From NCBI GenBank assembly GCA_018401745.1, contig JAGYJY010000020.1, positions 32,250-96,249 of the forward strand: a stretch of DNA of 64,000 nucleotides, read 5' to 3'. The position numbers were made by a program, and so were the translations under genes. Origin of the DNA: Pirellulales bacterium. GTDB lineage: Bacteria; Planctomycetota; Planctomycetia; Pirellulales; UBA1268. Of the stretch, positions 1 to 64,000 are shown piece by piece; position 1 is the stretch's first letter, and every line of letters starts with the position of its first letter. The notes below the pieces were generated by a model. That model was not told the origin of the DNA, searched no databases, and was given only the letters and a program-made list of their open reading frames with translations.

Positions 1-122
1 TGGCCATATCGTGGCAACTCCCAACAAAGGTGCGGATTCTGTTTTTCGCAGCAACAGCAGCGCCCGCTGCCGTCACCCTAGAAAGTGTATCCCGATGCCT
101 GATGGCGGCAAAGATCGAGAGC

Positions 123-1301
123 TCAGGCCCGCAGCCTGCCCACCGCGTCGGCAATCAGCCCCACCGCCCGGTCGATTTCATCGGCAGTGGTGAACCGCGA
201 GAGGCCAAAACGCAGGCTTGCCCGGGCCTGGTCGTCGTCGAGCCCGATCGCCCGCAGGACGTGGCTCGGCCGAGGCGTGGCCGACGAGCAGGCGCTCCCG
301 CTGGAGACAGCCAGTTCTCCCTCTCCGAGCGTGGCGAGCAGGGTCTGCCCGTCGACTCCGCCAATCCGCACATTGAGGTTGCCCGGCAGCCGCTGGCCGG
401 GATCAGCGAGGGCTGGCCCGTTGAGGTGCACGTCGCTGATTCGCGAGATCAACCCCTCCCAGAGCCGATCTCGCAGCTGCCGCATGCTGGCCGCTTCCGC
501 CTCAAGGCTCGCCGCAGCGATTTCAGCTGCCGCCCCAAGCCCCACGATTCCCGGAACATCGAGCGTGCCGCTGCGCAGCCCCCGCTCCTGCCCGCCGCCA
601 AACACCCGCGGCGAAAGCCGAGCCACCCGCTGGCGGCGGCGGACAAACAACGCCCCCACGCCCTTGGGCCCATGAAACTTGTGGGCGGAAAGACTCAGCA
701 GATCCGCCCCGAGCGCGTCGACATCCACCGGAATCTTGCCGACAGCCTGGGCGGCGTCGATGTGCAGCACCGCCCCGCAGGCATGAGCGAGCCCCGCCGC
801 CTCGGCCGCCGGCTGAATCGTGCCGATCTCATTGTTGGCCAGGAGAAGGCTCACCAGAAACGTGCCTGCCCCGCAGGCCTCGGCCAGCTCGTCGGGGCGA
901 ATCCGACCAGCCGACGCGCTGGCGGCATCCTCCACGCCGAGCATCGCCACCTCGAAGCCTCGCCCGGCGAGATGCTCAAGCGGATCGAGCACCGCCGAAT
1001 GCTCGCTCTCCCAGCTCACCAGCCTGCCGGTGTCTCGGCCTGGGCGGCCCGCCGATCCAAGGATCGCGAGATTGGTGCTCTCAGTCGCCCCGCTGGTGAA
1101 GAGGATCTCGCGGGGCTCGGCCCCGATCGCCGCGGCCACCTGCGCTCGAGCCACCTCCACCGCCTCACGGGCCTCACGGCCAAACGCATGCGTCAGGCTG
1201 CCCGCGTTGCCGTAGCGATCGGAGAGCCAGGGCAGCATGGCCTCGAGCACCCGCGGGTCGAGCCGAGTGGTCGCATGGTTGTCGAGGTAGATGGCCATCA
1301 C
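123..1301 (-). CDS. cysteine desulfurase, IscS/NifS family (PLP-dependent)
   Basis: 392-aa ORF. It has the N-terminal 'IYLDNHATT' motif, the PLP-lysine motif 'SAHKFHGPKG' and the active-site Cys loop 'SSGSACSS'. Its start overlaps the stop of the upstream gene by 4 nt. Confidence 0.9.
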   Translation of the reverse strand: MMAIYLDNHATTRLDPRVLEAMLPWLSDRYGNAGSLTHAFGREAREAVEVARAQVAAAIGAEPREILFTSGATESTNLAILGSAGRPGRDTGRLVSWESEHSAVLDPLEHLAGRGFEVAMLGVEDAASASAGRIRPDELAEACGAGTFLVSLLLANNEIGTIQPAAEAAGLAHACGAVLHIDAAQAVGKIPVDVDALGADLLSLSAHKFHGPKGVGALFVRRRQRVARLSPRVFGGGQERGLRSGTLDVPGIVGLGAAAEIAAASLEAEAASMRQLRDRLWEGLISRISDVHLNGPALADPGQRLPGNLNVRIGGVDGQTLLATLGEGELAVSSGSACSSATPRPSHVLRAIGLDDDQARASLRFGLSRFTTADEIDRAVGLIADAVGRLRA

Positions 1302-1972
1302 TCTGCATGGTAGGCCGCAGGGCCGCCGATCATCGCCGCCGCCAACGCATCGATGGCGATCTGCGACCAGGTTTCAAAGCGCTCGCGGTCGGCCTGCAGC
1401 TCAGCGAGCGAATGGAAGCCTCCATCCATGAGATCCGCCTCTCGGGAGGCCACCTCAGGCAGTTCCAGGTCGAGCACGTGCAGGATTCCCAGGTGCACAC
1501 TGCCAACGGCGGTGGCGTCGTCGTTGATCAGGCCGACACAGCTGCTCCGGTAGCCACCAGCAATCGCCACCTCTTCGTCGAGCTCTCGCCGCATGCCCGA
1601 CTCGTAGGACCGGTCGTCGCCATGCTCGCCATCAATGCTTGAGATATGGCCGCCGATGCCAAGCGACCGCTTCGCTCGCAGCCGGGCCTCCTGCTGGCCG
1701 CCGCCGCGGGTGTAGGCGAAGTAGCGGGGATCGCCATCGTCGCTCTGCCAGCGGAGCACGCAGTAGGGAATCAGCTGCTTAAACGACGGATCCTCTTCCA
1801 CAACGGCCCGCGTCCGCCACGACGTGTTGCCCGGATCGAGCAGAGCCGGCAGGTAGCGGTCGACCTCGCCGCAAAAGCCTTGGAACACGCCCACGGCCTC
1901 GAGCACCGACCGCGGCACCACGAGCACCTCTTCCGCCAGCCCTTCGCCCATCGTTTCCCTCCTGCCTGTCAA
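1298..1972 (-). CDS. Nudix-fold hydrolase-like protein
   Basis: 224-aa ORF with a Nudix-box-like stretch 'GGHISS...YESGMRRELDEEVAI'. Co-directional with the cysteine desulfurase and overlaps it by 4 nt. Confidence 0.55.
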   Translation of the reverse strand: MTGRRETMGEGLAEEVLVVPRSVLEAVGVFQGFCGEVDRYLPALLDPGNTSWRTRAVVEEDPSFKQLIPYCVLRWQSDDGDPRYFAYTRGGGQQEARLRAKRSLGIGGHISSIDGEHGDDRSYESGMRRELDEEVAIAGGYRSSCVGLINDDATAVGSVHLGILHVLDLELPEVASREADLMDGGFHSLAELQADRERFETWSQIAIDALAAAMIGGPAAYHAE

Positions 1973-2000
1973 ACCTGGGAGCCACGGCCTGAAGCCGCAG

Positions 2001-3089
2001 TCACACGATCAGCATCGCGTCGCCGTAGCTGAGCAGCCGGTAGCCCTGCTCGATGGCCTCGGCGTAGGCCGCCAGGATCGCCTCGCGGCTCGCGAATGTG
2101 CTCACCAGCACCAGAAGGGTTGTCCGCGGCATGTGGAAGTTCGTCAACAGGCAATCCACCGCACGGAAGGAAAATCCGGGGCGAATGTAGAGATCGGTGG
2201 TGCCTGAGAAGGGCTCGAGCCGGCCGCTGCGAGCCGCCGATTCAAGCGTCCGGACGCTCGTCGTGCCCACAGCCAGCACCCGTCGGCCAGCCTGCTTGGC
2301 TGCCTCAATCGCTGCCACCGTCTCCGCTGGGCAGGTGCACCACTCGGTGTGCATCGGGTGCTCGGCAATCGCTGCGGTGCTGATCGGCCGGAAGGTGTCG
2401 AGGCCCACATGCAGCGTGACGCGGGCCTGCCGCATGCCGCGGGCCTCCCAGGCGGCGAGCAGTTCGGGAGTGAAATGGAGCCCAGCGGTCGGGGCGGCGG
2501 CGGAACCAGCAGCCCTGGCAAACACCGTCTGATACCGCTCCACATCGCCCGGATGCTCCACGCCGCCGCGGATGTAGCCCGGCAGTGGCACGCGGCCAAT
2601 CCGCTCAAGCACGCGATCCGCATCCACAGGCCCTCCGCTGTCTGCCGAGCCCGCCTGGGAAGCCGACGCGTCGAGCACAGCCAGCCAGCTGCCGCCTTCC
2701 GCCCGGTCGAGCATCACCAGCTCCGCAGCGTCGTGGCCCTCGCGATCGACCAGCACGATCCGCTCGCCCGGCTGCACCCGTCCACGGGTTTTCGCCAGCA
2801 GTTTCCAGGACGGGCCTTCGACGGCCAGCACGAGCCCCTCCCAGCGACCTCCGGTCTCTTTGCGGCGGCCCACAAGCCGAGCCGGCCGCACGCGGGTGTC
2901 GTTGCTCACCAGCAGGTCGCCTGCCTGGAAATACTCCGGCAGATCACGGACATGCCGGTGCTCGATTTGCCCTGTTGCTCGATGCAACACGAGCATCCGC
3001 GCCGCATCACGACGGGCGAGCGGCCGCTGGGCAATCGCCTCCTCGGGAAGCGCATAGTCGTAGGCTGCTGCCTCGTCCGCACCGCTCAT
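2001..3089 (-). CDS. queA: S-adenosylmethionine:tRNA ribosyltransferase-isomerase
   Basis: Typical QueA signatures: 'YDYALPEEAIAQRPL', 'GLHFTPELL', 'TNFHMPRTTLLVLVSTFA', 'LSYGDAMLI'. I placed the start at the internal ATG (MSGADEAA), which overlaps the stop of the upstream LysM gene by 4 nt. The longer ORF start at 3173 is less likely. Confidence 0.9.
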   Translation of the reverse strand: MSGADEAAAYDYALPEEAIAQRPLARRDAARMLVLHRATGQIEHRHVRDLPEYFQAGDLLVSNDTRVRPARLVGRRKETGGRWEGLVLAVEGPSWKLLAKTRGRVQPGERIVLVDREGHDAAELVMLDRAEGGSWLAVLDASASQAGSADSGGPVDADRVLERIGRVPLPGYIRGGVEHPGDVERYQTVFARAAGSAAAPTAGLHFTPELLAAWEARGMRQARVTLHVGLDTFRPISTAAIAEHPMHTEWCTCPAETVAAIEAAKQAGRRVLAVGTTSVRTLESAARSGRLEPFSGTTDLYIRPGFSFRAVDCLLTNFHMPRTTLLVLVSTFASREAILAAYAEAIEQGYRLLSYGDAMLIV

Positions 3090-4141
3090 GGCACAACCAG
3101 CTGCATGCCAGGCGTGAGTGGCCCGGGGCTGCGGCCAAGCGCTTCCCGATTGGCGTCGTAGAGCTCTCGCCACCGCGACGAGGAGCCGAGTTGCTCGCGG
3201 GCGATCGAAATCAGTGTGTCGCCCTCTCGCACCACAATCGTCTGGCCATCCGGCACCAGGTTCGCCTGCCCGGGCAGCTCCGTTGCCGATGTCTGCACGA
3301 TCTCAGCGGGGCCGACCGCGGCGGCCAGGTCGCTGGGAAGCAGCCCTGCATGGGCCGTGGCGAGCGCGTTGATCGGCGGCACCTCAAGCCTCGTTCCGGG
3401 AGCGAGCGAGACACGGGGATCGATCGCCCGATTCCAGGCGAAGAGCGGCTTGTAGAGCCGGCCGTCGCCGTAGGCCCGCTCGGCAATGCTCCACCAGGTG
3501 TCGTCGCCGGTGACCGTGTGGCTCCCTGCGGCAATCGGCATCGCGTTTGGCGGAGGCGAGAAACGGCCCGGCGGCTCGACCGCCTGCCCCGCATCAGGCG
3601 AGCCACCAAACCCACCGGCTACCACGCCGGCAGCGTCGATGCCCACATCGGCGGGCGGCAGCAGATGCTCATCAGCCGCAGGGAAACCGCCCTCCTCGGG
3701 CAGGCCGCTGTCAGAGTCGTCTGCTGCCGTGACAACGGCCGGGAAGCCACCAGGCTCCGCGGCGGGATCGGCCTGCCAGAACGTCGGTGGCTCAGGCATG
3801 CCGCCATCCGGGTCGTCGGCGGCCAGCAGATCGGCTGCCGCGCCGCTTTCCGTTTCGCTCTCGTTGCCCGCTCCCTCGGGACCAGGCATGTCGATCGCCG
3901 AAAACACGGAAGGCTCGAGCCGATCAAACGACGGCGGCTCCACGATCGGGCCGCCGACATGATCGCTGGCAGGAAGATGCACATCCGGCCCTGCGCCATC
4001 CGGGGGCCGCGGCACAAACAGCTTCGAGCCGAGCACCCCCACAAACCCCGAACTGAGGGTTCCCAGCAGCGCCAGCAGGATCTTGGTTTCACGGCCCATC
4101 ATGATGGGCGGGAGTGTGAAAAACCGTCGACTTCCAGACAA
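3086..4141 (-). CDS. membrane-anchored protein with two C-terminal LysM domains
   Basis: N-terminal hydrophobic anchor 'ILLALLGTLSSGFVGVLG', an acidic Pro/Ala-rich linker, then two LysM-like repeats ('HTVTGDDTWWSIAERAYGDGRLYKPLFAWN' and 'VVREGDTLISIAREQLGSSSRWRELYDAN'). Confidence 0.8.
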   Translation of the reverse strand: MSGSRRFFTLPPIMMGRETKILLALLGTLSSGFVGVLGSKLFVPRPPDGAGPDVHLPASDHVGGPIVEPPSFDRLEPSVFSAIDMPGPEGAGNESETESGAAADLLAADDPDGGMPEPPTFWQADPAAEPGGFPAVVTAADDSDSGLPEEGGFPAADEHLLPPADVGIDAAGVVAGGFGGSPDAGQAVEPPGRFSPPPNAMPIAAGSHTVTGDDTWWSIAERAYGDGRLYKPLFAWNRAIDPRVSLAPGTRLEVPPINALATAHAGLLPSDLAAAVGPAEIVQTSATELPGQANLVPDGQTIVVREGDTLISIAREQLGSSSRWRELYDANREALGRSPGPLTPGMQLVVP

Positions 4142-4162
4142 CGGCAGTTCTCCGCTGGCAGC

Positions 4163-5057
4163 TCAGCCTGGCTTCTCCGCAACCCGCAGCTTGGCAGAGC
4201 GGCTGCGGGAGTTGCTGCCCAGCTCCCCCTCGCTTGCCGTCACCGGCGTGCGGGTCAGCGCGAACCACTGCTGACTGTTGCGAAACGCTTCCTTCACGAG
4301 CCTGTCTTCGAGCGAGTGGAAGGAGATCACCGCCAGTCGACCGCCGGGCTTGAGCCGCTCGGGAATCCGCTCAAGCGCCAGCCGCAGGCTCTTGAGCTCC
4401 TCATTGACGGCGATCCGCAGGGCCTGAAACGTGCGGGTGGCAGGGTGAATCCGCTGTGGGGTTTTCGGCCGCGGCACCGCCGAGGCCACCAGCCGGGCGA
4501 AATCTTTCGCCAGGTGGATCGGTTCGCTCTCCCTGACCTGGGCAATCCGCCGGGCAATCCGCCGGCTGAATCGCTCCTCGCCATAGGCATAAATCAGGTC
4601 AGCGAGATGCTCCGGCTTGAGCCTGTTGACGAGGCGAAAGGCCGGCTCCCCTTCGCTGGGGTCAAACCGCAGGTCGAGCGGGCCCTCTGCCTCGAAGGAG
4701 AAGCCGCGTTGGCGATCAGCCAGCTGATCGCTGGAAAGACCGATGTCGAGCAGCACGGCGTCGACAGCCTCCACCCCCACGGCGTCGAGCACCTCGGGAA
4801 TGATCACAGAAGTTGGCCTGCGCGAAGCGAATCGGCAGCCCCGCCAGTTCGCGGCAGGCCCGATCGATGGCAGTGGCATCGCGGTCGATCGCGATCACAA
4901 GCCCCTGCGGCCCCACCGCCTCGGCGAGCAGCCGGGTGTGGCCGCCACCGCCGAGCGTGCCATCCACCACGATCGCCCCGGGCTGCGGCGACAGAAAGTC
5001 GAGTGTCTCCTGGGGAAGCACACTCGTGTGGCACGTTTTGTGGTCAATCTCATTCAT
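4163..5057 (-). CDS. rsmH: 16S rRNA (cytosine1402-N4)-methyltransferase RsmH, frame-disrupted as assembled
   Basis: The N-terminal part is in ORF 4716..5057 (SAM motif 'VDGTLGGGGHTRLL'). The rest is in ORF 4163..4879 in another frame ('LLDIGLSSDQLADRQRGFSF', 'ISFHSLEDRLVK'). The frame switches near 4800-4812, between '...RFAQANF' and 'VIIPEVLD...'. Confidence 0.85.
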
Positions 5058-5143
5058 CTCGTCCGCCTCGCTGCATCACCTCGTGCAAGTGTACGTGGTG
5101 ATGTGCCCGGCTGGCTGACGAGAAACAATCGAAAACCCGGCGA

Positions 5144-6046
5144 TCACTTCACGCCAAACTTGTAGGCCGGGTTTCGTGGATCGAAATCGATGTCTGTGAA
5201 GCCCTGGTTCACCTGCACGTTCATGTAGGTGTATTCCTCCATGAGCACAGGCTGCCCGCCCGTTTCCTGCGGCCAGTCGTAGGCCTCGTAACGAACCGGA
5301 ATCTTCAGCTCGTCATCGATAAACACACGAGCAAGGTGAAAACGGAAGTTGCGACGGGGCACCGGATGGGTCACCTGAATGCAGGTGCAGATCCGGCCGT
5401 TGACCTTGGCACCGGGAAAAAAGTTGACTTCGCACTCGCCAAACTGCTTGTCGTGCTCAGCGACTTCGACAAGCCGACGCGTCAGGTTCTCGACGCCAAG
5501 CTCGGTGATCGGGTAGCGGTTGCCCTGCATCGCCAGCATGCTCGACGGCTTCAGCGACACCATCCCCACCATCGCCCGCACACCGCTGCCGGCATGGGCG
5601 AGAATGTTGTCGTCGTTCTGACCGGCGACGTAGATCACCTCCTGCCCCTTGACGGCCTCCGGAGCAAGGAAGGAGAGATAGACGCTAAACGGCTCGTGCC
5701 GCAGCTTGCAGAACATATATTCATGCTCGCCGAGGACGCCGTCGATCCGCTCCCGCTTGACCATCGTGGCCGAGTAGTCCTGGATCATGGCATCGATGTT
5801 GGCCAGACCCTGCTGAGCGATCTTGAGAGCCGGCTCCAGCGGATGCTCGGCGGTTGCGGCAGCGGCGGCCTCGTCGGCGTTGGCATTGCCGACAGCTCCA
5901 CCACCCTGCGGAATCAGCCCTGGCACCTGTTCGGCCCCAGCCTGCTGGGAGAAGGCAAAACCGGGAAGAGCGACCACCGTGGCCACAGCCACGACCGCCG
6001 TCACTGACAAACGAAAAAAGTCGGGCATTGCTCGAGCAGCCGTCAT
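5144..6046 (-). CDS. secreted protein, DUF1571-like (function unknown)
   Basis: 300-aa ORF with a signal peptide 'VTAVVAVATVVALPGFAFSQQ'. The body ('YSATMVKRERIDGVLGEHEYMFCKLRHEPFSVYLSF') resembles DUF1571-type proteins as I recall them. The family assignment is not verified. Confidence 0.45.
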   Translation of the reverse strand: MTAARAMPDFFRLSVTAVVAVATVVALPGFAFSQQAGAEQVPGLIPQGGGAVGNANADEAAAAATAEHPLEPALKIAQQGLANIDAMIQDYSATMVKRERIDGVLGEHEYMFCKLRHEPFSVYLSFLAPEAVKGQEVIYVAGQNDDNILAHAGSGVRAMVGMVSLKPSSMLAMQGNRYPITELGVENLTRRLVEVAEHDKQFGECEVNFFPGAKVNGRICTCIQVTHPVPRRNFRFHLARVFIDDELKIPVRYEAYDWPQETGGQPVLMEEYTYMNVQVNQGFTDIDFDPRNPAYKFGVK

Positions 6047-6265
6047 CCGTTGGGTTCCTCCATGACAGGTCTGGCCACCGCGGCGGAACTCGTAGCGGAG
6101 CCATCAACGCTGCAGCATCCCTGCAGCGGGCGGAGTCTAGCCAGGCCAGATCCCGCCTACCAGATCAGTAATCGGGCCGAAAACACGGGAAATTCAAGCC
6201 AAAACTTGTTGTTTTTACCATTCCCGGACATGCTGAGCAGGAACAACCCGCGAGCCACCCCCCCG

Positions 6266-6994
6266 ATGGCACACCTGCACACGATCGACATGCCTTCTTT
6301 CGCTGGTCGACCGCCACTGAGCCTGACGTGCATCGAATCCTCGCCGTTTGCTGAAAACAGCTACGTGCTGGCGAGGACCGATCGCGGAATCTGCGTGGTG
6401 TTTGATCCAGGGTTTGAGCCCGACGCGATCATCGATGTGATCGAATCGAACGGCCTCGCCCCGCAGGCCATCCTGCTGACACACGGCCATTCCGACCACA
6501 TCGCCGGCAATGCCGCCCTCAAACAGCGGTGGCCGGATCTGCCCATTCTGGTGGGGGAATCCGAGGCCAACAAACTGATCGACCCTGAGAAAAACCTCTC
6601 GCGGGGCTTTGGCATCGACCTGGTCAGCCCGCCCGCCGACCGCATGCTTCGCGACCACGAGCGATTCGAAATCGCTGGCTTTCTCTTCGAGGTGCACGAA
6701 ATCCCGGGGCATTCCTCCGGGCATGTCGCCTTCCTTGTGTGGCCCGAAGAGGCCCATGACGGCCCGCCGATGGTCTTTGCCGGTGACATCCTCTTTCGCG
6801 GAAGTATCGGTCGCACTGACTTTCCCGACGGCAGCTTCCCGATCCTCGCCGCCGGGATTCGTGAACGGCTCTACCCGCTCCCGGAGGCGAGCCTCGTGCT
6901 CCCCGGCCATGGTGAGCCGACCACAATCGGCCGCGAACGAACCAGCAACCCCTACGTGACGGCAGCAGGCGACGGGCGCGGCGAGGTCACCTGA
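6266..6994 (+). CDS. MBL-fold metallo-hydrolase (glyoxalase II-like)
   Basis: HxHxDH motif 'LLTHGHSDHIAG', a later 'PGHSSGH', and 'GRTDFPDGS' typical of the hydroxyacylglutathione-hydrolase-like subgroup. The start was chosen at MAHLH; an alternative ATG is at 6230. Confidence 0.8.
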   Translation: MAHLHTIDMPSFAGRPPLSLTCIESSPFAENSYVLARTDRGICVVFDPGFEPDAIIDVIESNGLAPQAILLTHGHSDHIAGNAALKQRWPDLPILVGESEANKLIDPEKNLSRGFGIDLVSPPADRMLRDHERFEIAGFLFEVHEIPGHSSGHVAFLVWPEEAHDGPPMVFAGDILFRGSIGRTDFPDGSFPILAAGIRERLYPLPEASLVLPGHGEPTTIGRERTSNPYVTAAGDGRGEVT

Positions 6995-7146
6995 GCGGCC
7001 CTGCCAGGCATCGCCCCGCGGCTGCTGAGCAACTCCCACCGACGGACAACTGCCGAATTGATCTTTTTGCCCGTCAGTCTGCAGAATCTTCGAGCATACT
7101 GAAGGAAGAGGTTGATTCCTCGCAGCTTCGACGCGTTTGCCAGGCC

Positions 7147-7830
7147 ATGCTTTCCCCAGCCGATCCCCACCTGACGACGCCGCCGCCGGCCGCTGCAAAC
7201 GTGGTGGGCCGATCTCCGGTGTGCCATGCCGCTGGCCTGACGCTCGCCGCGATCGCCAGGGTGCTCTCCGGGGCAAGCGTTCGCTGGATCGCCAGCCAGC
7301 CCGACACATGCCAGCGGGTCTACTTCTCCAACCACACCAGCCATCTCGACGCCTTGCTGATCTGGTCGTCGCTGCCAAGGGCGGTGCGAGAACTCGCCAG
7401 GCCGGTGGCGGCCAAAGACTACTGGTCGCGGGGCGCTGTCCGCCGTTGGCTTGCGGAGAAAGTCTTCAACGCCCTGCTGATCGACCGCACTGACATCAAA
7501 GTGCACCAGAGCCCGGTGGACCTGATGCTTCGCGAGATCGGTGACACGAAGTCGCTGATCGTGTTTCCCGAGGGAAGCCGCAGCGTCAACGGCGAGATCG
7601 GCGACTTCAAGAGCGGGCTCTACTACCTCGCCAAGAAGCGGCCGGAACTCGAGCTCGTGCCTGTGCATGTCGACAACCTCAACCGCGTGCTGCCGCGTGG
7701 CGAGTTTCTGCCGGTCCCGATGCTCTCCTGCATCACCTTTGGCCCGCCGCTGTGGCTGGAACAGCAGGAAGCGAAGCTCGACTTTCTGGCGCGGGCCCGG
7801 CGGGCCGTCATGGCTCTCAAGGAATCCTGA
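7147..7830 (+). CDS. plsC: 1-acyl-sn-glycerol-3-phosphate acyltransferase
   Basis: Acyltransferase HX4D motif 'NHTSHLDAL' and 'VFPEGSRS' motif. Located next to cdsA. Confidence 0.85.
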   Translation: MLSPADPHLTTPPPAAANVVGRSPVCHAAGLTLAAIARVLSGASVRWIASQPDTCQRVYFSNHTSHLDALLIWSSLPRAVRELARPVAAKDYWSRGAVRRWLAEKVFNALLIDRTDIKVHQSPVDLMLREIGDTKSLIVFPEGSRSVNGEIGDFKSGLYYLAKKRPELELVPVHVDNLNRVLPRGEFLPVPMLSCITFGPPLWLEQQEAKLDFLARARRAVMALKES

Positions 7831-7852
7831 GAAGGGCCGGCCCGACGCAACC

Positions 7853-8830
7853 ATGAACGACCCCCGAACGCTCGCCTTGATTGTCGGCGTGCTCGCCCTG
7901 CTGGCCATCGTGACGGCCGTTGGCCAGTTTCTCCGCCGGCATCCCGACCGCGGTCTCGACCCTGCCGCCATCCGCTCTTTCAACAGCCGCATCCGCGGCT
8001 GGTGGATCATGTGCACCGTCTTGGCGGCCGCCTTCTGGCTGGGCACCACTGCCACCTTGGTGCTCTTTGGGCTCGTCTCCTTTTGGGCACTGCGGGAGTT
8101 CATCACGCTCACCCCCACAAGGCTCGGCGACCACCGCGCCCTGTTCTGGGTGTTTTTCGCCTTCACACCCGCCCACTACATCCTCGTGGGCTACGACCGC
8201 TACGACATTTTCAGCATTTTTCTCCCGCTCTACGGCACGCTCTTTGTCCTGGCCCGCGTGGCGATTGCCGGAGACTCCAAGCGGTTTCTTGAGCGGACAG
8301 CAAAGATTCAGGCTGGCCTGATGGTCTGCGTCTACTGCCTGTCGTTTGCGCCTGCCCTGCTGCAGCTGCCGGTCGCCACGCCGGCCAACGCCGAACCTCC
8401 GCTGGCCGCCACGGCCAACTTTCGGCTGCTCTTCTTCTTGATCCTGCTCGTGCAGTTTGCCGACTGCATGCAGTATGTCTGGAGCCGCATGATCGGCCGG
8501 CGACTGGTGGCTGCCTCGGTCAGCTCCAACCGAACCTGGGAGGGCCTGCTGGGCAGCGCTGTGAGCACCTCGCTGCTCGCCTCAGTCCTCTGGTGGGCAG
8601 CCCCGCCCTATCAGCCCTGGCAGGCGGCCCTGGCCGGATTTGTCGTGTCGCTGATGGGGTTTGCCGGCGGGATGACGATGTCGGCAATCAAGCGCGACCG
8701 TGGCGTGACCGACTATGGCACGCTCGTGACCGGGCATGGCGGCGTGCTCGATCGCATCGACTCAACCTGCTTCGCAGCACCGGTCTTCTACCACATCACC
8801 TTGCTGGTGGCCGACGTGGCCGTCCGCTGA
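7853..8830 (+). CDS. cdsA: phosphatidate cytidylyltransferase
   Basis: Polytopic membrane protein with the C-terminal CTP-transferase signature 'SAIKRDRGVTDYGTLVTGHGGVLDRIDS'. The start was set at MNDPRTLAL, just after the plsC stop; the upstream part of the ORF looks non-coding. Confidence 0.85.
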   Translation: MNDPRTLALIVGVLALLAIVTAVGQFLRRHPDRGLDPAAIRSFNSRIRGWWIMCTVLAAAFWLGTTATLVLFGLVSFWALREFITLTPTRLGDHRALFWVFFAFTPAHYILVGYDRYDIFSIFLPLYGTLFVLARVAIAGDSKRFLERTAKIQAGLMVCVYCLSFAPALLQLPVATPANAEPPLAATANFRLLFFLILLVQFADCMQYVWSRMIGRRLVAASVSSNRTWEGLLGSAVSTSLLASVLWWAAPPYQPWQAALAGFVVSLMGFAGGMTMSAIKRDRGVTDYGTLVTGHGGVLDRIDSTCFAAPVFYHITLLVADVAVR

Positions 8831-9813
8831 GGCTGCTCCGCGGGAGTGGCGGCAGCAGGAGGCGGTGCACTGCCCGCTCGCTGGTAGATCGACTGCCGAC
8901 GCGGCACCGAGGCGAGTTGCACCGGCGGCCGAGGCGGGCCGCCCGGATCTCTGCTTGGGTCTGGGCTCTGGCCGCGAGCGACAGGTGCGGCTGGCTGTTG
9001 CTCAGCCGCCACGAGCGTGGCCGGCGGTGCCGGGCATCCCTGCCGCACCCAGTCGAGCCAGACAGCCTGCATCTGCGGGGGATCAGCGATGCCGTAGAAG
9101 TTTTGCAGCGTGGCTGACCAGTTGCCACTGGCGAGCCCCTGACCAACAAAGTCAACATATTTTCTTCGGCCACCCCGCTCGATCAGGTAGCGAGCTAGCG
9201 AGTAGCCCTGGGCGTAGAGCGGCAGGACGTCGGGAGGATACTCCCGCATCGCAAACATCTGCGGGAAAGCGATGCCGCGGCCGGTGGTGAGAAACTCAAT
9301 CAGCATGCGATGCTGCCGCGCCCGCTCAGAGGGATGCTCCACCGTCGTGCAGGCGCCTTCGTCGGCCCACCGCGGCAGCGGCTGCCGAAAGTGACTGGCA
9401 AAGATGGTGTGGGTGACTTCATGCGGCAGCACCGAGTCGAGGATCCGCTGCTCGCTGCCCTGGATGGTCATCTGCCAGCCAAACACCTCACCGCGATCAA
9501 AGACAAAGCTCGTCGCTCCGCCAGCACCGAGGCTGTCTGCCACCTCCGCGGTGATTGGGCAGGGGCTCGCCCACCGCGGCAGCGGCCGGCCTGTCCACTC
9601 GATCGCCAGGTCGTGCCGGTATTGCTCAGCGGCGTCACCGATCTTGCGAGCAAGCTCTGGCGTTGGGGCTTCGATCACAAAGTTTGGGGTGCGGTAGCTT
9701 GCTGCCTCGACGGAACCGCCGTTGGCTGTCATGGCCACCACCAACGGGACCACCACCAACGCCATGAACCACCGCTGAGGGCCACTCATGGCGTCTTTGC
9801 AATCGGCTTCCAT
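8788..9813 (-). CDS. secreted protein with HExxH motif (putative zinc metallopeptidase-like)
   Basis: Signal peptide 'WFMALVVVPLVVAMTANGGSVEA', motif 'LPHEVTHTIF' followed by 'RWADEGA', and a Pro/Ala-rich C-terminal tail. It lies directly downstream of the giant paralog block, and its 3' end overlaps cdsA convergently. Confidence 0.5.
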   Translation of the reverse strand: MEADCKDAMSGPQRWFMALVVVPLVVAMTANGGSVEAASYRTPNFVIEAPTPELARKIGDAAEQYRHDLAIEWTGRPLPRWASPCPITAEVADSLGAGGATSFVFDRGEVFGWQMTIQGSEQRILDSVLPHEVTHTIFASHFRQPLPRWADEGACTTVEHPSERARQHRMLIEFLTTGRGIAFPQMFAMREYPPDVLPLYAQGYSLARYLIERGGRRKYVDFVGQGLASGNWSATLQNFYGIADPPQMQAVWLDWVRQGCPAPPATLVAAEQQPAAPVARGQSPDPSRDPGGPPRPPVQLASVPRRQSIYQRAGSAPPPAAATPAEQPQRTATSATSKVMW

Positions 9814-10013
9814 GCCCGCAGTTCTCCGTCATCGCTGCGTGCCAGCCTGACGGGCGTGGCCTCCTTGCCACACTGCGACGGCTTCGCGGGGACGGCCAAC
9901 GGCCGCCCTCGCCACGCGTGGGGGCGAACCGTAGCGAAGCCTCGGCAACGGGAGCCAGACCTTTTTCAGGCCGGAAAAACGCCCTTGCAATGCGGGGTTT
10001 TCCGCAGCCGCCA

Positions 10014-11207
10014 TCAGCCGCCGGCCGGCCCGACCGAATCCCGGATCACGAGTGCGGTCTCTGCAGCGGTCGGCTTCGACGCTGAGCGAATCAGTCGCCG
10101 CACAAGCCCGACCACGCCGCCGGCCACGAGCAGGCCACCAGGCCAGGCAGGCTGCAGAAGCGTGGCCCAGACCGCTCCCAGAGCAAGCAGGGCCACCGGC
10201 CCAAACTGGGCAAGCAGCCCTGTCAACCGCGCCGGACGGCGGATCGCCATGCTCCAGGCCGCACCTGCCGCGAGAATAGCTGCCGCCGTTGCCACCGCAC
10301 GCGATGAGTCGGTGGGAGTCGGCTTCGGAGCAGCCCTGACGATGATGCCTCCTTCGGGATCCGTCGTCGTGGCAAACACCTCCGAAGAGAGGGCGAGGGA
10401 TGTGCGATTCCAGGCCTGCTCGGCCGCGCTCTGCTGCGAACGCTCAAACAGTGAAGCCACCTGCTCTTCGATGCGTGCACGCTCACGGGCATCGCGCCCC
10501 TCGAGCGAACGCCGCAGGCTGGCCTTGAGCCTCTGCGATGCCTCCTCTCGGAGCGTGGCGATCTCGTTGGCCGAAGCCTGGGCCGATGGAGCGAGGATCC
10601 GCATGTCGAGGCCGCGAGGCCCGCGGATCATCCAGGTTACTTTCCGGGTGGGAATGCCAGGCAGCTTGGGTGTCTCCAGCCGCAACGGCAAGCCCGAGAC
10701 GAGCTGGTCGTCGATGTCTCCGGCAAAGATCACCAAGATTGTTCGGGGCCGGCTGACATCGAGCAGTTCCAGCTCCCAGGCAGCCTCCCCCACCGGCCTC
10801 GCACGCAACGGGTGCTCATCGACAAAGACTTCAAACAGCCGCATGCCTGCGGGCAGCTGCAGCCGCACCAGCCGGCTCGAAGGCACCAGATCGATCCTGG
10901 CCACGCCCCAGGCCTTCCCGCGGTCGTCGGTGGCAAACCGTACGTCGAGCAGCTCCACACGCGGGATGCTCGTCTCCCGCCTCAGCACCCGCGGGGCCAG
11001 GCTCGGTCGCCCGGCTCTCAGCACCGCTGTCGTGCCCCTCGTCAGCCGCCAAGGCTGCTCCGTCAGATTCCTCAGGCCTGCGTCGGTAGGCGAGCAGGCG
11101 ACCTGGGGGCAGTTCGAGCGACTGCCACCCCGACGACGAGAGCGGGATGATGGGCGTATCGCCGGCAGACTCGACGTTGACGCCTTCGTCGGTTGGCCAC
11201 TCGACAA
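10014..11207 (-). CDS. giant membrane protein paralog C, C-terminal segment (hypothetical)
   Basis: The convincing coding part starts around '...LRNLTEQPWRLTRGTTAVLRAG'. It contains the module 'LFEVFVDEHPLRARP...TRKVTWMIRGPRGLDM', a coiled-coil-like stretch, and terminal hydrophobic helices ('AVATAAAILAAGAAWSMAI', 'FGPVALLALGAVWATLL', 'GLLVAGGVVGLV'). It overlaps the previous segment by about 375 nt in another frame, with the junction near 11060-11100. Confidence 0.6.
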   Translation of the reverse strand: MSSGQPTKASTSSLPAIRPSSRSRRRGGSRSNCPQVACSPTDAGLRNLTEQPWRLTRGTTAVLRAGRPSLAPRVLRRETSIPRVELLDVRFATDDRGKAWGVARIDLVPSSRLVRLQLPAGMRLFEVFVDEHPLRARPVGEAAWELELLDVSRPRTILVIFAGDIDDQLVSGLPLRLETPKLPGIPTRKVTWMIRGPRGLDMRILAPSAQASANEIATLREEASQRLKASLRRSLEGRDARERARIEEQVASLFERSQQSAAEQAWNRTSLALSSEVFATTTDPEGGIIVRAAPKPTPTDSSRAVATAAAILAAGAAWSMAIRRPARLTGLLAQFGPVALLALGAVWATLLQPAWPGGLLVAGGVVGLVRRLIRSASKPTAAETALVIRDSVGPAGG

Positions 11208-12066
11208 TCACCGGCGTGTCTCCAAGCCCTTCGATCCAGGGCACAGCCACCGACCCCATCTCCGCGGCACCTCTCGGCTCACGGGCCTCGAGATCAAAAC
11301 GAAAGCGACCAGAGCGGGGCTGCTGACAGAGCACTTCCAGCGTTTGCTCGTCAACCCGCGTCCAGTGGATGTCTTGCGGCGACGCCTGCAACGCCCCCGT
11401 GCGGGGAGCCGTGACCCTCGCCAAGCCCAGCCGGTCCACCGTCCAGCGTGGCGGAATCGTCACCCGAAAAGACGCCACCGCTGCTTCAAAGGAGTCGACC
11501 GACGCGTCGAACCGAAGACGCACGCGACCGTCGACCATGTCCAGTCGCATCCGCTGCGTGCCCCGCAACACCGCCGGCTCGCGTGAGACCGTGACCACCG
11601 CGGGCGACACACCAGCCGTTGCCGCGGCACTCGGTTCTCTTCGCCAGGCCAGCCAGCCGTTGCCGCTGGCGGGATCGGTGGGCGTGCCCGCGGTCACCCC
11701 CGCTGGAAGCCGCACGGTGGCGGCGTAGCCCTCGCCCGGCACAAACTGCACCAGCCGTGTTGATTGGGCAGAACTCAGCGAGGCAATCTCCACCTCTGGC
11801 ACGCGAAACACACCGACGGGATCCACCAGCGGCATCGCGAAAGGCACGCTCACGGTTGCCCGACCACGCGCCGGCTGAAGCCGCTCGACCAGCCATCGGC
11901 CGTCATCGATCCGCCGCACACTCACCGCTTCGCTTCCCGCAGGCAGTTCGCCGACGGCTGGCGTGAGCCGCGTGTCGGCCGTCACGACAAATGACCGAAA
12001 GATCCCGTCGTTGGGTTCAAGCTGAAAGCTGGCTACCACAGCACATCCCAGCGCATCCCACGACAC
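10831..12066 (-). CDS. giant membrane protein paralog C, middle segment (hypothetical)
   Basis: 411-aa ORF rich in beta-strand-like V/R/T/E patterns. Its last ~80 aa are an Arg/Ala/Gly-rich out-of-frame-looking tail, while the next segment continues in another frame. The reading frame is open upstream of the GTG start ('SWFEDPRVVAARNDV...'), which suggests continuity with ORF 12017..15283. Confidence 0.55.
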   Translation of the reverse strand: MSWDALGCAVVASFQLEPNDGIFRSFVVTADTRLTPAVGELPAGSEAVSVRRIDDGRWLVERLQPARGRATVSVPFAMPLVDPVGVFRVPEVEIASLSSAQSTRLVQFVPGEGYAATVRLPAGVTAGTPTDPASGNGWLAWRREPSAAATAGVSPAVVTVSREPAVLRGTQRMRLDMVDGRVRLRFDASVDSFEAAVASFRVTIPPRWTVDRLGLARVTAPRTGALQASPQDIHWTRVDEQTLEVLCQQPRSGRFRFDLEAREPRGAAEMGSVAVPWIEGLGDTPVIVEWPTDEGVNVESAGDTPIIPLSSSGWQSLELPPGRLLAYRRRPEESDGAALAADEGHDSGAESRATEPGPAGAEAGDEHPACGAARRTVCHRRPREGLGRGQDRSGAFEPAGAAAAARRHAAV

Positions 12067-15000
12067 ATCGTTGCGGGCGGCAACGACACGCGGATCCTCG
12101 AACCAGCTTCACCCCCGGCTCCAACGACCAACACAAACGAAGCAGGTCGGTTTGAGCGATGTCGAAGCCGCTCCCTGTGGCCTCGCTCAAGGGCGTCGCT
12201 GAGGCGATCGGGAGCCCGCTCCGCTCCCGCTCGACGAGCAGCGAGGAGACGTCGATGCCGCTGTCGGTCTCGACCATGCGGAGCGTGGCCTGCGGCGCGA
12301 CAGGCAGCCCCACCATGGCCAGCCCGACTCCTCCCTCAAGCCGTACCGCAGGCTCAATCCGCACGCTCAGCCGATGCTGCCCGGGAACAGCCAGCGGCAC
12401 CCGCAGGAGGCTGCCATCTGGTGAAATCGACTCGCCTGGGAGTTCGCCGGCGGTGCCGCCGTCGAGCTCCAGCGAGCCTCTGACAAACCGTCCTCCGCCG
12501 GCGGGCTGCCGCAGCGTGCACACCGTATTGGCATCAGACAAGAGGTCAACAGTGACCTGCCACTCGTCAGGGCCCGCCGGCGTGGTGCCGGGCTCCGCGT
12601 CGAGCCCGGCTGCAAGCGGAGGCTGGCCCACCGCCATGGCAGCCGGCACAGTGGCGGCCACCGTCACCCGCTCGATCCGAACACCGAGCCCTTCAGTCGC
12701 ATCCACGCTCCGGCCGAGCTCGCGAAACAGTCTGTCGGGCACGAGCACCGTCGCATCGGCTGCCTCACCGGTGAAAAACACCCGCAATGGTGCCGACGGC
12801 TCTGAGACCGTTTCGGCGGCAGTGAGTTCGCCGCCACCGCATCCCAAAGCCAGCAGGACCATCAGCACCGTTGCCGTGCGACCGCCTGCGACGGCGACCG
12901 CCATGCCCAACAGCCCGCCCCACCAGGCCGCTCGAACAATGGCCACCACGCTGACGGGTGCCCAGAGGGCAGCCACCGCCGTAAGCCCACAGATGGCAAC
13001 GGCCACCGCTGGCGACCTCCTGCTCAAGAACCAGGTGGAGATCGCAGCGACGAGGCCGGCGACCAGGCTCGACGACACCACCAGCCAGCTCGACACGAGC
13101 ACCACGCCCGCCATCATGCTCCGGCCCGAGGTCGGTGCGAAGGCGTGCAGACGGAAGCCGTCGACAACCACGGCGGTGGGGTTGGCCCCGGCCGAGACGA
13201 GAGGGGATCCAGCAGACGTGGATGCCACCAGCGAGGAACCGAGCAGCCGCTCGAGCCATCCCACCTGGGCCTGCTCCAGCTGCTGGTGCAGGACCGGCAC
13301 ATGAGCGATCCGCAGCCCGGGAGGCAGCCCCACCTGCCAGAGCCGCTCGAGCACAGGCAGGTCGATCACCCCGGCGATCGGATCGACACTCCACGCCTGC
13401 CCCCAGCCTGGAATCAACGGGCGGGCAGAGGCGAGGGCATGAATCTCCAACCGAATCATGCGTCGCCCAGCGGGCAACTCGATCACCGTTTCTCCGCCGA
13501 GCGTTTCCCGGACACCTGCCACGAGCTGCACGCCATCGACCAGGATCTCCTGAATCCGTTTGTCGGGTGGATGGCTGAGGATGATGCTCGAGCGGCCATG
13601 ATTCTCGATGTCAAAGACGGTTTCATACTCGATCACGCCGGAGGTGTGGCACCAGCAGGTCGTCGTCTCATTCCAGGCCCAAGCTCGCGGGGCGACCCCA
13701 TCATCGCCGCCCGGCACCAGCCGCGCTGCCGCCTGCCCGCCGGCAAGGTCCCGCAGCGGGTCGAAGAGAAACCGCGAGACCGACGTCGCATACCGCTCTG
13801 TATCACCGGCAACACCAGGAACCTCAGACAGCGTGCGGTTGACCACGAGCGGCCGCCGCCGCCCTGCATCCCGAATCTGGAGCTCGCCCACCGGGCTGGC
13901 AGCTCCCTCGACCCACGCCAGCGGCACATTCATCGGACCGCTAAAAGGCACGGCCTGCACGCCGCGGAGTGTGACCGGCCCCCGCGCGGGCGGCACCAGC
14001 TCCAGCAGCCACGATTCCATCGCCTGGGCAGGGTCTCGCGGTTCCTGCGGCTGCAGCCGCCGAGCGAGCAGCTTCCCGGTCGTGGGAGGCAGCAGCGTCC
14101 ACTCCATGCCATCGCTGGTCGGCTCTGAGAAATGCACGACGACCGAATCCAGCTCGGCATCCCGCGGCGAGCATTCCAGTGTGAACGACTCCGTCAAGCG
14201 ATCGTCTCGCACCGTCAGCCGCACCTGCGTCTGCACATCGATTGGTGCCCGTCGCCGCAGTAGCCGAAGCGTGCGGCTGTCGTCACCATCCCTGACCAAT
14301 AGCCGGAGCCGAACGCCGCTGTCGCCTGCGAGCTTGCGGAGCCCGGGCGGCAGCTGGTCCAGCGGCACGGAGTCGACCGTCTGCCCACCGCCGTCGATGG
14401 TCATCTCCGCATTCGTGCGAATCTCGAGAGCGGCAGCCTCTTCGTTGGCGAGCTTCAGCATCTCCAGCGACGATCGGGCAAACGGCTCTCCCTCCCGCAA
14501 GGGGCCGCGGTGGCCCATCACATTCACCCGCACCGTGCTGCCCCGGGAGACGCCGCTGACCAGACCGATTCTCAGTCGACTTCCTTCCTCCGCCGCCTCC
14601 ACCCGCCAGTCGGCACGCTCCGCCCGGCTGGGAATCTCAACGGAGTCGATCAGCCATCCCGGAGCCACCTGACCGGTCAGCTCAAACACCTCGCCCCGCT
14701 CAACGCTGACCTCGCAGGCCGCCTGGGCAATCACAGATCCTGCCGAGATGTCGACCGTGGTCACGCGATGAACCTGCACCTGGGGCTTCCGGGCCGCGAC
14801 CGTCAGCGAGAGCGACGCCTGGGAAGCCTGCGCCTCAAACGCCAGCCGAGGCCCCGCAGCCGGCTCCGCGGTGATGGCCATCGGCCAGCCTCTGACAATC
14901 TCTTCGTCGACCGGCAGATAGTCGACGGGATTCAGACGCTCGACTACAAGCCGCGGCTCGAGCTCGGCAACCACCCCTCCCCCGGCCCAGAGGCCATCAG

Positions 15001-15283
15001 GAGGCAGGATCGCCGGGAGCGTCCAGGGCCTGCCGATGCCAAACGCTGCGATCGATTCGATCACCAGCTGCCCTCGCGTGCCGATGGCCCGCGTGGGGAT
15101 CTGCACGACCAGTTCGTCGTTCGCTGCGTCGCCAGCCACCGCGTCGGTGGCCGCTGAGTCCAACGAAGAGGCCGGCCGTCGCCAGGAGAGGGATGCGGTG
15201 CCCTGGTCGTCGGTCAGCGTCGCCGCCACCACGGTGAGCCCCGCCGCACCCCGCAGGCGCACATCAGTCTTTGTCCAGGGCAT
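12017..15283 (-). CDS. giant ORF carrying the bulk of paralog B, a multi-pass hydrophobic block, and the N-terminal part of paralog C in one frame (hypothetical)
   Basis: 1088-aa ORF. It contains the B module 'IQEILVDGVQLVAGV...PVLERLWQVGLPPGLRI', followed by about four hydrophobic helices. An internal signal-peptide-like 'MAVAVAGGRTATVLMVLLALGCGGG' (ATG at 12904) follows, then 'PLRVFFTGEAADATVLVPDRLFRELG', which resembles the N-termini of paralogs A and B. Confidence 0.65.
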   Translation of the reverse strand: MPWTKTDVRLRGAAGLTVVAATLTDDQGTASLSWRRPASSLDSAATDAVAGDAANDELVVQIPTRAIGTRGQLVIESIAAFGIGRPWTLPAILPPDGLWAGGGVVAELEPRLVVERLNPVDYLPVDEEIVRGWPMAITAEPAAGPRLAFEAQASQASLSLTVAARKPQVQVHRVTTVDISAGSVIAQAACEVSVERGEVFELTGQVAPGWLIDSVEIPSRAERADWRVEAAEEGSRLRIGLVSGVSRGSTVRVNVMGHRGPLREGEPFARSSLEMLKLANEEAAALEIRTNAEMTIDGGGQTVDSVPLDQLPPGLRKLAGDSGVRLRLLVRDGDDSRTLRLLRRRAPIDVQTQVRLTVRDDRLTESFTLECSPRDAELDSVVVHFSEPTSDGMEWTLLPPTTGKLLARRLQPQEPRDPAQAMESWLLELVPPARGPVTLRGVQAVPFSGPMNVPLAWVEGAASPVGELQIRDAGRRRPLVVNRTLSEVPGVAGDTERYATSVSRFLFDPLRDLAGGQAAARLVPGGDDGVAPRAWAWNETTTCWCHTSGVIEYETVFDIENHGRSSIILSHPPDKRIQEILVDGVQLVAGVRETLGGETVIELPAGRRMIRLEIHALASARPLIPGWGQAWSVDPIAGVIDLPVLERLWQVGLPPGLRIAHVPVLHQQLEQAQVGWLERLLGSSLVASTSAGSPLVSAGANPTAVVVDGFRLHAFAPTSGRSMMAGVVLVSSWLVVSSSLVAGLVAAISTWFLSRRSPAVAVAICGLTAVAALWAPVSVVAIVRAAWWGGLLGMAVAVAGGRTATVLMVLLALGCGGGELTAAETVSEPSAPLRVFFTGEAADATVLVPDRLFRELGRSVDATEGLGVRIERVTVAATVPAAMAVGQPPLAAGLDAEPGTTPAGPDEWQVTVDLLSDANTVCTLRQPAGGGRFVRGSLELDGGTAGELPGESISPDGSLLRVPLAVPGQHRLSVRIEPAVRLEGGVGLAMVGLPVAPQATLRMVETDSGIDVSSLLVERERSGLPIASATPLSEATGSGFDIAQTDLLRLCWSLEPGVKLVRGSACRCRPQRCVVGCAGMCCGSQLSA

Positions 15284-15323
15284 CGCCGGCTGCAGCGTCG
15301 TCGTCAGCGAGGCGGTCTGTCGC

Positions 15324-16148
15324 TCAATCTGCCACTCGGCTCCAGCACGAGATCGGCACCTCGGGCAGCGGCTCGCGAGCGATCGTGACGACGAGCTCGC
15401 TGGTCGGGCCGAGCGAGAGCGTCCACTCGTGTTTCTCAGAGCCGGGTTCGCCTGTTCCTGATGGCGGCTCAGGTGGAACGGGAGCGACGTGGACCGCCTC
15501 CGCGGCTTTCACGAGCGGCACAAAGCCAGCGGGGAGCGTCAGCTGCACCGAGGTGAAGACTGCGGGAACCAGCGGGAGCCGAAACCTGGGGCCGAGCGAT
15601 CCTCCTGCATCAGACGGCAGCTCAAACTGCCAGCTGTAACGGCCTTCTGTCTCCGCGATGACCGCCACGGAGCCGTCGGGCAGGCCGCTGATCTCTGCGG
15701 CGCCTGTGCCCGCGGCGCCGCTCATGCTGGCTTGCGCGACCACCCGTCCTGCCAGCGGAATGGCCCGACGGAGGCCATCGATGCCGGGGCCAAGGGTCGC
15801 CGCTGCGGTTCCTCGCAGCCCCTCAGCAGGGCTCCACTCAAGCGTATAACTGGCTCTCTCGGCAATCACATTCGTCGCCGGCGACGAACCTTGTCGTTCA
15901 CCAGGTTGGTCGGAGACCGCTGCCCGATCCGCCACCGCGGCCCGAAACTCCGTGAGTGTCATCGGCACATAGCGGCCGGTTCCCAGCGGCACATCGGAGA
16001 GGCGGTCGGCCGGCACGTAGACCCGCAGGAAACGCAGGTTTTCCGGCTCGGCGGCGGTGCTGACGACGTGGCTCGAGCCCACGATCAGCAGGGCTGCCCA
16101 GACCGCAGCCGCCTGGCTGATCCTCCTCCCGCTGTGGATCGTGCTCAT
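15324..16148 (-). CDS. giant membrane protein paralog B, N-terminal segment with signal peptide (hypothetical)
   Basis: Start chosen at ATG 16148 (MSTIHSGRRISQAAAVWAALLIVGSSHVVSTAAEP), which overlaps the paralog A stop by 14 nt. The downstream ORF's frame is open upstream of its ATG ('GAEWQIERQTASLTTTLQPAMPWTK'), so the two are probably one gene with a frame switch near 15325-15350. Confidence 0.6.
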   Translation of the reverse strand: MSTIHSGRRISQAAAVWAALLIVGSSHVVSTAAEPENLRFLRVYVPADRLSDVPLGTGRYVPMTLTEFRAAVADRAAVSDQPGERQGSSPATNVIAERASYTLEWSPAEGLRGTAAATLGPGIDGLRRAIPLAGRVVAQASMSGAAGTGAAEISGLPDGSVAVIAETEGRYSWQFELPSDAGGSLGPRFRLPLVPAVFTSVQLTLPAGFVPLVKAAEAVHVAPVPPEPPSGTGEPGSEKHEWTLSLGPTSELVVTIAREPLPEVPISCWSRVAD

Positions 16149-16161
16149 AGCAACCACCCGC

Positions 16162-18420
16162 TCACGATGCCGATCGCTCCGCCGCCACACTGCGGCGGCC
16201 GCGACTCGATTCGGGCACAAAGGCCGCCAGCGCCGTGCGTGTCGACGACTGAGAAATCCTCATGCTGGCGTTGCCCGCAGCCGCAGCGGTGGGCAACCGC
16301 AACGCCACCCGCAGGCCCGCCGCCAGCAGCGAGAGCAGCAGCCCGGGAAGCGCTGCCTGCGCGAGGAGCAGAGCCAACCAGGGCGACACCGCAGCGGCGG
16401 CTGTCACCGCGACCGCCAAGAGCATCACGACCGACGGCTGTCGCAAGCGAGGCCACTGCACCAGCAGCAGCCCGATCAGCAGGGAGGGCCCAGAGCAGGC
16501 GAACACGAGGCCCCATGTCGGCACGATCCACAGACGGGCCGTCTTTGGATGGCCCACGCCAGAGAAGACGAGCCGGCGGTCGGCATACGGGATGATCTCC
16601 CCCACTGGATCCGCCGTTGCGACAGACTGCGGAGCCACCCATGTCCGCAGCATCTCCGGTGAGATGATGGCTCTGGGCAGAAAACCGAGCGTTCCCCAGG
16701 CCCACTCCTGCTGGGCCGTCCAGCCACGCGGCGACGTCAGCAGATGCTCTTCCGGCGAGAGCCGCAGCTCCCAGTAGAACCGTCGTTCCACCGCGCCGTC
16801 TGAAAACACCGGCGCTGTCAGCTCCGCCGGCTCCCAGGCTGAAGACCGCTCACGCCTCACGACAATTTCCACGGCATACTCCCGCACCGCGCCTGCGGTG
16901 ACGAGGTTGAGTGAGATCCGGCCATCGGTCCGCACCGCGTCGGCAATCGGTCGTCCGTCGAGCAGCACCTCAACCCGCGACGGGTCGGCTGACTCACCGA
17001 GCGTTCCCGGCGGCAGATCGATTTCAAGCCGCTCCACCGACGTGGCAATCCGGTAGCGATAGATGTCTTGCCGCTGGTCGGGTAGAAACCGGCTCTGCAG
17101 CCAGGCCGCATCCACCACGGTTTCCCCAAAACTCTGTGGCTCAGCGGCGATCGCCAGCCGAATGCTCTCCTGCGGCCGGCTGGAGGCCCAGCTCCGCGGC
17201 AGCGACGTTCCCTGCACGGCCATTTCCCGCTTCCACGATTCCCCCCGCACCTCGACTGAGAGCCCACGAGCCGCTTCGAGCGTCACGCTCTGCTTGCCGA
17301 AGCGAGCCCCAGCAGGCATCACCAGCGGCACATCTTCCGCCAGGGTTGTTTCCTGGGGCGGTGGGGTCGCAGGCAGACGGTAACGAATCGTCAGCTCGCC
17401 ACTTCCCAGCAGCGGCGTGGGCAGCATCACCCGTGTGCGGATCGTCGGCAGAGGGCCGCCGCCGGCGTCGCTCTCGGTTCCGCTGCCGCCGCCCGTTGAA
17501 GCACCGTCGATCACAGGACTGTCGTCGGCCTCGGGAGGAGATGGCGGCTCAACGACAGCAGCCGGCTGCGAGGCCAGCAAGCGGTCGCCCTGGCGAACCT
17601 CCAGCGTTCCGCTGGCCACCACGCTCTCCGGCACGAGCAGCTCCACAACTTCCAGCGGCACATACGCGACATCAAACCGCAACGTTTCATCAACCGTGAT
17701 TTCGGTCGGCCTCACATCGAGGCGGGCGGTGAGCGACGCGGCCACCCTGCGTGGCAGGAAACGACGCGTGGCGGCGAAGCGCCCGCTGGGACCGTCGAGC
17801 CGGTAGGCAATGGCAGTGTTTTCCGCTCGTCCGGCAGCTCCAGAGCCCTCGCTCCGCAGCAGCGGCGGCAGCGGATCGACGGCTCGATTCGCCGATGGCG
17901 AGGTCACCTGACGCACGAGCCCATCGATGGAGTCGACGTCGGGGGTGAGTTCAATGTCGCTCTCAGGAAGAATGACCACAGCAGCTGGACCGACCAGGTC
18001 GGCAGCGGGCGTGGGAAACGTCCACTCGATTCGCTCGGCATCGGGGGCCACGCTTCGTGCTGCCCGAATCTCCACGACGGCATCGCCGCTGAGTCCTTGA
18101 ACGAAGGGGATATCCACGCCGCCCGCGTTTTCCACAATCGTGGAGGTGTCCACGAGGCCCGCTGGGCCGACATCCTCGACCTCCCAGCCTTCGAGGCCGA
18201 CACGAAGCTGCGAAATCGGGGCGCCACGAACCGCCACGCGGAGCCTGGCTTCCAGTTCCACCCGCGAGGCAGCCACCCGGATGCGGTATTCAGGCTCGAC
18301 CACCACGCGGCTCCGCAACGGCCGCACCTGCAGCGGCAGACTGGCTGGCTGTGCGTCGTAGGCGAAGGCTGCCACGCAACCGCGACGCCGCAGGGCCAGC
18401 GACGGATCGACCCGCCGCAA
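16162..18420 (-). CDS. giant membrane protein paralog A, C-terminal two-thirds (hypothetical)
   Basis: 752-aa ORF with a TTG start in the track. It contains the module 'RVEVLLDGRPIADAV...AVERRFYWELRLSPEEHLL' followed by hydrophobic helices ('WGLVFACSGPSLLIGLLLVQW', 'VVMLLAVAVTAAAAVSPWLALLLAQAALPGLLLSLLAAGL'). It continues the upstream segment in another frame, with the junction near 18415-18440. Confidence 0.65.
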   Translation of the reverse strand: MRRVDPSLALRRRGCVAAFAYDAQPASLPLQVRPLRSRVVVEPEYRIRVAASRVELEARLRVAVRGAPISQLRVGLEGWEVEDVGPAGLVDTSTIVENAGGVDIPFVQGLSGDAVVEIRAARSVAPDAERIEWTFPTPAADLVGPAAVVILPESDIELTPDVDSIDGLVRQVTSPSANRAVDPLPPLLRSEGSGAAGRAENTAIAYRLDGPSGRFAATRRFLPRRVAASLTARLDVRPTEITVDETLRFDVAYVPLEVVELLVPESVVASGTLEVRQGDRLLASQPAAVVEPPSPPEADDSPVIDGASTGGGSGTESDAGGGPLPTIRTRVMLPTPLLGSGELTIRYRLPATPPPQETTLAEDVPLVMPAGARFGKQSVTLEAARGLSVEVRGESWKREMAVQGTSLPRSWASSRPQESIRLAIAAEPQSFGETVVDAAWLQSRFLPDQRQDIYRYRIATSVERLEIDLPPGTLGESADPSRVEVLLDGRPIADAVRTDGRISLNLVTAGAVREYAVEIVVRRERSSAWEPAELTAPVFSDGAVERRFYWELRLSPEEHLLTSPRGWTAQQEWAWGTLGFLPRAIISPEMLRTWVAPQSVATADPVGEIIPYADRRLVFSGVGHPKTARLWIVPTWGLVFACSGPSLLIGLLLVQWPRLRQPSVVMLLAVAVTAAAAVSPWLALLLAQAALPGLLLSLLAAGLRVALRLPTAAAAGNASMRISQSSTRTALAAFVPESSRGRRSVAAERSAS

Positions 18421-19756
18421 CGGGCCTGGCAGGGCTCCAGTCGATCTGCCAGTCGCCCTCGACCAAAACGCTGATCTGCCCCCACTGTCGCCAGGCGGGA
18501 ATCTCGCTGATGCCGAAGCCGAGCACCTCCAAGGAGCGGCCGTCGGGCTCCACCGGTGCCTCGCAGGTCAGTTCGATGACGGCTCGCCCCGAGGCATCAG
18601 GGTCGACCGAGACGACCGCCTCGGGGGCCTCATCGCTGCCTTGCAGGGCGACGAGGCCCGAAGGCGCCGCGAGCGACTCCAGCTTGGCGTAGGCGGGCAG
18701 ACGCAGGGTGATTGTCCGGCGGCCGGGAGGGAGGTGCTCAAACGCGATCACCGCCTCAGTTTTCGCCTGCCGACCATTGATGGTGACGACCAGGTCGGAG
18801 GTGGCATGCGGCGCTGCGGCCAGGGGCTCAAGCAGTGATCGCTCCGACGACAGGCGAATCCGCGTCGGCCCCACGAGGCCCACCAGCGAGACGACACTTC
18901 CTCCTTCCAAGCCTTTCTCAAGCTGAGGCGGCAGCCCGGCGGGTTCGACAGCAACCGTCGGATCGTCAACTTCCGAGAGCAGCGTCAGCCGCGAGGCGTT
19001 GGCCCGCGGCACGTCGATGCCAAACTGAAAGGTGCCGCCCGACCGCTCCACCGGGAGGCGTCCGGCAAGCACAACGCGGTGGCGGGTGCCAGGCTCACCT
19101 TGAAACCATCCCCGGTAACCCGTGCCGTCGGCGTTGGCGTCGAGAAGAAACCGGCCCGCGGCCCCTGCCAGCGTTTCGTGCTGTGGAGCCTGGGTAAACA
19201 GGGCTTCCGAGAGTTGCAGCGGCAGGCCCACCCAGCCCGTCGATGCCTGCACAACGGTCATCTCGATCCGGAGTCCTCCCGGACCTTCCACCTCGGTGAA
19301 GGCGGGATCCGCGTCAGCCGCGTCTGGTTCTGTGGTGGTGGCTGCGATGTCGGAAGCGAGGGTCGGACGGCCAGGTCGCACGTCGACCCGCATGTCGAAC
19401 TGCTCGAGCACCGCTTCTGGCGCCGTTGGCAGCTTGGGCATGCCCTCGCGAAGCCGCACGAGTTCGACGAAGTCGCGATACTGAAAGCCCGGCACCGGCA
19501 CGAGCCGACCGGCGTCGTTCTCCAGGTAATACAGCTCGGGCTCGATCTCCCGGATGGGGGCCTCAGGATCGCGTCCGGCCCCAGGTGAGACGACGACCGG
19601 CGTGGCAGCGGTCTTCGCTCCCGGCCGCTGCGGCAGGTTCAGCAGCGTCACTCTCAACCCGTGCTGCAGCTTCAGCCGGTGTTGGCTTGGGCACGGCCGC
19701 CGTCCCGGCCGTTTCCACCGGCTCACCACGCTGGCCCATCGCCACGCCGGAAACAA
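18290..19756 (-). CDS. giant membrane protein paralog A, middle segment (hypothetical)
   Basis: The convincing coding part runs from 'KTAATPVVVSPGAGRDPEAPIREIEPELYYLENDAGRLVPVPGFQYRDFVELV' to '...VLVEGDWQIDWSP'. The last ~40 aa are an Arg/Ala-rich tail that overlaps the next segment out of frame. Confidence 0.6.
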   Translation of the reverse strand: MFPAWRWASVVSRWKRPGRRPCPSQHRLKLQHGLRVTLLNLPQRPGAKTAATPVVVSPGAGRDPEAPIREIEPELYYLENDAGRLVPVPGFQYRDFVELVRLREGMPKLPTAPEAVLEQFDMRVDVRPGRPTLASDIAATTTEPDAADADPAFTEVEGPGGLRIEMTVVQASTGWVGLPLQLSEALFTQAPQHETLAGAAGRFLLDANADGTGYRGWFQGEPGTRHRVVLAGRLPVERSGGTFQFGIDVPRANASRLTLLSEVDDPTVAVEPAGLPPQLEKGLEGGSVVSLVGLVGPTRIRLSSERSLLEPLAAAPHATSDLVVTINGRQAKTEAVIAFEHLPPGRRTITLRLPAYAKLESLAAPSGLVALQGSDEAPEAVVSVDPDASGRAVIELTCEAPVEPDGRSLEVLGFGISEIPAWRQWGQISVLVEGDWQIDWSPARPVAAGRSVAGPAASRLRGSLRLRRTASQSAAAGAAVAEPRGGRA

Positions 19757-19919
19757 ACGATCCGCAGGCCACCACGCTCACCGCGGCGATCAACGCCCAG
19801 CTCGCCAGCCGCCTCGGCGCACACCAACACCACTCCCCAGCGGCCCACAAGCCCGGGCAGAGCGAGGCCGGAGATCGAGAGCGGTCGTGTCTCATGTCCT
19901 GTGAGCCTACCTTGCCCAT
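19563..19919 (-). CDS. giant membrane protein paralog A, N-terminal segment with signal-anchor (hypothetical)
   Basis: ATG preceded by an in-frame TAA. Hydrophobic anchor 'LASWALIAAVSVVACGSFVSGVAMG', then a Pro/Ala linker. The frame switches to ORF 18290..19756 near 19610-19640. Confidence 0.5.
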   Translation of the reverse strand: MGKVGSQDMRHDRSRSPASLCPGLWAAGEWCWCAPRRLASWALIAAVSVVACGSFVSGVAMGQRGEPVETAGTAAVPKPTPAEAAARVESDAAEPAAAAGSEDRCHAGRRLTWGRTRS

Positions 19920-20032
19920 TTAAACAACGCATCCAAAACACCGCTGCGATTCCCCCGTCCGGCCCCCGCACACCCGCCCCAACCACCCCAGCCGCACCAA
20001 CCCGACCCCGCTCCTGCGGCTGACCGCCGAAC

Positions 20033-20189
20033 TCGCTTCACGCCTGCGGAGGAGGGAACGGGACGGGTCCGCGGGGGCCAAAGGCCCCTCGGCTTCGCCG
20101 GGAGGGCCAGGACAGGTCCGCGGGGCCGAGCCCGTCGGCTCGCCGAGGCCGCTGCGGCCCGTGGACTCGCTCCTCGCTTCACGCCTGCG
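20033..20189. repeat. pair of 17-bp direct repeats (ctcgcttcacgcctgcg) flanking a GC-rich segment with internal 'ggtccgcgggg' repeats
   Basis: Exact copies at 20033-20049 and 20173-20189, read directly from the sequence. They lie in the 0.6 kb non-coding gap between suhB-like and the giant gene block. Confidence 0.8.
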
Positions 20190-20398
20190 AAGCCATCCTG
20201 GCCTTCGCAGGCTAAGGCGACCTGCCAGAAAGCCAAGGTTTCTCCCCGGCCGCAGACCGACGCGGAGCGTCGGACAGGCCGTCCTTTACAACGTAAGCGA
20301 GGGGTGAGCCCGGGCCGAATGAGCCGGCCTTGCAGTCGAGCGCAGCCCGGAGGGCGAAAGCGAGAATGCACGAGTGAGCGAAGCCAGGATGGCGAAGC

Positions 20399-20520
20399 GA
20401 ACGCTCGGCGAATCGGCTGGGCTCACCCGAGCGCCCGAACGCTCGGCGAATCGGCTTGGGCTCACCCCGAGCGACCCCGAACGCTCGGCGCATCGGCCTG
20501 GGCTCACCCCGAGCGACCCT
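20399..20520. repeat. three tandem copies of a ~38-42 bp unit (gaacgctcggcgaatcggctgggctcacc(c)cgagcg(a)cc(c)c)
   Basis: Units at 20399-20436, 20437-20478 and 20479-20520, with a few substitutions or indels between them. They end 14 nt from the suhB-like stop codon. Confidence 0.85.
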
Positions 20521-20533
20521 ACCAGCGGCCGCC

Positions 20534-21421
20534 TCAGCCCTTGCCCATCATGTCGCGAAGCGCTGTCAGCAGCTCGCCGGTGCCCGCGGCGATGAAGGCC
20601 GGGTTGCTCAACGGCACGGAATCACCGGGATTGCCTTGAGGGTTGCCCGGTGGAATGAGCGGCGCTGTCACACCACCGGCTTCCTGCACCAGCAGCAGGC
20701 CGGCGGCAACGTCCCAGCTGGCGATCCGGCGTGCCCAGAAGGCATCGAGCCGGCCGGCAGCGAGGTAGGCAAGGTTGAGCGCTGAGGATCCGCTGCGGCG
20801 GATGGCACGGACGGCCGGGAGCACGGCCAGGAAGTCGCGGACGGCGAGCGACTCACTGGCCGAGTGTGCGGGGAAACTGACGGCCACCAGCGATTCTGCA
20901 GGGTCGCGGGTGGTGGTGGCGGTCATCGGCTCGCCGTTGAGCCATGCGCCGTGGCCAGCACGGGCGGTGTAACACTCGTTGCTCAGCGGGTCGTAGATGG
21001 CGCCTGCCAAGAGCCGGTCTCCATCGGCGAGGGCGACCGAGACGCAGTAGGCGGGATAGCCATGCACGTAGTTGGTGGTGCCGTCGAGCGGATCGACAAC
21101 CCAGCGAAGCGGATTGGTGTGGGCAGGAGGGGCTGCCGTGTCGGGCAGGGTTTCCTCACCTTCGAAGCCGTAGTCAGGGAAGGCCGCCGACACAAGCCGC
21201 CGGATTTCGGTCTGGCTGGCCAGATCGGCTTCGGTGACAAAATCCTTTGGGCCTTTGGAAGAAACCGCGAAGCGGCCCCGCCACGACTGCAGCACGGCCG
21301 CTCCGGCACGGGCTGCTTCTTCACAGGTTTTCAGGTGCTCTTCCGTTGGCTCAATCGACGACACGCAAACTCCTTCGGTTAGCAGCACCGTGTGGCTCAA
21401 CACACAATCGCGAGCGCTCAT
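20534..21421 (-). CDS. suhB: inositol monophosphatase family protein (SuhB-like)
   Basis: IMPase motifs 'EGEE', 'WVVDPLDGTTNYVHG' and 'AAGRLDAFW...WDVAAG'. The exact start is uncertain. Confidence 0.85.
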   Translation of the reverse strand: MSARDCVLSHTVLLTEGVCVSSIEPTEEHLKTCEEAARAGAAVLQSWRGRFAVSSKGPKDFVTEADLASQTEIRRLVSAAFPDYGFEGEETLPDTAAPPAHTNPLRWVVDPLDGTTNYVHGYPAYCVSVALADGDRLLAGAIYDPLSNECYTARAGHGAWLNGEPMTATTTRDPAESLVAVSFPAHSASESLAVRDFLAVLPAVRAIRRSGSSALNLAYLAAGRLDAFWARRIASWDVAAGLLLVQEAGGVTAPLIPPGNPQGNPGDSVPLSNPAFIAAGTGELLTALRDMMGKG

Positions 21422-21510
21422 GCTACATCACTTCCCCGCGGCCGATGCCGCAGCGGTGCTCGCGGAAGCGGCGGCATGGTCTATGTTGATGCCAGCACGG
21501 CCGCGTTTCT

Positions 21511-22284
21511 GTGTTCGATGAGATCGCCCTGAGGATGCCCGCGATGCCAGAATCTTCCGATGCGTCAGCGACCTGCGAGCCGCCGCGGTGGCGGCTTTCC
21601 GGAATGCAGGCGACCGACGAAATCGCGCAGGCACAGGTCAATCTTGCCGAGCCTCGCTTGGGGCTGGTGGTGCCCGATGGCGACGCGGAGATGCGGCTCT
21701 TGGGGCTGGAGCTGCCGGAGGGTTGCCGGCCGACGGAGGTCTGGTCGCGGGGGGCCGACCTGACGGCGGTCTACGAGCCGGGGGATGCTCGGCAGCTGCG
21801 GGTGACCGCAATGTGGCGGGCCGCGGGGGCGGATGAACAGCTTCCCGGCGTCCGCAGCTGGCAGATGGTCCTGTCGGCGCAGACATCTCTCTTGTCCAGC
21901 CTGGCGGAGCTGTCGGTGAGATCGCAGCGTGTTGGCGAGGTGGCCGAGGGCTGCTGGCACGAGGGCCGCGTCGATTGGCAGCATGCCGCCGCTGGGGAGG
22001 TCACGTGCCTGCGGGTGTGTGGTCCGGCCGCGGAAGGCTCAGGATCCTGCCTGGTGATCGCGATTCATCCCGATGATGCGGGCGTGGTGGAGCATGCTGA
22101 CGGCGAGGCTGACGCAAGGCTGGTTCGCTGTCGCCTCTTCCCGCGGGACGTCGAAAAAGGTGTCCTGCTGCGCAGCCGGGTGCTCGTCGCGGTTGGGCCT
22201 CGCGAATCGCAGGAGGCGGCCGAGGGCTGGCCCGATGCGGTGCTGCGGCGGTTTGCCGGGTCGGAGCCGATCCTGAGCACCTAA
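21511..22284 (+). CDS. hypothetical protein
   Basis: 257-aa ORF with coding-like composition and no motif I recognise. It is first in a co-directional trio with the SbcD-like and Rad50-like genes. Confidence 0.5.
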   Translation: MFDEIALRMPAMPESSDASATCEPPRWRLSGMQATDEIAQAQVNLAEPRLGLVVPDGDAEMRLLGLELPEGCRPTEVWSRGADLTAVYEPGDARQLRVTAMWRAAGADEQLPGVRSWQMVLSAQTSLLSSLAELSVRSQRVGEVAEGCWHEGRVDWQHAAAGEVTCLRVCGPAAEGSGSCLVIAIHPDDAGVVEHADGEADARLVRCRLFPRDVEKGVLLRSRVLVAVGPRESQEAAEGWPDAVLRRFAGSEPILST

Positions 22285-22436
22285 CCGCAGGCCTTCCGCA
22301 GCCCGGGCGAGGCCGCACACTCTGCGCACCTTGCCGATTTTCACCTTGGTGGGTTTGAGGGCCTACGGCTACGCTTTTGCGTCGGCGGTGGGATTCCCGC
22401 CATCCTCCACACGCCACCGCGAGGAGCCATCCACCC

Positions 22437-23599
22437 GTGGCAGAGACTGAAATTGTTTTCGCTTTTGATGCCCGCATCGACTGTCCACCAGGCCTTGTGG
22501 ATATGCCGAGCGACCGGCGGCGGCGGTTTGCCACCGCGGCGATGGCGGCCCTCGAAAACGTGTTCACGATGGCCGTTGATCGAGAAGCCGCTGCCGTGGT
22601 TCTCTTCGGCGAACTGCTCAACCCGGCCCGAATCAGCCCTGCGCAGGCAGCGGATGTGGCGGCGTGGATCGACTCGTTCTGCCATGAAGGTGGCATTGTC
22701 GTGGCCGCCGCCGACCCCACCGCGGCTGCCGGAACTGGCCACCGCCCTTGGTGAGCCGCCAGGCCTCCGCCTGCTGGCAGCGGGGCAGCGGATGACGCTC
22801 AGCAGGGGACCGCTGACCGTCGAGCTTGCCTGCCAGGATCCCCGCGACATCGAGATCACGACCCATCGGCTCGCTGCCGGCGGCGACACAGCCGACGACG
22901 ACGACCAGTCGCACGCCAGCGAACCCACATTCCATGAGGGTGGAGCGGGCGATCGTTCATGGCCAGCGAGACCGGCTTCGGCCACTGCCGGCAGACGCTG
23001 CAACAGGCGTCCGGCAGTGGACGCTGCCCTCGATCCAGCCCCGCAGCCTTCTTGAGCACGGTCCGGGGGCAGCGGCCACACTGCGGCTCTCATCGGAGGG
23101 CAGGATCAACGACTGGTCGCTCTTTCCCACCGCCGTGATCAGCTGGCAGGTGGTGCGAACGGTCTGCTCCGTGAACGAGCAGGAGGAAGAGCTCTCGGCA
23201 ACGGCGGCGGCTGAGGTCGAGCAGGCGGTTGCTGGCTGCTCGACACCACTCTCCATCGTGCGACTGCTGGTCGACTGTGAGGGGGATGCCGACCGCCGCG
23301 GTCGCGTCGCGCGGATCGCCCCGTCGGTGCTTGGCGAAATACGGCAGCTGCTGGAAGGCCTGCCGGATGATCCAGGGCGACCGCTCGCCTGGTGCGAACG
23401 CGTGGAGGCCGACCCTGCGGAATCCCTCGAACCGTTGGCTGCCACGGATGACCTCGGCGGCAGCCGGAAGTTTCCCGCGATGCTGGCGAGCGAAGCGGCC
23501 AGCTGGACGCTGGCGACGGCCGGTGACGAGCGGGTCGACCCGGCAGCCGTGGTACGCGAAGCAGCCTGGATGACTCTCGAACTCCTTGAGGATGACTGA
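22437..23599 (+). CDS. SbcD/Mre11/YhaO-like phosphoesterase homolog with degenerate motif I, frame-disrupted as assembled
   Basis: Read through three successive frames (ORFs 22377..22754, 22453..23055, 22826..23599), with switches near 22715-22740 and 22900-22950. The N-terminus 'IVFAFDARIDCPPGL' sits where D-x-H of calcineurin-like nucleases normally is, but it lacks the His. The gene lies immediately upstream of the Rad50-like ATPase. Confidence 0.45.
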
Positions 23600-23647
23600 G
23601 CCGCCGCTGCTGGCCCGTACGGCAGCGGCAGGAGCTGAGGTGACACG

Positions 23648-26600
23648 ATGGATATCGAACGCTTGGAAATCGGCAGGTTCGGCTGCCTTCGCGACGTGCG
23701 GGTCGACGGCCTTGGTCCGGGTGTGCATGTGTTTCACGGCACGAACGAAACCGGCAAGACCACCCTGCTGGAGTTTGTGCGAGGCATGCTCTTCGGCTTC
23801 GGCTCACTCGCCCGCCGGGGCGTGATTGATGCCGACGTGGAGAGCGTCGGTCGGCTCGTGGTGCGGCCGGTCAGCGACGGTCGGCTCTGGAGCGTGGTCC
23901 GTCGACGCGGGGCGGGCGTTCCCCTGACGGGCAAGAACGCCCACGACGACCTTGTGGTCGAAGATGACGCTGGCCGTCAGCATGTCCGGTCGTCGCTGGA
24001 GGAATGGACCGGCGGACTCGACGAGGCGTCGTATGTGGCAGTGATGGCCTTTGGCCTCGACGAGCTTCACGAGCTTTCCTCGCTACAGGCAGCTGGCTGC
24101 GGAGGCCGTCTCTACGAGCTCGCCGGAGGCCTCGATCGCGGCCATGTCTTTCGCGTGATGGAGAACCTGCGGGCGGCCATCGAGCGGGCCGACAGCACCG
24201 ACCCAACCACCTCACCGATCGTCGCGCTCGAACGACGCTTGGCGGGGATCCATGATCGCTTTGAAGCTGCTGGCAGGCCCGCTGTCACCCGGGGCCGACA
24301 GGTGGCCGACGCGCGTCGCCTCCGCGGTGAAGTGAACGAGCTGGAGCCCCGCCTGGCGGCAGCGACCCTCGAGGAAGAGCGTCTGCTCGCCGCGATGGAT
24401 CTTGAGCCGTTGGTTCGCGAACGCGAGGCGGCCGGCAAGGCCCTGCGGCGATTCGACCCGGAAGATCTCGTGCATCCCGACTTCCGTCGCTGGCGACGCC
24501 TCGACAAACGGCGGCGGCGGGTGCAGCGGGTGCTCGAAGCCCGTCACAACACCCGGCGAGCGGCTGGCGGTCGAGGGCCGTCAGCTTCCCAAGGCATCGG
24601 CTGTCTGGCAGAAGCGGCGGCTGATTCGCCCCTTGCTCGACGACGAGCCTCGGCTTGAGCGACTCACCACCGAAGCTGTTCGCGCAGAGACAGCGGCCCT
24701 GCTTGCAGCCCGCCGGTTTGGTGAAGAGCTCGGCAGCCTTGGCCTCTCAAGACTCGTCGACGACGACACGGCAGCCTCGCACCGCGGCTCGCTCCTGCCT
24801 CCGGGTTTCAGCTCGGCATTTCGGGCGATGCGGAAGAAAGCGGCCGCCTGCTCCGCGGCCTCGCGGGCGGTTCGTGATGCCGCGGCTGAGGTGGAGGCGA
24901 TCGAGCAGGAGATCGCGGCCGTGGATGGGGGCGGTTCTGCCGATCGGGCAGCGGCAAGCCAGCAGCTGGCTGAGCGGCTCGAACAGGCTGCCGCTCTTGA
25001 GTCGCTGATCCGCAAACGGCTCAACACCGGCACGCAGCTCGACGACGTGCAGCGGTCGATCCAACGCATCGAGGACGATGTCCGCCATCGCCTGGAGGGG
25101 CAGGTGCTTCCCTCTGGCATCCTCACGACGCTCGGCACGGCCTTTAGCGTGGGGATCGGCCTGCTGTTTTCCGGGCTCCTGTTGCCCGCTGAAGTCACAG
25201 GCTCGATGGCCTATGCGATGGCGGCGGTGGGCCTCGCGGGAGCAGGCGTTGCCGGCGCAACCACCTGGTCACTCGACCGCTCCGCCGCCGGCCGCGTGGC
25301 CGCGGCTCGCAGCCAGCTCGCCACCGCCCACCGCCAGCGGCAGTCCGTTCTTGAAGCGCTCGCCGACCTCGATGCCCGGCTCGAAACCGACAGCATCGAA
25401 TCGCTGGACGCTCGGCTTCTCGCGGCCCGCAGTGAGGTATCCCTGCTCGAAGGCGAGGCTGCTCGGCTGGCAAGCCAGAGCGATCCTCGCGAGCGGTTGG
25501 CCGCCGCCCAAGCCCGGCTCTCGCAGGCTCAACACGCCAACAGTCGCACCCGCGATCGCTGGCAACAGGCCCTTGAATCCCGTGGCTTTCCAGGGCAGCT
25601 CACGCCCCGAACCTTTCGCGACCTGGCCCGGCACAGGCGGCATCTGGAGATGCTTGACGACGAACGACGGCATGCCGTTGAAGATGCCCGCGGCACGCGA
25701 GAGGATCTCACGACCGTCTCCCTGCCAATCGAGCAGGCCGTCGCCGCACTCGATCTCGGCAGCGAAGGGCTCACGCCGGTCGAGCTGTTGGGCATGCTGC
25801 GGGAGCGGCTTTCGGCAGATGAGTCCATCGTGCGGCGGCGAAAGCGGGTGCGGCGAGTGTTTGTGCGGGCTCGGCATGGCCACCGTCTTGCGGTGCGGCG
25901 GGTTAAGGCACTCAATGCCAGGATCGCCGAACTGCTCCGCCGCTGGGATGTGGAGAGCGAAGAGGCCTTCCTCGAGCGGGTCGATCGCCGCCAGGCCTAC
26001 GACGCGGCGGTGCAACGTGTCGACGCCAGTGGCACAGCAGTTGAGGAGGCTCGTCGCCTGCTCCCGCAGGAGAGCCTCGCCTCGATCGATGCCTGGATCG
26101 CCGAGGCCAACGAGCAGCCGCTCGAGCAGCGGGCCCAGGCTGCCTCGCAGCAGCGTGACCGGCTGGCAAGCAGCCTGCGTGAGCTTCGCGAACGACTCGC
26201 CGGCGTTGCCGCCGTTGCCGAGGCCTCCCGCAGCGACCGCAGCCTTGAGCTCCTGCAGACAGAAGCCGCCGAGATCGAGGAAGAGCTGGCCTTCCACCGA
26301 CGCCGACGGGTGGCCCTTCAGACCGCCCTCGAGCTGCTCACGGAAACCCGCCGGCGTTTTCTTGCCGAACACCAGCCGCCCGTTCTCCTGGAAGCATCGA
26401 CGTGGCTGGAACGGCTCACTGGCGGTCGCTACCGCCAGATCACGGCTGTTGCCGACGACGCCGTGCTGATGATCGAAGATGTTGACGGCGTGGAGTGGCT
26501 GCCCGAGCGACTCAGCCGAGGCACCCGTGAGCAGGTCTTCCTTGCCCTGCGGCTGGCGCTCGTCGCCGACCTCGAGCGGGCCGGCATCCGCCTGCCGCTG

Positions 26601-27205
26601 ATCATGGACGACGCCCTGGTCAACTTCGACGATGAGCGGGCCCGCTTTGCCGCCCAGACGCTCGTGGGATTTGCCAATGAGCGGGGCCGTCAGATGCTCG
26701 TGCTCTCATGCCATGCCCATGTCGTGCAGCTCTTCACCGCCGCCGGCGCGCACATCCGCGGCCTCGACGGCCGCTGGCTCTCCGCCGGCCGGCCAGCGGC
26801 GGCAGCGGTTGTCGCGGAGCCAGCGCCCGCCCCAGAGCCTGCTGAGCCAGAGCCCGCCGAAAACGAGCACGAAGAGCGGATCGCCGACGACCGGTGGCCG
26901 AAGAGCTGGCTGAAGAACCAGTCGTCGAGGCGGCCATGCCCGCTCCGCCCGCCGCTCTGCCGGCAAGTCCCAGCTGGTCTGCTCCCGTCTTTGCCGAGAG
27001 CATCGAAGCCGCAGGCCCCGGTGACGGTATTCCAGAGCTACCCGATGAGCTCGTTCGCCGCAGGAAGGTGGCAGCCATGCCCCGCCCCAGACCCCAGCTG
27101 CCGACCGTCCGTCGGCCGGTCAAACCGCTCGTGGTCGCCCGCCACACCTGGTCGGCAGAAGAGTTTGACGGCGAACTCGATGACCGCGTTGCCGTGCGTC
27201 GCTGA
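23648..27205 (+). CDS. Rad50/SbcC/YhaN-like AAA ATPase with central membrane helices, frame-disrupted as assembled
   Basis: P-loop 'FHGTNETGKTTLLEF'. Long coiled-coil-like A/R/E/L-rich arms with two central hydrophobic helices ('GILTTLGTAFSVGIGLLFSGLLL', 'MAYAMAAVGLAGAGVAGATTW'). ABC signature 'LSRGTREQVFLALRLAL' and Walker B 'LPLIMDDALVNFD'. Read through ORFs 23648..24658, 24402..27335 and 26894..27205, with frame switches near 24545 and 26890. With the last switch, the stop lands 5 nt from the convergent gene. Confidence 0.75.
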
Positions 27206-27210
27206 GCGGC

Positions 27211-27705
27211 TCAGCCTACGCCGACAGCCGACTGCTGAACGTCCTGCAAATACCGGGCCCGCAGCTGCGACAACAGCATGCCGAGATAGGCGTTGGCTCC
27301 GAGCGACAGAAAGAGGGCCACGAGCGAGCCGATAAACAGGCCCCAGGGCCGGGCCGTTGCTTCCTGAGGATTGTCGATCGCCGTCGCTTCCGTGGCCACC
27401 GCCTGAATGACCGCCGGCGGCCGGGGCCGGCTTGCCGCTTCCGCCACCGTCCGCTCCACCGCGGTCGGCCAGCGATCCGCCAGGTAGATCCGCACCCGCC
27501 GAACATCCCGAGCGTCGGCAGGGACGTCGCTGGTGAGCGCGTGCTGGGATCCGGCGAGCGCGAGATCCGGCTCAACCCGCAGCAGGTAGTCGTAGCCGCC
27601 CTCCTCAGCAGGCACACAGGCCGCCTCGATGCCGGTCGCAACCACCGTAGCCATGATCATCAGCGTTTCCAGCAGCATGGATCGACACTCTCTTTCTAAG
27701 AACAC
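27211..27705 (-). CDS. small membrane-anchored hypothetical protein
   Basis: N-terminal hydrophobic segment 'LLETLMIMATVVATGIEA' and C-terminal helix 'WGLFIGSLVALFLSLGANAYLGMLL'. The likely start is at the internal ATG 27678. Confidence 0.5.
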   Translation of the reverse strand: MFLERECRSMLLETLMIMATVVATGIEAACVPAEEGGYDYLLRVEPDLALAGSQHALTSDVPADARDVRRVRIYLADRWPTAVERTVAEAASRPRPPAVIQAVATEATAIDNPQEATARPWGLFIGSLVALFLSLGANAYLGMLLSQLRARYLQDVQQSAVGVG

Positions 27706-27735
27706 GCCACCGTCACCGCGGCGGCTCCCACGATT

Positions 27736-28866
27736 TCACGTCGAGTCTCGCTGGGATGCAACCTCGCCTGCCGGTGTTTTCCCTGCGGGCAGCGGCGCCT
27801 CGCCGGCCATCGCTGGCCCGACATTTCCCAGGGGGCTTCCCGACATACTGTCGAGTTCGGTCTGCAGCATCGTCAACGCTGCCTGCAAAAAGGCCACCAC
27901 AACCGGCCCCACGAAGACCCCAATCGGCCCCAGTGCCCCCACGCCGCCGAGCACGCTCAGCAGCGCCAGCAGCGGGTGCAGCTTCGATTGCCCCTGGAGG
28001 ACGAGCGGCTTGATCACGTTGTCGATCGTTGAAACCACCAGCCCGCCCCACAGGGCCAGGCCGACAGCGGCCCAGGTCTGCTCGGCAAAGAAGAGCAGGT
28101 AGAGCGAGGCGGCTCCCCAGATCGTGGCCGCACCGACAAACGGCACCATCGCCCCAAAAAATGTGAGCATCGTCAGCAGAAACACACCATTCAGCCCGGC
28201 CACCGCGTAGCCGATGCCGGCCAAGGCCGCCTGCACCACAGCGGCCAGCAGCGTCGAGCTGACCACCGCCCGACTGATCTCCTCAAACTCCGCCAACAGC
28301 TGCCACTGATACCGACGGTCGAGCGGAATCAGCCGGGTGACGGCGGCGGTCATGTGCCGCCCGTCGAGCAGAAAGTAGAAGAAGCTCACGGCCATCACCA
28401 CCAAGCCGATCACCGCCTTGACGATCACCACGGGCGTGCCTGTGGCGATGGGGGCCACCACCTCCTCCGCAAACTGCCGCAGTTGGCCATTCACCGCCTT
28501 GGCCGTGAGGGAGAGGCCCGTGGCTTCGTTGACCGAGCCGACGAGCCGCTCCAGCACCATCGGATCGAGCCGAGGATCGGTCGGCCCTCGAAACATCGCA
28601 ACCGCATCCCCGATGGCCCGTGCGGTAATCAGGCCAACGGGCGCAAACACCAGCAGCAGCACAAACAGCGTCGTCAGACCCGCCGCCAACCAGTCTGGTC
28701 CGGAGAGCCGCTTCTGCAGCCAGCGGTGCAACGGGCCGAAGATCACCACGAGCATCGCTGCCAGCAGCAGGGGCAAAAAGAAGCTGGCCATCACCCGAAT
28801 CGAGAGCAGCCCGAAGGCCACCACCAGACCAATGATCACTCCCAGCGACATGAAGCGGGCCATCAT
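27736..28866 (-). CDS. AI-2E family transporter (PerM/UPF0118)
   Basis: 376-aa polytopic protein. Its overall pattern ('FFLPLLLAAMLVVIFGPLHRWL', 'LAEFEEISRAVVSSTLLAAVVQAALAGIGY', 'GALGPIGVFVGPVV') is typical of the AI-2E/PerM family. Confidence 0.75.
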   Translation of the reverse strand: MMARFMSLGVIIGLVVAFGLLSIRVMASFFLPLLLAAMLVVIFGPLHRWLQKRLSGPDWLAAGLTTLFVLLLVFAPVGLITARAIGDAVAMFRGPTDPRLDPMVLERLVGSVNEATGLSLTAKAVNGQLRQFAEEVVAPIATGTPVVIVKAVIGLVVMAVSFFYFLLDGRHMTAAVTRLIPLDRRYQWQLLAEFEEISRAVVSSTLLAAVVQAALAGIGYAVAGLNGVFLLTMLTFFGAMVPFVGAATIWGAASLYLLFFAEQTWAAVGLALWGGLVVSTIDNVIKPLVLQGQSKLHPLLALLSVLGGVGALGPIGVFVGPVVVAFLQAALTMLQTELDSMSGSPLGNVGPAMAGEAPLPAGKTPAGEVASQRDST

Positions 28867-28877
28867 CTCTCAGCTTT

Positions 28878-28902
28878 CCTCGTACAGCTTGCCTCGTACA
28901 GC
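28878..28902. repeat. 11-bp direct repeat cctcgtacagc x2 separated by 3 nt
   Basis: Copies at 28878-28888 and 28892-28902. On the minus strand this duplicates a GAGG-containing element 12-36 nt upstream of the AI-2E transporter start codon. Confidence 0.8.
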
Positions 28903-29088
28903 GATCTCTTTGGCAAAACGGCGGCTGCCGTTTGCATGATGACGAGCCCTCCCGCCAGCCGAGCAGGACTCCCACGAGTGTACGTGCTGCCCCTGCAGAC
29001 GCTTGGCCGCCGACAGATCGCCATGGCCGCCGCCAGTGTGGAAAGAGTATCCTCTCCGCCAACAGATACCCGACGATCTTACCCCTGA

Positions 29089-31305
29089 TTGGCCCGCTCG
29101 CCGGCCACATGCTGCCTGCCTCATGCCTTCTTCCCCTCGGTTTCACTCGTCATCCCGGTCCGCAACGAGGCCGGCAACATCGCGCCGCTGATCGATGAAA
29201 TCCGCACCTCGCTCGACGCCGCTGGCGAGTCGTGGGAAGTAACGGTGGTCGACGACGGTTCGACAGACAGTTCCTGGGACGAGATCACCGCGGGGTGCGA
29301 GGCCGATCCTCGTGTCCACGGCATCCGGCTCGACATCGGCCAGGGGAAATCGGCCGCTCTCGCTGCGGGCTTCGCCGCGAGCACCGCGCCGCGGATCGTG
29401 ATGCTTGATGGCGACGGCCAAGACGATCCGGCCGAGATCCCCGCCATGCTGGCGATGCTCGATGCGGGCACCGATCTCGTCAACGGTTGGAAGTCGCCCC
29501 GCCGCGACCCGATCCACAAGACGCTCCCGTCGAAGGTGTTCAACATGCTCGTGGGCCTGATGACCGGGCTCTGGCTGCATGACCACAACTGCGGGCTGAA
29601 GGCCTTCCGCCGCAGCGTGCTCGACGCCCTGCCGCTGACCGGCGACATGCACCGCTTCATCACCGTGCTCGCGGCGTCGCGTGGCTATCGCGTCGCCGAG
29701 AAAACCGTCCACCATCGCCCCCGCGGCCACGGACGCACGAAGTATGGGGCCTCGCGGTTTGTCACAGGCCTGATCGACCTTGTGCAGGTCGCCCGCCGCA
29801 TCCGCTCGATCACCGCTGCGGCCAAGGAGGCCGAGGATCCAGCCGCCGTGCTCAGGCGGCGGGTCGGCCTGCTGCTGACGATCGTCGTGTGCGGCATGGC
29901 CGCAGGCCGCATCGGCTCCGTGGCCAGCATCGACCGGACCGCGCTCGAGAAGCGGATCGTCTCCGACACCGTCAAACGCCGCCAAGCGGAAGGAAAAGAG
30001 GTCGACGAACAGGCCGTCCGCCAGGAGATTCGCCGCGACAAGGGTCTGATGCGGCCCTTCCTGTCCGCCAACGACCGCAGCCGCTGGCTGACCATCCGCA
30101 GCCTGGTGGAACGGGGAAGCTTCACGATCGAAGACCTCGTGGCCGAACCTGGCTGGGACACGATCGATGCGGTGGTCCACGAGGGCACCGACGGAGTGCC
30201 GCACCTCTACTCCAGCAAGCCACCGCTGCTGCCGGTGCTGCTGGCTGGCCCCTACTGGGTGGCCACAAAACTCACCGGCTGGACTCTGGCCGACCATCCC
30301 TTCGAACTCGGCCGCGGCCTGATGCTGATCTACGGCATCCTCCCGCTGGCGGTGACGATCCTCTTCACGCACGGCCTCGTGGAGCGAGTCGGCCGCACCG
30401 ACTGGGGAAGGTTCTACGGGATGATCCTGATCTGCTTTGGCACCTTCCTCACGACCTTCTCCGTCGTGCTCACCAATCACCTGCCAGCAGCTGCCTGCGT
30501 GGCGGCGAGTGCCTGGGGCTGCTGGCGGATCTGCATCGACGGCGAACGAGGCCGCTGGCTGATCGCCGGCACCGCCTTGGCCGCTGCCCTCGCCGCCAGC
30601 TTCGACCTGCCGGCGCTCGCTTGGACTGCGTTTGTGGCTGGAGCGCTGGTGTGGTGCGATCCACGACGCAGCCTGCTGGCTGGAACGCCGGCGATGCTGC
30701 TGGTGGCTGCCGCGGCGGTGGGTGCCAACTACGCAGCGCACGGCACGATCGAACCTGCCTACGCCCATCGGCGTGGAGAGGAGAGCTGGTACGACTACCG
30801 CTTTGAGCTGCCAAACGGTCGCGTGATCGAGAGCTACTGGCGATCGCCGTCAGGGGTCGACAAGGGGGAGCCGTCTCTGCCCCGCTACACGTGGCACTCA
30901 CTGCTGGGCCACCACGGCATCTTCTCGCTGACGCCAGCTTGGTTGCTTGTGCCGTGCGGCCTGGCCGTTGTTGCTTTCCGTCAGCCCCGGGGCCAGCGAC
31001 GTGCCGCCTTCGCCGTGGCCGCGATCTCGCTCACCGTCATGGCCTTCTATCTCACCCGGTCTCCCGAAGACCGCAACTACGGGGGCGTGTGCAGCGGCTT
31101 TCGTTGGGTGTTTTGGCTCACGCCGCTCTGGGTGGCGGCCGTTGTGCCCGCAGCCGACGCCGTCAGCCGCAGCCGCAGCGGGCGGGCCCTGGCCGCGAGC
31201 CTGCTCGGCTTCTCTGCCCTCTCAGTCGCCTACCCCACCTGGAATCCGTGGATTCATCCCTGGATCTTCGAGTGGATGAGCTACGCCGGTTGGGTTTCGC
31301 TCTAA
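29089..31305 (+). CDS. family-2 glycosyltransferase (polyprenol-phosphate sugar transferase-like) fused to a large polytopic membrane domain
   Basis: The N-terminal ~230 aa carry 'LVIPVRNEAGNI', 'VVDDGSTDSS' and 'LDGDGQDDP', typical of DPM1/ArnC-like GT2 enzymes. The C-terminal ~450 aa have many hydrophobic helices, reminiscent of ArnT/PMT-type GT-C domains; that part is not verified. Confidence 0.7.
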   Translation: MARSPATCCLPHAFFPSVSLVIPVRNEAGNIAPLIDEIRTSLDAAGESWEVTVVDDGSTDSSWDEITAGCEADPRVHGIRLDIGQGKSAALAAGFAASTAPRIVMLDGDGQDDPAEIPAMLAMLDAGTDLVNGWKSPRRDPIHKTLPSKVFNMLVGLMTGLWLHDHNCGLKAFRRSVLDALPLTGDMHRFITVLAASRGYRVAEKTVHHRPRGHGRTKYGASRFVTGLIDLVQVARRIRSITAAAKEAEDPAAVLRRRVGLLLTIVVCGMAAGRIGSVASIDRTALEKRIVSDTVKRRQAEGKEVDEQAVRQEIRRDKGLMRPFLSANDRSRWLTIRSLVERGSFTIEDLVAEPGWDTIDAVVHEGTDGVPHLYSSKPPLLPVLLAGPYWVATKLTGWTLADHPFELGRGLMLIYGILPLAVTILFTHGLVERVGRTDWGRFYGMILICFGTFLTTFSVVLTNHLPAAACVAASAWGCWRICIDGERGRWLIAGTALAAALAASFDLPALAWTAFVAGALVWCDPRRSLLAGTPAMLLVAAAAVGANYAAHGTIEPAYAHRRGEESWYDYRFELPNGRVIESYWRSPSGVDKGEPSLPRYTWHSLLGHHGIFSLTPAWLLVPCGLAVVAFRQPRGQRRAAFAVAAISLTVMAFYLTRSPEDRNYGGVCSGFRWVFWLTPLWVAAVVPAADAVSRSRSGRALAASLLGFSALSVAYPTWNPWIHPWIFEWMSYAGWVSL

Positions 31306-32034
31306 AGCCTTGGCCCACCATGGCCATGCTTCCACCCGGCGGCGCACCTGGGAGCCTGGCGTGTTGGGCTCTCCTGGATCGACAAACTCGATCGAGATCG
31401 CCGCCAACGCGATTTCCTCCTGACGCGGATCGGCAGCGAAAACGCTCCCCGTGAGCGGCCGCCTGCTTCCGTAGAGGCGATCTCCCACGATCGGCATCCC
31501 TCGGCAGGCAGCCTGAATCCGCAGCTGATGCATGCGGCCGGTGAGCGGCTCGAGTTGCAGGGTCACCGCGGCCTGATGTCGGCCCACCGCCGCCACCTGC
31601 GTGCGAGCCTCCTTGGCAGCAGGATCCCCAGCCGAGGCGATCCAGCCACGCGGCTCATCCGCCAGCTTGGCGACAAGATCCACCCACACCTCACCCGGCT
31701 TGGGCAGGATCCCCGACCCCGGCGGCTCCACCAGCGCGAGATACCGCTTGCGAATCTGCTGCCGCTCAAACTGCCGCGACAGCTTTCGTGCGGCCCGGCG
31801 GGTTGTGGCAAACAGCATCACGCCCGACACGCACCGATCGAGCCGGTGGGGAACGCCAAGATACTCTCCCTCGCCGCGGGCTTTGAGCATCTTCCGCACT
31901 CGCAACTCCATCGAATCGATACCGGCAACAGCCTGCGTGGCGAGCCCAGCAGGCTTCTGAACCGCAACGACGCCACACGCTTCGTGCAGCACGAGCACAT
32001 CAGGCTCCATCGCCGGAAGAGGTTGTTCAGGCAT
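31222..32034 (-). CDS. RluA-family pseudouridine synthase
   Basis: Catalytic motif 'GVPHRLDRCVSGVMLF' plus 'TGRMHQLRIQAA'. Its 3' end overlaps the convergent glycosyltransferase gene by 84 nt. Confidence 0.8.
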   Translation of the reverse strand: MPEQPLPAMEPDVLVLHEACGVVAVQKPAGLATQAVAGIDSMELRVRKMLKARGEGEYLGVPHRLDRCVSGVMLFATTRRAARKLSRQFERQQIRKRYLALVEPPGSGILPKPGEVWVDLVAKLADEPRGWIASAGDPAAKEARTQVAAVGRHQAAVTLQLEPLTGRMHQLRIQAACRGMPIVGDRLYGSRRPLTGSVFAADPRQEEIALAAISIEFVDPGEPNTPGSQVRRRVEAWPWWAKALERNPTGVAHPLEDPGMNPRIPGGVGD

Positions 32035-32051
32035 GCCTCGCCTCGCACTAC

Positions 32052-32086
32052 AAAATGGCCCGCAGCAACACTGCTGCGGGCCATTT
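32052..32086 (-). terminator. rho-independent terminator-like hairpin downstream of the small basic protein gene
   Basis: Perfect inverted repeat ggcccgcagca / tgctgcgggcc (32057-32067 / 32072-32082) with a 4-nt loop. On the minus strand it is followed by ATTTTG, and A/T runs flank both sides. Confidence 0.7.
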
Positions 32087-32117
32087 CGCGATGCTGTTAT
32101 CCAGCCGCATTCCCAGC

Positions 32118-32507
32118 TTACGACTCAATCCGCTTCAGCGCGGCGAGGGCCTCAAGCGCGCGGTCGGTGCCGCCAAGCTGCTGTGCAACCTTCTTCGCCG
32201 CGAGGACATCCTCGATGGTCACACTGCCATGGCGAGCAGCGACGACCGGCGGCTGCTTGGCCGCAGCAGGCTTACGACCGACAGCTGCTGATTTCTGGCC
32301 CCGTGTCGGGCGAAAGCCCATATTCTTGAGCACGATGCTCACCTGCGGGGAGGAGACGGTGATACCACGCTTCTGAAGCGCTGCAATGATGGCAACAGGA
32401 CGGGGCTTTTCACCCTTCAGCCTCATCTCACCAGCAATGGTGCGGATTTCTTCAGACTTATTCACTCCGGCTTTCTTGGCTTCAGCCATGCTATGAATCA
32501 ACTCCAT
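32118..32507 (-). CDS. small basic protein, possible DNA-binding/nucleoid-associated protein (hypothetical)
   Basis: 129-aa Lys/Ala-rich ORF ('AEAKKAGVNKSEEIRTIAGEMRLKGEKPRP', 'GRKPAAAKQPP'). It is monocistronic, with a strong terminator and an unusually AT-richer ~400 nt upstream region. An alternative start is at 32489. Confidence 0.6.
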   Translation of the reverse strand: MELIHSMAEAKKAGVNKSEEIRTIAGEMRLKGEKPRPVAIIAALQKRGITVSSPQVSIVLKNMGFRPTRGQKSAAVGRKPAAAKQPPVVAARHGSVTIEDVLAAKKVAQQLGGTDRALEALAALKRIES

Positions 32508-32757
32508 AAACGGGGGGCGGGGAAATGTAGCAGTGGTATCAACGAGGTTACCTACGAAGAAACGATAGCATCATTTCTGTGCGTAAACCACACACTACAA
32601 AAACATGACCTCTCCACACCGCCCCAATGAGGGACATCCCACCCTTGGTAGCGCCTTTCTTGCGAGTGACTTTGTTTGACGAAAAACACGTCGCGACGCC
32701 CCGCCACCGCAGGTAGCGAAAACAAAACAAGGGCACGAAGGCAGCATGCAGCATGTG

Positions 32758-32778
32758 GCAGCAGCAGCAGCAGCAGCA
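32758..32778. repeat. (GCA)7 trinucleotide microsatellite
   Basis: Seven perfect gca units, read directly, in the intergenic region between tRNA-Lys and the small basic protein gene. Confidence 0.9.
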
Positions 32779-32927
32779 CGCGTCCTGACAGACGGCATGC
32801 GATGCAGCCCACCCCACACAGCAGGGCCGCACACCAGCCACGCAACCGGCCGACTCAAAAGCCGGCCCCGCGGACAACGGACAATGAGAGTTCTCGCAGC
32901 AGAGGGCCGCAGCAGAAAGAAAAAAAA

Positions 32928-33001
32928 TGCCCCGTCTAGGAATCGAACCTAGAACCCTCTGATTAAGAGTCAGATGCTCTAACCAATTGAGCTAACGGGG
33001 C
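32928..33001 (-). tRNA. tRNA-Lys (anticodon CUU)
   Basis: The minus strand reads GCCCCGT-TA-GCTC-AATTGGTTA-GAGC-A-TCTGA-CTCTTAA-TCAGA-GGGTT-CTAGG-TTCGATT-CCTAG-ACGGGGC-A. This is a full cloverleaf of 74 nt with no encoded CCA. An A8/T8 run immediately follows the 3' end. Confidence 0.95.
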
Positions 33002-33171
33002 GGAGAAGAGAACATAACGCCCAGCCGCCGTCGCGGCAAGGGCGTGCTGCTGCAGGCCCGCATGGCAGGCCCGCACCCCATCTTGCAAAGGCCCGCGTTG
33101 AGGCATTTGCCGCCAACGGCTACATTTCCGCTCTTGATGGTGCCACACGTTTCAGGGAGGAGCAAAAACTC

Positions 33172-34002
33172 ATGGGAAGATTTGACGGCATGCGGGGCGT
33201 CGTGCTGGGCGTCGCCAACGATCACTCCATTGCCTGGTCGATCGCCAAGGAGGTGCTCGCCGAAGGGGGCGAGATAGGGTTTAGCCACCTGCCTGACCGT
33301 CCGGACGATGAGCGGCAGCGGAATCGCCGTCGCGTGGCCATGCTGACCGATGAGGAGCCCAACGCCCGCTTCCTGATGCCGATGGATGCCGGCAACGATG
33401 AGCAGATCGCTGCGATCATGCAAAAAGCAGGCGAGGAGTTTGGCACGATCGACTTCCTCGTGCATTCGATTGCCTTCTGCCCGATGGACGATCTCAAGGG
33501 TGAAACCGTCGAGACCAGCCGCGAGGGCTTCCGCATCGCCATGGAGACGAGCGTCTACAGCCTGCTGGCAGTCACCCGACACGCCCGCGGCATTCTCGCT
33601 GACAATGCCTCCGTGCTCACACTCACCTACTTTGGCGGTGAGAAGGCGGTGCCGGGCTACAACATCATGGGTGTCTGCAAGGCAGCCCTTGATGCCAGCG
33701 TGCGGTATATGGCCTACGAACTCGGACCGAAGGGTGTGCGTGTCAACGCGGTCAGTGCGGGCCCTCTGCGAACGCTCGCAGGCCGTGGAGCCGGCGTTGA
33801 GGAAATGCTCACCTTCTACGAACGGGTGGCCCCCCTGGGCCGCAATGTGACCCACGAGGAGGTTGGCAAAAGCGGTGCCTGGTTGCTCTCGAAGGAATCG
33901 ACGGGCATCACCGGCGAAATCCTGCATGTCGATGCTGGCTACAACATCATGGGTTCACCCGGCCGGCTGCTCGACTCCATCCGTGACGCGGTCTCCCCGT
34001 GA
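33172..34002 (+). CDS. fabI: enoyl-[acyl-carrier-protein] reductase (NADH), FabI
   Basis: 'GVVLGVANDHSIAWSIA' N-terminus, 'YNIMGVCKAALDASVRYMA' (the Y-x6-K region), and 'GEILHVDAGYNIMG' C-terminus. Confidence 0.9.
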   Translation: MGRFDGMRGVVLGVANDHSIAWSIAKEVLAEGGEIGFSHLPDRPDDERQRNRRRVAMLTDEEPNARFLMPMDAGNDEQIAAIMQKAGEEFGTIDFLVHSIAFCPMDDLKGETVETSREGFRIAMETSVYSLLAVTRHARGILADNASVLTLTYFGGEKAVPGYNIMGVCKAALDASVRYMAYELGPKGVRVNAVSAGPLRTLAGRGAGVEEMLTFYERVAPLGRNVTHEEVGKSGAWLLSKESTGITGEILHVDAGYNIMGSPGRLLDSIRDAVSP

Positions 34003-34445
34003 CCGCCGACCGCCCAATCGGTGTGGCTGTAGCGGTGGTCAGCCGCTGCAGCCCCGCCGGGCAGCGGGAGTTTCTCGTGGGGCGACGGGCGGTAGATGCC
34101 GTTGACGGTCCCGGTTTAGACGAGTTTCCCGGTGGAAAAATTGAACTGGGGGAAACGCCCGCCGAAGCTGCCGCGAGGGAGTGCTGGGAAGAGGCTGGCC
34201 TCCGCGTGAGCGTCGGGGATGTTCTTGACCGTGCCGAAGGGGCCTGCAAAGCCGGCCCGATCGAGGTCTGGTTTCTGGCCGCGTCGCCAGTGGACGACCA
34301 GAGCCCAGCCCCGCCCTTCGCATGGCTGACAGCCGATACGCTCGCTGGTCTCAACTTCCCTGCCACCAACCGTGCGGTGCTCGCCACACTGCACGAGGCG
34401 CACCAACGCGGCACTGGCAGTAACGCGGATCAGGGTGGATCGTAG
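33999..34445 (+). CDS. Nudix hydrolase, MutT-like (8-oxo-dGTP diphosphatase family)
   Basis: Canonical Nudix box '[24 protein letters not shown]'. Overlaps fabI by 4 nt. Confidence 0.8.
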
Positions 34446-34681
34446 CCACCAGGATGCCAAGGGTGGCAGCGGGCGATGCGACGGACGGCCTTCCAGCAAC
34501 CGCGGACCACGCCATAGCGGCGGATCGCTTGAATGCAGTAGTGGCTGCAGGTCGGCTGAAAGCGACATCGCTGCCCGAGCAGCGGGCTGATCCCCAGCTG
34601 ATAGGCCCGCACCGCGGCGATCAGAACCGCCGCCGTCACCTGCTCCAGCAGTTTCCCGAGCGGCTTCAGCCCGTCGTTCAC
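34430..34681 (-). CDS. yidD: membrane protein insertion efficiency factor YidD
   Basis: 83 aa with the signature '[32 protein letters not shown]'. Overlaps rnpA by 4 nt. Confidence 0.9.
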
Positions 34682-35097
34682 CTCGACTCCCTCCGCCGCC
34701 CGTGGGGCGAACGGGGTCGCCGCCGCGATTGGAAAGCCGCCTGCTCGCCCAGAACCCGCAGCGCAGCCTGCAGTTCGGCCACCTCCGGTGGCACACGGCC
34801 GCGGACGACGACCACAAAGTCGTAGCCCGCAGGCAGCTCGTGCTGGCTGAGCCTGAAGGCCTCACGAAGGCGACGCTTCCAGCGATTCCGCTCGACCGCC
34901 GAGCCAACCCGACGCGACACGGAGAGCCCCAGCCGCACCGCCGGCACCCCAGCTCGCGGCGGCTCCTCTGCCGGCCGTGCCGCCGCATGCACGACCACAC
35001 TGCCATTGCCGGCGGTCTTTCGCGCCGCAAAGACCCGCGAGAACGCCCTCTGCCCAGAGAGCCGCATCGCGGCGGAAAAGCGAAACAGCAGAGGCAT
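34678..35097 (-). CDS. rnpA: ribonuclease P protein component
   Basis: '[12 protein letters not shown]', '[26 protein letters not shown]' (RNR motif region). Start placed at MPLLFRF. Followed by yidD, as in many bacteria. Confidence 0.85.
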
Positions 35098-35123
35098 CGC
35101 TGGGTGTCCGTGCGGCTGCAGAC

Positions 35124-36068
35124 CTACCACCGTAGGCCCGCGCGTGGATCCGGCTGTGTCGTGGCGGCAATCGCCGATGTCAACGAGGAATCGATGTCAG
35201 GCGGCAGCATGATCAGCACCTCAGCAATCAGGTCGCCCGAGACGCCGTTGGCGTTTCTGACCCCCATGCCCTGGGCCCGCAGCTTTCGACCGCTCGACGT
35301 CATCGGGGGGATCTTCAGCGCGATCGTGCCCCATGGTGTGGGCACATCCACCTTCGCCCCCTGCACTGCCTCCACCAAAGTCACGGGCAGTTTGCACTCC
35401 AGCGTGTCGCGATCTCGACGAAAGAGGGCATGAGGCTCCACGTGCACCTGCAGCAAGAGATCTCCCGCCGGACCACCGCCCCGCCCTGGCGTGCCCTGAC
35501 CGCGGAGACGCATCCGGGAGCCATCGGGCAGCCCCTGGGGAATCTTCACCGAGATCGTTTCGCTCCGACCGTCTCGCTCCACCCGCACGTCGGTGGGGCC
35601 ACCCTCGATTGCCAAGCGAAAGGGCACCGAGATGGAAGCCGCGATATCCTCTCCAGCCGCCGCGGCAGGACGCCGTCGGCTACGGGTACGGCGGCCGCCG
35701 CCGCCGCCACCACCGCCACCGAAGATTTCCGCGAAGCCACCCGATCCAAACAGGCTCTCCAGGTCGATTTCCTGTCCTCCTCCGTGGGCTTGCCCACCGC
35801 CAGGAAATGGTCCGCCTGCCCAGCCGGATCCGCCACCAGGAGCAAAGCCTTCAAACGAACTGCCATAGCGGTCGTACATCTCCCGCTTGGAGGCGTCGTT
35901 GAGCGTGTCGAAGGCGGTCTGCACCTTCTTGAACTTGTCTTTGGCCGACTCGTCGTCGGGATGGAGATCCGGGTGGTACTTGCGTGCCAGTTCCCGGTAG
36001 GCCTTGCGAATGTCCTCAGCCGATGCCGTCCGCGGCACCCCGAGCGTCTCGTAGTAATCCTCCGACAT
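35124..36068 (-). CDS. J-domain co-chaperone, CbpA/DnaJ class II-like (no zinc-finger domain)
   Basis: J domain '[32 protein letters not shown]', a Gly-rich linker, and DnaJ C-terminal beta domains. No CxxCxGxG repeats are present. Confidence 0.85.
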
Positions 36069-36193
36069 GTACGCCGCCGTCTCTCACCTAGACATGGGAG
36101 CTCCCTCTCAACCCGACCCGCATGGCCGCCGCCGGGCTCCCGAGCCCGCTATCTTAAAGCAAATCGAGGCGTACAGAAGCAGGAGCCTCCCGC

Positions 36194-38344
36194 CTACGGC
36201 TGCGATGCCGGCTGACCTTCAGGACTGGCCGCTGCCGAGGCCGCACGGGTCTCCAGAAAGTGCTGCTGGCTGCGGAAGGGGGCGACACCAGGCTCAGGAT
36301 GCAGGAGATGGTAGACACCCTCGGAATCGAGCAAGCGAGCCCGCACGTTGTCGGCCAGGTAGCAGGGCAGGATTTCCTCGAGGATCCTTCGGCGGGGCTC
36401 CTCTGCCTCGACGGGAAACATCACCTCCACCCGTCGCACGAAGTTGCGGGGCATCCAATCGGCGCTGGCGAGAAACACGCGAGCCTCGTCGCCCTCTCCA
36501 AACACGAAGATCCGGCTGTGCTCGAGGAAGCGGTCGACGATGCTTCGCACGCGGATGGTCTCGCTGAGCCCTGGCACGCCGGGCCTTAAGCAGCAGATGC
36601 CGCGCGAGACAATGTCGATCGGCACACCGGCTTGGCTCGCGCGATAAAGGGCCTCGATCACCCGATGATCCACCAGCGAGTTGAGTTTGGCGAAGATCCG
36701 CGACGGAGCACCCTGCCGGGCACGTTCGGTCTGCTCTTCGATCAGTTCGATCGTCCGACTATGCAGGTGGGTGGGGGCGACGACCAGCTTTTTCCACTCA
36801 TGCCCTTGTGAATAGCCGGTCAGGAGGTTGAACAGCGCTGAGGCGTCGTCGGCGATCTGTTCGTTGGCAGTAAAGAGGCCCACGTCGGTATAGAGCAGCG
36901 CCGTCGTCGGGTTGTAGTTCCCAGTTCCCAGATGCACATACCGCTTGAGTGTCTGCCCCTCCTGCCGCACCACCAGCGACACTTTGCAGTGTGTCTTCAG
37001 GTCGAGAAAGCCAAACACGACATGCACACCGGCCCGCTCAAGCTGCCGGGCCCAGCTGACGTTGTTGGCCTCATCAAAGCGAGCCTTCAGCTCCACCAGC
37101 GCCGTCACATGCTTGCCCGCCTCGGCGGCCGTCATCAACGCCCGCGAGATCGGTGAATCGCCGCTGGTGCGATAGAGCGTTTGCTTGATCGCCAGCACCT
37201 GGGGATCGTTGGCGGCCTTGGTGACAAACTCCACCACGGGATCAAACGACTCGTAGGGATGGTGCAGCAGGATGTCGCGCTGGCTGATGGAGCGATAGAG
37301 ATCCTCCCCCCGCCGCCGCAGGCCACGCGGCACAGCCGGCGTGAAAGGGCGGTCGTGGAAATCTTCAAAGCCCGGCAGCTTGTGCAGCTCCCAGAGGGCT
37401 GTGAGATCGAGCGGGCCGGGAATCCGGTAGACCTCGCTGTAGGCATCGTCCGCGTGCAGCTCTTCGTCGTCGATGATCGCCTGCTCGACATGCGGATCGG
37501 CACCGGCAGCGATTTCCAGCCGCACCGCCTGGCCCCGTGCCCTCGCCTTGAGTCGCTCTTCGATCAGCTTGAGCATGTCGTCCGACTCCTGCTCGAGCAG
37601 CTCCAGGTCGCTATCTCGCGTCACGCGGAACGTCGTCCAGGTCAACACGTCGAAGCCGCCAAAGAGCACCGGCAGCCGCGCGGCCACGACATCCTCCAGC
37701 AGCACAAAGCTCCGTCGCTGCGAGCGCGTCGAGCCTACCGGCACAAACCGCGGCAGCACCTGCGGCACCTGAACGACAGCAAGCATCCGCTTGGGGCCAA
37801 GCCCTTCGCGGTGTTCGAGCATCGCTGCGATATACAGTCCTCGGTTGTGATACCTCGGCGATGGATGGGCCGGGTCGATCGCCATCGGGGTGAGGATCGG
37901 CAGGGCGCGATCATGAAAGAAGACATCGAGCTCGGCCTGGCTGGCAGCGTCGACCGCATCCGACGAGAGGATTTCGATTCCCTGCTCGGTCAGGGCTGGC
38001 CGCAGAATCTCTTGCAGACATCGATACTGCCGGGCCACGAGTTCCTGCGTGCGTCCGGAAACCTGCACGAGCTGCTCGATCGGCCGCAGGCCGTCGGCAG
38101 TGAAATCCTGCGGGGCGCTCTCGCCGAAGGCCTGCTCCCGCACGCCCGACACCCGCACCATGAAAAACTCGTCGAGATTCGAACTGAAGATCGCCAGAAA
38201 CTTCAGCCGCTCAAGCAGCGGATTTTCAGGATTTTCCGCCTCCTCCAGCACCCGTAGGTTGAACTCCAGCCAGCTGAGTTCGCGATTGATAAAGGCCTCG
38301 GGGCCAAACGCTGGAGCGGTCGCAGCCACCGACGCTGATTCCAT
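36194..38344 (-). CDS. ppk: polyphosphate kinase 1
   Basis: 716 aa. 'FINRELSWLEFNLRVLEEA', 'FLAIFSSNLDEFFMVRV' and PLD-like 'HCKVSLVVR' motifs. Confidence 0.92.
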   Translation of the reverse strand: MESASVAATAPAFGPEAFINRELSWLEFNLRVLEEAENPENPLLERLKFLAIFSSNLDEFFMVRVSGVREQAFGESAPQDFTADGLRPIEQLVQVSGRTQELVARQYRCLQEILRPALTEQGIEILSSDAVDAASQAELDVFFHDRALPILTPMAIDPAHPSPRYHNRGLYIAAMLEHREGLGPKRMLAVVQVPQVLPRFVPVGSTRSQRRSFVLLEDVVAARLPVLFGGFDVLTWTTFRVTRDSDLELLEQESDDMLKLIEERLKARARGQAVRLEIAAGADPHVEQAIIDDEELHADDAYSEVYRIPGPLDLTALWELHKLPGFEDFHDRPFTPAVPRGLRRRGEDLYRSISQRDILLHHPYESFDPVVEFVTKAANDPQVLAIKQTLYRTSGDSPISRALMTAAEAGKHVTALVELKARFDEANNVSWARQLERAGVHVVFGFLDLKTHCKVSLVVRQEGQTLKRYVHLGTGNYNPTTALLYTDVGLFTANEQIADDASALFNLLTGYSQGHEWKKLVVAPTHLHSRTIELIEEQTERARQGAPSRIFAKLNSLVDHRVIEALYRASQAGVPIDIVSRGICCLRPGVPGLSETIRVRSIVDRFLEHSRIFVFGEGDEARVFLASADWMPRNFVRRVEVMFPVEAEEPRRRILEEILPCYLADNVRARLLDSEGVYHLLHPEPGVAPFRSQQHFLETRAASAAASPEGQPASQP

Positions 38345-38452
38345 CGCGAGAACTCCTCATCTGTAAAACGTGAGACCGATAAAAAGAACGACGCCGAAGA
38401 GAACCATGCCAAGCGGCTACAGTCTATCGAGCACCTGGCAGCGAAACAGGCG

Positions 38453-39466
38453 ATGTGGATGCCCTCACAAGAACTGAATGTCGACGACCTTCCCGACTCC
38501 TTCGCCTCCTGGCTGGCGGCGATCCCGACGGCCCCCGAAAGCCTCGGCTGGCAGGCAGCGGCGGCGAGCCTGCTTGAATCGGCCACCTTCAAGCCGGGCA
38601 ATGTGCATCCAGCAGCCGGCTTTGACGACCTCCAGCACGACGACTTTGTAGCCGCAGCCTTGGCGATCGCCCGCCCCTTCAACACGCTGCAGCAGCCCGA
38701 TTCGCATCCTGGCGAGCCTCAGCCGCTGGGCCGCGTGATCCTGGCGGCCGTGACTGCCGCGGCCACCGCCACCCGCAGCAATGCAAACCTTGGCATCGTG
38801 CTGGCCATGGCCCCGCTGGCAGCAGCGGCGTTGCCACTGGAGGAGCATCTGCCGCAGGTGCTCGCCTCTCTGGACCGCAGCGATGCGGAAACCATCTGGC
38901 GGGCAATCGCCATCGCCCAGCCGGGCGGCCTTGGCCGCGTTGCAGAGCACGACCTGGCCGGGCCGCCGCCAGAAAACATCCTGGAGGCGATGCGGCTTGC
39001 CCGCGAACGCGACGCGATCGCCCGCCTCTGGTCAGACGACTACGCACCATTCTTTTCTCGTGATGCTCGTGAGCCGGGAATGGTGATGCTGCTGGAAGAC
39101 GCCCTGGCAGCTGGCCTGCCTGCTGCGGCGGCCATCCAGCGGGCTTTCCTGGATCACCTCGCTTTGCACACGGACAGCCTGATCCGCCGCAGACACGGCG
39201 AGGCCGTGGCAGCCGAGGTGTCGCGGGAGGCGGCTGCGATCCGTCAGCGGCCGCCTCAGGATCAGCCCGCCGCGATCGGCCGCTTCGATGCCCGCCTGCG
39301 AGCGGGCAGCCTCCACAACGGACGCCTGCGGCCGATCAATCCGGGCACCACCGCCGACCTCGTTGCTGCCGCGCTGTTTGTGCTTCTGCGTGGTGGCTGG
39401 AGCCTCGACGGCTCTGCCGTTGCCAGAAACCTCCACGCAACCCCATCTGACGTCATCGCCATCTGA
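38453..39466 (+). CDS. triphosphoribosyl-dephospho-CoA synthase (CitG/MdcB) family protein
   Basis: 'TFKPGNVHP', 'NANLGIVLAMAPLAAA', 'GGLGRV' and 'INPGTTADLVAAALF' resemble the CitG family. Homologs of this family accompany H4MPT-linked C1 genes in methylotrophs and planctomycetes, as I recall. Confidence 0.65.
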   Translation: MWMPSQELNVDDLPDSFASWLAAIPTAPESLGWQAAAASLLESATFKPGNVHPAAGFDDLQHDDFVAAALAIARPFNTLQQPDSHPGEPQPLGRVILAAVTAAATATRSNANLGIVLAMAPLAAAALPLEEHLPQVLASLDRSDAETIWRAIAIAQPGGLGRVAEHDLAGPPPENILEAMRLARERDAIARLWSDDYAPFFSRDAREPGMVMLLEDALAAGLPAAAAIQRAFLDHLALHTDSLIRRRHGEAVAAEVSREAAAIRQRPPQDQPAAIGRFDARLRAGSLHNGRLRPINPGTTADLVAAALFVLLRGGWSLDGSAVARNLHATPSDVIAI

Positions 39467-39504
39467 CGTCATCTGATACCCCCTGACTCCCAGGAACCAA
39501 CGCG

Positions 39505-40017
39505 ATGCCCCTTCAGTCATCCTCGACCTACCGCGTGCGGCTGCGGAAAGCCGTCCACGTCTTCTCCGCTGGCCACTTCATCACCCTCAACGACACGCTC
39601 TGCGAGCCGATTCACGGCCACAACTGGACCGTGGCCGTCGACGTTGATGGTCCGCTCGACGCTCATGGAATGGTCGTCGACTTTATCGCTCTGCGAGATG
39701 CGGTCACCGCCATCGTGCAGTCCCTCGACCACCGGATGCTCCTGCCAACCGCCAATCCTCTCCTCGAGCTCAGCCAGGCCACCGGCCCGGGAGGCAACGA
39801 AGAAGTCACGATCCGCTACCAGCAGCGACGATGGGTTTTCCCGGCGGATGAGTGCATGCTGCTGCCGATTGTCAACACAACAGCTGAGCTGCTCGCCGAC
39901 TGGATCGGCCAGCAGCTGATCAACCGGTTGGCCGCATCCGGCACGCCACTGCCTGGCCGCCTCGACATCGAGGTCGACGAGTGCCTCGGGCAGTCGGGCG
40001 GACGGCAGGCGTCATGA
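39505..40017 (+). CDS. 6-pyruvoyl-tetrahydropterin synthase / QueD family protein
   Basis: 'FSAGHF' and the catalytic 'CEPIHGHNW' (Cx3HGH) motifs; 'GMVVDFIALRDAV'. Adjacent to the CitG-like gene. Confidence 0.8.
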   Translation: MPLQSSSTYRVRLRKAVHVFSAGHFITLNDTLCEPIHGHNWTVAVDVDGPLDAHGMVVDFIALRDAVTAIVQSLDHRMLLPTANPLLELSQATGPGGNEEVTIRYQQRRWVFPADECMLLPIVNTTAELLADWIGQQLINRLAASGTPLPGRLDIEVDECLGQSGGRQAS

Positions 40018-40677
40018 GCCTGCCGTCACTGCCAGACTTGCTGCCGTTTCCACCGACACCGCCAGCGGTCGATCATCGACATGAATCAGCAGCAGGCCCA
40101 CGCCGTGCGGGTTTTCGGCCACCGTTCCCGCCACGCCGAGCGTGAGCCCTGTCTCGGTGAGATACCGCAAGAACTCGGGCGACTGATCAAGCACACGGGC
40201 GATGGTGAACACCTCCCCCTGGGAGCACTCGGACAGCGATCGAGTCGGCGGCTCTTCGCGGAGCCGGCCATCGGTGCGGGGAATCGGATCCCCGTGAGGA
40301 TCGACGTCGGGCCGACCGAGGAAGGCGTCGATCCGCTCCACCAGCAGGTCGCTGACAGCGTGCTCCATGTGCTCAGCTTCGTCGTGGACCTCGTCCCAGC
40401 TCATCCCGAGCGTCCGCATCAGGAAGAGTTCGATCAGCCGGTGCCGCCGCAGCACCCGCAGCGCCAGAGCCTCGCCCGCCGGCAGGAGCACGACGCCCTC
40501 GTAAGGACGATGGACCGCAAGCTGGGCCGCATCGAGCGTTTTCAGCATGCTTGTGACCGTCCCCGGCGCGACCCCCAGAGACGTCGCGAGCTGCCCCGTT
40601 GTGGCCGCGCGTCCATCCTGGCCGCTGATGATCTGGTAGATCGCTTTCAGATAGTTTTCGACGGTTAGGCTGGCCAT
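40012..40677 (-). CDS. DtxR/MntR-family metal-dependent transcriptional repressor
   Basis: 'VENYLKAIYQI', HTH 'TGQLATSLGVAPGTVTSMLKTL', the dimerisation/metal region 'RRHRLIELFL...WDEVHDEAEHMEH', and a C-terminal FeoA/SH3-like domain. The start was set at MASLTVENY; the long upstream ORF extension looks non-coding. Confidence 0.85.
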   Translation of the reverse strand: MASLTVENYLKAIYQIISGQDGRAATTGQLATSLGVAPGTVTSMLKTLDAAQLAVHRPYEGVVLLPAGEALALRVLRRHRLIELFLMRTLGMSWDEVHDEAEHMEHAVSDLLVERIDAFLGRPDVDPHGDPIPRTDGRLREEPPTRSLSECSQGEVFTIARVLDQSPEFLRYLTETGLTLGVAGTVAENPHGVGLLLIHVDDRPLAVSVETAASLAVTAGS

Positions 40678-40858
40678 CGGCGACCTCCTCGCTGCCGTGC
40701 AGAACCCGTGCGACCGGCCGGCAAACAGATGCCGGATTGTCGCAACTCCCGCAAGCGACCATGATTGCTCAGTGCGGGACTGCGGGGAAGGTAGTATGCC
40801 AGCCCGTCGCCACACGGTTCGAACCCCAAACAGAACCATCCCACCACGGTGCCCCCCA

Positions 40859-41881
40859 ATGTGCGAGCAACCCACCCTCCAACTCAACGCGGCGGCCATC
40901 GGGCTGCTGCAGGCTGCCATCAACGGCAACGACGACCTCGGCATCACCCAGAGCATCATCGGGGCCGCGACGGTGATCGACTGCGGGGTGGAAGCTCCGG
41001 GGAGCGAGGCAGCCGGGCTCTTGATGGCGCGGGTGGCCATGGCGGGCTTGGGTGAGGTCGCGCTCGAACCAGCAGGCAGCCCGCGGCTCTTCCCGCAGCC
41101 GAGCGGCAACCAGCAGCCCGACGCAAGCGATGTCTGGAAGCGGCCGGTTGTGTCTGCCACGAGTCGCTCACCGATTGCAGCCTGCCTGGCCAGCCAATAC
41201 GCCGGCTGGAAAGTGAGCGTGGACGGCTATTTCGCAATGGCAAGCGGGCCGATTCGGGCGGCGATCGGCAAGGAGCCGCTGTTTGATCGTATCGGCCTGC
41301 GGGAGCGGCCGGCGGCCGTGATTGGGCTGCTGGAGTCTGCCTCGCTGCCAACCGCAGAAGCGATCGCTTCCCTCGCCGAAGCGGCAGGCGTGGCTCCGCA
41401 GCACATGACGCTGCTCGTGGCCCCCACGGCCTCGCCCGCTGGCACGCTGCAGGTGGTCGCCCGCGCACTGGAAACAGCACTGCACAAGCTGGAAACCCTC
41501 GGCTTCGATCTCTCGCTCGTGGTGGCCGGCCAGGGCCGGGCTCCGCTCCCGCCAGTGCCCGCAGACGACCTCACTGCGATCGGCCGCACCAACGACGCCG
41601 TGCTCTACGGCAGTCATGTGCTGCTCGAGGTGAATGCCGACGAGCCGCTGCTCGATGCTGTGGGCGCGGCGATGACAAGTTCTGCCTCAGCCGATCATGG
41701 CAAGTCGTTTGCCGCCCTGTTTGAGGCGGCGGGCGGAGATTTTTACGCGATTGATCCGGCGATCTTCGCTCCAGCGGTCGTCGATCTTTTCAATCCGCAG
41801 ACAGGAGACTGCCTGCGGTTTGGCCAGTTTGAGGTCGGCCTCGTCCGCAAGTCCTTTGGGCTCGAGACGAGCGAGACCTGA
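40859..41881 (+). CDS. mch: methenyltetrahydromethanopterin cyclohydrolase
   Basis: 340 aa. 'VIDCGV', 'ACLASQYAGW', 'FAMASGPIRA', 'GRTNDAVLYG' and 'FYAIDPAIFAPA' match Mch as I know it. Confidence 0.85.
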   Translation: MCEQPTLQLNAAAIGLLQAAINGNDDLGITQSIIGAATVIDCGVEAPGSEAAGLLMARVAMAGLGEVALEPAGSPRLFPQPSGNQQPDASDVWKRPVVSATSRSPIAACLASQYAGWKVSVDGYFAMASGPIRAAIGKEPLFDRIGLRERPAAVIGLLESASLPTAEAIASLAEAAGVAPQHMTLLVAPTASPAGTLQVVARALETALHKLETLGFDLSLVVAGQGRAPLPPVPADDLTAIGRTNDAVLYGSHVLLEVNADEPLLDAVGAAMTSSASADHGKSFAALFEAAGGDFYAIDPAIFAPAVVDLFNPQTGDCLRFGQFEVGLVRKSFGLETSET

Positions 41882-41885
41882 CCCG

Positions 41886-42773
41886 ATGGCCAGGCCTGCC
41901 CTGCAGCTCAGGCTGATCGGCGATCCTCAAGGCTGGCACCTCACCGACCTGGCGAGGGCGGGCCAGGCCCGTGGCCATGCGGTGTCTGCTGTGCCGTGGA
42001 CGACGCTTGCGTCGCAGATCACCAACAGCGAAGAGAGGCTCTCGCCGGCGGTGACCGCGGCCCGCGGTGCCTTTGTCATTCGCGGCATGCCCCGGGGCGG
42101 CTTGGAAGAGGTGGTCTTTCGCATGAACGCTGTCGCGCGGCTGGAGGCTGCGGGCCACCTCGTGGTGAATCCGGCTCGCAGTCTTGAGATCGCGATCGAC
42201 AAATACCTGACCACGGCTCGACTGGTTGACCACGGCCTTCCGGTGCCGCAGACGGTGGTCGCCCAGGAGGCTGAAGCGATTCGCGACGGCTGGGAACAGC
42301 TCGGCGGCGACGTGGTGGCCAAGCCGCTGTTTGGTTCGGGGGGGCGAGGGCTTGAGCGAATCCGCTCGCGAACCGAGCTTGCGTCGTTTCTCGCACGGCA
42401 GCCCGCAGAGCGGCCGATCTACCTGCAGACGTTTGTTGACCATCCCGACGGCGACCTCCGCATTCTCGTTGTGGGGGACCGGGCGTTTGCCATCCGCCGC
42501 CGCAGCGACGACTGGCGGACCAACGTCTCCCTGGGTGGATCGGCAGAGCCGCTGGAGCCAAGCCCCCGGATGCTGGACCTGGCGACCCGCGCCGCCCAGG
42601 CGACCGGCACGCTGATCGCGGGCGTCGACCTGCTCCCGACGGCAGATGGGCAGTTGCTTGTCCTTGAGGTCAACGCCGTCCCCGGCTGGCGGGCCGTGTC
42701 GGCCGCGTGCGGCGTCGACATCGCCACCGAGGTGATTGCCCTGCTTGAGCGGCAGATGCCGCCACCTGGCTAG
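41886..42773 (+). CDS. RimK-family ATP-grasp alpha-L-glutamate ligase (MptN-like)
   Basis: ATP-grasp pattern 'DKYLTTARLVDHGLPVPQT', 'VVAKPLFGSGGRGL', 'YLQTFV', 'AGVDLLPTADGQLLVLEVNAVPGW'. It begins 4 nt after the mch stop. Confidence 0.75.
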   Translation: MARPALQLRLIGDPQGWHLTDLARAGQARGHAVSAVPWTTLASQITNSEERLSPAVTAARGAFVIRGMPRGGLEEVVFRMNAVARLEAAGHLVVNPARSLEIAIDKYLTTARLVDHGLPVPQTVVAQEAEAIRDGWEQLGGDVVAKPLFGSGGRGLERIRSRTELASFLARQPAERPIYLQTFVDHPDGDLRILVVGDRAFAIRRRSDDWRTNVSLGGSAEPLEPSPRMLDLATRAAQATGTLIAGVDLLPTADGQLLVLEVNAVPGWRAVSAACGVDIATEVIALLERQMPPPG

Positions 42774-42883
42774 CAGCCACCTGCCGCTAAAGATGCGGGC
42801 CGGCAGACGGACACCTGGGAAATGCGACACCGGCGAGCTGCCTCTCTTTTAGGCACACCCCCTCCCGCCCGACAACCAGGCAG

Positions 42884-42914
42884 GCCTGCCTGAAAACAGG
42901 GCAGGCTTTGCTTC
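42884..42914 (+). terminator. rho-independent terminator-like hairpin after the RimK-like gene
   Basis: gcctgcc (42884-42890) and ggcaggc (42900-42906), followed by tttgcttc. It overlaps a perfect 16-nt palindrome caggcaggcctgcctg (42877-42892). Confidence 0.5.
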
Positions 42915-43033
42915 AGCAACGTAAGTCGTTTGTTTGCAAGCACTTGGGTGCATGCACTTGACTGCTAGCAAAGGATTGCAGCGAGCTCGGAAATGAAGGT
43001 CCGAGCGGACCGTAAGCCCGGGAGCACCTCTGC

Positions 43034-43504
43034 ATGAAGACAACGACCGCCCACCGCCTTTCACCTGCCCGGAGTCTCGAGGCCGCCAACGCCGTGCTGC
43101 AGGTTGCCGAACGGCTCCACGCCATGGAGCCCGACTGGGTGGTGTTTTTCAGCGAAATGCTGGGAATCGACGGACACGTGCAGAAGATGTTTCCGCACAA
43201 AGCGTCGCTGCAGACCTTTGAATGCTCTCCGCAGTACGCCCGGATTCGCGAACTGCTCGATGATCTGCGATCGCGGCAGGCTGAAGCCCCGAAACGGCAA
43301 TCCCGCCGGGTGGTCACGGTTCGCATGCCCCGCTCGCTGCACGAAACTCTCAAGACAGAGGCGCGGCGGCTGGGAGTGAGCATCAACCAGCTCTGCGTCA
43401 CCAAACTGATCCGCATGCTTGATGAGCACGACCTTGAGAACTTCGGGTTCGAGGTTGGCGAGCCCGACGAAAGCGACGACGAGCGTGGCGGAGCGGACCT
43501 TTAA
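43034..43504 (+). CDS. ribbon-helix-helix (HicB/Arc-like) domain protein
   Basis: 156 aa. 'RVVTVRMPRSLHETLKTEARRLGVSINQLCVTKL' is a typical RHH/HicB-type DNA-binding segment. It has an acidic C-terminal tail, and its last ~35 nt are antisense to the 3' end of rnpB. Confidence 0.55.
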   Translation: MKTTTAHRLSPARSLEAANAVLQVAERLHAMEPDWVVFFSEMLGIDGHVQKMFPHKASLQTFECSPQYARIRELLDDLRSRQAEAPKRQSRRVVTVRMPRSLHETLKTEARRLGVSINQLCVTKLIRMLDEHDLENFGFEVGEPDESDDERGGADL

Positions 43505-43925
43505 GCCGGGTTCTGTCGCTCCTCTCTGCCGAGGCAGGCAGGAGCGGGCGACCATTTCTCTCCGACGACGGTTACCCGCCGCCTCAAGCAGCCGACCCGG
43601 GAGTGGGACCTGGACGGGCAGCCCAGGGCTGGCCTTGCGGCCAGACTCCTCCCTGCTTGGCCTTGCTCCCGATGGGGTTTACCAAGCCAGACCGGTCACC
43701 CGGCCTGCTGGTGAGCTCTTACCTCACCGTTTCACCCTTACCGACGGGTTTCCCCGGCGGCGGTTTGCTTTCTGTTGCACTTTCCCTGACCTCGCGGCCG
43801 GTGGGCGTTACCCACCATCGCGCCCTCTGGAGCCCGGACTTTCCTCCGCCAACCGAGCCCACGATTTCCTGAAAGAAACCGCAAACCCGTGGCGGCGGCC
43901 GCCCGGTCCGCTCCGCCTCGCTCGT
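43470..43925 (-). ncRNA. rnpB: RNase P RNA, bacterial type A
   Basis: The minus strand contains GGCGGAGGAAAGTCCGGGCTCCA (CR-I), ACAGAAAGC, GGTAAGGGTGAAACGGTGAGGTAAGAGCTCACC, GGTAAACCCCA and ACAGAACCCGGCTTA (CR-V). A long P1 pairs GAAGCGACGACGAGCG.GGCGGAGCGGACC (5') with GGTCCGCTCCGCC.CGCTCGTCGTCGCTT (3'). The ends are approximate. Confidence 0.95.
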
Positions 43926-44112
43926 CGTCGCTTCAATCTTACCGATCGTAGGGCCTGGCAGGGCTGGCAAACCGCGGAAACGCGGCCGATTTCTGGAAGA
44001 CCCGCCGCAGGGGTGATAAAGTTTGCAGTCGGCAAGGCACACCCATCTTCATGAACACCGCGAGAGGGCTCTCGGCGGCAGAGATGTCTGCAGGCGGTCG
44101 CCTTTTCGCACC

Positions 44113-44565
44113 ATGATGGACATCACGATGAGTACGGAGACCATGATGCTCGGTGAGTTGCTGCCTGTCGGCGGTGGAGACCCGATTCCTCTTCTCAAAG
44201 GCCAGCTGATGGTGGGCCGCCGGGAAAGTTGCGATATCGTGCTGCGGTTTGCCAATGTGTCTGGCTCCCATTGCGAACTGTCGATCGACGGTGGCTACTG
44301 GAACGTGCGGGATCTCGGCAGCAGCAACGGCACGAAGGTCAACGGAACCCGTGTCAGTGAGCAGCGGCTAGAGCCCGGCGACGTGCTCACGGTGGCCAAG
44401 CATCAGTTCGAGATCGCCTATGATCCCTCGAGTCTTGGAGCAAAGCCGCAGCCAGAGAACGTGGAGGCCATCAACGATCTCTTCAGTCGCCCCTTGCTCG
44501 AGTCCGCAGGCCTCGTCTCTCGCCGAGGCGGGGAAGCACCGACACGCCGGAGCCGACCTCATTAG
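44113..44565 (+). CDS. FHA domain-containing protein
   Basis: 'LMVGRRESCDIVLRFANVSGSHCEL...WNVRDLGSSNGTKVNGTRV' is a canonical FHA core. The start is uncertain (ATG at 44113, 44116 or 44128). Confidence 0.8.
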   Translation: MMDITMSTETMMLGELLPVGGGDPIPLLKGQLMVGRRESCDIVLRFANVSGSHCELSIDGGYWNVRDLGSSNGTKVNGTRVSEQRLEPGDVLTVAKHQFEIAYDPSSLGAKPQPENVEAINDLFSRPLLESAGLVSRRGGEAPTRRSRPH

Positions 44566-44579
44566 GGCGTCGCACGCCT

Positions 44580-45747
44580 GTGGGTAAGCCTCGAAAGCTT
44601 CGGGTCGAGTTTCGGAAGAACCGCTCCGGACGGCAACGGAAGCGAGATTTTACGGATCTCGTCACACCCGAGGGTGACCATCCCGACGAGCTGACGTCCG
44701 GCGAACGGCTCTCCGGCAAAGGAGCTCTCACCCGCCACCGCACGGTGATGGCAGACGACCTCTCGTCCGACACAACCGACGGGCTTGCCGTGCGGCCTTC
44801 GCTGGAGGCCGCCTGGCAGAGGCCGGGTGCTTGAGGTCCACGGCCTGTCGAGCTTTGTCCAGGCGACCGACGGCAGGATTGCTCGCTGTGTCACCCGCCG
44901 GCTCCTGAAAACCCTCGCCACCGACCAGCGGCATGTGGTGGCTGCTGGCGACTGGGTGCGGGTGAGTGGCGAAGGCGATGACGGCGTGATCCTTGATGTC
45001 GAGCCCAGAACCAGCTCGCTTTCCCGCACGAGTCGCGGCAAGCGGCATGTGCTGGTGGCCAACGTCGACCAGGTGGTGATTGTCGCGACGGCTGCCGAGC
45101 CTCGCATCAAGCCAGCCCTCATCGACCGCTTTTTAGTGGCTGCCGAGGCCAATGGCATCACCCCCATTATCTGCATCAACAAAGCCGACCTGGTCGATCC
45201 GGCATCCCTCGTGCCGATCGCCGGCGTCTACGCCCGCATGGGGTATGCCGTGATCCTCTGCTCAACCGTCACAGGGATGGGCCTGCAACGGCTGATCGCA
45301 GAGCTTCACGGCCGCGTGACCGCGGTCGTGGGTCAGAGCGGCGTCGGCAAATCCTCGCTGCTCAACTGCATCGACCCCACGCTCAAGCTCCGCACCGCCA
45401 GCGTCAGCAGTGAAAACCAAAAGGGCAAACACACCACGACCACCGCGCGGCTGATCGCACTTGGCGACGACGCCACCGCGGGCTACGTCGTCGACACGCC
45501 CGGGATCCGACAGTTTCAGCTCTGGGAGTTCGTGCCGGCCGAAGTGGCGGCAGCCTATCGGGATCTGCGGCCGTTTGCCAACCACTGCCGCTACCCCAAC
45601 TGCACCCACACCCACGAAGACGACTGTGGCGTCAAACATGCCGTAGCCGACGGGCTCCTCGACACCCGCCGCTGGGAAAGCTGCACGGCAGCTGGCTGCC
45701 GGCTCGGGCGAAACAGCGTTTGGCGAGTAGGCCCGCCGTTGCCCTGA
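44580..45747 (+). CDS. rsgA: ribosome small-subunit-dependent GTPase A, frame-disrupted as assembled
   Basis: The basic N-terminal extension is in ORF 44580..44834; the OB fold, GTPase and zinc domains are in ORF 44785..45747 ('VANVDQVVIV', 'INKADL', 'GQSGVGKSSLLN', 'DTPGIRQF', 'CRYPNCTHTHEDDC'). The frame switches near 44810-44825. Confidence 0.85.
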
Positions 45748-45821
45748 GGTGGGTATACTCCACAGCCGGTGTCGAAGAGCGCTGCTGAAGCGGCCCGCCG
45801 GGTGGATGCACGAGAGGGAAC

Positions 45822-47144
45822 GTGAAGGATCGCACACGCACCAACAGCGTTGAGAGCGAGCGGGCCGTGCTTGCGGGCTTGCTCGATCGCGACGCTGCCG
45901 AACTGGAAAACCCGCTGGATGAGCTGGCGGGCCTGGCGGAAACCGCGGGTGCTGATGTGCGGGCCGAGCTCACGCAGCGGCGTGACACCCCCGACCAGAC
46001 CACCTACCTCGGCAGCGGCAAAGTGGCCGAACTGCGGATGCTCGTCGAGCGGCACGAAGCCGACGTCGTGATCTTCGACAACGACCTCTCCCCCGCCCAA
46101 ACCCGCAATCTGGAGAAGGCATCGGGCGTGAAGGTGCTCGATCGCTCCGAGCTGATCCTCGACATCTTCGCCGCCCGCGCCCGCACGCATGAAGCCCGCC
46201 TGGCGGTTGAGCTCGCGCAGCTGGAGTATTCGCTGCCCCGACTGAAGCGGATGTGGACCCACCTGTCGCGGCTGAAGATGGGCATCGGCATGCGAGGCCC
46301 GGGCGAGAAGCAGCTCGAGGTCGACCGCCGCCTCGTGGAGAAGCGGATTCACGACCTGCGGCAGGAACTGGCGGTGATCCACGCCCGCCGCGAGCGGCAG
46401 GTCGCCGCCCGCCACGATCGCCGCACCGTCTCACTGGTTGGCTACACCAACGCCGGCAAGAGCACGCTGCTCAACAGGCTCACCGGCTCATCCGAACTTG
46501 CCGAAGACAAGCTGTTTGCCACGCTCGACACCCGCACCCGCCGCTGGAAGCTGCCCGGATGGGGCCCCGTGCTGCTCTCCGACACGGTGGGCTTTATCCG
46601 CAACCTGCCCCACCGCCTGATCGCCAGCTTCAAGGCCACGCTCGAGGAGACGCGGCAGGCCGACCTGCTGCTGCATATCGCCGACGCCTCAAGCCGTGAG
46701 GTCGATCGTCAGATCGCGGCGGTGCGGAGCGTGCTTGCCGAGCTGGGCGTGGAAGACACCGACACCCTGCTGGTGCTCAACAAGTGCGATGCCATACCCG
46801 ATCCGCTCACGCGCGAGCAGCTGCTACACCGCTACCCGCATGCGGTCACCATCTCCGCCCGATCCGGCGAAGGTGTGGAGCGGCTGCGAGCAGCCGCCAG
46901 TGAAGCTCTTGCCAGGCGGTTTCACGATGTCGACATCGAGCTCTCGCCCGGCAACGGCCGGCTGCTGGCCTGGCTTGATGCCCACGGCGAAGTGCTCTCT
47001 CGTCGCTTCGACGACGAACGAGTGACGGTGCACTGCCGCATTCCTGGCTCCCTGGTCGGCCGCATCAGCGCCGAGGAAGCCACCATCCGCCCGCACCGTG
47101 GCATCGAGTCGGCCGCTCCTTTTCGCGACCTGGCGACGGGCTGA
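45822..47144 (+). CDS. hflX: GTPase HflX
   Basis: HflX N-domain 'LDELAGLAETAGA', 'FDNDLSPAQTRNLE', G1 'GYTNAGKSTLLN', 'DTVGFIRNLPHRLIASFKATLEE', 'NKCD'. Confidence 0.9.
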   Translation: MKDRTRTNSVESERAVLAGLLDRDAAELENPLDELAGLAETAGADVRAELTQRRDTPDQTTYLGSGKVAELRMLVERHEADVVIFDNDLSPAQTRNLEKASGVKVLDRSELILDIFAARARTHEARLAVELAQLEYSLPRLKRMWTHLSRLKMGIGMRGPGEKQLEVDRRLVEKRIHDLRQELAVIHARRERQVAARHDRRTVSLVGYTNAGKSTLLNRLTGSSELAEDKLFATLDTRTRRWKLPGWGPVLLSDTVGFIRNLPHRLIASFKATLEETRQADLLLHIADASSREVDRQIAAVRSVLAELGVEDTDTLLVLNKCDAIPDPLTREQLLHRYPHAVTISARSGEGVERLRAAASEALARRFHDVDIELSPGNGRLLAWLDAHGEVLSRRFDDERVTVHCRIPGSLVGRISAEEATIRPHRGIESAAPFRDLATG

Positions 47145-47150
47145 AGCGAT

Positions 47151-47178
47151 GCGGCTCGTTCGTCGCGGCTCGTTCGTC
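47151..47178. repeat. perfect 14-bp tandem duplication (gcggctcgttcgtc x2)
   Basis: Read directly, in the convergent intergenic gap between hflX and the mtd-like gene. Confidence 0.9.
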
Positions 47179-47220
47179 ATTGGCCTCGCCGGCATGCAGA
47201 CCGTTGGCGGCAGGCTGGGC

Positions 47221-48126
47221 TCAGGTCAGGGCTCGCCCGATTTCGAGCATTTCATCGGCATCAAGGCGGGCCGAGTTTGACGCAAAAATCTGTCGCACCG
47301 CCTCGCGGTGAATCTTCATTTTGATGCCACCCACGCCGAGCGGCCCGTAGCCGACCGCGGGAGGCTCTGCGTGCGGCAGTTCCGCCGTTAAGAGCCGGCC
47401 TACGTCGGCCGCCAGGATGCCCTCAATACCCTCTGGCGGCACCGCATTGAGATCGACAAACACCCGCGCCTGGCGACAGGCCCGCAGGCCCTCGCTGCCC
47501 AGCAGCCGTGCACCAGCCGCACCAGCGGCCACAATCACCCCGGCATTCGCCAGGAGATCGAGCAGCTCGCCATGCGGCTGTCCGCTTGCGTCACCAGCAG
47601 CAGATACCGGTGTCAGGCGAGCCCCCTCCACGGTCGCGGCCACGGAGGCACAGACCGCTTCGGCTCGCTCGACGCCGCGGCTGGCAACGCCCACCTGGCA
47701 TCCTTCGCGGGCCAGCAGCCGCACCACCCGCCGCCCCACCGCGCCGGTGCCGCCGAGCACGACCGCCGACGTCTGCGAGAGATCGACATGCTTCCCGGCG
47801 ACCACCACCGCTGCCGCAGCCGTGGTGTTGGCACCGGAAGGGTCGAGCATGGCCCCGAGCCGGACAGGACCAAAAAAGGTCTCTTGAACGGTGCGAAAAA
47901 TCGCCTCAGCCGCCCCTACATCAGAGCCGCCCACGAAGATCGCCGTCGACGAGAGGTCTTTCCCGCCGCGTGTGAACATCCCGCCATGCACGAGGGCCAC
48001 GGCCGAGGCTGGGGTTACTCCACCGTGCCGCAGCAGCACGTCGACGCCGGCGTCGACCGCCACAATGGCGTCGAACGTGCTGGGCTGCGGATCGGCATCA
48101 AGCTGGATCAGCACACGGCTGGCCAT
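47221..48126 (-). CDS. NAD(P)-dependent methylenetetrahydromethanopterin dehydrogenase (MtdA/MtdB family)
   Basis: 301 aa. 'FVGGSD', 'MLDPSGANTTAAAAV' and the Rossmann 'VLGGTGAVGRRVVRLLAREG' resemble Mtd proteins. Immediately downstream of fae. Confidence 0.75.
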   Translation of the reverse strand: MASRVLIQLDADPQPSTFDAIVAVDAGVDVLLRHGGVTPASAVALVHGGMFTRGGKDLSSTAIFVGGSDVGAAEAIFRTVQETFFGPVRLGAMLDPSGANTTAAAAVVVAGKHVDLSQTSAVVLGGTGAVGRRVVRLLAREGCQVGVASRGVERAEAVCASVAATVEGARLTPVSAAGDASGQPHGELLDLLANAGVIVAAGAAGARLLGSEGLRACRQARVFVDLNAVPPEGIEGILAADVGRLLTAELPHAEPPAVGYGPLGVGGIKMKIHREAVRQIFASNSARLDADEMLEIGRALT

Positions 48127-48130
48127 CAGC

Positions 48131-48628
48131 TCAGAAGCCCCTGAAGGGATGGGCCGCGGTGTCCTTGGCAGCCACCATCTCTTCGGCCGTCGGCTTGCCG
48201 GTCATCGCGTTCTTGATGGCAGCGACCGTCGCCTCGTAGTTGTAGTCGTAGATCTTCTTGTCGTCTTCGGCGAGCCAGTGGATGAACACGCCACAGACGA
48301 TCACGAGGTTCTCCGCCTCGGCAGCGGGAATCACGCCGTCGGCCACGCTGTCGGCAACGGCCTTGGCCACAGCGGCCTGGGCAGGGCCAAACATCTGCAC
48401 AGCCTGCTTGGCACCCTTGATGGTGACCTTGGTGATCATGACCGTGGCCGGCTTCACCGCCACGTTTGGTGAGAGCACCGCCAGCAGGTTGGAGTGACCC
48501 TCGCTCTGACGGGCCAAGGCGTTGGCAAACGCCACACCCACAGGACCATCCTTGCTCCCGATCAACAGATCGATATGAGCGATTTCATTGCCATCGCCCG
48601 CAAGAGCCTCACCGATGAACATCGACAT
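48131..48628 (-). CDS. fae: formaldehyde-activating enzyme
   Basis: 165 aa from ATG 48628: 'MFIGEALAGDGNEIAHIDLLIGSKDGPVG...AVLSPNVAVKPATVMITKVTIK...IVCGVFIHW', typical Fae. The longer ORF extension to 48907 looks non-coding. Confidence 0.9.
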   Translation of the reverse strand: MSMFIGEALAGDGNEIAHIDLLIGSKDGPVGVAFANALARQSEGHSNLLAVLSPNVAVKPATVMITKVTIKGAKQAVQMFGPAQAAVAKAVADSVADGVIPAAEAENLVIVCGVFIHWLAEDDKKIYDYNYEATVAAIKNAMTGKPTAEEMVAAKDTAAHPFRGF

Positions 48629-48753
48629 GCGTAACACTCCCTTAAAAAACAGTTCCACCGCCGTCTCGACAAGCCGTCGAAGACCTGGGGAGGATAGCAG
48701 GTCGCCCCACCCCTGAAAACCATCGCCCCACGTCGGCCCCGGCTCCACCCGAG

Positions 48754-49980
48754 ATGTCCGCATCCCTTGCCCCGGACCAGCAGCGACCAAGCATCCTCGT
48801 CGTGGGAGGTTCGGTCCGCTTTCTTGCCTCCAGCTGCCAGCGGGCGGGCTGGAATGCCCACGCCTCCGATCGTTTTGGCGACGCCGACCTGCGGGCGCTC
48901 GCGGCAAGCTATCGCCCCCTGCCTGCCGTCCTCGAGGCAGCCGGCGACCCGTTTCCCGAGCTGGCAGGAGTGCCGTTTCTGTTTACTGGTGGCCTGGAGA
49001 ATGCCCCGGCCTTCCTCGAGAGGCTGGCCGGCTCGAGGCCTTCTGCGGCGGCCTCCCCCGCGGCCGTGCGTGCTGTCCGTGATCTCAGCCGGCTTGCCGA
49101 CGAGGCGGCACGAGTCGGCCTCCGCGTTCCCCAAAGCTATGCGACTCCCTGCGGCCTGCCTGTCGACGGCTCCTTCCTGGTCAAGCCTCGGGCCTCGGTC
49201 GGCGGGCAGGGCATCGCACGCTGGCATGGCGGAGCTGAGCCAGATCGCCCGTCACTCTGGCAGCGGGTTCACCCAGGCACTCCCCACGGGGTGAGCCTGG
49301 TGCTTGCCGACAACCAGCCACCGCAGCTGCTCGGGGTCTGCCGCAGCCTGCGGTGCCTCGCGGCCACCGCGGCGCCCGGCTGGGCCTACGCGGGCTCGGT
49401 CACGGTTCCGCCGCCGGCCTGGGTTGACCGCATCATCGCTCTCGCCGGCCGGCTTGCCAGCCAGCACGGCCTTCGCGGCGCAGTGGGCATCGACTGCATC
49501 GAGGACGCGTCCGGCCGCGTGGTGGTGCTGGAGGTGAATCCACGGCCGACGGCATCGATGGAGCTCCACGAGCGGACGCAGGGGCTCTGCATCGCCAGCA
49601 GCCACCTCGCAGCATGTGGGATCCACCCGCCGAGCCTCAGCCCGCAGCAGAAACCTGCGGTGGCCGCTGCATCGAGCAAAGCGATTCTCTACGCCAGCGA
49701 GGCCCTGGCGATCACGCCGCAGGTCGGTGCGATCCTGGCTGGGCTGGCAGCAGCGTGGTCGCCTCAGCAGGACGTTGCCGCCATCGCCGACCTCCCCTCT
49801 GCGGACTCGCAGATCGCAGCGGGCAGCCCGCTCGTGACCGTCTTCGCCGATGGCCCCGGCAGTGACGCCGCTGAAGGCCTGCTTGAGCAACGCCTCGACC
49901 AGCTCCGCGCGGCTCTGCGTCAGCCAGCCATCCGACGCGGCATCGCCTCAGCTGCCGCCGGTGCGAGGTACCGCATCTGA
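48754..49980 (+). CDS. ATP-grasp domain protein of the type associated with H4MPT-linked C1 clusters
   Basis: 408 aa. 'FLVKPRASVGGQGI', 'GAVGIDCIEDASGRVVVLEVNPRPTASMEL' (ATP-grasp C-terminal core). Divergent from fae. The specific function is not determinable here. Confidence 0.6.
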   Translation: MSASLAPDQQRPSILVVGGSVRFLASSCQRAGWNAHASDRFGDADLRALAASYRPLPAVLEAAGDPFPELAGVPFLFTGGLENAPAFLERLAGSRPSAAASPAAVRAVRDLSRLADEAARVGLRVPQSYATPCGLPVDGSFLVKPRASVGGQGIARWHGGAEPDRPSLWQRVHPGTPHGVSLVLADNQPPQLLGVCRSLRCLAATAAPGWAYAGSVTVPPPAWVDRIIALAGRLASQHGLRGAVGIDCIEDASGRVVVLEVNPRPTASMELHERTQGLCIASSHLAACGIHPPSLSPQQKPAVAAASSKAILYASEALAITPQVGAILAGLAAAWSPQQDVAAIADLPSADSQIAAGSPLVTVFADGPGSDAAEGLLEQRLDQLRAALRQPAIRRGIASAAAGARYRI

Positions 49981-50378
49981 TAGGCGTCTTCGGTGCTGTC
50001 CTGATAGAAGTCCTTGAGCACCGAGACTGCCATAAATCCAGAGTCGCGAAAGAAGAGCTGAGCCGGCAGGTTTCGCTCACGAACCTCCAGCAGGATGCGG
50101 TCCCGTCGCTCAGGCGAGAGCTTGCCAATCAGCCGGTCGACCATCTGGCGGCCGATCCCCAGCCGTCGATGGCTCCGCCGCACTGCGAAGTTGAGCACAT
50201 GCAGCCGCGTTCGGTGGAGCTCATAGATCATGAAGGCCACCACCGACTCGGCCATTTCGGCCACCATGCCGATGCAGTTCCGCTGCCGCAGGCAGTAGGT
50301 GAAGTCTTCTTCAGACCAAGGAAACTCAAACGATCCCTGCTCGATCTCGAGCACCTCAGGCATGTCGCGACGAATCAT
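49920..50378 (-). CDS. rimI: GNAT N-acetyltransferase, RimI-like
   Basis: 'MIRRDMPEVLEIEQGSFEFPWSEEDF', 'LHVLNFAVRRSHRRLGIGRQMV', 'LEVRERNLPAQLFFRDSGF'. Alternative upstream GTG starts are at 50432 and 50441. The 3' end overlaps the convergent ATP-grasp gene. Confidence 0.8.
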   Translation of the reverse strand: MIRRDMPEVLEIEQGSFEFPWSEEDFTYCLRQRNCIGMVAEMAESVVAFMIYELHRTRLHVLNFAVRRSHRRLGIGRQMVDRLIGKLSPERRDRILLEVRERNLPAQLFFRDSGFMAVSVLKDFYQDSTEDAYQMRYLAPAAAEAMPRRMAG

Positions 50379-50680
50379 CCATCGCACCTGAATCTGGAGC
50401 GGTTCATGCCTGGGAAACTCGATGCTTGTCACGGTGGCCACACTCCTCAAAGAAAACACGGCAGAGGCGAACCGGATGCCTGTGCATCTCGGTGGCCTCA
50501 GCCGTTGCGGCGAAACCGTAGCAGCCGGCACGCCATGCTCCAAGATGAGGTTTCCTAGGGGATTTCTCCGTGATCAGAAACGCCGCATGAACCTCGAAGG
50601 CCGTCTTGACCCTGTTTCCACCGCCGCCTACCGTCGCTGCGTTTCTCACGGTCTTACGTCTCCGAGGGTCTGGCCTTCCC

Positions 50681-52426
50681 ATGCACTCAACCGCCCATGC
50701 GCTGCCTCTCCTCCGACGATTTGCCGTGCCGCTGGTGCCCCTGCTGGCACTTGCCCTGATCGCTGCCGGCTGTGCAGGGCCGTCGATCCGCAGCCAAAGC
50801 CCCGAGATGGCTGCGCTCATGGAACTCGATGCCGACGTGAAGCTGGTTGGCGACTACGCCACGGCCTGGGGCGTGCTGCCGCAGCGGGTGGAGGCGGCCG
50901 CGCTGGTGACCAACCTGCCCAACACTGGTAGCGACCCACCGCCGAGCCCCCAGCGGACGGCACTGATGAACGACATCCAGGCCCGCAGCGTTGTTGAGCC
51001 CAACAGGCTCCTTGCCTCCCCTTCAACATCATTAGTCTGGGCCCGAGGCTTTATCCCACCTGGCGTTCGTCGCGGTGAGCGATTCGACATCTTCATTGAG
51101 GTTCCCGTCGGCAACGACACCGAGAGCCTCGCCGGTGGCTGGCTGATGGAAACACGGCTCTCCGAGATGGCCGTTCTCGACCGCATCCGCGACGGCCATG
51201 TCGTGGCCGTTGCCCAAGGCCCACTTCTGGTTGATCCGGTGGCCAGCACGGCGATTGATGCCAAAACCAAGGTAAGGGCGATCGTGCCGGGCGGTGGCGT
51301 CTCGCTGAGGTCGCGGTCGCTGGGCCTCGTGCTGCAGCCAGAGCATCGCTCCGTGACGGTCTCCAAGCGGGTGGGCGACACGATCAACCGCCGCTTCCAC
51401 GCCGTGATCCGCGGCAGTAAGCGGGGCGTGGCCACGCCCAAGACCGACCGCTTCATCGAGCTGGAGATTCCACCGAAATACGAGCACCATCTCGACCGCT
51501 ACATACGTGTCGTGCGGTGCCTGGCCGTCAGCGAGCCAGCAGGCGGTCGCCTGACGCGGCTGGAGATGCTCACGCGGCAGCTTTCCGACCCGGTGACAGC
51601 CCCCGCCGCCGCCCTGCGGCTCGAGGCGATCGGGGAGGATGCCATTCCCACGCTTCGCAAGGCTCTTGAATCCGGTGACGACGAAGTCCGCTTTCATGCC
51701 GCCGAGGCGCTCGCCTATCTCGGTGAGTCCAACGTCGCTCCGTATCTCGCACAAGCCGCCGCGGATCTCCGCAGTGCCCGACCGGCAGCGCTGGCCGCCC
51801 TTGAGGTGCTCGACGACGCCAACGGCATCGAGGCGCTTGAATCGCTGCTCAAGAGCTCGAGCGCCGAAACACGCTATGGAGCTTTCCGCACGCTCTGGAA
51901 GATGGACCGAACGATGCCAACGGTCCGCGGCGAACCACTGGCCGACGGCTTCCACCTGCATGTGCTCGACGTGGAAGGCCCGCCGCTGGTGCATGCCACG
52001 CGGCATGTGCGGCCTGAGATCGTGCTCTTTGGCGTGGAGCATCCGATCGACGATGGCCTGCGTGCCGAGGCGGGCAATCGCATCGTGGTCTCCACGAATG
52101 ACGGCAAAGCTCGCATCAGCTGCTTCACGCCAGGCGAAGAAGACAAGCAGCACGAATGCCCCGCTCGCATCGACGACGTGATCCGCGGCATCGCGAAGGT
52201 GGGCGGGCACTACCCCGACGCGGTGCAGTTTCTCCAGCAGGCCTACTCGCTTCGCGCCCTCCGCAGTCGGCTGGTGTTTGACGCGATTCCTGATGCCTAC
52301 GACGGACGCAAGAGCATTCACGAAGAGGTCTCATCACAAGACATTGAAGAGGAGATCGAAGCTGATGTCGACGCTGGCGTGCCGATCTCGGCCACCGGCT
52401 CGACCGGCAACGACGTCGAATCATGA
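50681..52426 (+). CDS. lipoprotein with FlgI (P-ring)-like domain and C-terminal HEAT repeats
   Basis: Lipobox 'LIAAGC'. Segments collinear with FlgI: 'NLPNTGSD', 'IPPGVRRGERFDIFIEVPVGNDTESLAGGWLMETRL', 'VVAVAQGPLLV', 'LGLVLQPEHRSVTVSKRVGDTIN'. These are followed by HEAT/PBS-lyase-like repeats ('GDDEVRFHAAEALAYLG', 'ARPAALAALEVLDD', 'SAETRYGAFRTLWKM'). The stop overlaps the smc start (ATGA). Confidence 0.65.
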   Translation: MHSTAHALPLLRRFAVPLVPLLALALIAAGCAGPSIRSQSPEMAALMELDADVKLVGDYATAWGVLPQRVEAAALVTNLPNTGSDPPPSPQRTALMNDIQARSVVEPNRLLASPSTSLVWARGFIPPGVRRGERFDIFIEVPVGNDTESLAGGWLMETRLSEMAVLDRIRDGHVVAVAQGPLLVDPVASTAIDAKTKVRAIVPGGGVSLRSRSLGLVLQPEHRSVTVSKRVGDTINRRFHAVIRGSKRGVATPKTDRFIELEIPPKYEHHLDRYIRVVRCLAVSEPAGGRLTRLEMLTRQLSDPVTAPAAALRLEAIGEDAIPTLRKALESGDDEVRFHAAEALAYLGESNVAPYLAQAAADLRSARPAALAALEVLDDANGIEALESLLKSSSAETRYGAFRTLWKMDRTMPTVRGEPLADGFHLHVLDVEGPPLVHATRHVRPEIVLFGVEHPIDDGLRAEAGNRIVVSTNDGKARISCFTPGEEDKQHECPARIDDVIRGIAKVGGHYPDAVQFLQQAYSLRALRSRLVFDAIPDAYDGRKSIHEEVSSQDIEEEIEADVDAGVPISATGSTGNDVES

Positions 52427-55400
52427 CGCGGCTCAAGGCCCTCGAACTCCACGGCTTCAAAAGCTTTGCTGACCGCACGCGGTTCGAGTTTCACTCGGGC
52501 GTGACGGCCATCGTGGGGCCCAACGGCTCGGGCAAATCCAACGTCGTCGATGCGATCAAGTGGGTGCTCGGCGAACAGTCGGTCCGCAGCCTCCGCGGCA
52601 AAGAGATGACCGACGTGATTTTCGCGGGAGCTGCCGGCCGCCGGCCGCTCAACTCCGCAGAAACCACCCTCACCTTCGACAACACCGCCCGCGAGCTCTC
52701 GCTTGCCGCCGATGAGGTGCGGATCGGCCGCCGCGTCTACCGCAGCGGTGAGAGCGAGTATCTGATCAACGGCGAGGTCTGTCGCCTCCGCGACATCCGC
52801 GAACTCTTCTCGGGCACCGGCGCCGCCACCGAGGCCTACAGCGTCATTGAGCAAGGACGTGTCGATAAGCTGCTCGTGTCGAGCGGCAAGGAGCGCCGAG
52901 GCGTCTTTGAAGAAGCGGCCGGGATCACCAAGTTTCGCACCCGCCGGGCCGAAGCTCTCAGGCGGCTTGAGCGGGCAGAACAAAACCGCCAGCGGCTGGC
53001 CGACATCGTGGGCGAGGTGGCCACACGACTGGAAACAGTGCTTCGCCAAGCGGCCCGAGCCAAGCGATGGCGAGTTCTCAGCGATCGTCTCAAGCGATGC
53101 CGCCTCGCGGCAGCCTCCCACGACCTGACGGGCGTCGATGCCGAGCTCATTCGGCTTGAGCAGGAGCGTGCCCACATCGCTGCGGCCTGCAACGAGGCAC
53201 GGGAAAGCCTGGCTGCCTGCGATGCCCGCGGCCAGGACGCGGCCGCCCGCACGGAACTGCACGACCACGACCTCGAAGCCTCCGAAGAACGTGTCGCCGA
53301 GGCGCGGCAGAAGGTCGCTGCAGCTGAGGCAGCACTCCAGCAGCTCGAGGTGCGTCGCCATGAGCTGGCTAGGCGACCTCACCCTGGCTTCCGATCGCCT
53401 TGCCAGCAAGGTCCGCGAAGAGCATGCCGCGGCCACAGCACTACGGCAAGCCGAGGAGCAGGCCCAGGCGGAGCACGACGCGTTCGGCGAGCTCGAAGCG
53501 GAGCTCGTGCAGCTGCGGACAACGGCGGACGGCTCGCTCGCCAATGCCGACGCCGCCCGCGAAGCCAGCAGCCGCCTGCAGGACGAGGTCACAACCAGTC
53601 ACCGCCGGCACCTGGAACAACGGATGGAGCTGGAACGGCTGTCACGCCTGGCGACAGCAGCCGAGCAACGGGCAGACGAATGCCGCCTCAAACTTGATCA
53701 GGCGACGGCCGCCCGGGCCCGGCTGGGGGAGTCACTGGCCGCCAGCGATGGCAATCTTTCCTCGCTGGAAACACTCCTTCGCAAACAGGCCGCCGAGGTC
53801 GCGGGCTGCGAGCAGCGAGACGCCGATCTCGGCGGTGTGATCCGCGCCACCTGGGACGAGCTTGCGGAGCTGCGATCACAGCTGGAGGCATGCCGCGAGC
53901 GGACCCGGGTGCTTGCCGAGATGAGCCAGCAGCACGACGGCATTCCGGCCGGCGTGCGGGCGGTCCTCTCTGGTGAACTCCCCTCTCCGGCCGGCCTCGC
54001 CGGCATGCTCGCCGACGCCATTGTTGCCGATGCGGCGATCGCACCGCTGGTCGATCTCGCCCTCGGCCACCTCGGAGGCAGCCTGATCATCGACGACCTC
54101 ACCGAGGCCGCGCGGTGGGCCGACGACTGGCTCAGCGGCGAATCGGATCGCTGCGGGCCGCTGAGCTTCATTGCGGCAACGCCGCACGGGGCAGCCTCCC
54201 ACCGGCCAGACCTCTCCGGCCTGCCTGGCGTTGTCGGCAGGCTTGACCAGCTCGTCAGCTACGACAGCCGTCATGAGCCGATCATCTCCCGCGTGTTGGG
54301 GGCCGCCTGGGTCGTGGAAACCCTCGCAGACGCGCAGCGACTTCTCCCCGACGCTGGCGGTGACGTCTGCCTGCTCACCCGCGACGGGATGCTGCTCTCG
54401 CCGAAAGGCATCCTGGAAATCGGTGGCAAATCGATGACGGGGCTGGTGGCACGCCACAGCGAACAGTCATCGCTCGAAGACCGCTCCAACGGCCTGATGG
54501 CCGCGGTCGCGAAGCACCAGGCGGAGCTGGCCGCTCACGAACAGGAGCGGACCCGCATCCGCGACAGCATTCGCGGCCTCCGCACCCGTCTAGAACACAC
54601 GCAGGCAGAGCTGGCCACCTCGCGGGCCGAGCGGCAGCGGCTCCTCCGCGATCAGACGTCGTCGACCCAGGCCATTGAAGCCGCCGACGAGGCCCGCCGC
54701 ACCGCAGAAAAAGAGGCCGCCGCGCTGATCGAAGAACGCGACCGGCAGGCAAGCAACGTGGAGGAGGCGGCCGCCGAAGAGCAGCGGCTGACTGAGGAGC
54801 ACACGGCAGCCCGCCGGACGATTGAAGACTTTGATCGCAGCCGGGGCAGCCTGCTTGATGAGATCCATACGAGTAGCCATGAGCTTGAGCTCGCCAGAAC
54901 CCGCCTCGAGGAAGCCCGCGACGACGCCCGGCGGCTCAAGGCGGCCCGCCTCGCGGCGCACGCCGCGTGCGGCGAAGAACACTCCCGGCTCCGCGATGTC
55001 TCACGCCGAAGCAGTCTGCTCGACCTGGAATGCCTGCGGGTTCGCCAGTCCCACGCGGAAGCTGCCATCGCAGCCGAGTTTGAGGCCATCACCCGCCGCA
55101 GCCTGCACCGCCAGCGAGAGGCCTGTGTGGCCCAAGCACGCGAGGCCGCCATGGGAAGCCGTGCCGCTCAGGAAAGCCTTGCCGAGCGAGAACGCCAAGG
55201 CCACGCCACCGAACTTGCCCTCGGCCAAGCCCGCCACAACCGCTCACGGATCGTGGAACGAATCCGCGAAGACTACGACCTCGATATCGATACGGCGACG
55301 GACTCTCCACCAGCTGCCCAGCAGGTGGTGGACGACGACGATCCGCTGCCCGAATCACGCGAGGAGCTCGAGCAGGAGATCGACCAGCTCCGTCACAAGC

Positions 55401-56032
55401 TCAGCAGTTTCTCGACCGTCAATCTCGAGGCGCTCAACGAGGCGGAAGAGCTCGAAAAACGACATGCGGAGCTCGAAGCCCAGCTGACCGACGTGACGCA
55501 GGCCAAGGCGTCGATCGAACAGCTCATCACCCGCATCGATGAGGAGAGTCGCCGCCTCCTGAGCGAGACGATCGAGACGGTTCGCGGCTACTTCCGCGAA
55601 CTCTTCGAGCGACTCTTTGCCGGCGGTCAGGCCGACATCGTGATCGACCCGGATGAAGACCTGCTCGATGCCTCAGTCGAAATCGTGGCCCGCCCACCGG
55701 GCAAGGAGCCCCGCAACATCTCGCTCCTCTCCGGTGGTGAGAAGACGATGACCTGCGTGGCCTTGCTGCTGGCGATTTTTAAGAGCCGGCCGAGCCCCTT
55801 CTGCGTGCTCGACGAGGTGGATGCCCCGCTCGACGAGGCAAACGTCGATCGTTTTACGTCCGTGCTCAAGGAATCGCTGTCGTCGACGCAGTTCATCGTT
55901 GTCACCCACTCCAAGAAGACGATGGCGGCAGCCACGACGCTCTACGGCATCACGCAAGAGCAGTCCGGCGTCTCAAAACGCGTCAGCGTTCGCTTCGAAG
56001 AGGCTGTTGCCGCCACCAGCAGAGCGGCGTAA
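52423..56032 (+). CDS. smc: chromosome segregation protein SMC, frame-disrupted as assembled
   Basis: N-terminus 'LELHGFKSFADRT...IVGPNGSGKSNVVDAIKWVLGEQS' (ORF 52423..53697). Coiled coils, hinge and C-terminus 'LSGGEKTMTCVALLLAIF...FCVLDEVDAPLDEANV' are in ORF 53138..56032. The frame switches near 53355-53372. Confidence 0.92.
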
Positions 56033-56479
56033 TCCGCCCGACCGTTGTCCGCTGCAGCCCACCAACAGGTGCAGTGGTCACCGCCCGCGAAAGCGGTGCG
56101 AGCGTCGCCGTCGGGAAGAACGTCTCAAGTTGCATGAAGCGTTCTTTCGATATGCATTCGTGGACGGTCATTCCGTCAGAGTCGCGGTCGGTGAAAGCCG
56201 GCCACGTCTCGAGCGGAATGAAAGCAGGGGGGGACACCTGCGAGCCATGATCGCCGAACACCGCGGAAATTTTTTCCGTTGGATAGGCGTCTCTCTGTAG
56301 CCCCCCCGCCGCTTTCTTGGCCGGCCTTCGCGGGGCGCGACGACGCGGTCGACCCCTCGGATCGGAATCCGCGTCGCACGTGGTCCGAACACCACGGCAT
56401 ACCGGTATTGCCCGCTTCGGTCACCGCGCTTGCGGATGCCGTTGGCAAGGTTGTGTAGAAGCAAATGGAGTCCAAAGCA

Positions 56480-57052
56480 ATGAAGGTCTTCACGACGGGA
56501 CAGGTCGCTAAGATCTGTAAAGTTGCTCCCCGCACGGTGAGCAAATGGTTCGACTCAGGCCGTCTCAGAGGTTACCGGATCCCTGGCTCGCAGGATCGCC
56601 GGATACCCCGCGAGTATCTGATCAAGTTCCTCAAAGAGCACGGCATGCCGCTGGGCGACCTTGAGGATGAGGCGATGGCGAAAGTCCTCGTCGTCGGCCA
56701 GGATCAGGTGTTGATCGAAAACCTGAAGCGGCACATGCCCGCCGATGGGTCTTACAAGATCCAGGTGGCGGCCAGCGGCTTCGAGGCTGGCATTCAGGCC
56801 GAAAGCTTCCACCCCGATTGCATCGTGGTGGACTATGCGATCGGTCGCATCGATGCCCAGCAGATCTGCCAGAATCTTCGCCGCAACCAGGAATATGCGG
56901 AGACGATCGTGATCGCCCTGCTCCCCGACGACGGTTCGACCATCACCGTCGATCGTGCCCACGTGAACGAGAGCTTTAAAAAGCCGTTCGACGTGGCGCT
57001 CCTTGCAGAGCGGCTGCGGACCCTCGTGGGGGCCCGTAAGGAGCTGGTGTAG
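56480..57052 (+). CDS. excisionase/MerR-type HTH fused to a receiver-like domain (atypical response regulator)
   Basis: 'FTTGQVAKICKVAPRTVSKWFDSGRLRGYRIPGSQDRRIPREYL' HTH, then a CheY-like fold ('KVLVVGQDQ', 'DCIVVDYAIG', 'FKKPFD'). The usual N-terminal acidic pair is replaced. Confidence 0.7.
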   Translation: MKVFTTGQVAKICKVAPRTVSKWFDSGRLRGYRIPGSQDRRIPREYLIKFLKEHGMPLGDLEDEAMAKVLVVGQDQVLIENLKRHMPADGSYKIQVAASGFEAGIQAESFHPDCIVVDYAIGRIDAQQICQNLRRNQEYAETIVIALLPDDGSTITVDRAHVNESFKKPFDVALLAERLRTLVGARKELV

Positions 57053-57080
57053 CAGCCGGCAATCGCGACGACTCCATTTG

Positions 57081-57130
57081 CCGCGGGCCGGTGTGTCATG
57101 GGGGGCACGCCGGCCCGCGGTCGTTTTGTC
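57081..57130 (+). terminator. rho-independent terminator
   Basis: Perfect 11-bp stem ccgcgggccgg (57081-57091) / ccggcccgcgg (57110-57120), followed by tcgttttgtc. Confidence 0.75.
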
Positions 57131-57164
57131 TCACTCCTCACGTCTTCTCGCGAGCAGCCAGTTC

Positions 57165-57641
57165 ATGTCACCACGCGACCCATCTTCCGACATCCGCATG
57201 ATCAACGTCGGTGGCAAGCCGATCACCGTCAGGACCGCCCGGGCATCGGGCCGCCTGATCGCCACGGCCGAGACTGTAGAACAGATTCGCAGCGGCACGC
57301 TCGCCAAGGGAGATCCCCTCGCCACAGCGCGAGTGGCCGGCATCATGGCCGCCAAACGCACGAGTGAGATCGTGCCGCTCTGCCATCCGTTGCCGCTCGA
57401 CTCGATCCATGTTCGCTTCGACTTTTCCCAGCCAGGCAGCGTGGGCATCGAAGCGGAGGTGCAGGCCACTGCCAAGACAGGCGTGGAGATGGAGGCCCTC
57501 GTGGCCGTCACCGCAGCAGGGCTCTGCCTCTACGACATGGCCAAATCGATCGACCCTGCGATGACGCTCACCATGGTGCAGCTGGAAGAGAAGCACGGCG
57601 GCGTCCGCGGCGACTATGTCCGCGAAGCCTCGGCGCCTTGA
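57165..57641 (+). CDS. moaC: cyclic pyranopterin monophosphate synthase MoaC
   Basis: 'KGDPLATARVAGIMAAKRTSEIVPLCHPLPL', 'TGVEMEALVAVTAAGLCLYDMAK', typical MoaC. Start at the ATG after the terminator. Confidence 0.9.
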   Translation: MSPRDPSSDIRMINVGGKPITVRTARASGRLIATAETVEQIRSGTLAKGDPLATARVAGIMAAKRTSEIVPLCHPLPLDSIHVRFDFSQPGSVGIEAEVQATAKTGVEMEALVAVTAAGLCLYDMAKSIDPAMTLTMVQLEEKHGGVRGDYVREASAP

Positions 57642-57657
57642 GCCCGCCGGCAAGGCC

Positions 57658-58188
57658 TCAGCCTTTGGGGGGCACCGGCCGCGGTTTGTCGCTCGTGAGT
57701 TCCTTGGCCATCACGCCGGCCGCTTCAACGCTCCCCACCTGCTCGAGGATGGGCTCCAGCTCTTCCATGAAGTCGCGAACGTCTTTGAACTCGCGATAGA
57801 CGCTGGCAAACCGCACGTAGGCCACCTGATCTCGGTGGCGGAGCAGCTCCATCGCCCGCTCCCCGAGCAGCTCGCTGGGCACCTCGTTTTCAAAGCTGCC
57901 AAAGAGCTCCAGCTCAAGTGTGGAGACCATGCTCTCGATGTCGTCCTCGGCGACAGGACGTTTCCAGCAGGCCTTTGCCAGCCCCCGCTTGATCTTGTCA
58001 CGGTCGAACGGCTCGCGGTCTCCCCCTTTTTTAATCACGGTCGGCAGCTGCCGCTCCACCCGTTCGTAGGTCGTAAACCGCCGGCGACAGCCAAGGCACT
58101 CCCGGCGACGCCGGATGGACGTGCCGTCGTCTCCCGAACGCGAATCGATGACACGGTCGTTGTCATCGCGACAAAAAGGGCATCGCAT
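57658..58188 (-). CDS. nrdR: transcriptional repressor NrdR
   Basis: 'MRCPFCRDDNDRVIDSR...RRRRECLGCRRRFTTYERVE' zinc ribbon plus ATP-cone ('VIKKGGDREPFDRDKIKRGL', 'VAYVRFASVYREF'). The upstream ORF extension was rejected. Confidence 0.9.
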   Translation of the reverse strand: MRCPFCRDDNDRVIDSRSGDDGTSIRRRRECLGCRRRFTTYERVERQLPTVIKKGGDREPFDRDKIKRGLAKACWKRPVAEDDIESMVSTLELELFGSFENEVPSELLGERAMELLRHRDQVAYVRFASVYREFKDVRDFMEELEPILEQVGSVEAAGVMAKELTSDKPRPVPPKG

Positions 58189-58330
58189 GCGTGAGTCGTG
58201 TTTCTGGGAAAAGGGCTGCGGGGCAAGAACGCCCCAGGGAAAACCTGAGCCCTCGAAATCTACGCAAGCAGCGACCAAACCGACAACCCGGCAACCGCAT
58301 TCGGGCGAACCATTGCCCCTCAGCCGCCCT

Positions 58331-59917
58331 TCAGCCGACCAACGGCTCGCCTGGCTCTGCCTCGGCTGCTTCTCCAGCGGGCACGGCTTCCGTCGCTTGA
58401 TCAGCCTCATCCGCGGCCGACGACTGACGAGAACCGCTTGTTTTCGCCAGTTTCCAGTCTCTCCGCTGCCGCGAACTGGGGATCTTCATCGCCTTGCGAT
58501 ATTTGGTGACCGTTCGCCTCGCCAGCGTGATGCCCCGCTTGCCGAGCTGCACCACCAGGTCGTCGTCGCTAAAGGGCCGATCCTTCGACTCGCCATCGAT
58601 GATCTCCTGCAGCCGCACCCGCACGGCGTCCCAGGCAACCTCCTCGCCATCAGCGCTCACGGTGCCGCCCACGAAGAAGCCTCGCAGCGGCAGCAGCCCC
58701 CGCGGCGTCTGCAGCCATTTATCGTCAACGGCCCGGCTGACCGTGGTCACGTGCATCCCGATCCGGTCGGCGATCTGCTGCATCTTCAACGGCTCAATCG
58801 CCTCTGGGCCCTCGGCGAGAAAACGGGTCTGGTGGTCGACGATCGCCTGGGCCGTTTTCAGCAGCGTGCTGCGCCGCTGCTCGATCGATTCGATCAGCCA
58901 CTGGGCGGAGTTGATCTTCCGCTTGATGTAGTCCCGCGTGGCCGCATCGGTTGAGGGCGACATCAGCATCTGCCGGTAGTAGGGGCTGATCCGCATGTTT
59001 GGCAGGTCGACCTCGTCAAGCCGGACCATCCACTTCCCGTTTTCATCCTGCTCGACAAACACGTCGGGCCTGACCGTCGGCACCACGCTCATCGCATACA
59101 GCGATCCTGGCTTGGGCTGCAGCCGATGCAGTTCCTGGCGAGCCTCTTCAATCTCCTCGATCGAATAGCCGGTGCGTTTCTCGATCATGGGCAGACGATT
59201 GGCCGCGAGATCTTCGAGGTGGTTGTCAACGATCGTCCGCAGCCGCACCGCGTCGGGGCTGCGGCCCTCGATCTGCAGCAGCAGGCATTCCCGCAGACTG
59301 CGAGCGCCCACGCCCCGCGGATCCATGCTCTGCACCACCTCAAGCGCTTTCGTCAGATCGGCCAGCTGACCGTCGGGGCCTTCCGCATCGACCAGTTCCT
59401 CCAGCGGAAGCTGCAGGTAGCCGTTGGCATCGAGGTTGTAGATCACCCGATCGGCCGCAGCTCGCTGCTCGCTGGTGAGGTCGTAGAGGGTGAGCTGCTC
59501 GTGGAGGTGGTCCGAAAGCGTTTCGGGCCGCTGCTCCATATTGGCCATCACGTCGAGGTAGCGGTCGGAGGCCTCATCGAGCCGCGAGGCACTCGATCTC
59601 GGCCGCTCTTCGTCGGTGTCGGGATATTCCGCCGACCAGTCGTACGACCGTTCAAAATCCGCCTGGTTGTCGTGCTCCTGATCGACGACAAGCGGCTGCT
59701 CCTCAGCAGTATTTTGCTGGGGTTCTACGGGCTCGCCCGGCTCCGTTCCGACCTCCGGCTCATCGATCTCGAGCGTCTCGTTGTTTTGAATCTCCTGCTC
59801 GATCCGCTCCTCAAGAGCCTGGTGGGCCAGCTGCAGAATCTCCATCGACTGGATCATGCGGGGCGCAAGCATCTGCTTTTGCGCCAGCCGCATTTCCTGT
59901 CCGAAAGAGAGTTTCAA
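58331..59917 (-). CDS. rpoN: RNA polymerase sigma-54 factor
   Basis: Region I 'LAQKQMLAPRMIQSMEILQL', core-binding and HTH regions, and the RpoN box 'ARRTVTKYRKAM'. It is followed by a ~55-aa Ala/Glu-rich tail. Confidence 0.92.
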   Translation of the reverse strand: MKLSFGQEMRLAQKQMLAPRMIQSMEILQLAHQALEERIEQEIQNNETLEIDEPEVGTEPGEPVEPQQNTAEEQPLVVDQEHDNQADFERSYDWSAEYPDTDEERPRSSASRLDEASDRYLDVMANMEQRPETLSDHLHEQLTLYDLTSEQRAAADRVIYNLDANGYLQLPLEELVDAEGPDGQLADLTKALEVVQSMDPRGVGARSLRECLLLQIEGRSPDAVRLRTIVDNHLEDLAANRLPMIEKRTGYSIEEIEEARQELHRLQPKPGSLYAMSVVPTVRPDVFVEQDENGKWMVRLDEVDLPNMRISPYYRQMLMSPSTDAATRDYIKRKINSAQWLIESIEQRRSTLLKTAQAIVDHQTRFLAEGPEAIEPLKMQQIADRIGMHVTTVSRAVDDKWLQTPRGLLPLRGFFVGGTVSADGEEVAWDAVRVRLQEIIDGESKDRPFSDDDLVVQLGKRGITLARRTVTKYRKAMKIPSSRQRRDWKLAKTSGSRQSSAADEADQATEAVPAGEAAEAEPGEPLVG

Positions 59918-60108
59918 CGCTCAAGACTCCGTGAGTTCACTGGCCTGACCACAGTTTGGCACGCCGCGTGCTGCAGCATCACCACCCCCCCAAGAATACC
60001 CCCTGCCGGCAGCCGCGTCGCGAGGCTCATCAACAAAAAATGCAGCGGCCCCTCAGGCACCATCACGATGCCGTGCGACACCTTGGCGAATACAGCGATC
60101 CGCGCGGC

Positions 60109-60721
60109 TCAGAGCCGTTGCCGACCGGAGAGGGCGTCGGCGAGCATCGCCTTGTTGGCCTGCTCAAGAGGGCTGCCAACGACGAGCCCGCGGGCGAGCC
60201 GCGTCACCTCGACCGGCATTCCAGCAAGCCTGCCAGCGATGTCCGCTGCCGTGGCGTCTCCTTCCACGGTCGGGCTCGTGCCCATGATCACCTCGCGAAT
60301 GCCGCCGCTGCGGACGCGGTCGAGCAGTTGCCGAATGGTGAGCTGCTCAGGCCCCATCGCTCTCCAGCGGCGAGAGCCGCCCCTGCAACACATGGTAGCG
60401 TCCGCGATAGGTCCCAGCTGTCTCCAAAGCCAGGAGGTCTCGCACCTGCTCCACGACCATCAGCTGGCCCGAATCACGTCGCGAATCCTGACAGACCGTA
60501 CAGGTTTCCTCTTCGCAAAGGTTGAAGCAATCCTTACAGGGATGGAGCCGTTCGGTCACTGCCCGCACAGCATCGGCCAGGGCCTGGGTCTCATCGGGAG
60601 GCATCTTCATCACGTGGTAGGCCAGCCGCTCGGCCGACTTGCGACCGATCCCCGGCAAGCCGGCAAACTGCTCAATGAGCGTGGCGATCACACCGCGGGA
60701 GCTGTCTGATTTCGCTGCCAT
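60109..60721 (-). CDS. recR: recombination protein RecR, frame-disrupted as assembled
   Basis: HhH 'LPGIGRKSAERLAYHV' and Zn finger 'CKDCFNLCEEETCTVC' are in ORF 60347..60721. The Toprim 'EVIMGTSPTVEGDATA' and 'RLARGLVVGSPLEQ' are in ORF 60109..60393. The switch is at the G4 run in 'gatggggcct' (~60356-60362). Confidence 0.9.
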
Positions 60722-60750
60722 AAGATTCGTTATCCAAGCCCGATGAAACC

Positions 60751-62628
60751 CTATCCGCCAGCCTCACGCGGCTTCCGGCCTCCCGCCGCAGGCGGATCAA
60801 CCCGGCGGATCGCGGCATCAAACACCGTGCGGGCGTGGCTCACCAGCGGGTGCTCCGAGGCAAGCCGCAGCAATGCCGCCTGCGACCGCGCGGCGGCAGG
60901 CTTCGGCTTTGCCGCCGCAGGTGCGGCAGCCTCAAACTGAAAAACGATCCGCGTTCGTCCGCTGAGCTCTCGGAGAGCCGCCGTCACGCTGGCGGCGACT
61001 TCCGGCCGCTTGAGGAAGGAACAGCCCGCCTCTCCCTTCGCTGGCATGGTGACTTCGATGCCATCATCGTCATGCCACACCGCACGCGTGGCCTCGCTGA
61101 TGAAGCCAGCGGCCATACCCCCGACCGTCTCGCCGACCTGCCGCCAGATGTCGAGCGGCAGGGCGTCGGGATCGATTGGAGAGGCCGCGGGAGTGGCTAC
61201 GGCTTCAGGAGGGGCTGCTGGTGCCGGACGGGGCTCGACGACATCCCGCGAGGCGACGGCCTTGTCGTCGGCTGGAGATGGAGCGGCTGGCCGCGGCGGT
61301 TCAGCTCCGCGGCCGCTGCGGCCGTTCAGGTCGGTCGTTTTTTTTTCGCGCGAGGGCGGCACCGCTGCAGCCGCCTGCGTGGGAGCCGTGGCCGCCTGAC
61401 CGCTCGCCAGCCGCGCAATCACATCAGCCAGCGACTCCATCCGCTCCATGCTCGCCAGCCGGACCACGGCCATCTCAGCAAGCACGGCCGCATGGCCTGC
61501 CGTCCGCATCCGAGCGAGCGACTGATCGATCACCTGCATCATCGCCAGGATCGTGTCGGTTCCCAGCGAGGTTGCCAGCGAGGCGACCGCAAGGCCACAG
61601 CTGCCGTCGGCATTCCAGAGCCGCTGCTCGGCCGACACACTCGCCAGCAGCATGTCGCGGAGCACAGCCAGGAGCTGCTCCAGCACACCACCGGCATCAG
61701 CTCCCCCCGACACCGCCGTATCGAGCGCTTCCACGGCCTCCCTGGGCTGCTGGCGGGCGATCGCCTCCACCAGCTGAGCCAGCCCCTCCTCGCGGCCGGT
61801 TCCCAGCAGCGAGTGGACCGCATCGACGCCAATACGGCTGTCGGACGAGGCCGCGGCCCCGAGCAGCTGCTCAAGCAGCGACTGGCTGTCGCGCATGCTG
61901 CCGTTGGCCCGTCGGGCCACCAGCCGCACCGCTTCGGCATCGATCTCCACGCCTTCGGCGGCCGCGATCTCCGCCAGCCGAGCCTCGATCGCGGTGGCTT
62001 CGACTGTGAGAAAATCAAACCGCTGGCAGCGGGAGAGGATCGTGATGGGCAGCTTCTCGGGCTCTGTCGTGCAGAGCACAAACTTCACGTGCTGCGGCGG
62101 CTCTTCCAGCGTCTTCAGGAGGGCGTTGAAGGCCTCCCGCGTGAGCATGTGGACTTCGTCGATGATGTAGATCTTGTAGCGGCCGCGGGCAGGTCGCACC
62201 GCGGCGTTCTGCCGCAGCTGCCGGATCTCGTCGATGCCGCGGTTGCTGGCGGCATCGATCTCCACCACGTCGACATCCTGCCCGGCGGAGATCGCTTCAC
62301 ACATCTCGCAGCGGTTGCATGGCTCGGCCGAGGCGTCGCTTCCTCCGGAGCGGCTGTCGGGGTCAGCGACCGTGCACTCAAGCGCCTTGGCAAAGATTCT
62401 CGCAGCGCTCGTCTTGCCCACGCCCCGAGCGCCCGTGAAGAGATAGGCATGCCCGATGCGGCCCGACCGGATCGCGCCGGCGAGCCCGCGGGCCACATGC
62501 GTCTGCCCGATCAGGTCGGCAAACCGCTGTGGCCGATACCGCCGTGCGACCACCCGGTAGGTGCCCGACGGCCTTGCAGGCATCGTGGCATCGCCGCTCG
62601 TCGGCACAGGTGATGTGTGCTCAGCCAT
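60751..62628 (-). CDS. dnaX: DNA polymerase III subunit gamma/tau
   Basis: 'YRPQRFADLIGQ', Walker A 'GARGVGKTSAARI', zinc module 'CNRCEMCEAI', 'IIDEVHMLT', 'SRCQRFDF'. Start set at ATG 62628, because the upstream part of the ORF is occupied by the SRP RNA hairpin. Confidence 0.92.
   Translation of the reverse strand: MAEHTSPVPTSGDATMPARPSGTYRVVARRYRPQRFADLIGQTHVARGLAGAIRSGRIGHAYLFTGARGVGKTSAARIFAKALECTVADPDSRSGGSDASAEPCNRCEMCEAISAGQDVDVVEIDAASNRGIDEIRQLRQNAAVRPARGRYKIYIIDEVHMLTREAFNALLKTLEEPPQHVKFVLCTTEPEKLPITILSRCQRFDFLTVEATAIEARLAEIAAAEGVEIDAEAVRLVARRANGSMRDSQSLLEQLLGAAASSDSRIGVDAVHSLLGTGREEGLAQLVEAIARQQPREAVEALDTAVSGGADAGGVLEQLLAVLRDMLLASVSAEQRLWNADGSCGLAVASLATSLGTDTILAMMQVIDQSLARMRTAGHAAVLAEMAVVRLASMERMESLADVIARLASGQAATAPTQAAAAVPPSREKKTTDLNGRSGRGAEPPRPAAPSPADDKAVASRDVVEPRPAPAAPPEAVATPAASPIDPDALPLDIWRQVGETVGGMAAGFISEATRAVWHDDDGIEVTMPAKGEAGCSFLKRPEVAASVTAALRELSGRTRIVFQFEAAAPAAAKPKPAAARSQAALLRLASEHPLVSHARTVFDAAIRRVDPPAAGGRKPREAGG
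61338..61346 (-). other. A9 homopolymer inside dnaX, a candidate recoding (frameshift or transcriptional slippage) site
   Basis: The forward strand has T9. The coding strand reads GAA AAA AAA ACG (E-K-K-T). Both shifted frames reach stop codons within 4 and 13 codons. Confidence 0.5.
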
Positions 62629-62661
62629 GGCACGGGCCTCGCGATCGGCGGAGAAAGACAT

Positions 62662-62777
62662 CACGGCCGCCGATGAGAGGCCCACCGCACAAAGAGACGA
62701 CTGCTTATGGCTGCTGCGGTTAGGCCCTGACCAGGTTCACAGATCCCCATCGCAGGGGCCTCTCATCGGAGGCCGTG
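62662..62777 (-). ncRNA. ffs: signal recognition particle RNA (4.5S, small bacterial type)
   Basis: The minus strand forms a long hairpin: CACGGCCTCCGATGAGAGGCCC ... GGGCCTCTCATCGGCGGCCGTG. Its apical region CTGTGAACCTGGTCAGGGCCTAACCGCAGCAGCCATAAGCAG closely resembles domain IV of E. coli 4.5S RNA (CTGTTTACCAGGTCAGGTCCGGAAGGAAGCAGCCAAGGCAG). It lies directly upstream of dnaX, a common synteny. The ends are approximate. Confidence 0.8.
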
Positions 62778-62847
62778 ACTTCACGTGAGTTGTACGCGGC
62801 AATCTGGAGGCGGTCAAAGGGGGTTCGTGTTTGCTACATTTCCGGCC

Positions 62848-64000
62848 ATGGCCACACCGATGATGCAACAGTTCGAAGCCGCCAAGGCCCGCTGCCCCGG
62901 GGCGCTCGTGCTCTTTCGCATGGGCGACTTCTACGAGCTCTTTGGCGACGACGCTCGTGAAGCCGCCGAACTGCTCGACCTCACGGTCACCAGCCGCGAG
63001 AAGGGGCCCGACGCGATGCCGATGGCGGGCTTCCCACACCATCAGCTCGACCCGCAGCTGGTCAAGCTCGTGGCTGCCGGCCGCCGGGTGGCCATCTGCG
63101 AGCAGATCGACGACCCCAAGACGACGAAGGGGCTGCTCCGCCGTGAGGTGACACGGATCGTGACGCCCGGCATCGCGGCCGACGAGTCGCTCCTCGATCC
63201 GACCCGCAGCAACTTTCTCGTGGCGGTGATTCCGGTGGAGACCGGCCTGGAGCCGCAGGCGTCGCCCTCGTCCGACTCTCCGCAGGCCGCCGCGGCTGGG
63301 ATCGCCTGGATCGACGTGGCCGGTGGCCGCTTCCAGGCGGCGGTCTTGCCACCGGCAGACCTCGCCGAGCATCTGCAGCGGCTCGATCCCGCGGAGTGCC
63401 TCTGCGACGAACGGGATCATGAGACGGTCTCGCAGCTGCTGCGGTCGGCGGGGCTGCATGCAGCGGTCACCGCCCGGCCATCGTGGTGGTTTGCCACCGA
63501 CCGAGGCCCTGAGGAGCTTTCCCGCAAGCTCGGCGGGGTGTCGCTCGAAGGGCTCGGCTTCGAGCCAGCCCACGATGCGGCTGGGCTGGCGGCCGCCCAC
63601 GCGGTGATCAGCTACCTCGCAGAGACGGAGCCCGCGGCCATCGGCCGCATCGGGCAGCTCAAGCCGTGGCGGAGCGGCCACGCGATGGAGATCGATGAGG
63701 CCACGCGGCGAACCCTCGAGCTCGTGCGAACCGTCAGCGAAGGCCGTCGGGCCGGCTCGCTGGCAGGTGTGCTCGACCGCACGAAGACGCCGATGGGGGC
63801 CCGGATGCTCTCCCGCTGGCTGGTCGCGCCGCTGATCGACCCCGCCGCCATCGAGCGCCGCCTCGATGCCGTCGGCATGCTGGTCGACAACGCATCGCTG
63901 GCCGGCGAACTCGCCGACACGCTCTCAGGGATCGGCGACCTGGAGCGGATCACCAGCAGGGTCGTGTCGGGCCGCGCCGGCCCCCGCGATGGAGAACGCA
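62848..64000 (+). CDS. mutS: DNA mismatch repair protein MutS (5' part, continues beyond the window)
   Basis: My own translation from ATG 62848 gives 'MATPMMQQFEAAKARCPGALVLFRMGDFYELFGDDAREAAELLDLTVTSR...MPMAGFPHH'. The same frame is still open and MutS-like near 63600-63900 ('TPMGARMLSRWLVAPL'). It is absent from the ORF track because no stop lies inside the window. Confidence 0.9.
   Translation, partial: MATPMMQQFEAAKARCPGALVLFRMGDFYELFGDDAREAAELLDLTVTSREKGPDAMPMAGFPHHQLDPQLVKLVAAGRRVAICEQIDDPKTTKGLLRREVTRIVTPGIAADESLLDPTRSNFLVAVIPVETGLEPQASPSSDSPQAAAAGIAWIDVAGGRFQAAVLPPADLAEHLQRLDPAECLCDERDHETVSQLLRSAGLHAAVTARPSWWFATDRGPEELSRKLGGVSLEGLGFEPAHDAAGLAAAHAVISYLAETEPAAIGRIGQLKPWRSGHAMEIDEATRRTLELVRTVSEGRRAGSLAGVLDRTKTPMGARMLSRWLVAPLIDPAAIERRLDAVGMLVDNASLAGELADTLSGIGDLERITSRVVSGRAGPRDGER

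Follow-up and report, generated by a model that had tools for sequence, protein, structure and literature searches.

A gene pair encoding three related, membrane-anchored beta-sandwich modules in Pirellulales, with a possible role as a periplasmic scaffold

Introduction

Tandem beta-sandwiches resemble many unrelated proteins. Ribophorin I/Ost1p is a non-catalytic subunit of the eukaryotic oligosaccharyltransferase, and PIG-T belongs to the GPI transamidase. Integrin alpha chains have thigh and calf leg domains plus a transmembrane (TM) helix, and integrins function as hetero-oligomers of related type I chains. The BatD-type 'aerotolerance operon' and other multi-beta-sandwich membrane proteins occur in Bacteroidota and Planctomycetota; BatD-type proteins have a signal peptide, several beta-sandwich domains and a C-terminal membrane anchor and are encoded in multi-gene envelope clusters, as is likewise the case for the proteins described here. 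These come from a window of 64,000 nucleotides of a Pirellulales bacterium (GCA_018401745.1 JAGYJY010000020.1:32250-96249), which is the whole stretch of DNA that was analysed. We tentatively read the products of the locus as a scaffold of three modules that is non-enzymatic, stands in the periplasm and is anchored in the cytoplasmic membrane, a reading that we rate as possible but somewhat short of probable.

Results

Gene structure

As the first-pass annotation had it, seven co-directional ORF pieces on the minus strand tile about 9.9 kb (10014-19919). It took them for three paralogous proteins in tandem, but two genes and not three underlie the seven pieces, namely one single-module gene (A) and one two-module fusion gene (BC):

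16162..19919, minus strand: gene A, 1251 aa without the surplus bases at about 19613 and about 18430
10014..16148, minus strand: gene BC, 2043 aa without the surplus bases at about 15331, 12102 and about 10968

In the window B reads into C in frame without a stop, and B and C form a single unbroken protein in all 52 homologues of BC (1845-3077 aa; 47 with a query coverage of at least 89%). For gene A more than 140 full-length homologues were found. We propose that BC originated by fusion of two module genes.

The window as written has five frameshifts across 9.9 kb, each a single surplus base, and long spurious ORFs arise from high GC. Both points would suit a locus of decaying pseudogenes or of seven small separate genes, with the module pattern an artefact of high-GC open frames. 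We find this hardly credible. All five 1-nt insertions occur in this record only: they are missing from a 95%-identical contig and, at 100% depth, from the contigs of public runs X1-X4, and in the X15 contigs four of the five are missing while the contig breaks at the fifth. Other genes in the window carry the same type of 1-nt error. On deleting the surplus bases, full-length ORFs are obtained with the lengths of the intact homologues P0001 (1251 aa, 95% identity to A) and P0121 (2043 aa, 93% identity to BC). Also, the dN/dS of 0.22 (gene A against its homologue in L001) gives no sign of relaxed selection, and the family has 2554 cluster representatives in a 50%-identity library. A degraded locus was therefore rejected, being already refuted at the population level. 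The frames had been thought to need fixing; the breaks are errors of this record and not biology, and the genes are intact.

Architecture of the modules

The layout of gene A is a signal peptide, a linker, an N-proximal motif, about 8 beta-sandwich domains, three TM helices and an Arg-rich tail. It may be noted that signal peptides and cleavage sites were judged by eye and not by a predictor.

19734..19814, minus strand: signal peptide or signal anchor of A (RRLASWALIAAVSVVACGSFVSGVAMG), read by eye from the sequence
19457..19540, minus strand: N-proximal motif of A (PELYYLENDAGRLVPVPGFQYRDFVELV), from invariant columns of the family alignment
18274..18502, minus strand: best conserved ectodomain stretch of A (WRQWG...RRVDP...AAFAYDAQP...EPEY), from invariant columns
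16738..17031, minus strand: membrane-proximal beta-sandwich of A ('EVLLDGRPI' module), from hhalign of A vs B
16294..16533, minus strand: three C-terminal TM helices of A, model helices 1034-1106

Across the family the N-proximal motif hardly varies; its modelled fold, strand-strand-helix, is of low confidence (pLDDT 54-65). In the TM bundle the first loop (PRLRRP) would be cytoplasmic by positive-inside reasoning on the sequence, and a 'PG' motif precedes TM3. An active or binding site might lie unrecognised in the conserved WRQWG...RRVDP...EPEY stretch, a possibility that counts against a non-enzymatic scaffold.

The BC polypeptide consists of two A-like modules, with the following parts:

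16050..16127, minus strand: signal peptide of the B module, read by eye from the sequence
15933..16037, minus strand: N-proximal motif of B (LRFLRVYVP...RYVPMTLTEFRAAV), immediately following the signal peptide, from the consensus
13307..13633, minus strand: membrane-proximal beta-sandwich of B ('IQEILVDGVQL' module), from profile comparisons, model residues 1-170
12881..13117, minus strand: three TM helices closing the B module, model helices 171-238 and hydropathy profile
12812..12880, minus strand: internal signal peptide opening the C module, model helix 243-264 and anatomy in homologues
12713..12790, minus strand: N-proximal motif of C (PLRVFFTG...VLVPDRLFRELG), from the consensus, modelled strand-strand-helix at 275-297
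10602..10961, minus strand: membrane-proximal beta-sandwich of C ('LFEVFVDEHPL' module), from hhalign of B vs C, strands 880-1008 of the model
10389..10574, minus strand: helical segment of C, three helices between the last sandwich and the membrane, model helices 1010-1066
10092..10307, minus strand: three C-terminal TM helices of C, model helices 1095-1169 and hydropathy profile

The B bundle has the cytoplasmic loop SRRSP and a 'RAAWWGG' motif, and the C bundle the loop RRPAR, likewise cytoplasmic, and a 'QPAWPG' motif. The similar architecture of three modules, as first described, is borne out, with the correction that the boundaries were drawn slightly off, C opening at the internal signal peptide (12880-12812). 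This element combines a basic n-region with a hydrophobic h-region, and its c-region is made up of small residues with an acidic residue after them; by our reading this anatomy is present in 42 of 42 inspected homologues, the sequence itself not being conserved. It would serve as a fourth TM helix or as a re-insertion signal, and may be cleaved by signal peptidase I.

Relatedness of A, B and C

Pairwise BLASTP between the modules gave no significant similarity, whereas profile comparison scored above the shuffled controls. With ectodomains only, all module pairs scored 58-68, while shuffled controls gave 19-24 +/- 3-5 and reversed ones 21-26; the ectodomain-only score behind the membrane-proximal sandwich of A was 68.1, with a shuffled maximum of 33. 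The A and B C-terminal modules match with E 2.7e-9 (hhalign probability 96%), and the A-C match is colinear across 489 columns. The B-C match is off-register, with a second hhalign match at E 3.7e-5, and could stem from recurring domain types instead of colinear paralogy. At the level of sequence profiles A, B and C are related (paralogous) modules. Of the motif similarities claimed earlier, that of the C-terminal module holds in these comparisons, but the N-proximal motif taken alone scores 10-18 in hhalign for A, B and C, which is inside the shuffle range and not significant.

Family searches, models and topology

Neither Pfam nor NCBIfam gave a domain in the ORF pieces or the intact homologues, in agreement with the initial view that no catalytic or named domain is present. 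At E<=1 Pfam returned nothing for the pieces, P0001, P0121 or the distant homologue P0047, and for P0166 and P0170 only unrelated sub-threshold matches. PDB sequence searches also returned nothing, and HExxH, CxEQ and LPxTG motifs are absent from A and BC. AlphaFold models cover A and, as BC residues 850-2043, the tail of B and all of C; each has a pLDDT of 81 and shows a signal peptide and beta-sandwich arrays followed by a helix, a hairpin and three TM helices. The pTM values are 0.46-0.53, so the relative arrangement of the domains is not defined by the models. Foldseek gave the same neighbours from both (ribophorin I/Ost1 at E 6e-9 and 2.6e-8, integrin alpha and PIG-T too), with low TM-scores of 0.3 or less. 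By sequence, then, A and BC lie outside every described family. The earlier claim that they are undescribed is right for the family and its function, but a membrane anchor bearing tandem beta-sandwiches is a familiar class of fold. Profile and structure searches thus yielded no named family, the nearest folds being ribophorin I/Ost1 and integrin alpha legs.

The view that these are large envelope proteins held by hydrophobic helices is supported. A cell-surface location had also been put forward as an option, but the alpha-helical anchors point to the cytoplasmic membrane, with predicted periplasmic ectodomains. This bears on a reading in which A and BC, as adhesins or surface proteins, would use Ig-like domains to bind particles or polymers outside the cell. 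The model of the C half does match the DEv-IgG folds of MSCRAMM and Als adhesins (SdrC, ClfA, Als9; probability 0.9-1.0), the relatives are lake dwellers, and some planctomycetes colonise particles in lakes (PMC6461901). Yet in a diderm, three-helix bundles with positive-inside loops belong in the cytoplasmic membrane, LPxTG, a PEP-CTERM-like end and a predicted outer-membrane beta-barrel are all absent, and no lectin or carbohydrate-binding Pfam domains were found, which leaves an adhesin quite improbable.

The membrane part itself could instead be the functional one: the TM bundles (3 + 4 + 3 helices) would form a channel or transporter, for which the beta arrays would act as conduit or gate in the periplasm. 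Each A+BC unit has ten predicted TM helices with conserved Pro/Gly/Trp motifs, and membrane machines typically show fixed stoichiometry and gene fusions. The helices, however, consist almost wholly of hydrophobic residues, and conserved polar positions in them are few; beside the pair no ATPase or energising partner is kept, and no transporter appears among the 50 Foldseek matches listed for either model. We consider a channel very improbable.

Distribution and gene neighbourhood

At least 173 species-level MAGs from Pirellulales/Planctomycetia carry the A-BC pair, the host lineage here being uncultured aquatic Pirellulales. In 74 of 74 loci A is followed directly by BC; the stop of A and the start of BC overlap by 4 nt in L004, L005 and L087, and some genomes have natural A-B-C triple fusions (3007-3410 aa) that keep the B signal peptide at the junction. 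This arrangement suggests that A and BC are translationally linked and functionally coupled. The surroundings of the pair are as follows:

20534..21421, minus strand: inositol monophosphatase family gene, upstream on the same strand (Pfam E 6e-56)
19920..20533, no strand assigned: repeat-rich intergenic region upstream of A, from repeat analysis
8788..9813, minus strand: gene of a secreted HExxH protein, HEVTH at 9409-9423

The inositol monophosphatase family gene is the most constant neighbour: 62 of 65 loci have it upstream on the same strand, and the distant locus L087 has it too. The repeat-rich 0.6 kb region noticed before the block includes three copies of a 42-nt palindromic unit (20396-20519) and further imperfect direct and inverted repeats; in public contigs it is covered about 100 times as deeply as its flanks. 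The public data yielded no evidence of transcripts: run X15 is labelled RNA, yet its depth is flat, as DNA would give.

The secreted HExxH protein was rightly recognised in the first-pass annotation. It has HEVTH at residue 131 and a Glu (WADEG) 17 residues past the second His, both within nearly invariant stretches across 49 sequences. Its match to Peptidase_MA_2 (PF13485) is sub-threshold, with E down to 7e-6 and scores of 15.6 bits (window protein) and 24.7-26.4 bits (homologues) against a gathering threshold of 32.4 bits, and hence it is a distant Peptidase_MA_2-like gluzincin, remotely related to clan MA and not a curated member. A and BC might then be accessory or substrate-presenting subunits of this metallopeptidase in a membrane-tethered periplasmic protease, their M1/M61-type N-domain-like beta-sandwiches complementing a stand-alone thermolysin-like catalytic domain in trans. 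Besides the export signal, the HEVTH with its downstream Glu and the Peptidase_MA_2 match, it fits that 37 of 43 loci have the gene downstream in the same orientation and that both models match M1/M61 peptidase N-terminal domains (7xyo, 5ni6, 6ifg, 6mgq) with probability 1.0 and the lowest rmsd. But the HExxH gene is inverted in L011 and L068, and its more than 5700 homologues are spread wider than A-BC. Its identity is 65-80% as against about 40% for A and about 30% for BC, and therefore it does not co-evolve with them. Synteny in related Planctomycetota, which had been proposed as a check on the modules together with this gene, is seen for the A-BC pair. The distant A-BC locus L087 has no HExxH gene, and in a marine Pirellulales genome the gene stands beside cdsA/plsC/Lactamase_B without A-BC. 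It is probably not a dedicated part of the A-BC system, and a protease complex seems unlikely.

Discussion

A possible periplasmic scaffold

For the three-module scaffold we envisage the following. Each module would be exported by its own signal peptide and would consist, in order, of the N-terminal strand-strand-helix motif, about 7-8 periplasmic beta-sandwich domains, a short helix and hairpin, and a three-TM bundle whose basic (RRP-type) loop and tail would face the cytoplasm. After the fusion that gave BC, the signal peptide of the second module would have survived as an internal re-insertion helix, maybe cut by signal peptidase. A, B and C would be made 1:1:1 and could assemble through their homologous TM bundles and N-motifs into one hetero-oligomer. 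As integrin legs do, or the ribophorin subunit of oligosaccharyltransferase, this might stand in the periplasm, where it would hold or space envelope partners without catalysis.

Comparison with known systems

Bacterial alpha2-macroglobulins and thioester proteins (ECAM/YfhM, complement C3/C5, TEP1) likewise have very large membrane-tethered periplasmic arrays of beta-sandwiches (MG-like), and appear in the Foldseek list for A at probability 0.13-0.28. A and BC have no CxEQ thioester motif and no A2M Pfam domain, and a PBP1c partner gene is absent nearby. From BatD-type proteins A and BC differ in size and TM count, and Pfam BatD, BatA, vWA, DUF58 and MoxR have no match in A, BC or their neighbours. 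A sortase- or exosortase-anchored MSCRAMM-like adhesin was rejected, there being no LPxTG or PEP-CTERM and each C-terminus being a three-helix TM bundle.

Ribophorin I/Ost1p and PIG-T are the best Foldseek matches of both models (E 6e-9 to 1e-7, probability 1.0). As in these, non-cytoplasmic beta-sandwich domains precede helical membrane anchors; two luminal/periplasmic beta-sandwiches followed by a TM anchor, the ribophorin arrangement, are found here with a TM-score normalised to the target of only about 0.3. The shared absence of catalytic residues suggests a scaffolding role. The Ribophorin_I profile (Pfam PF04597) gave no sequence match, A and BC are 3-5 times larger, with seven or eight domains as against two and three anchor helices as against one, and their hosts are bacterial. 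No STT3/PglB-type catalytic subunit is encoded among the genes flanking A-BC in L002, L004, L005, L087 and the window, and there is no transamidase gene in the conserved neighbourhood.

Unlike integrin alpha, A and BC show sandwiches only in their models, without an FG-GAP beta-propeller head (no FG-GAP or Integrin_alpha Pfam match); they also lack a beta-chain equivalent, have a three-helix anchor and show no sign of signalling. What they have in common is a long tandem beta-sandwich leg ending in a membrane anchor, with Foldseek E of 8e-8 to 1e-5 over ~800 aligned columns, and an integrin-style hetero-oligomer is the model that we would favour for A, B and C.

Reading frames of the A and BC genes

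Seven minus-strand ORFs tile positions 10014-19919 of the window, which has a GC content of 68%:

19563-19919, minus strand, ORF piece
18290-19756, minus strand, ORF piece
16162-18420, minus strand, ORF piece
15324-16220, minus strand, ORF piece
12017-15283, minus strand, ORF piece
10831-12066, minus strand, ORF piece
10014-11207, minus strand, ORF piece

A position-specific GC plot showed the coding frame to shift by an identical single step at every ORF junction, and the translations stay sensible through each of them. L001, a metagenome contig 95% identical to the window, aligns over window positions 6314-20090 and has exactly five single-base gaps inside the two genes, A (16162-19919, minus strand) and BC (10014-16148, minus strand), each gap being an extra base in the window. 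Logan contigs of the public sequencing runs X1-X4, which represent three samples (salt lake and aquatic), have one base fewer at all five sites at 100% of depth. In the contigs of a further run, X15, the extra base is absent at 4 of the 5 sites and the fifth coincides with a contig break. The sites, together with those found elsewhere, are as follows:

19613, 18430, 15331, 12102 and 10968, extra bases in A and BC, from the L001 alignment
22729/31 (22729-22731), 22937/8 (22937-22938), 24558 and 38368, unsupported extra bases elsewhere in the window, from public-run contigs
29132, missing base elsewhere in the window, from public-run contigs

The first-pass annotation had proposed that the frames be fixed, and deletion of the five bases restores uninterrupted full-length ORFs, the true product of A having 1251 aa and that of BC 2043 aa. 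Each equals its intact homologue in length (P0001 for A, P0121 for BC) at 95% identity, and A compared with L001 gives a dN/dS of 0.22. Since similar 1-nt indels elsewhere in the window are also unsupported, the frame breaks are errors that affect the record throughout. The extra base at 24558, for example, splits an AAA_27/SMC_N-type gene (23648-24658 and 24402-27335) that relatives carry as one uninterrupted ORF of about 1150 aa. Pseudogenisation of A and BC is ruled out, the extra bases being absent from public contigs and the corrected ORFs intact. Programmed +1 frameshifting was also dropped: all five shifts run in the same direction, yet the public contigs do not carry the extra bases. 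Scattered single-base insertions thus break long genes in this record, which needs polishing throughout. It may be noted that in L001 itself (3950-10243) the gene caller missed BC and called three antisense ORFs and an 870-aa fragment, and that the BC gene there is interrupted by some 150 unaligned nt (7514-7666).

Gene organisation and fusions

The array had been described as three tandem proteins, A, B and C, but it consists of two genes. One ORF of 1088 aa extends from the last part of module B into module C with no intervening stop codon, and all 52 homologues of the reconstructed BC are single proteins, 47 of them covering at least 89% of the query. The reconstructed A has more than 140 full-length homologues, mostly of 1080-1320 aa and all annotated 'hypothetical', in which no Pfam domains were found. 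BC starts within 600 nt after A in 74 of the 74 related loci that have sequence beyond A. The spacer is 13 nt in the window and in the related locus L002, and the A stop and BC start overlap by 4 nt in loci L004 and L005 and in the distant L087.

In all 42 BC homologues examined, the third hydrophobic helix of B ('RAAWWG...') is separated from the conserved start of C ('PLRVF.TP') by a segment built like a signal peptide, with basic residues, a 10-15-residue hydrophobic core, AxA-like small residues and Asp/Glu in that order. Only this anatomy is conserved, not the sequence, and from it we take BC to be a fusion of two genes that each formerly had a signal peptide. Full A-B-C fusions, with lengths of 3007, 3077 and 3410 aa, form three clusters in the representative library. 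P0131 and P0132 clearly keep the signal peptide of B at the A-B junction, and the third fusion, P0420, has a hydrophobic segment there. One triple fusion directly follows the usual inositol monophosphatase-family (Inositol_P) gene, the fusion locus being L088, 1762-10785.

Relationship of the three modules

Pairwise BLASTP between the pieces of A, B and C gave no significant match. Profile-profile comparison gave E values of 2.7e-9 for A and B (probability 96%, over the last sandwich and TM region), 4.6e-6 for A and C and about 3e-5 for B and C. On removing the TM regions the scores were 68 (A-B), 58 (A-C) and 58 (B-C), against 19-26 (maximum 33) for column-shuffled, block-shuffled and reversed controls, which lie about 9 or more standard deviations under the real pairs. 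The A-C ectodomain alignment is colinear over 489 columns. The modules also have a common C-terminal anchor pattern of TM1, a basic RRP-type loop, TM2, (Q/R)xA(P/W)G, TM3 and basic residues. The relatedness put forward in the first-pass annotation therefore holds for the ectodomain profiles and fails at the level of pairwise BLASTP. The likeness of the N-proximal motifs, also offered as evidence, is statistically unsupported when taken alone, as hhalign could not distinguish it from shuffled columns. The motif does occupy the same location in all three modules (in B and C it follows the signal peptide directly), and AF2 models give it a common strand-strand-helix pattern in A and C. We accept A, B and C as paralogous on these sequence comparisons, with the caveat that repeated sandwich types blur the B-C register. 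No further module copies were found in the window.

Predicted structure and fold neighbours

AlphaFold2 modelled A (from residues 101-1251 of P0001 and a 60-sequence alignment) with a mean pLDDT of 81 and a pTM of 0.46. The model runs from an all-beta multi-domain ectodomain through a short helix, a hairpin and three long helices to a disordered basic tail. The BC model (residues 850-2043; pLDDT 81, pTM 0.53) begins with the last sandwich of B, four helices (three TM and the internal signal peptide) and the N-motif, after which come a beta array, three helices, a hairpin and three TM helices. By positive-inside reasoning the beta arrays would be periplasmic and the basic loops and tails cytoplasmic. 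A lipoprotein anchor was dropped, the Cys not being conserved.

Structure prediction and Foldseek, which had been suggested as a check, thus gave beta-sandwich arrays with TM helices, and both models return common neighbours in the PDB. The nearest folds are ribophorin I/Ost1 of the oligosaccharyltransferase (E down to 6e-9) and integrin alpha chains; PIG-T and M1/M61 peptidase N-domains are also neighbours of both, and MSCRAMM and Als adhesin domains of the C half only. No TM-score exceeds 0.3, a low level that flexible multi-domain proteins would be expected to give. An alpha2-macroglobulin-like trap was dropped, the matches of that type being of low probability and A and BC having no thioester motif; HExxH and LPxTG motifs are likewise absent from both. 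The view that the proteins have no recognisable domain was borne out: Pfam and NCBIfam gave no match on the seven pieces or on intact and distant homologues, and a PDB sequence search with the A-family profile returned nothing at E of 1 or below. Literature searches covering giant genes of planctomycetes, integrin-like proteins and ribophorin-like proteins of bacteria brought up no description of the family.

Gene neighbourhood

The gene order of the window is that of its relatives:

Lactamase_B, acyltransferase and CdsA genes, plus strand
HExxH, BC and A genes, minus strand, then the repeat-rich spacer
Inositol_P gene, minus strand, beyond the spacer, then a divergent AAA_27 cluster

Inositol_P precedes A-BC on the same strand in 62 of 65 loci, and L087 retains it though its BC is only 24% identical. 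The gene for a secreted HExxH protein (8788-9813) follows A-BC on the same strand in 37 of 43 loci, is inverted in two and is absent in L087. Of the synteny suggested for the triplet plus HExxH, the pairing of A with BC is upheld, and the linkage to HExxH is seen in most loci but not in all. In a marine Pirellulales genome HExxH adjoins the cdsA block where A-BC is absent. Its identity across loci is 65-80%, against about 40% for A and 30% for BC, it has more than 5700 homologues, and its match to Peptidase_MA_2 is sub-threshold (15.6-26.4 bits against a cut-off of 32.4). For these reasons we assign HExxH to the cdsA block, as a neighbour of A-BC, and leave a partner role a minority chance. 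A PDB search with the protein gave only a low-complexity artefact (Crov588) and no valid stretch. The HExxH protein is itself an uncharacterised gluzincin, nearly invariant over residues 37-260 in 49 sequences and found beside cdsA/plsC/Lactamase_B across Pirellulales. No promoter or terminator was picked up in scans of the BC-HExxH gap and of the stretch upstream of A, and X15, the only 'RNA' run, has flat depth over genes and spacers, uninformative on expression or operon structure.

The spacer upstream of A, on the Inositol_P side (19920-20763), contains palindromic repeats:

20396-20519, 42-nt unit in three copies
19961-20393, other direct and inverted repeats

In public metagenome contigs the spacer is covered about 100 times as deeply as its flanks (18212 against about 175 in X1; 2014 against 29 in X15) and the repeat number varies between contigs. 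The 42-nt repeat has no other copy in the window. The spacer looks like a high-copy dispersed REP/MITE-like element.

Elsewhere in the window, ARAGORN called a 92-nt tRNA-Thr(CGU) at 25612-25703 (minus strand) within the long plus-strand AAA_27/SMC-like ORF, probably a false positive. A long ORF at 2585-5101 (possibly from about 30), 838 aa as written, adjoins DUF1571 (5144-6046). It has no Pfam match and no relation to A or BC by tblastn. The DUF1571 neighbour in a marine relative (L086) is longer than 2159 aa, and the ORF of the window may be part of a second fragmented giant gene.

Distribution of the family

At 50% identity the A family has 2554 representatives at E of 1e-3 or below and 1015 at 1e-30 or below, and it occurs in at least 173 species-level genomes. 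The 80 listed among the 173 are all MAGs; most of them bear the label Pirellulales, Planctomycetia, Planctomycetaceae or Planctomycetota, and lakes are the source of many. Some loci labelled Candidatus Kuenenia (L014, L022, L026, L036) or Chitinophagaceae/Chitinophaga (L010, L081, L084) carry Pirellulales-type A-BC of 38-47% identity; these labels look unreliable and are implausible.

Proposed role and comparison with known systems

Around half of the genes of planctomycetes lack an assigned function. A-BC is a large family, strictly paired and under purifying selection. With its clear three-module logic, kept internal signal peptide and natural triple fusions, it is a defined candidate, open to testing, for a structural part of the unusual envelope of planctomycetes. 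Building on the gene structure, conservation, paralogy and predicted fold of A and BC, and on their lack of a catalytic signature, we suggest that the three modules would be made in equal amounts, because of translational coupling, the B-C fusion and the occasional full fusion, and would assemble into one scaffold. This scaffold would project into the periplasm from an anchor in the cytoplasmic membrane. The N-motifs may be interface elements, given their near-invariance combined with low model confidence, and the internal signal peptide of BC may undergo cleavage. The most far-reaching form of the proposal is a pseudo-trimeric, undescribed envelope machine of about 350 kDa, specific to planktonic Pirellulales, in which A, B and C, the latter two cut from a polyprotein at the internal signal peptide, would have their anchors in the cytoplasmic membrane and span the enlarged periplasm of planctomycetes; we consider this improbable. 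If true, its role could be envelope spacing or shaping, or docking of a periplasmic process. Nothing indicates a new biochemical principle or new chemistry, and with uncultured hosts the immediate impact is therefore modest. By analogy with integrin legs or ribophorin, the role of the scaffold would be structural. The A-BC family is uncharacterised and lineage-restricted; its fold class, the membrane-anchored beta-sandwich ectodomain, is familiar, and its three-module organisation is unusual.

Follow-up and report, generated by a model that had tools for sequence, protein, structure and literature searches.

Why bacteria keep two forms of a clamp-loader subunit, the longer tau and the shorter gamma, is still unclear, and work on the question is confined to a few organisms (E. 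coli, Thermus and Caulobacter). The dnaX gene within the 64,000-nucleotide stretch of Pirellulales DNA analyzed here (the window) raises the question of whether a run of nine A residues past the clamp-loader core allows a single gene to encode both forms and, if so, by which route. There are precedents at the level of both transcription and translation. In Thermus thermophilus, programmed transcriptional slippage takes place on an A9 run in dnaX (Larsen et al. 2000, summarised by PMC1088944 and PMC5009743); slippage of RNA polymerase there gives ~50% gamma, and each of the non-zero frames has a stop (PMC1088944, PMC5009743). The ribosomal frameshift of E. coli dnaX requires an upstream Shine-Dalgarno-like element plus a stem-loop a few nucleotides downstream, and the stop lies one codon past the shift (PMC3711429 Fig. 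1, PMC5009743). In the two-ORF dnaX genes of the Chlorobi type, transcriptional slippage has been proposed at a poly-A run, which is mostly A10 (Antonov et al. 2013, PMC3711429).

The dnaX gene of the window and its A9 tract

The dnaX coding sequence occupies positions 60751-62628 of the minus strand, reading from ATG 62628 to a TAG at 60751-60753, and encodes 625 residues according to the ORF list and translation. A longer ORF beginning at an alternative GTG start (62685) overlaps the SRP RNA gene, and thus ATG 62628 is the likelier start. The product matched NCBIfam TIGR02397 (dnaX_nterm) with E = 2e-122 and a score of 408 bits versus a cut-off of 250, and gave Pfam matches to DNA_pol3_delta2, DNAX_ATPase_lid and DNA_pol3_gamma3 (PF13177, PF22608 and PF12169). 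These profile matches show that the AAA+ N-terminal domains I-III of the clamp loader are present and that domain III ends near residue 401. The zero frame encodes a full-length tau-like DnaX.

The A9 slippery tract (61338-61346, minus strand) reads G-AA AAA AAA A-CG across codons 428-431 (E K K T). It is located ~27 codons past the end of domain III, at ~68% of the length of dnaX, and the zero frame runs for 195 further codons. An earlier sequence-only reading had reported a T9 run on the plus strand at these positions, the context TCG CGC GAA AAA AAA ACG ACC GAC CTG AAC on the dnaX coding strand and E-K-K at about residues 428-430 of ~625 counted from ATG 62628; coordinates, context and numbering all held upon rechecking, the residues being E428-K429-K430 of 625. 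The shifted frames it had derived were also reproduced. With one A added translation proceeds EKK-NDRPERPQRPRS-stop, ending at the TGA at 61301-61303, and with one A removed it proceeds EKK-RPT-stop, ending at the TGA at 61326-61328. The stops are 12 and 3 codons, respectively, beyond the run, the -1 frame being that with the 12-codon distance. Note that the in-frame X_XXY_YYZ slippery heptamer within the tract is A_AAA_AAA, not the A_AAA_AAG of E. coli.

The G+C content of the window is 66%, and a simple base-composition model gives an expectation of ~0.01 A9/T9 runs in 64 kb. The tract is the longest homopolymer of the window and, as judged by base composition, is beyond chance. The sole other A/T run of eight or more is a T-run at 32920-32927, directly 3' of a tRNA-Lys gene.

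The tau-only part of the gene (60754-61337, minus strand) encodes a variable Ala/Pro-rich linker followed by a conserved C-terminal domain of ~125 residues, and would be absent from the predicted gamma. The C-terminal domain is seen as a conserved block in the alignment of relatives, and its AlphaFold model is confidently folded (mean pLDDT of 86). Pfam and PDB sequence searches with this domain gave no match, and a fold search with the model returned nothing at E <= 0.001, the weak matches being to DnaA domain I (E = 0.013) and to the E. coli tau C-terminal chains 5fkv_E and 5fku_E (E = 0.24-0.31). Tau proteins carry a C-terminal domain of their own through which they bind the alpha subunit of the polymerase, and the domain of the window is a candidate for it.

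Conservation of the tract, the stops and the flanks

Conservation in related dnaX genes of both the tract and the nearby out-of-frame stops had been proposed as a check, and both were found to be conserved, the stops being enriched relative to controls. The relatives were 80 metagenome loci picked by a domain-III-end motif that excludes the tract. A tract was present at the same place in 79 of the 80 (A9 in 70, A10 in 8 and A8 in 1), the remaining locus ending short of the tract site. Among these 79 loci the run always started at codon position 2, 8-49 codons past the motif, and in all 78 complete relatives the tract was in frame with full-length tau. At the protein level [E/Q/K]KK[T/K] was found at the tract site in 119 of 120 homologues, within a linker that is otherwise hypervariable and rich in Ala and Pro. 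In one homologue (P0076/L161) the tract is broken and reads A7CA.

The conservation extends to the choice of codons. All 72 distinct relatives have NAA AAA AAA, in which the first codon is always GAA or CAA and never GAG or CAG; elsewhere in these dnaX genes AAA accounts for 16% of lysine codons, and the background frequencies of GAA and CAA are 27% and 13%. The first tract codon switches between E and Q with its AA retained, and the codon following the two AAA codons begins with A in 64 of 65 cases. The length of the tract is kept at 9-10 A residues, codon 0 always being NAA, though NNA would suffice for the heptamer. In 336 kb of DNA from the relatives these dnaX tracts are the only A/T runs of eight or more. 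By these data, selection acts on the nucleotides of the tract, against codon bias and within a hypervariable linker. In many bacteria, runs begin to show signs of selection against slippage once they reach a length of nine (PMC1088944).

The extra-A frame, which is equivalent to the -1 frame, stops 1-17 codons past the tract in 72/72 distinct relatives, whereas a stop within 20 codons is found at 25% of control positions. Stops within 20 codons in both shifted frames occur in 81% of the 72 relatives versus 8% of control positions, and 46 of the 72 have a TGA exactly three codons past the tract. The one-A-fewer frame is open for 35-76 codons in 14/72.

Both flanks of the tract are conserved. 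The 5' flank CGCGCG (61347-61352, minus strand), composed of the Arg codon CGC and the G of GAA, is the best-conserved upstream stretch (0.8-1.6 bits per position in an anchored comparison), and Arg at codon -1 is encoded by CGC in 50/50 cases versus a background of 32%. The 3' flank CGACCGACCTGA (61326-61337, minus strand), the last three bases of which are the TGA at 61326-61328, is conserved at 0.6-1.4 bits per position. Synonymous sites of the 3' flank are constrained (ACG in 63/64 and ACC in 45/49), and its Leu codons are CTG or TTG in 42/43, the background frequency of CTC being 45%. A motif at the protein level, R-E-K-K-T-T-D, could be part of the reason why CGCGCG and CGACCGAC are conserved. 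The slippage model considered below leaves the conservation of these two flanks unaccounted for.

No conserved RNA structure or Shine-Dalgarno-like element was found next to the tract. The sequence-only reading had pointed to a perfect 8-bp GC inverted repeat 23 nt past the tract (61289-61314, minus strand), which consists of GGCCGCGG at 61307-61314, a 10-nt loop and CCGCGGCC at 61289-61296. The repeat is present at these coordinates but is too far from the tract, and too poorly conserved, to count as a stimulator. As a candidate stimulator it was rejected, since it is disrupted without compensation in a close relative (L081) and is absent from others; the neighbouring recR DNA of L081 is 97% identical, yet the repeat is not preserved there. 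The repeat is probably incidental and outside the mechanism. Among the relatives, downstream folding was no stronger than in control windows (MFE z = 0.04), and RNAalifold on 65 sequences returned an empty consensus structure with no shared hairpin. Upstream MFE equalled that of shuffles, and a terminator-like upstream hairpin was also rejected: the last helix was <=3 nt from the run in 67% of relatives versus 55-56% of control windows and 72% of shuffles. Shine-Dalgarno-like tetramers were not enriched upstream of the tract (7/72 relatives versus 21% of control positions).

Proposed transcriptional slippage and the alternatives

Conservation of the tract in 79/80 relatives, enrichment of the stops and recurrence across the Planctomycetota (described below) strongly support the earlier proposal that the A9 run is a tau/gamma recoding site and make a truncated DnaX probable. 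The best explanation is that programmed transcriptional slippage, demonstrated by experiment for T. thermophilus dnaX, also takes place at this tract and yields gamma, a reading to which we assign a probability of ~0.6. Copying of nine template T residues would give a 9-bp RNA:DNA hybrid composed entirely of rA:dT pairs, which could slip, and the dnaX mRNA pool would then contain A10, A11, A8 and other forms in addition to A9. The A9 mRNAs and those with three extra A residues would be translated to full-length tau-like DnaX of 625-626 residues. Messages with one extra A would terminate at the TGA at 61301-61303 (minus strand; ...EKKNDRPERPQRPRS-stop, 442 residues), which would also end the product of a -1 ribosomal shift. 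Messages with two extra A residues or one fewer would terminate at the TGA at 61326-61328 (minus strand; ...EKK(K)RPT-stop, 433-434 residues). Both short products would retain domains I-III plus ~27 linker residues and lack the rest of the linker and the C-terminal domain, and would for that reason be gamma-like subunits. The predicted masses are ~66 kDa for tau and ~46-47 kDa for the short forms, and messages with three extra A residues would give a tau with one additional Lys (...EKKKTTDL...).

The dnaX genes of Thermus and of the window share a single tau ORF, a sense-strand A9 run past the clamp-loader core and near stops in both non-zero frames, and have the same predicted outcome, a gamma without the C-terminal part. 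Slippage and the two proteins are experimental findings in Thermus, whereas for dnaX of the window the tract, the frames, the stops and their nucleotide-level conservation are shown, and we infer from them the slippage, its rate, and the production and use of the short protein. The systems also differ in phylum, the window being from a Pirellulales-like member of the Planctomycetota, and in position, the tract being at ~68% of the gene in the window versus 'seven-eighths' along in Thermus (PMC1088944). The CGCGCG and CGACCGACCTGA flanks with their synonymous-site constraint are a feature of the window's clade.

Sequencing runs were also compared across the tract. Contigs from the DNA runs X1 and X2 span it without a gap and read A9. 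Four RNA-labelled runs contain dnaX of this organism and several more contain that of a Gemmata relative; for this organism, the true metatranscriptome contigs stop short of the tract. The sole RNA-labelled contig of this organism to span it comes from run X6 and reads A9; although labelled RNA-Seq, this run has a flat depth of ~31 on a 3.3-kb contig and is probably DNA. In the Gemmata relative (L009), three metatranscriptome contigs of depth 6-11 span the tract without a gap as the templated A9, and one contig ends inside it. The RNA runs were compared as assembled contigs and assembly drops minor A-number forms, and because three contigs read A9 without a gap, A9 is at least the major RNA form in this Gemmata.

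The alternative that survives best is programmed ribosomal frameshifting in the style of E. coli dnaX, in which ribosomes on a homogeneous mRNA would slip -1 (less often +1) at A_AAA_AAA and reach the nearby stop to give gamma. We consider this route unlikely. E. coli and the window have in common the gene, an A-rich slippery sequence and a gamma (in the window a predicted one) without the C-terminal part of tau, and the length of E. coli gamma, 431 residues, nearly coincides with the window's site at codons 428-430. An in-frame X_XXY_YYZ heptamer is present, the -1 frame is closed within 17 codons in 72/72 relatives and is alone in being closed early in 14/72, and the -1 shift of E. coli dnaX falls at the corresponding point of the protein (PMC3711429, PMC5009743). 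Two of these observations were counted against transcriptional slippage: the 14/72 relatives having an open one-A-fewer frame are compatible with a site at which the extra-A (or -1) frame alone is of consequence, and, A_AAA_AAA being a valid -1 heptamer, slippage by ribosomes could play a part or be the true mechanism. However, a frameshift has no need for the two conserved A residues beyond the heptamer in a run kept at 9-10 A, and the best-conserved stop (the TGA three codons on in 46/72) is in the other frame rather than the -1 frame. Moreover, ribosomes of E. coli shift far less readily on A_AAA_AAA than on A_AAA_AAG (PMC5009743). The low incidence of Shine-Dalgarno-like elements, the null folding results downstream and the distant, unconserved inverted repeat also argue against it: compared with the A_AAA_AAG of E. 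coli, the window has A9, a -1 stop 12 codons off and neither stimulator present or conserved. Because the run is held at 9-10 A and neither a Shine-Dalgarno-like element nor a downstream structure is conserved, the sequence evidence favours the Thermus-type route over that of E. coli.

Less probable still is that there is no recoding, and that the conserved R-[E/Q]-K-K-T-T-D-L serves the protein as a short motif of the tau linker (e.g. a binding or protease-recognition site), any slippage being an unselected side effect. Amino-acid conservation does reach past the A-run to T-T-D-L, and in Caulobacter ClpXP partially degrades tau to gamma, so motifs in the linker can be of importance (PMC5009743, bioRxiv 10.1101/2022.11.10.516041). 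The protein cannot, however, account for the codon choice, which is AAA AAA in 72/72 relatives against a 16% background and preceded always by GAA or CAA. Nor does a protein motif fit an A-run that in other Planctomycetota is kept in a different codon phase with other flanking residues, or the enrichment of shifted-frame stops near the tract. The absence of other long A-runs from the sampled DNA also suggests that such runs are avoided unless useful. We know of no sequence signature for ClpXP-type gamma production, through which gamma of the window could also arise. Finally, a DNA-level effect (a homopolymer that is hypermutable or phase-variable, or one that assembly has created) is very improbable: homopolymers are prone to replication slippage and sequencing error, and the neighbouring recR of the window has a 1-nt insertion versus close relatives, but contigs of the DNA runs X1 and X2 and of the DNA-like run X6 read A9 without a gap and the 78/78 complete relatives with full-length tau in frame showed no frame-breaking length polymorphism.

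Distribution and implications

Tracts of A9 or A10 past domain III, with both shifted frames stopping within 0-11 codons, were found in loci of Planctomycetaceae, Planctomicrobium, Aporhodopirellula, Gemmata and Phycisphaerae; the run is A10 in Aporhodopirellula aestuarii ICT_H3.1 (L008) and A9 in Gemmata sp. (L009). Codon phase and flanking residues differ among the Planctomycetota, as in the A-K-K-N of Gemmata and the Q-K-K-N-D of Planctomycetaceae. In a wider survey, an unselected sample of 80 species, an A8-A11 run was present just past domain III in 21. The run-bearing species cover most of the sampled Planctomycetota orders plus Ignavibacteriota, Bacteroidota, Chlorobiota, Fibrobacterota, Desulfobacterota and Leptospira. 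In 20 of these species a stop is reached within 21 codons in each of the two shifted frames, the 21st being a Chlorobium with the two-ORF form of dnaX (locus L057). The Chlorobi type has a poly-A run at the same place in dnaX as the window, but its zero frame stops just past the run such that gamma is made by default and a shift is required for tau, whereas the zero frame of the window is open to the end of tau. Four run-less Planctomycetota loci (L003, L005, L013 and L023) were searched for alternative slippery heptamers and gave nothing convincing. Within the literature library that was searched, no paper describes dnaX recoding in Planctomycetes.

IS elements also obtain two proteins by RNA polymerase slippage on a homopolymer run, as is proposed for the window. 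At the IS-element sites of Penno et al. (2015), slippage reportedly depends on a hairpin that the nascent RNA forms immediately 5' of a short run. Unlike these elements, the window tract is preceded by sequence that folds like shuffled or control sequence and has no consensus hairpin. A tentative possibility is that A-run slippage, rather than the E. coli frameshift, is the common bacterial route to gamma and that the Pirellulales-like flanks form a new sequence-only element by which the rate of slippage, and with it the tau:gamma ratio, is set. These hairpin-free flanks, under synonymous-site constraint, read CGC-G·A9·CG-ACC-GAC-CTGA; one possible route to setting the rate is that they may slow the translocation of the polymerase as long as the hybrid consists entirely of A:T pairs.

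The result adds an entire phylum, little studied so far, for which a tau/gamma switch can be predicted from sequence alone. Mutation of the site would be easy, GAG AAG AAG ACG being a replacement that would remove the run and leave the protein unchanged, and the constraint on the flanks would provide a handle on slippage efficiency without an RNA hairpin. In genome annotation, dnaX of these genomes should carry a note of the expected second, shorter product.

The dnaX tract and its predicted short products

The minus-strand gene at 60751-62628 was identified as dnaX by its match to NCBIfam TIGR02397 (dnaX_nterm, E = 2e-122), and the ORF also matches Pfam DNA_pol3_delta2, DNAX_ATPase_lid, and DNA_pol3_gamma3. 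Translation from the ATG at 62628 gives a protein of 625 residues. This is the better start, because the ORF from an alternative GTG at 62685 runs into the small bacterial SRP RNA gene located immediately upstream (62669-62767, minus strand; Rfam RF00169, 47.6 bits). Domain III ends at about residue 401 and the A9 tract follows (61346 to 61338, minus strand), the coding strand reading TCG CGC GAA AAA AAA ACG ACC GAC CTG AAC, which encodes E428-K429-K430-(T431). The position and reading context given in the sequence-only reading were thereby confirmed. The G+C content of the window is 66%, about 0.01 A9/T9 runs are expected from base composition, and every other homopolymer in the window is shorter than the tract. 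Just one further A/T run reaches eight or more, a T8 directly 3' of the tRNA-Lys(CUU) gene (32928-33001, minus strand; the T8 lies on the tRNA strand and reads as A8 on the plus strand at 32920-32927), which probably acts as a terminator or processing signal. The presence of this tRNA gene indicates that AAG is read by a dedicated tRNA in the organism.

The early stops previously noted in both shifted frames were borne out. In the window one extra A in the mRNA, which gives the same frame as a -1 ribosomal shift, is predicted to result in a 442-residue protein ending …EKKNDRPERPQRPRS at TGA 61301-61303, and one A fewer or two A's more a protein of 433-434 residues ending …EKK(K)RPT at TGA 61326-61328. 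The short form would lack a conserved C-terminal domain (60751-61200, minus strand) that is predicted to fold confidently (pLDDT 86) in the order ααββααβ followed by two more helices. Sequence searches of Pfam and PDB gave no match to this domain. Fold comparison gave weak matches at best, to DnaA domain I (E = 0.013) and DciA, which are KH-like modules of replication initiation, and to C-terminal chains of E. coli tau (E = 0.24-0.31). The region lost is a candidate tau polymerase-binding domain, with weak modeled resemblance to the E. coli tau C-terminus.

The local gene order is ffs-dnaX-recR, and the dnaX-recR gap lacks ybaB. The recR gene directly 3' of dnaX (60109-60721, minus strand) is present as two ORFs, one encoding the HhH, Zn-finger, and Toprim start and the other the remainder of Toprim. 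The split is due to a 1-nt insertion near 60358-60361 relative to L081 and L083, two close relatives with an intact RecR of 204 aa. The gene is either a pseudogene here or has been misassembled. Beyond recR, also on the minus strand, comes the sigma-54 gene rpoN (58331-59917; Pfam AID, CBD, and DBD). Elsewhere in the window ARAGORN called a tRNA-Thr(CGU) (25612-25703, minus strand; anticodon at position 38) of 92 nt, unusually long for a tRNA-Thr, which could be owing to an intron, an insertion, or a miscall.

Conservation of the run, its flanks, and the out-of-frame stops

The nearest DnaX proteins belong to uncultured Planctomycetota of aquatic origin that carry the label Pirellulales or Planctomycetia. 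The motif [E/Q/K]KK[T/K] is found at the matching place in all but one of the best 120 homologues (119 of 120; identities of 53-98%), and alignment of 30 of these gave an R-[E/Q]-K-K-T-T-D-L island within the otherwise unalignable Ala/Pro-rich linker that runs between domain III and the conserved C-terminal domain. The sole protein without the KK motif, P0076 (locus L161, gene 428-2317), has the interrupted tract CAAAAAAACACG (A7-C-A) on one low-coverage metagenome contig; the run has either been lost naturally or been misread.

The sequence-only reading had suggested looking for the tract and the nearby stops in dnaX of related genomes. Metagenome contigs were searched using only the motif at the end of domain III ([LIV]LAM[LM]Q…, GHAx[VIL]LAEM), a sampling blind to the tract, which gave 80 loci. 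An A8-A10 run lies 8-49 codons past the motif in 79 of these (A9 in 70, A10 in 8, and A8 in 1) and always starts at codon position 2; the 80th locus stops short of the site. These tracts are the only A/T runs of at least eight in the 336 kb of the 80 loci. All 72 distinct sequence contexts read NAA AAA AAA, against background shares of 16% for AAA among Lys codons, 27% for GAA among Glu codons, and 13% for CAA among Gln codons. The first codon of the tract alternates between Glu (GAA) and Gln (CAA) with both A's retained, and the fourth starts with A in 64/65 A9 cases.

The out-of-frame stops were likewise enriched. The extra-A frame terminates 1-17 codons past the run in 72/72 contexts; among control positions taken from these genes, only 25% have a stop within 20 codons. 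The one-A-fewer frame stops at exactly three codons in 46/72 contexts through a TGA arising from CTG-A; 42/43 of the Leu codons there are CTG or TTG, unlike the commonest background Leu codon, CTC (45%). In 14/72 contexts this frame is open for 35-76 codons. Both frames are closed within 20 codons in 81% of relatives versus 8% of control positions, the relatives being kin sequences rather than independent trials, and the pattern spans a clade with DnaX proteins only ~55-60% identical to that of the window. A subclade (L088, L092, L098, L102, L108, L134, and others) reads …ACC GAC CGG GCC past the tract and no longer has the CTGA stop. The one-A-fewer frame of these genes is open for 62-76 codons, the extra-A frame still ending within ~13 codons past the run. 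Here one slipped class would carry a longer out-of-frame tail.

Primary sequence is conserved at both flanks, CGCGCG 5' of the run and CGACCGACCTGA 3' of it, and the synonymous sites are constrained. Arg is CGC in 50/50 cases (32% background), the first Thr codon past the two AAA codons is ACG in 63/64, and the next is ACC in 45/49 and ACG in none, ACG being 54% of background Thr codons. The constraint, seen at 61326-61352 of the window and in relatives L081-L160, exceeds stop-codon needs, and no RNA structure accounts for it. Only the TGA part is accounted for; the remainder may be slippage tuning or an effect of three overlapping reading frames.

Transcriptional slippage and its alternatives

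In Thermus thermophilus about half of the dnaX product is gamma, made by RNA polymerase slippage on an A9 run whose two non-zero frames both contain stops (PMC1088944, PMC5009743), and in many bacterial genomes selection against slippage becomes evident at a run length of nine (PMC1088944). E. coli relies instead on A_AAA_AAG together with a Shine-Dalgarno-like element and a stem-loop close by (PMC3711429), and in that species ribosomes shift far less readily on A_AAA_AAA than on A_AAA_AAG (PMC5009743). The window site has all of the Thermus-type sequence features and lacks the E. coli stimulators altogether. On these grounds programmed transcriptional slippage at the A9 tract is ranked first, with a probability of roughly 0.6. 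Ribosomal frameshifting is ranked second and seems unlikely as the explanation; the two processes may act together. Contigs of RNA sequencing runs, in which assembly discards minor variants, gave no sign of heterogeneity in A number.

Several searches for stimulatory elements bear on this ranking. The 8-bp inverted repeat reported by the sequence-only reading is real (61307-61314 pairs with 61289-61296 across a 10-nt loop, 23 nt past the run), but is not conserved; it is broken without compensation in L081, the adjacent recR DNA of which is 97% identical. Folding of the 60 nt downstream is no stronger than in windows elsewhere in these genes (mean z = 0.04). More structure is apparent in the 50 nt upstream (z = -0.94), a signal discarded because the energy equals that of shuffles that retain the last 6 nt. 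Also set aside was an upstream helix ending beside the run, found in 67% of sequences and thus between the controls (55-56% and 72%). RNAalifold returned an empty structure both upstream and downstream for the 65 A9 relatives, and upstream Shine-Dalgarno-like tetramers were not enriched (10% versus 21% of controls).

A purely protein-level explanation, in which a conserved protein motif accounts for the tract, is improbable. The use of NAA AAA AAA against codon bias, the Glu/Gln switch, and the fourth-codon A argue that selection acts on nine or ten consecutive A's rather than on the peptide or on the heptamer alone. A DNA-level artefact or phase variation is very improbable, as contigs of DNA sequencing runs X1 and X2 and of X6, a DNA-like run labelled RNA-Seq, span the tract as A9 with no gaps.

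A-runs in dnaX beyond the Pirellulales

Systems of this kind are already known (Thermus, 2000; a Chlorobi variant, 2013), and the Planctomycetes case is a new, well-supported member; our literature search found no paper describing dnaX recoding of the A-run kind in Planctomycetes. A scan of one genome per species gave 80 mixed bacterial loci. Among Planctomycetota, A8-A10 runs past domain III were found in two Pirellulales-like MAGs (L001, labelled Planctomycetaceae, and L002), a Planctomycetaceae MAG, Planctomicrobium, Aporhodopirellula aestuarii, Gemmata sp., three Phycisphaerae, two unclassified Planctomycetota MAGs, and a Sedimentisphaerales MAG (A8). With the exception of the Sedimentisphaerales A8, in which one frame runs for 21 codons, each of these loci has both shifted frames closed at 0-11 codons. 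Codon phase and flanking residues vary by order (for example, GCA AAA AAA AAC in Gemmata), which suggests that what is conserved across orders is the run itself. Four Planctomycetota loci (L003, L005, L013, and L023, from SZUA-1497, a Thermoguttaceae MAG, Ca. Scalindua, and one other MAG) have no long A-run past domain III, and a search of these for substitute slippery sites gave none that was convincing; Scalindua dnaX has an A_AAA_AAT heptamer 28 codons past domain III.

In other phyla, A9-A11 runs just past domain III were found at L012, L014, L015, L020, L060, L065, and L078, both shifted frames terminating at 0-16 codons in each. These loci belong to Ignavibacteriota, Desulfobacterota (Desulfobacteraceae), Bacteroidota, Fibrobacterota (Fibrobacteria), and Leptospira biflexa. 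The Chlorobium locus L057 is the known two-ORF dnaX variant. From these sequences, A-run dnaX genes seem far more widespread than the published cases, and this breadth, together with the hairpin-free constraint on the flanks, gives two points worth following.
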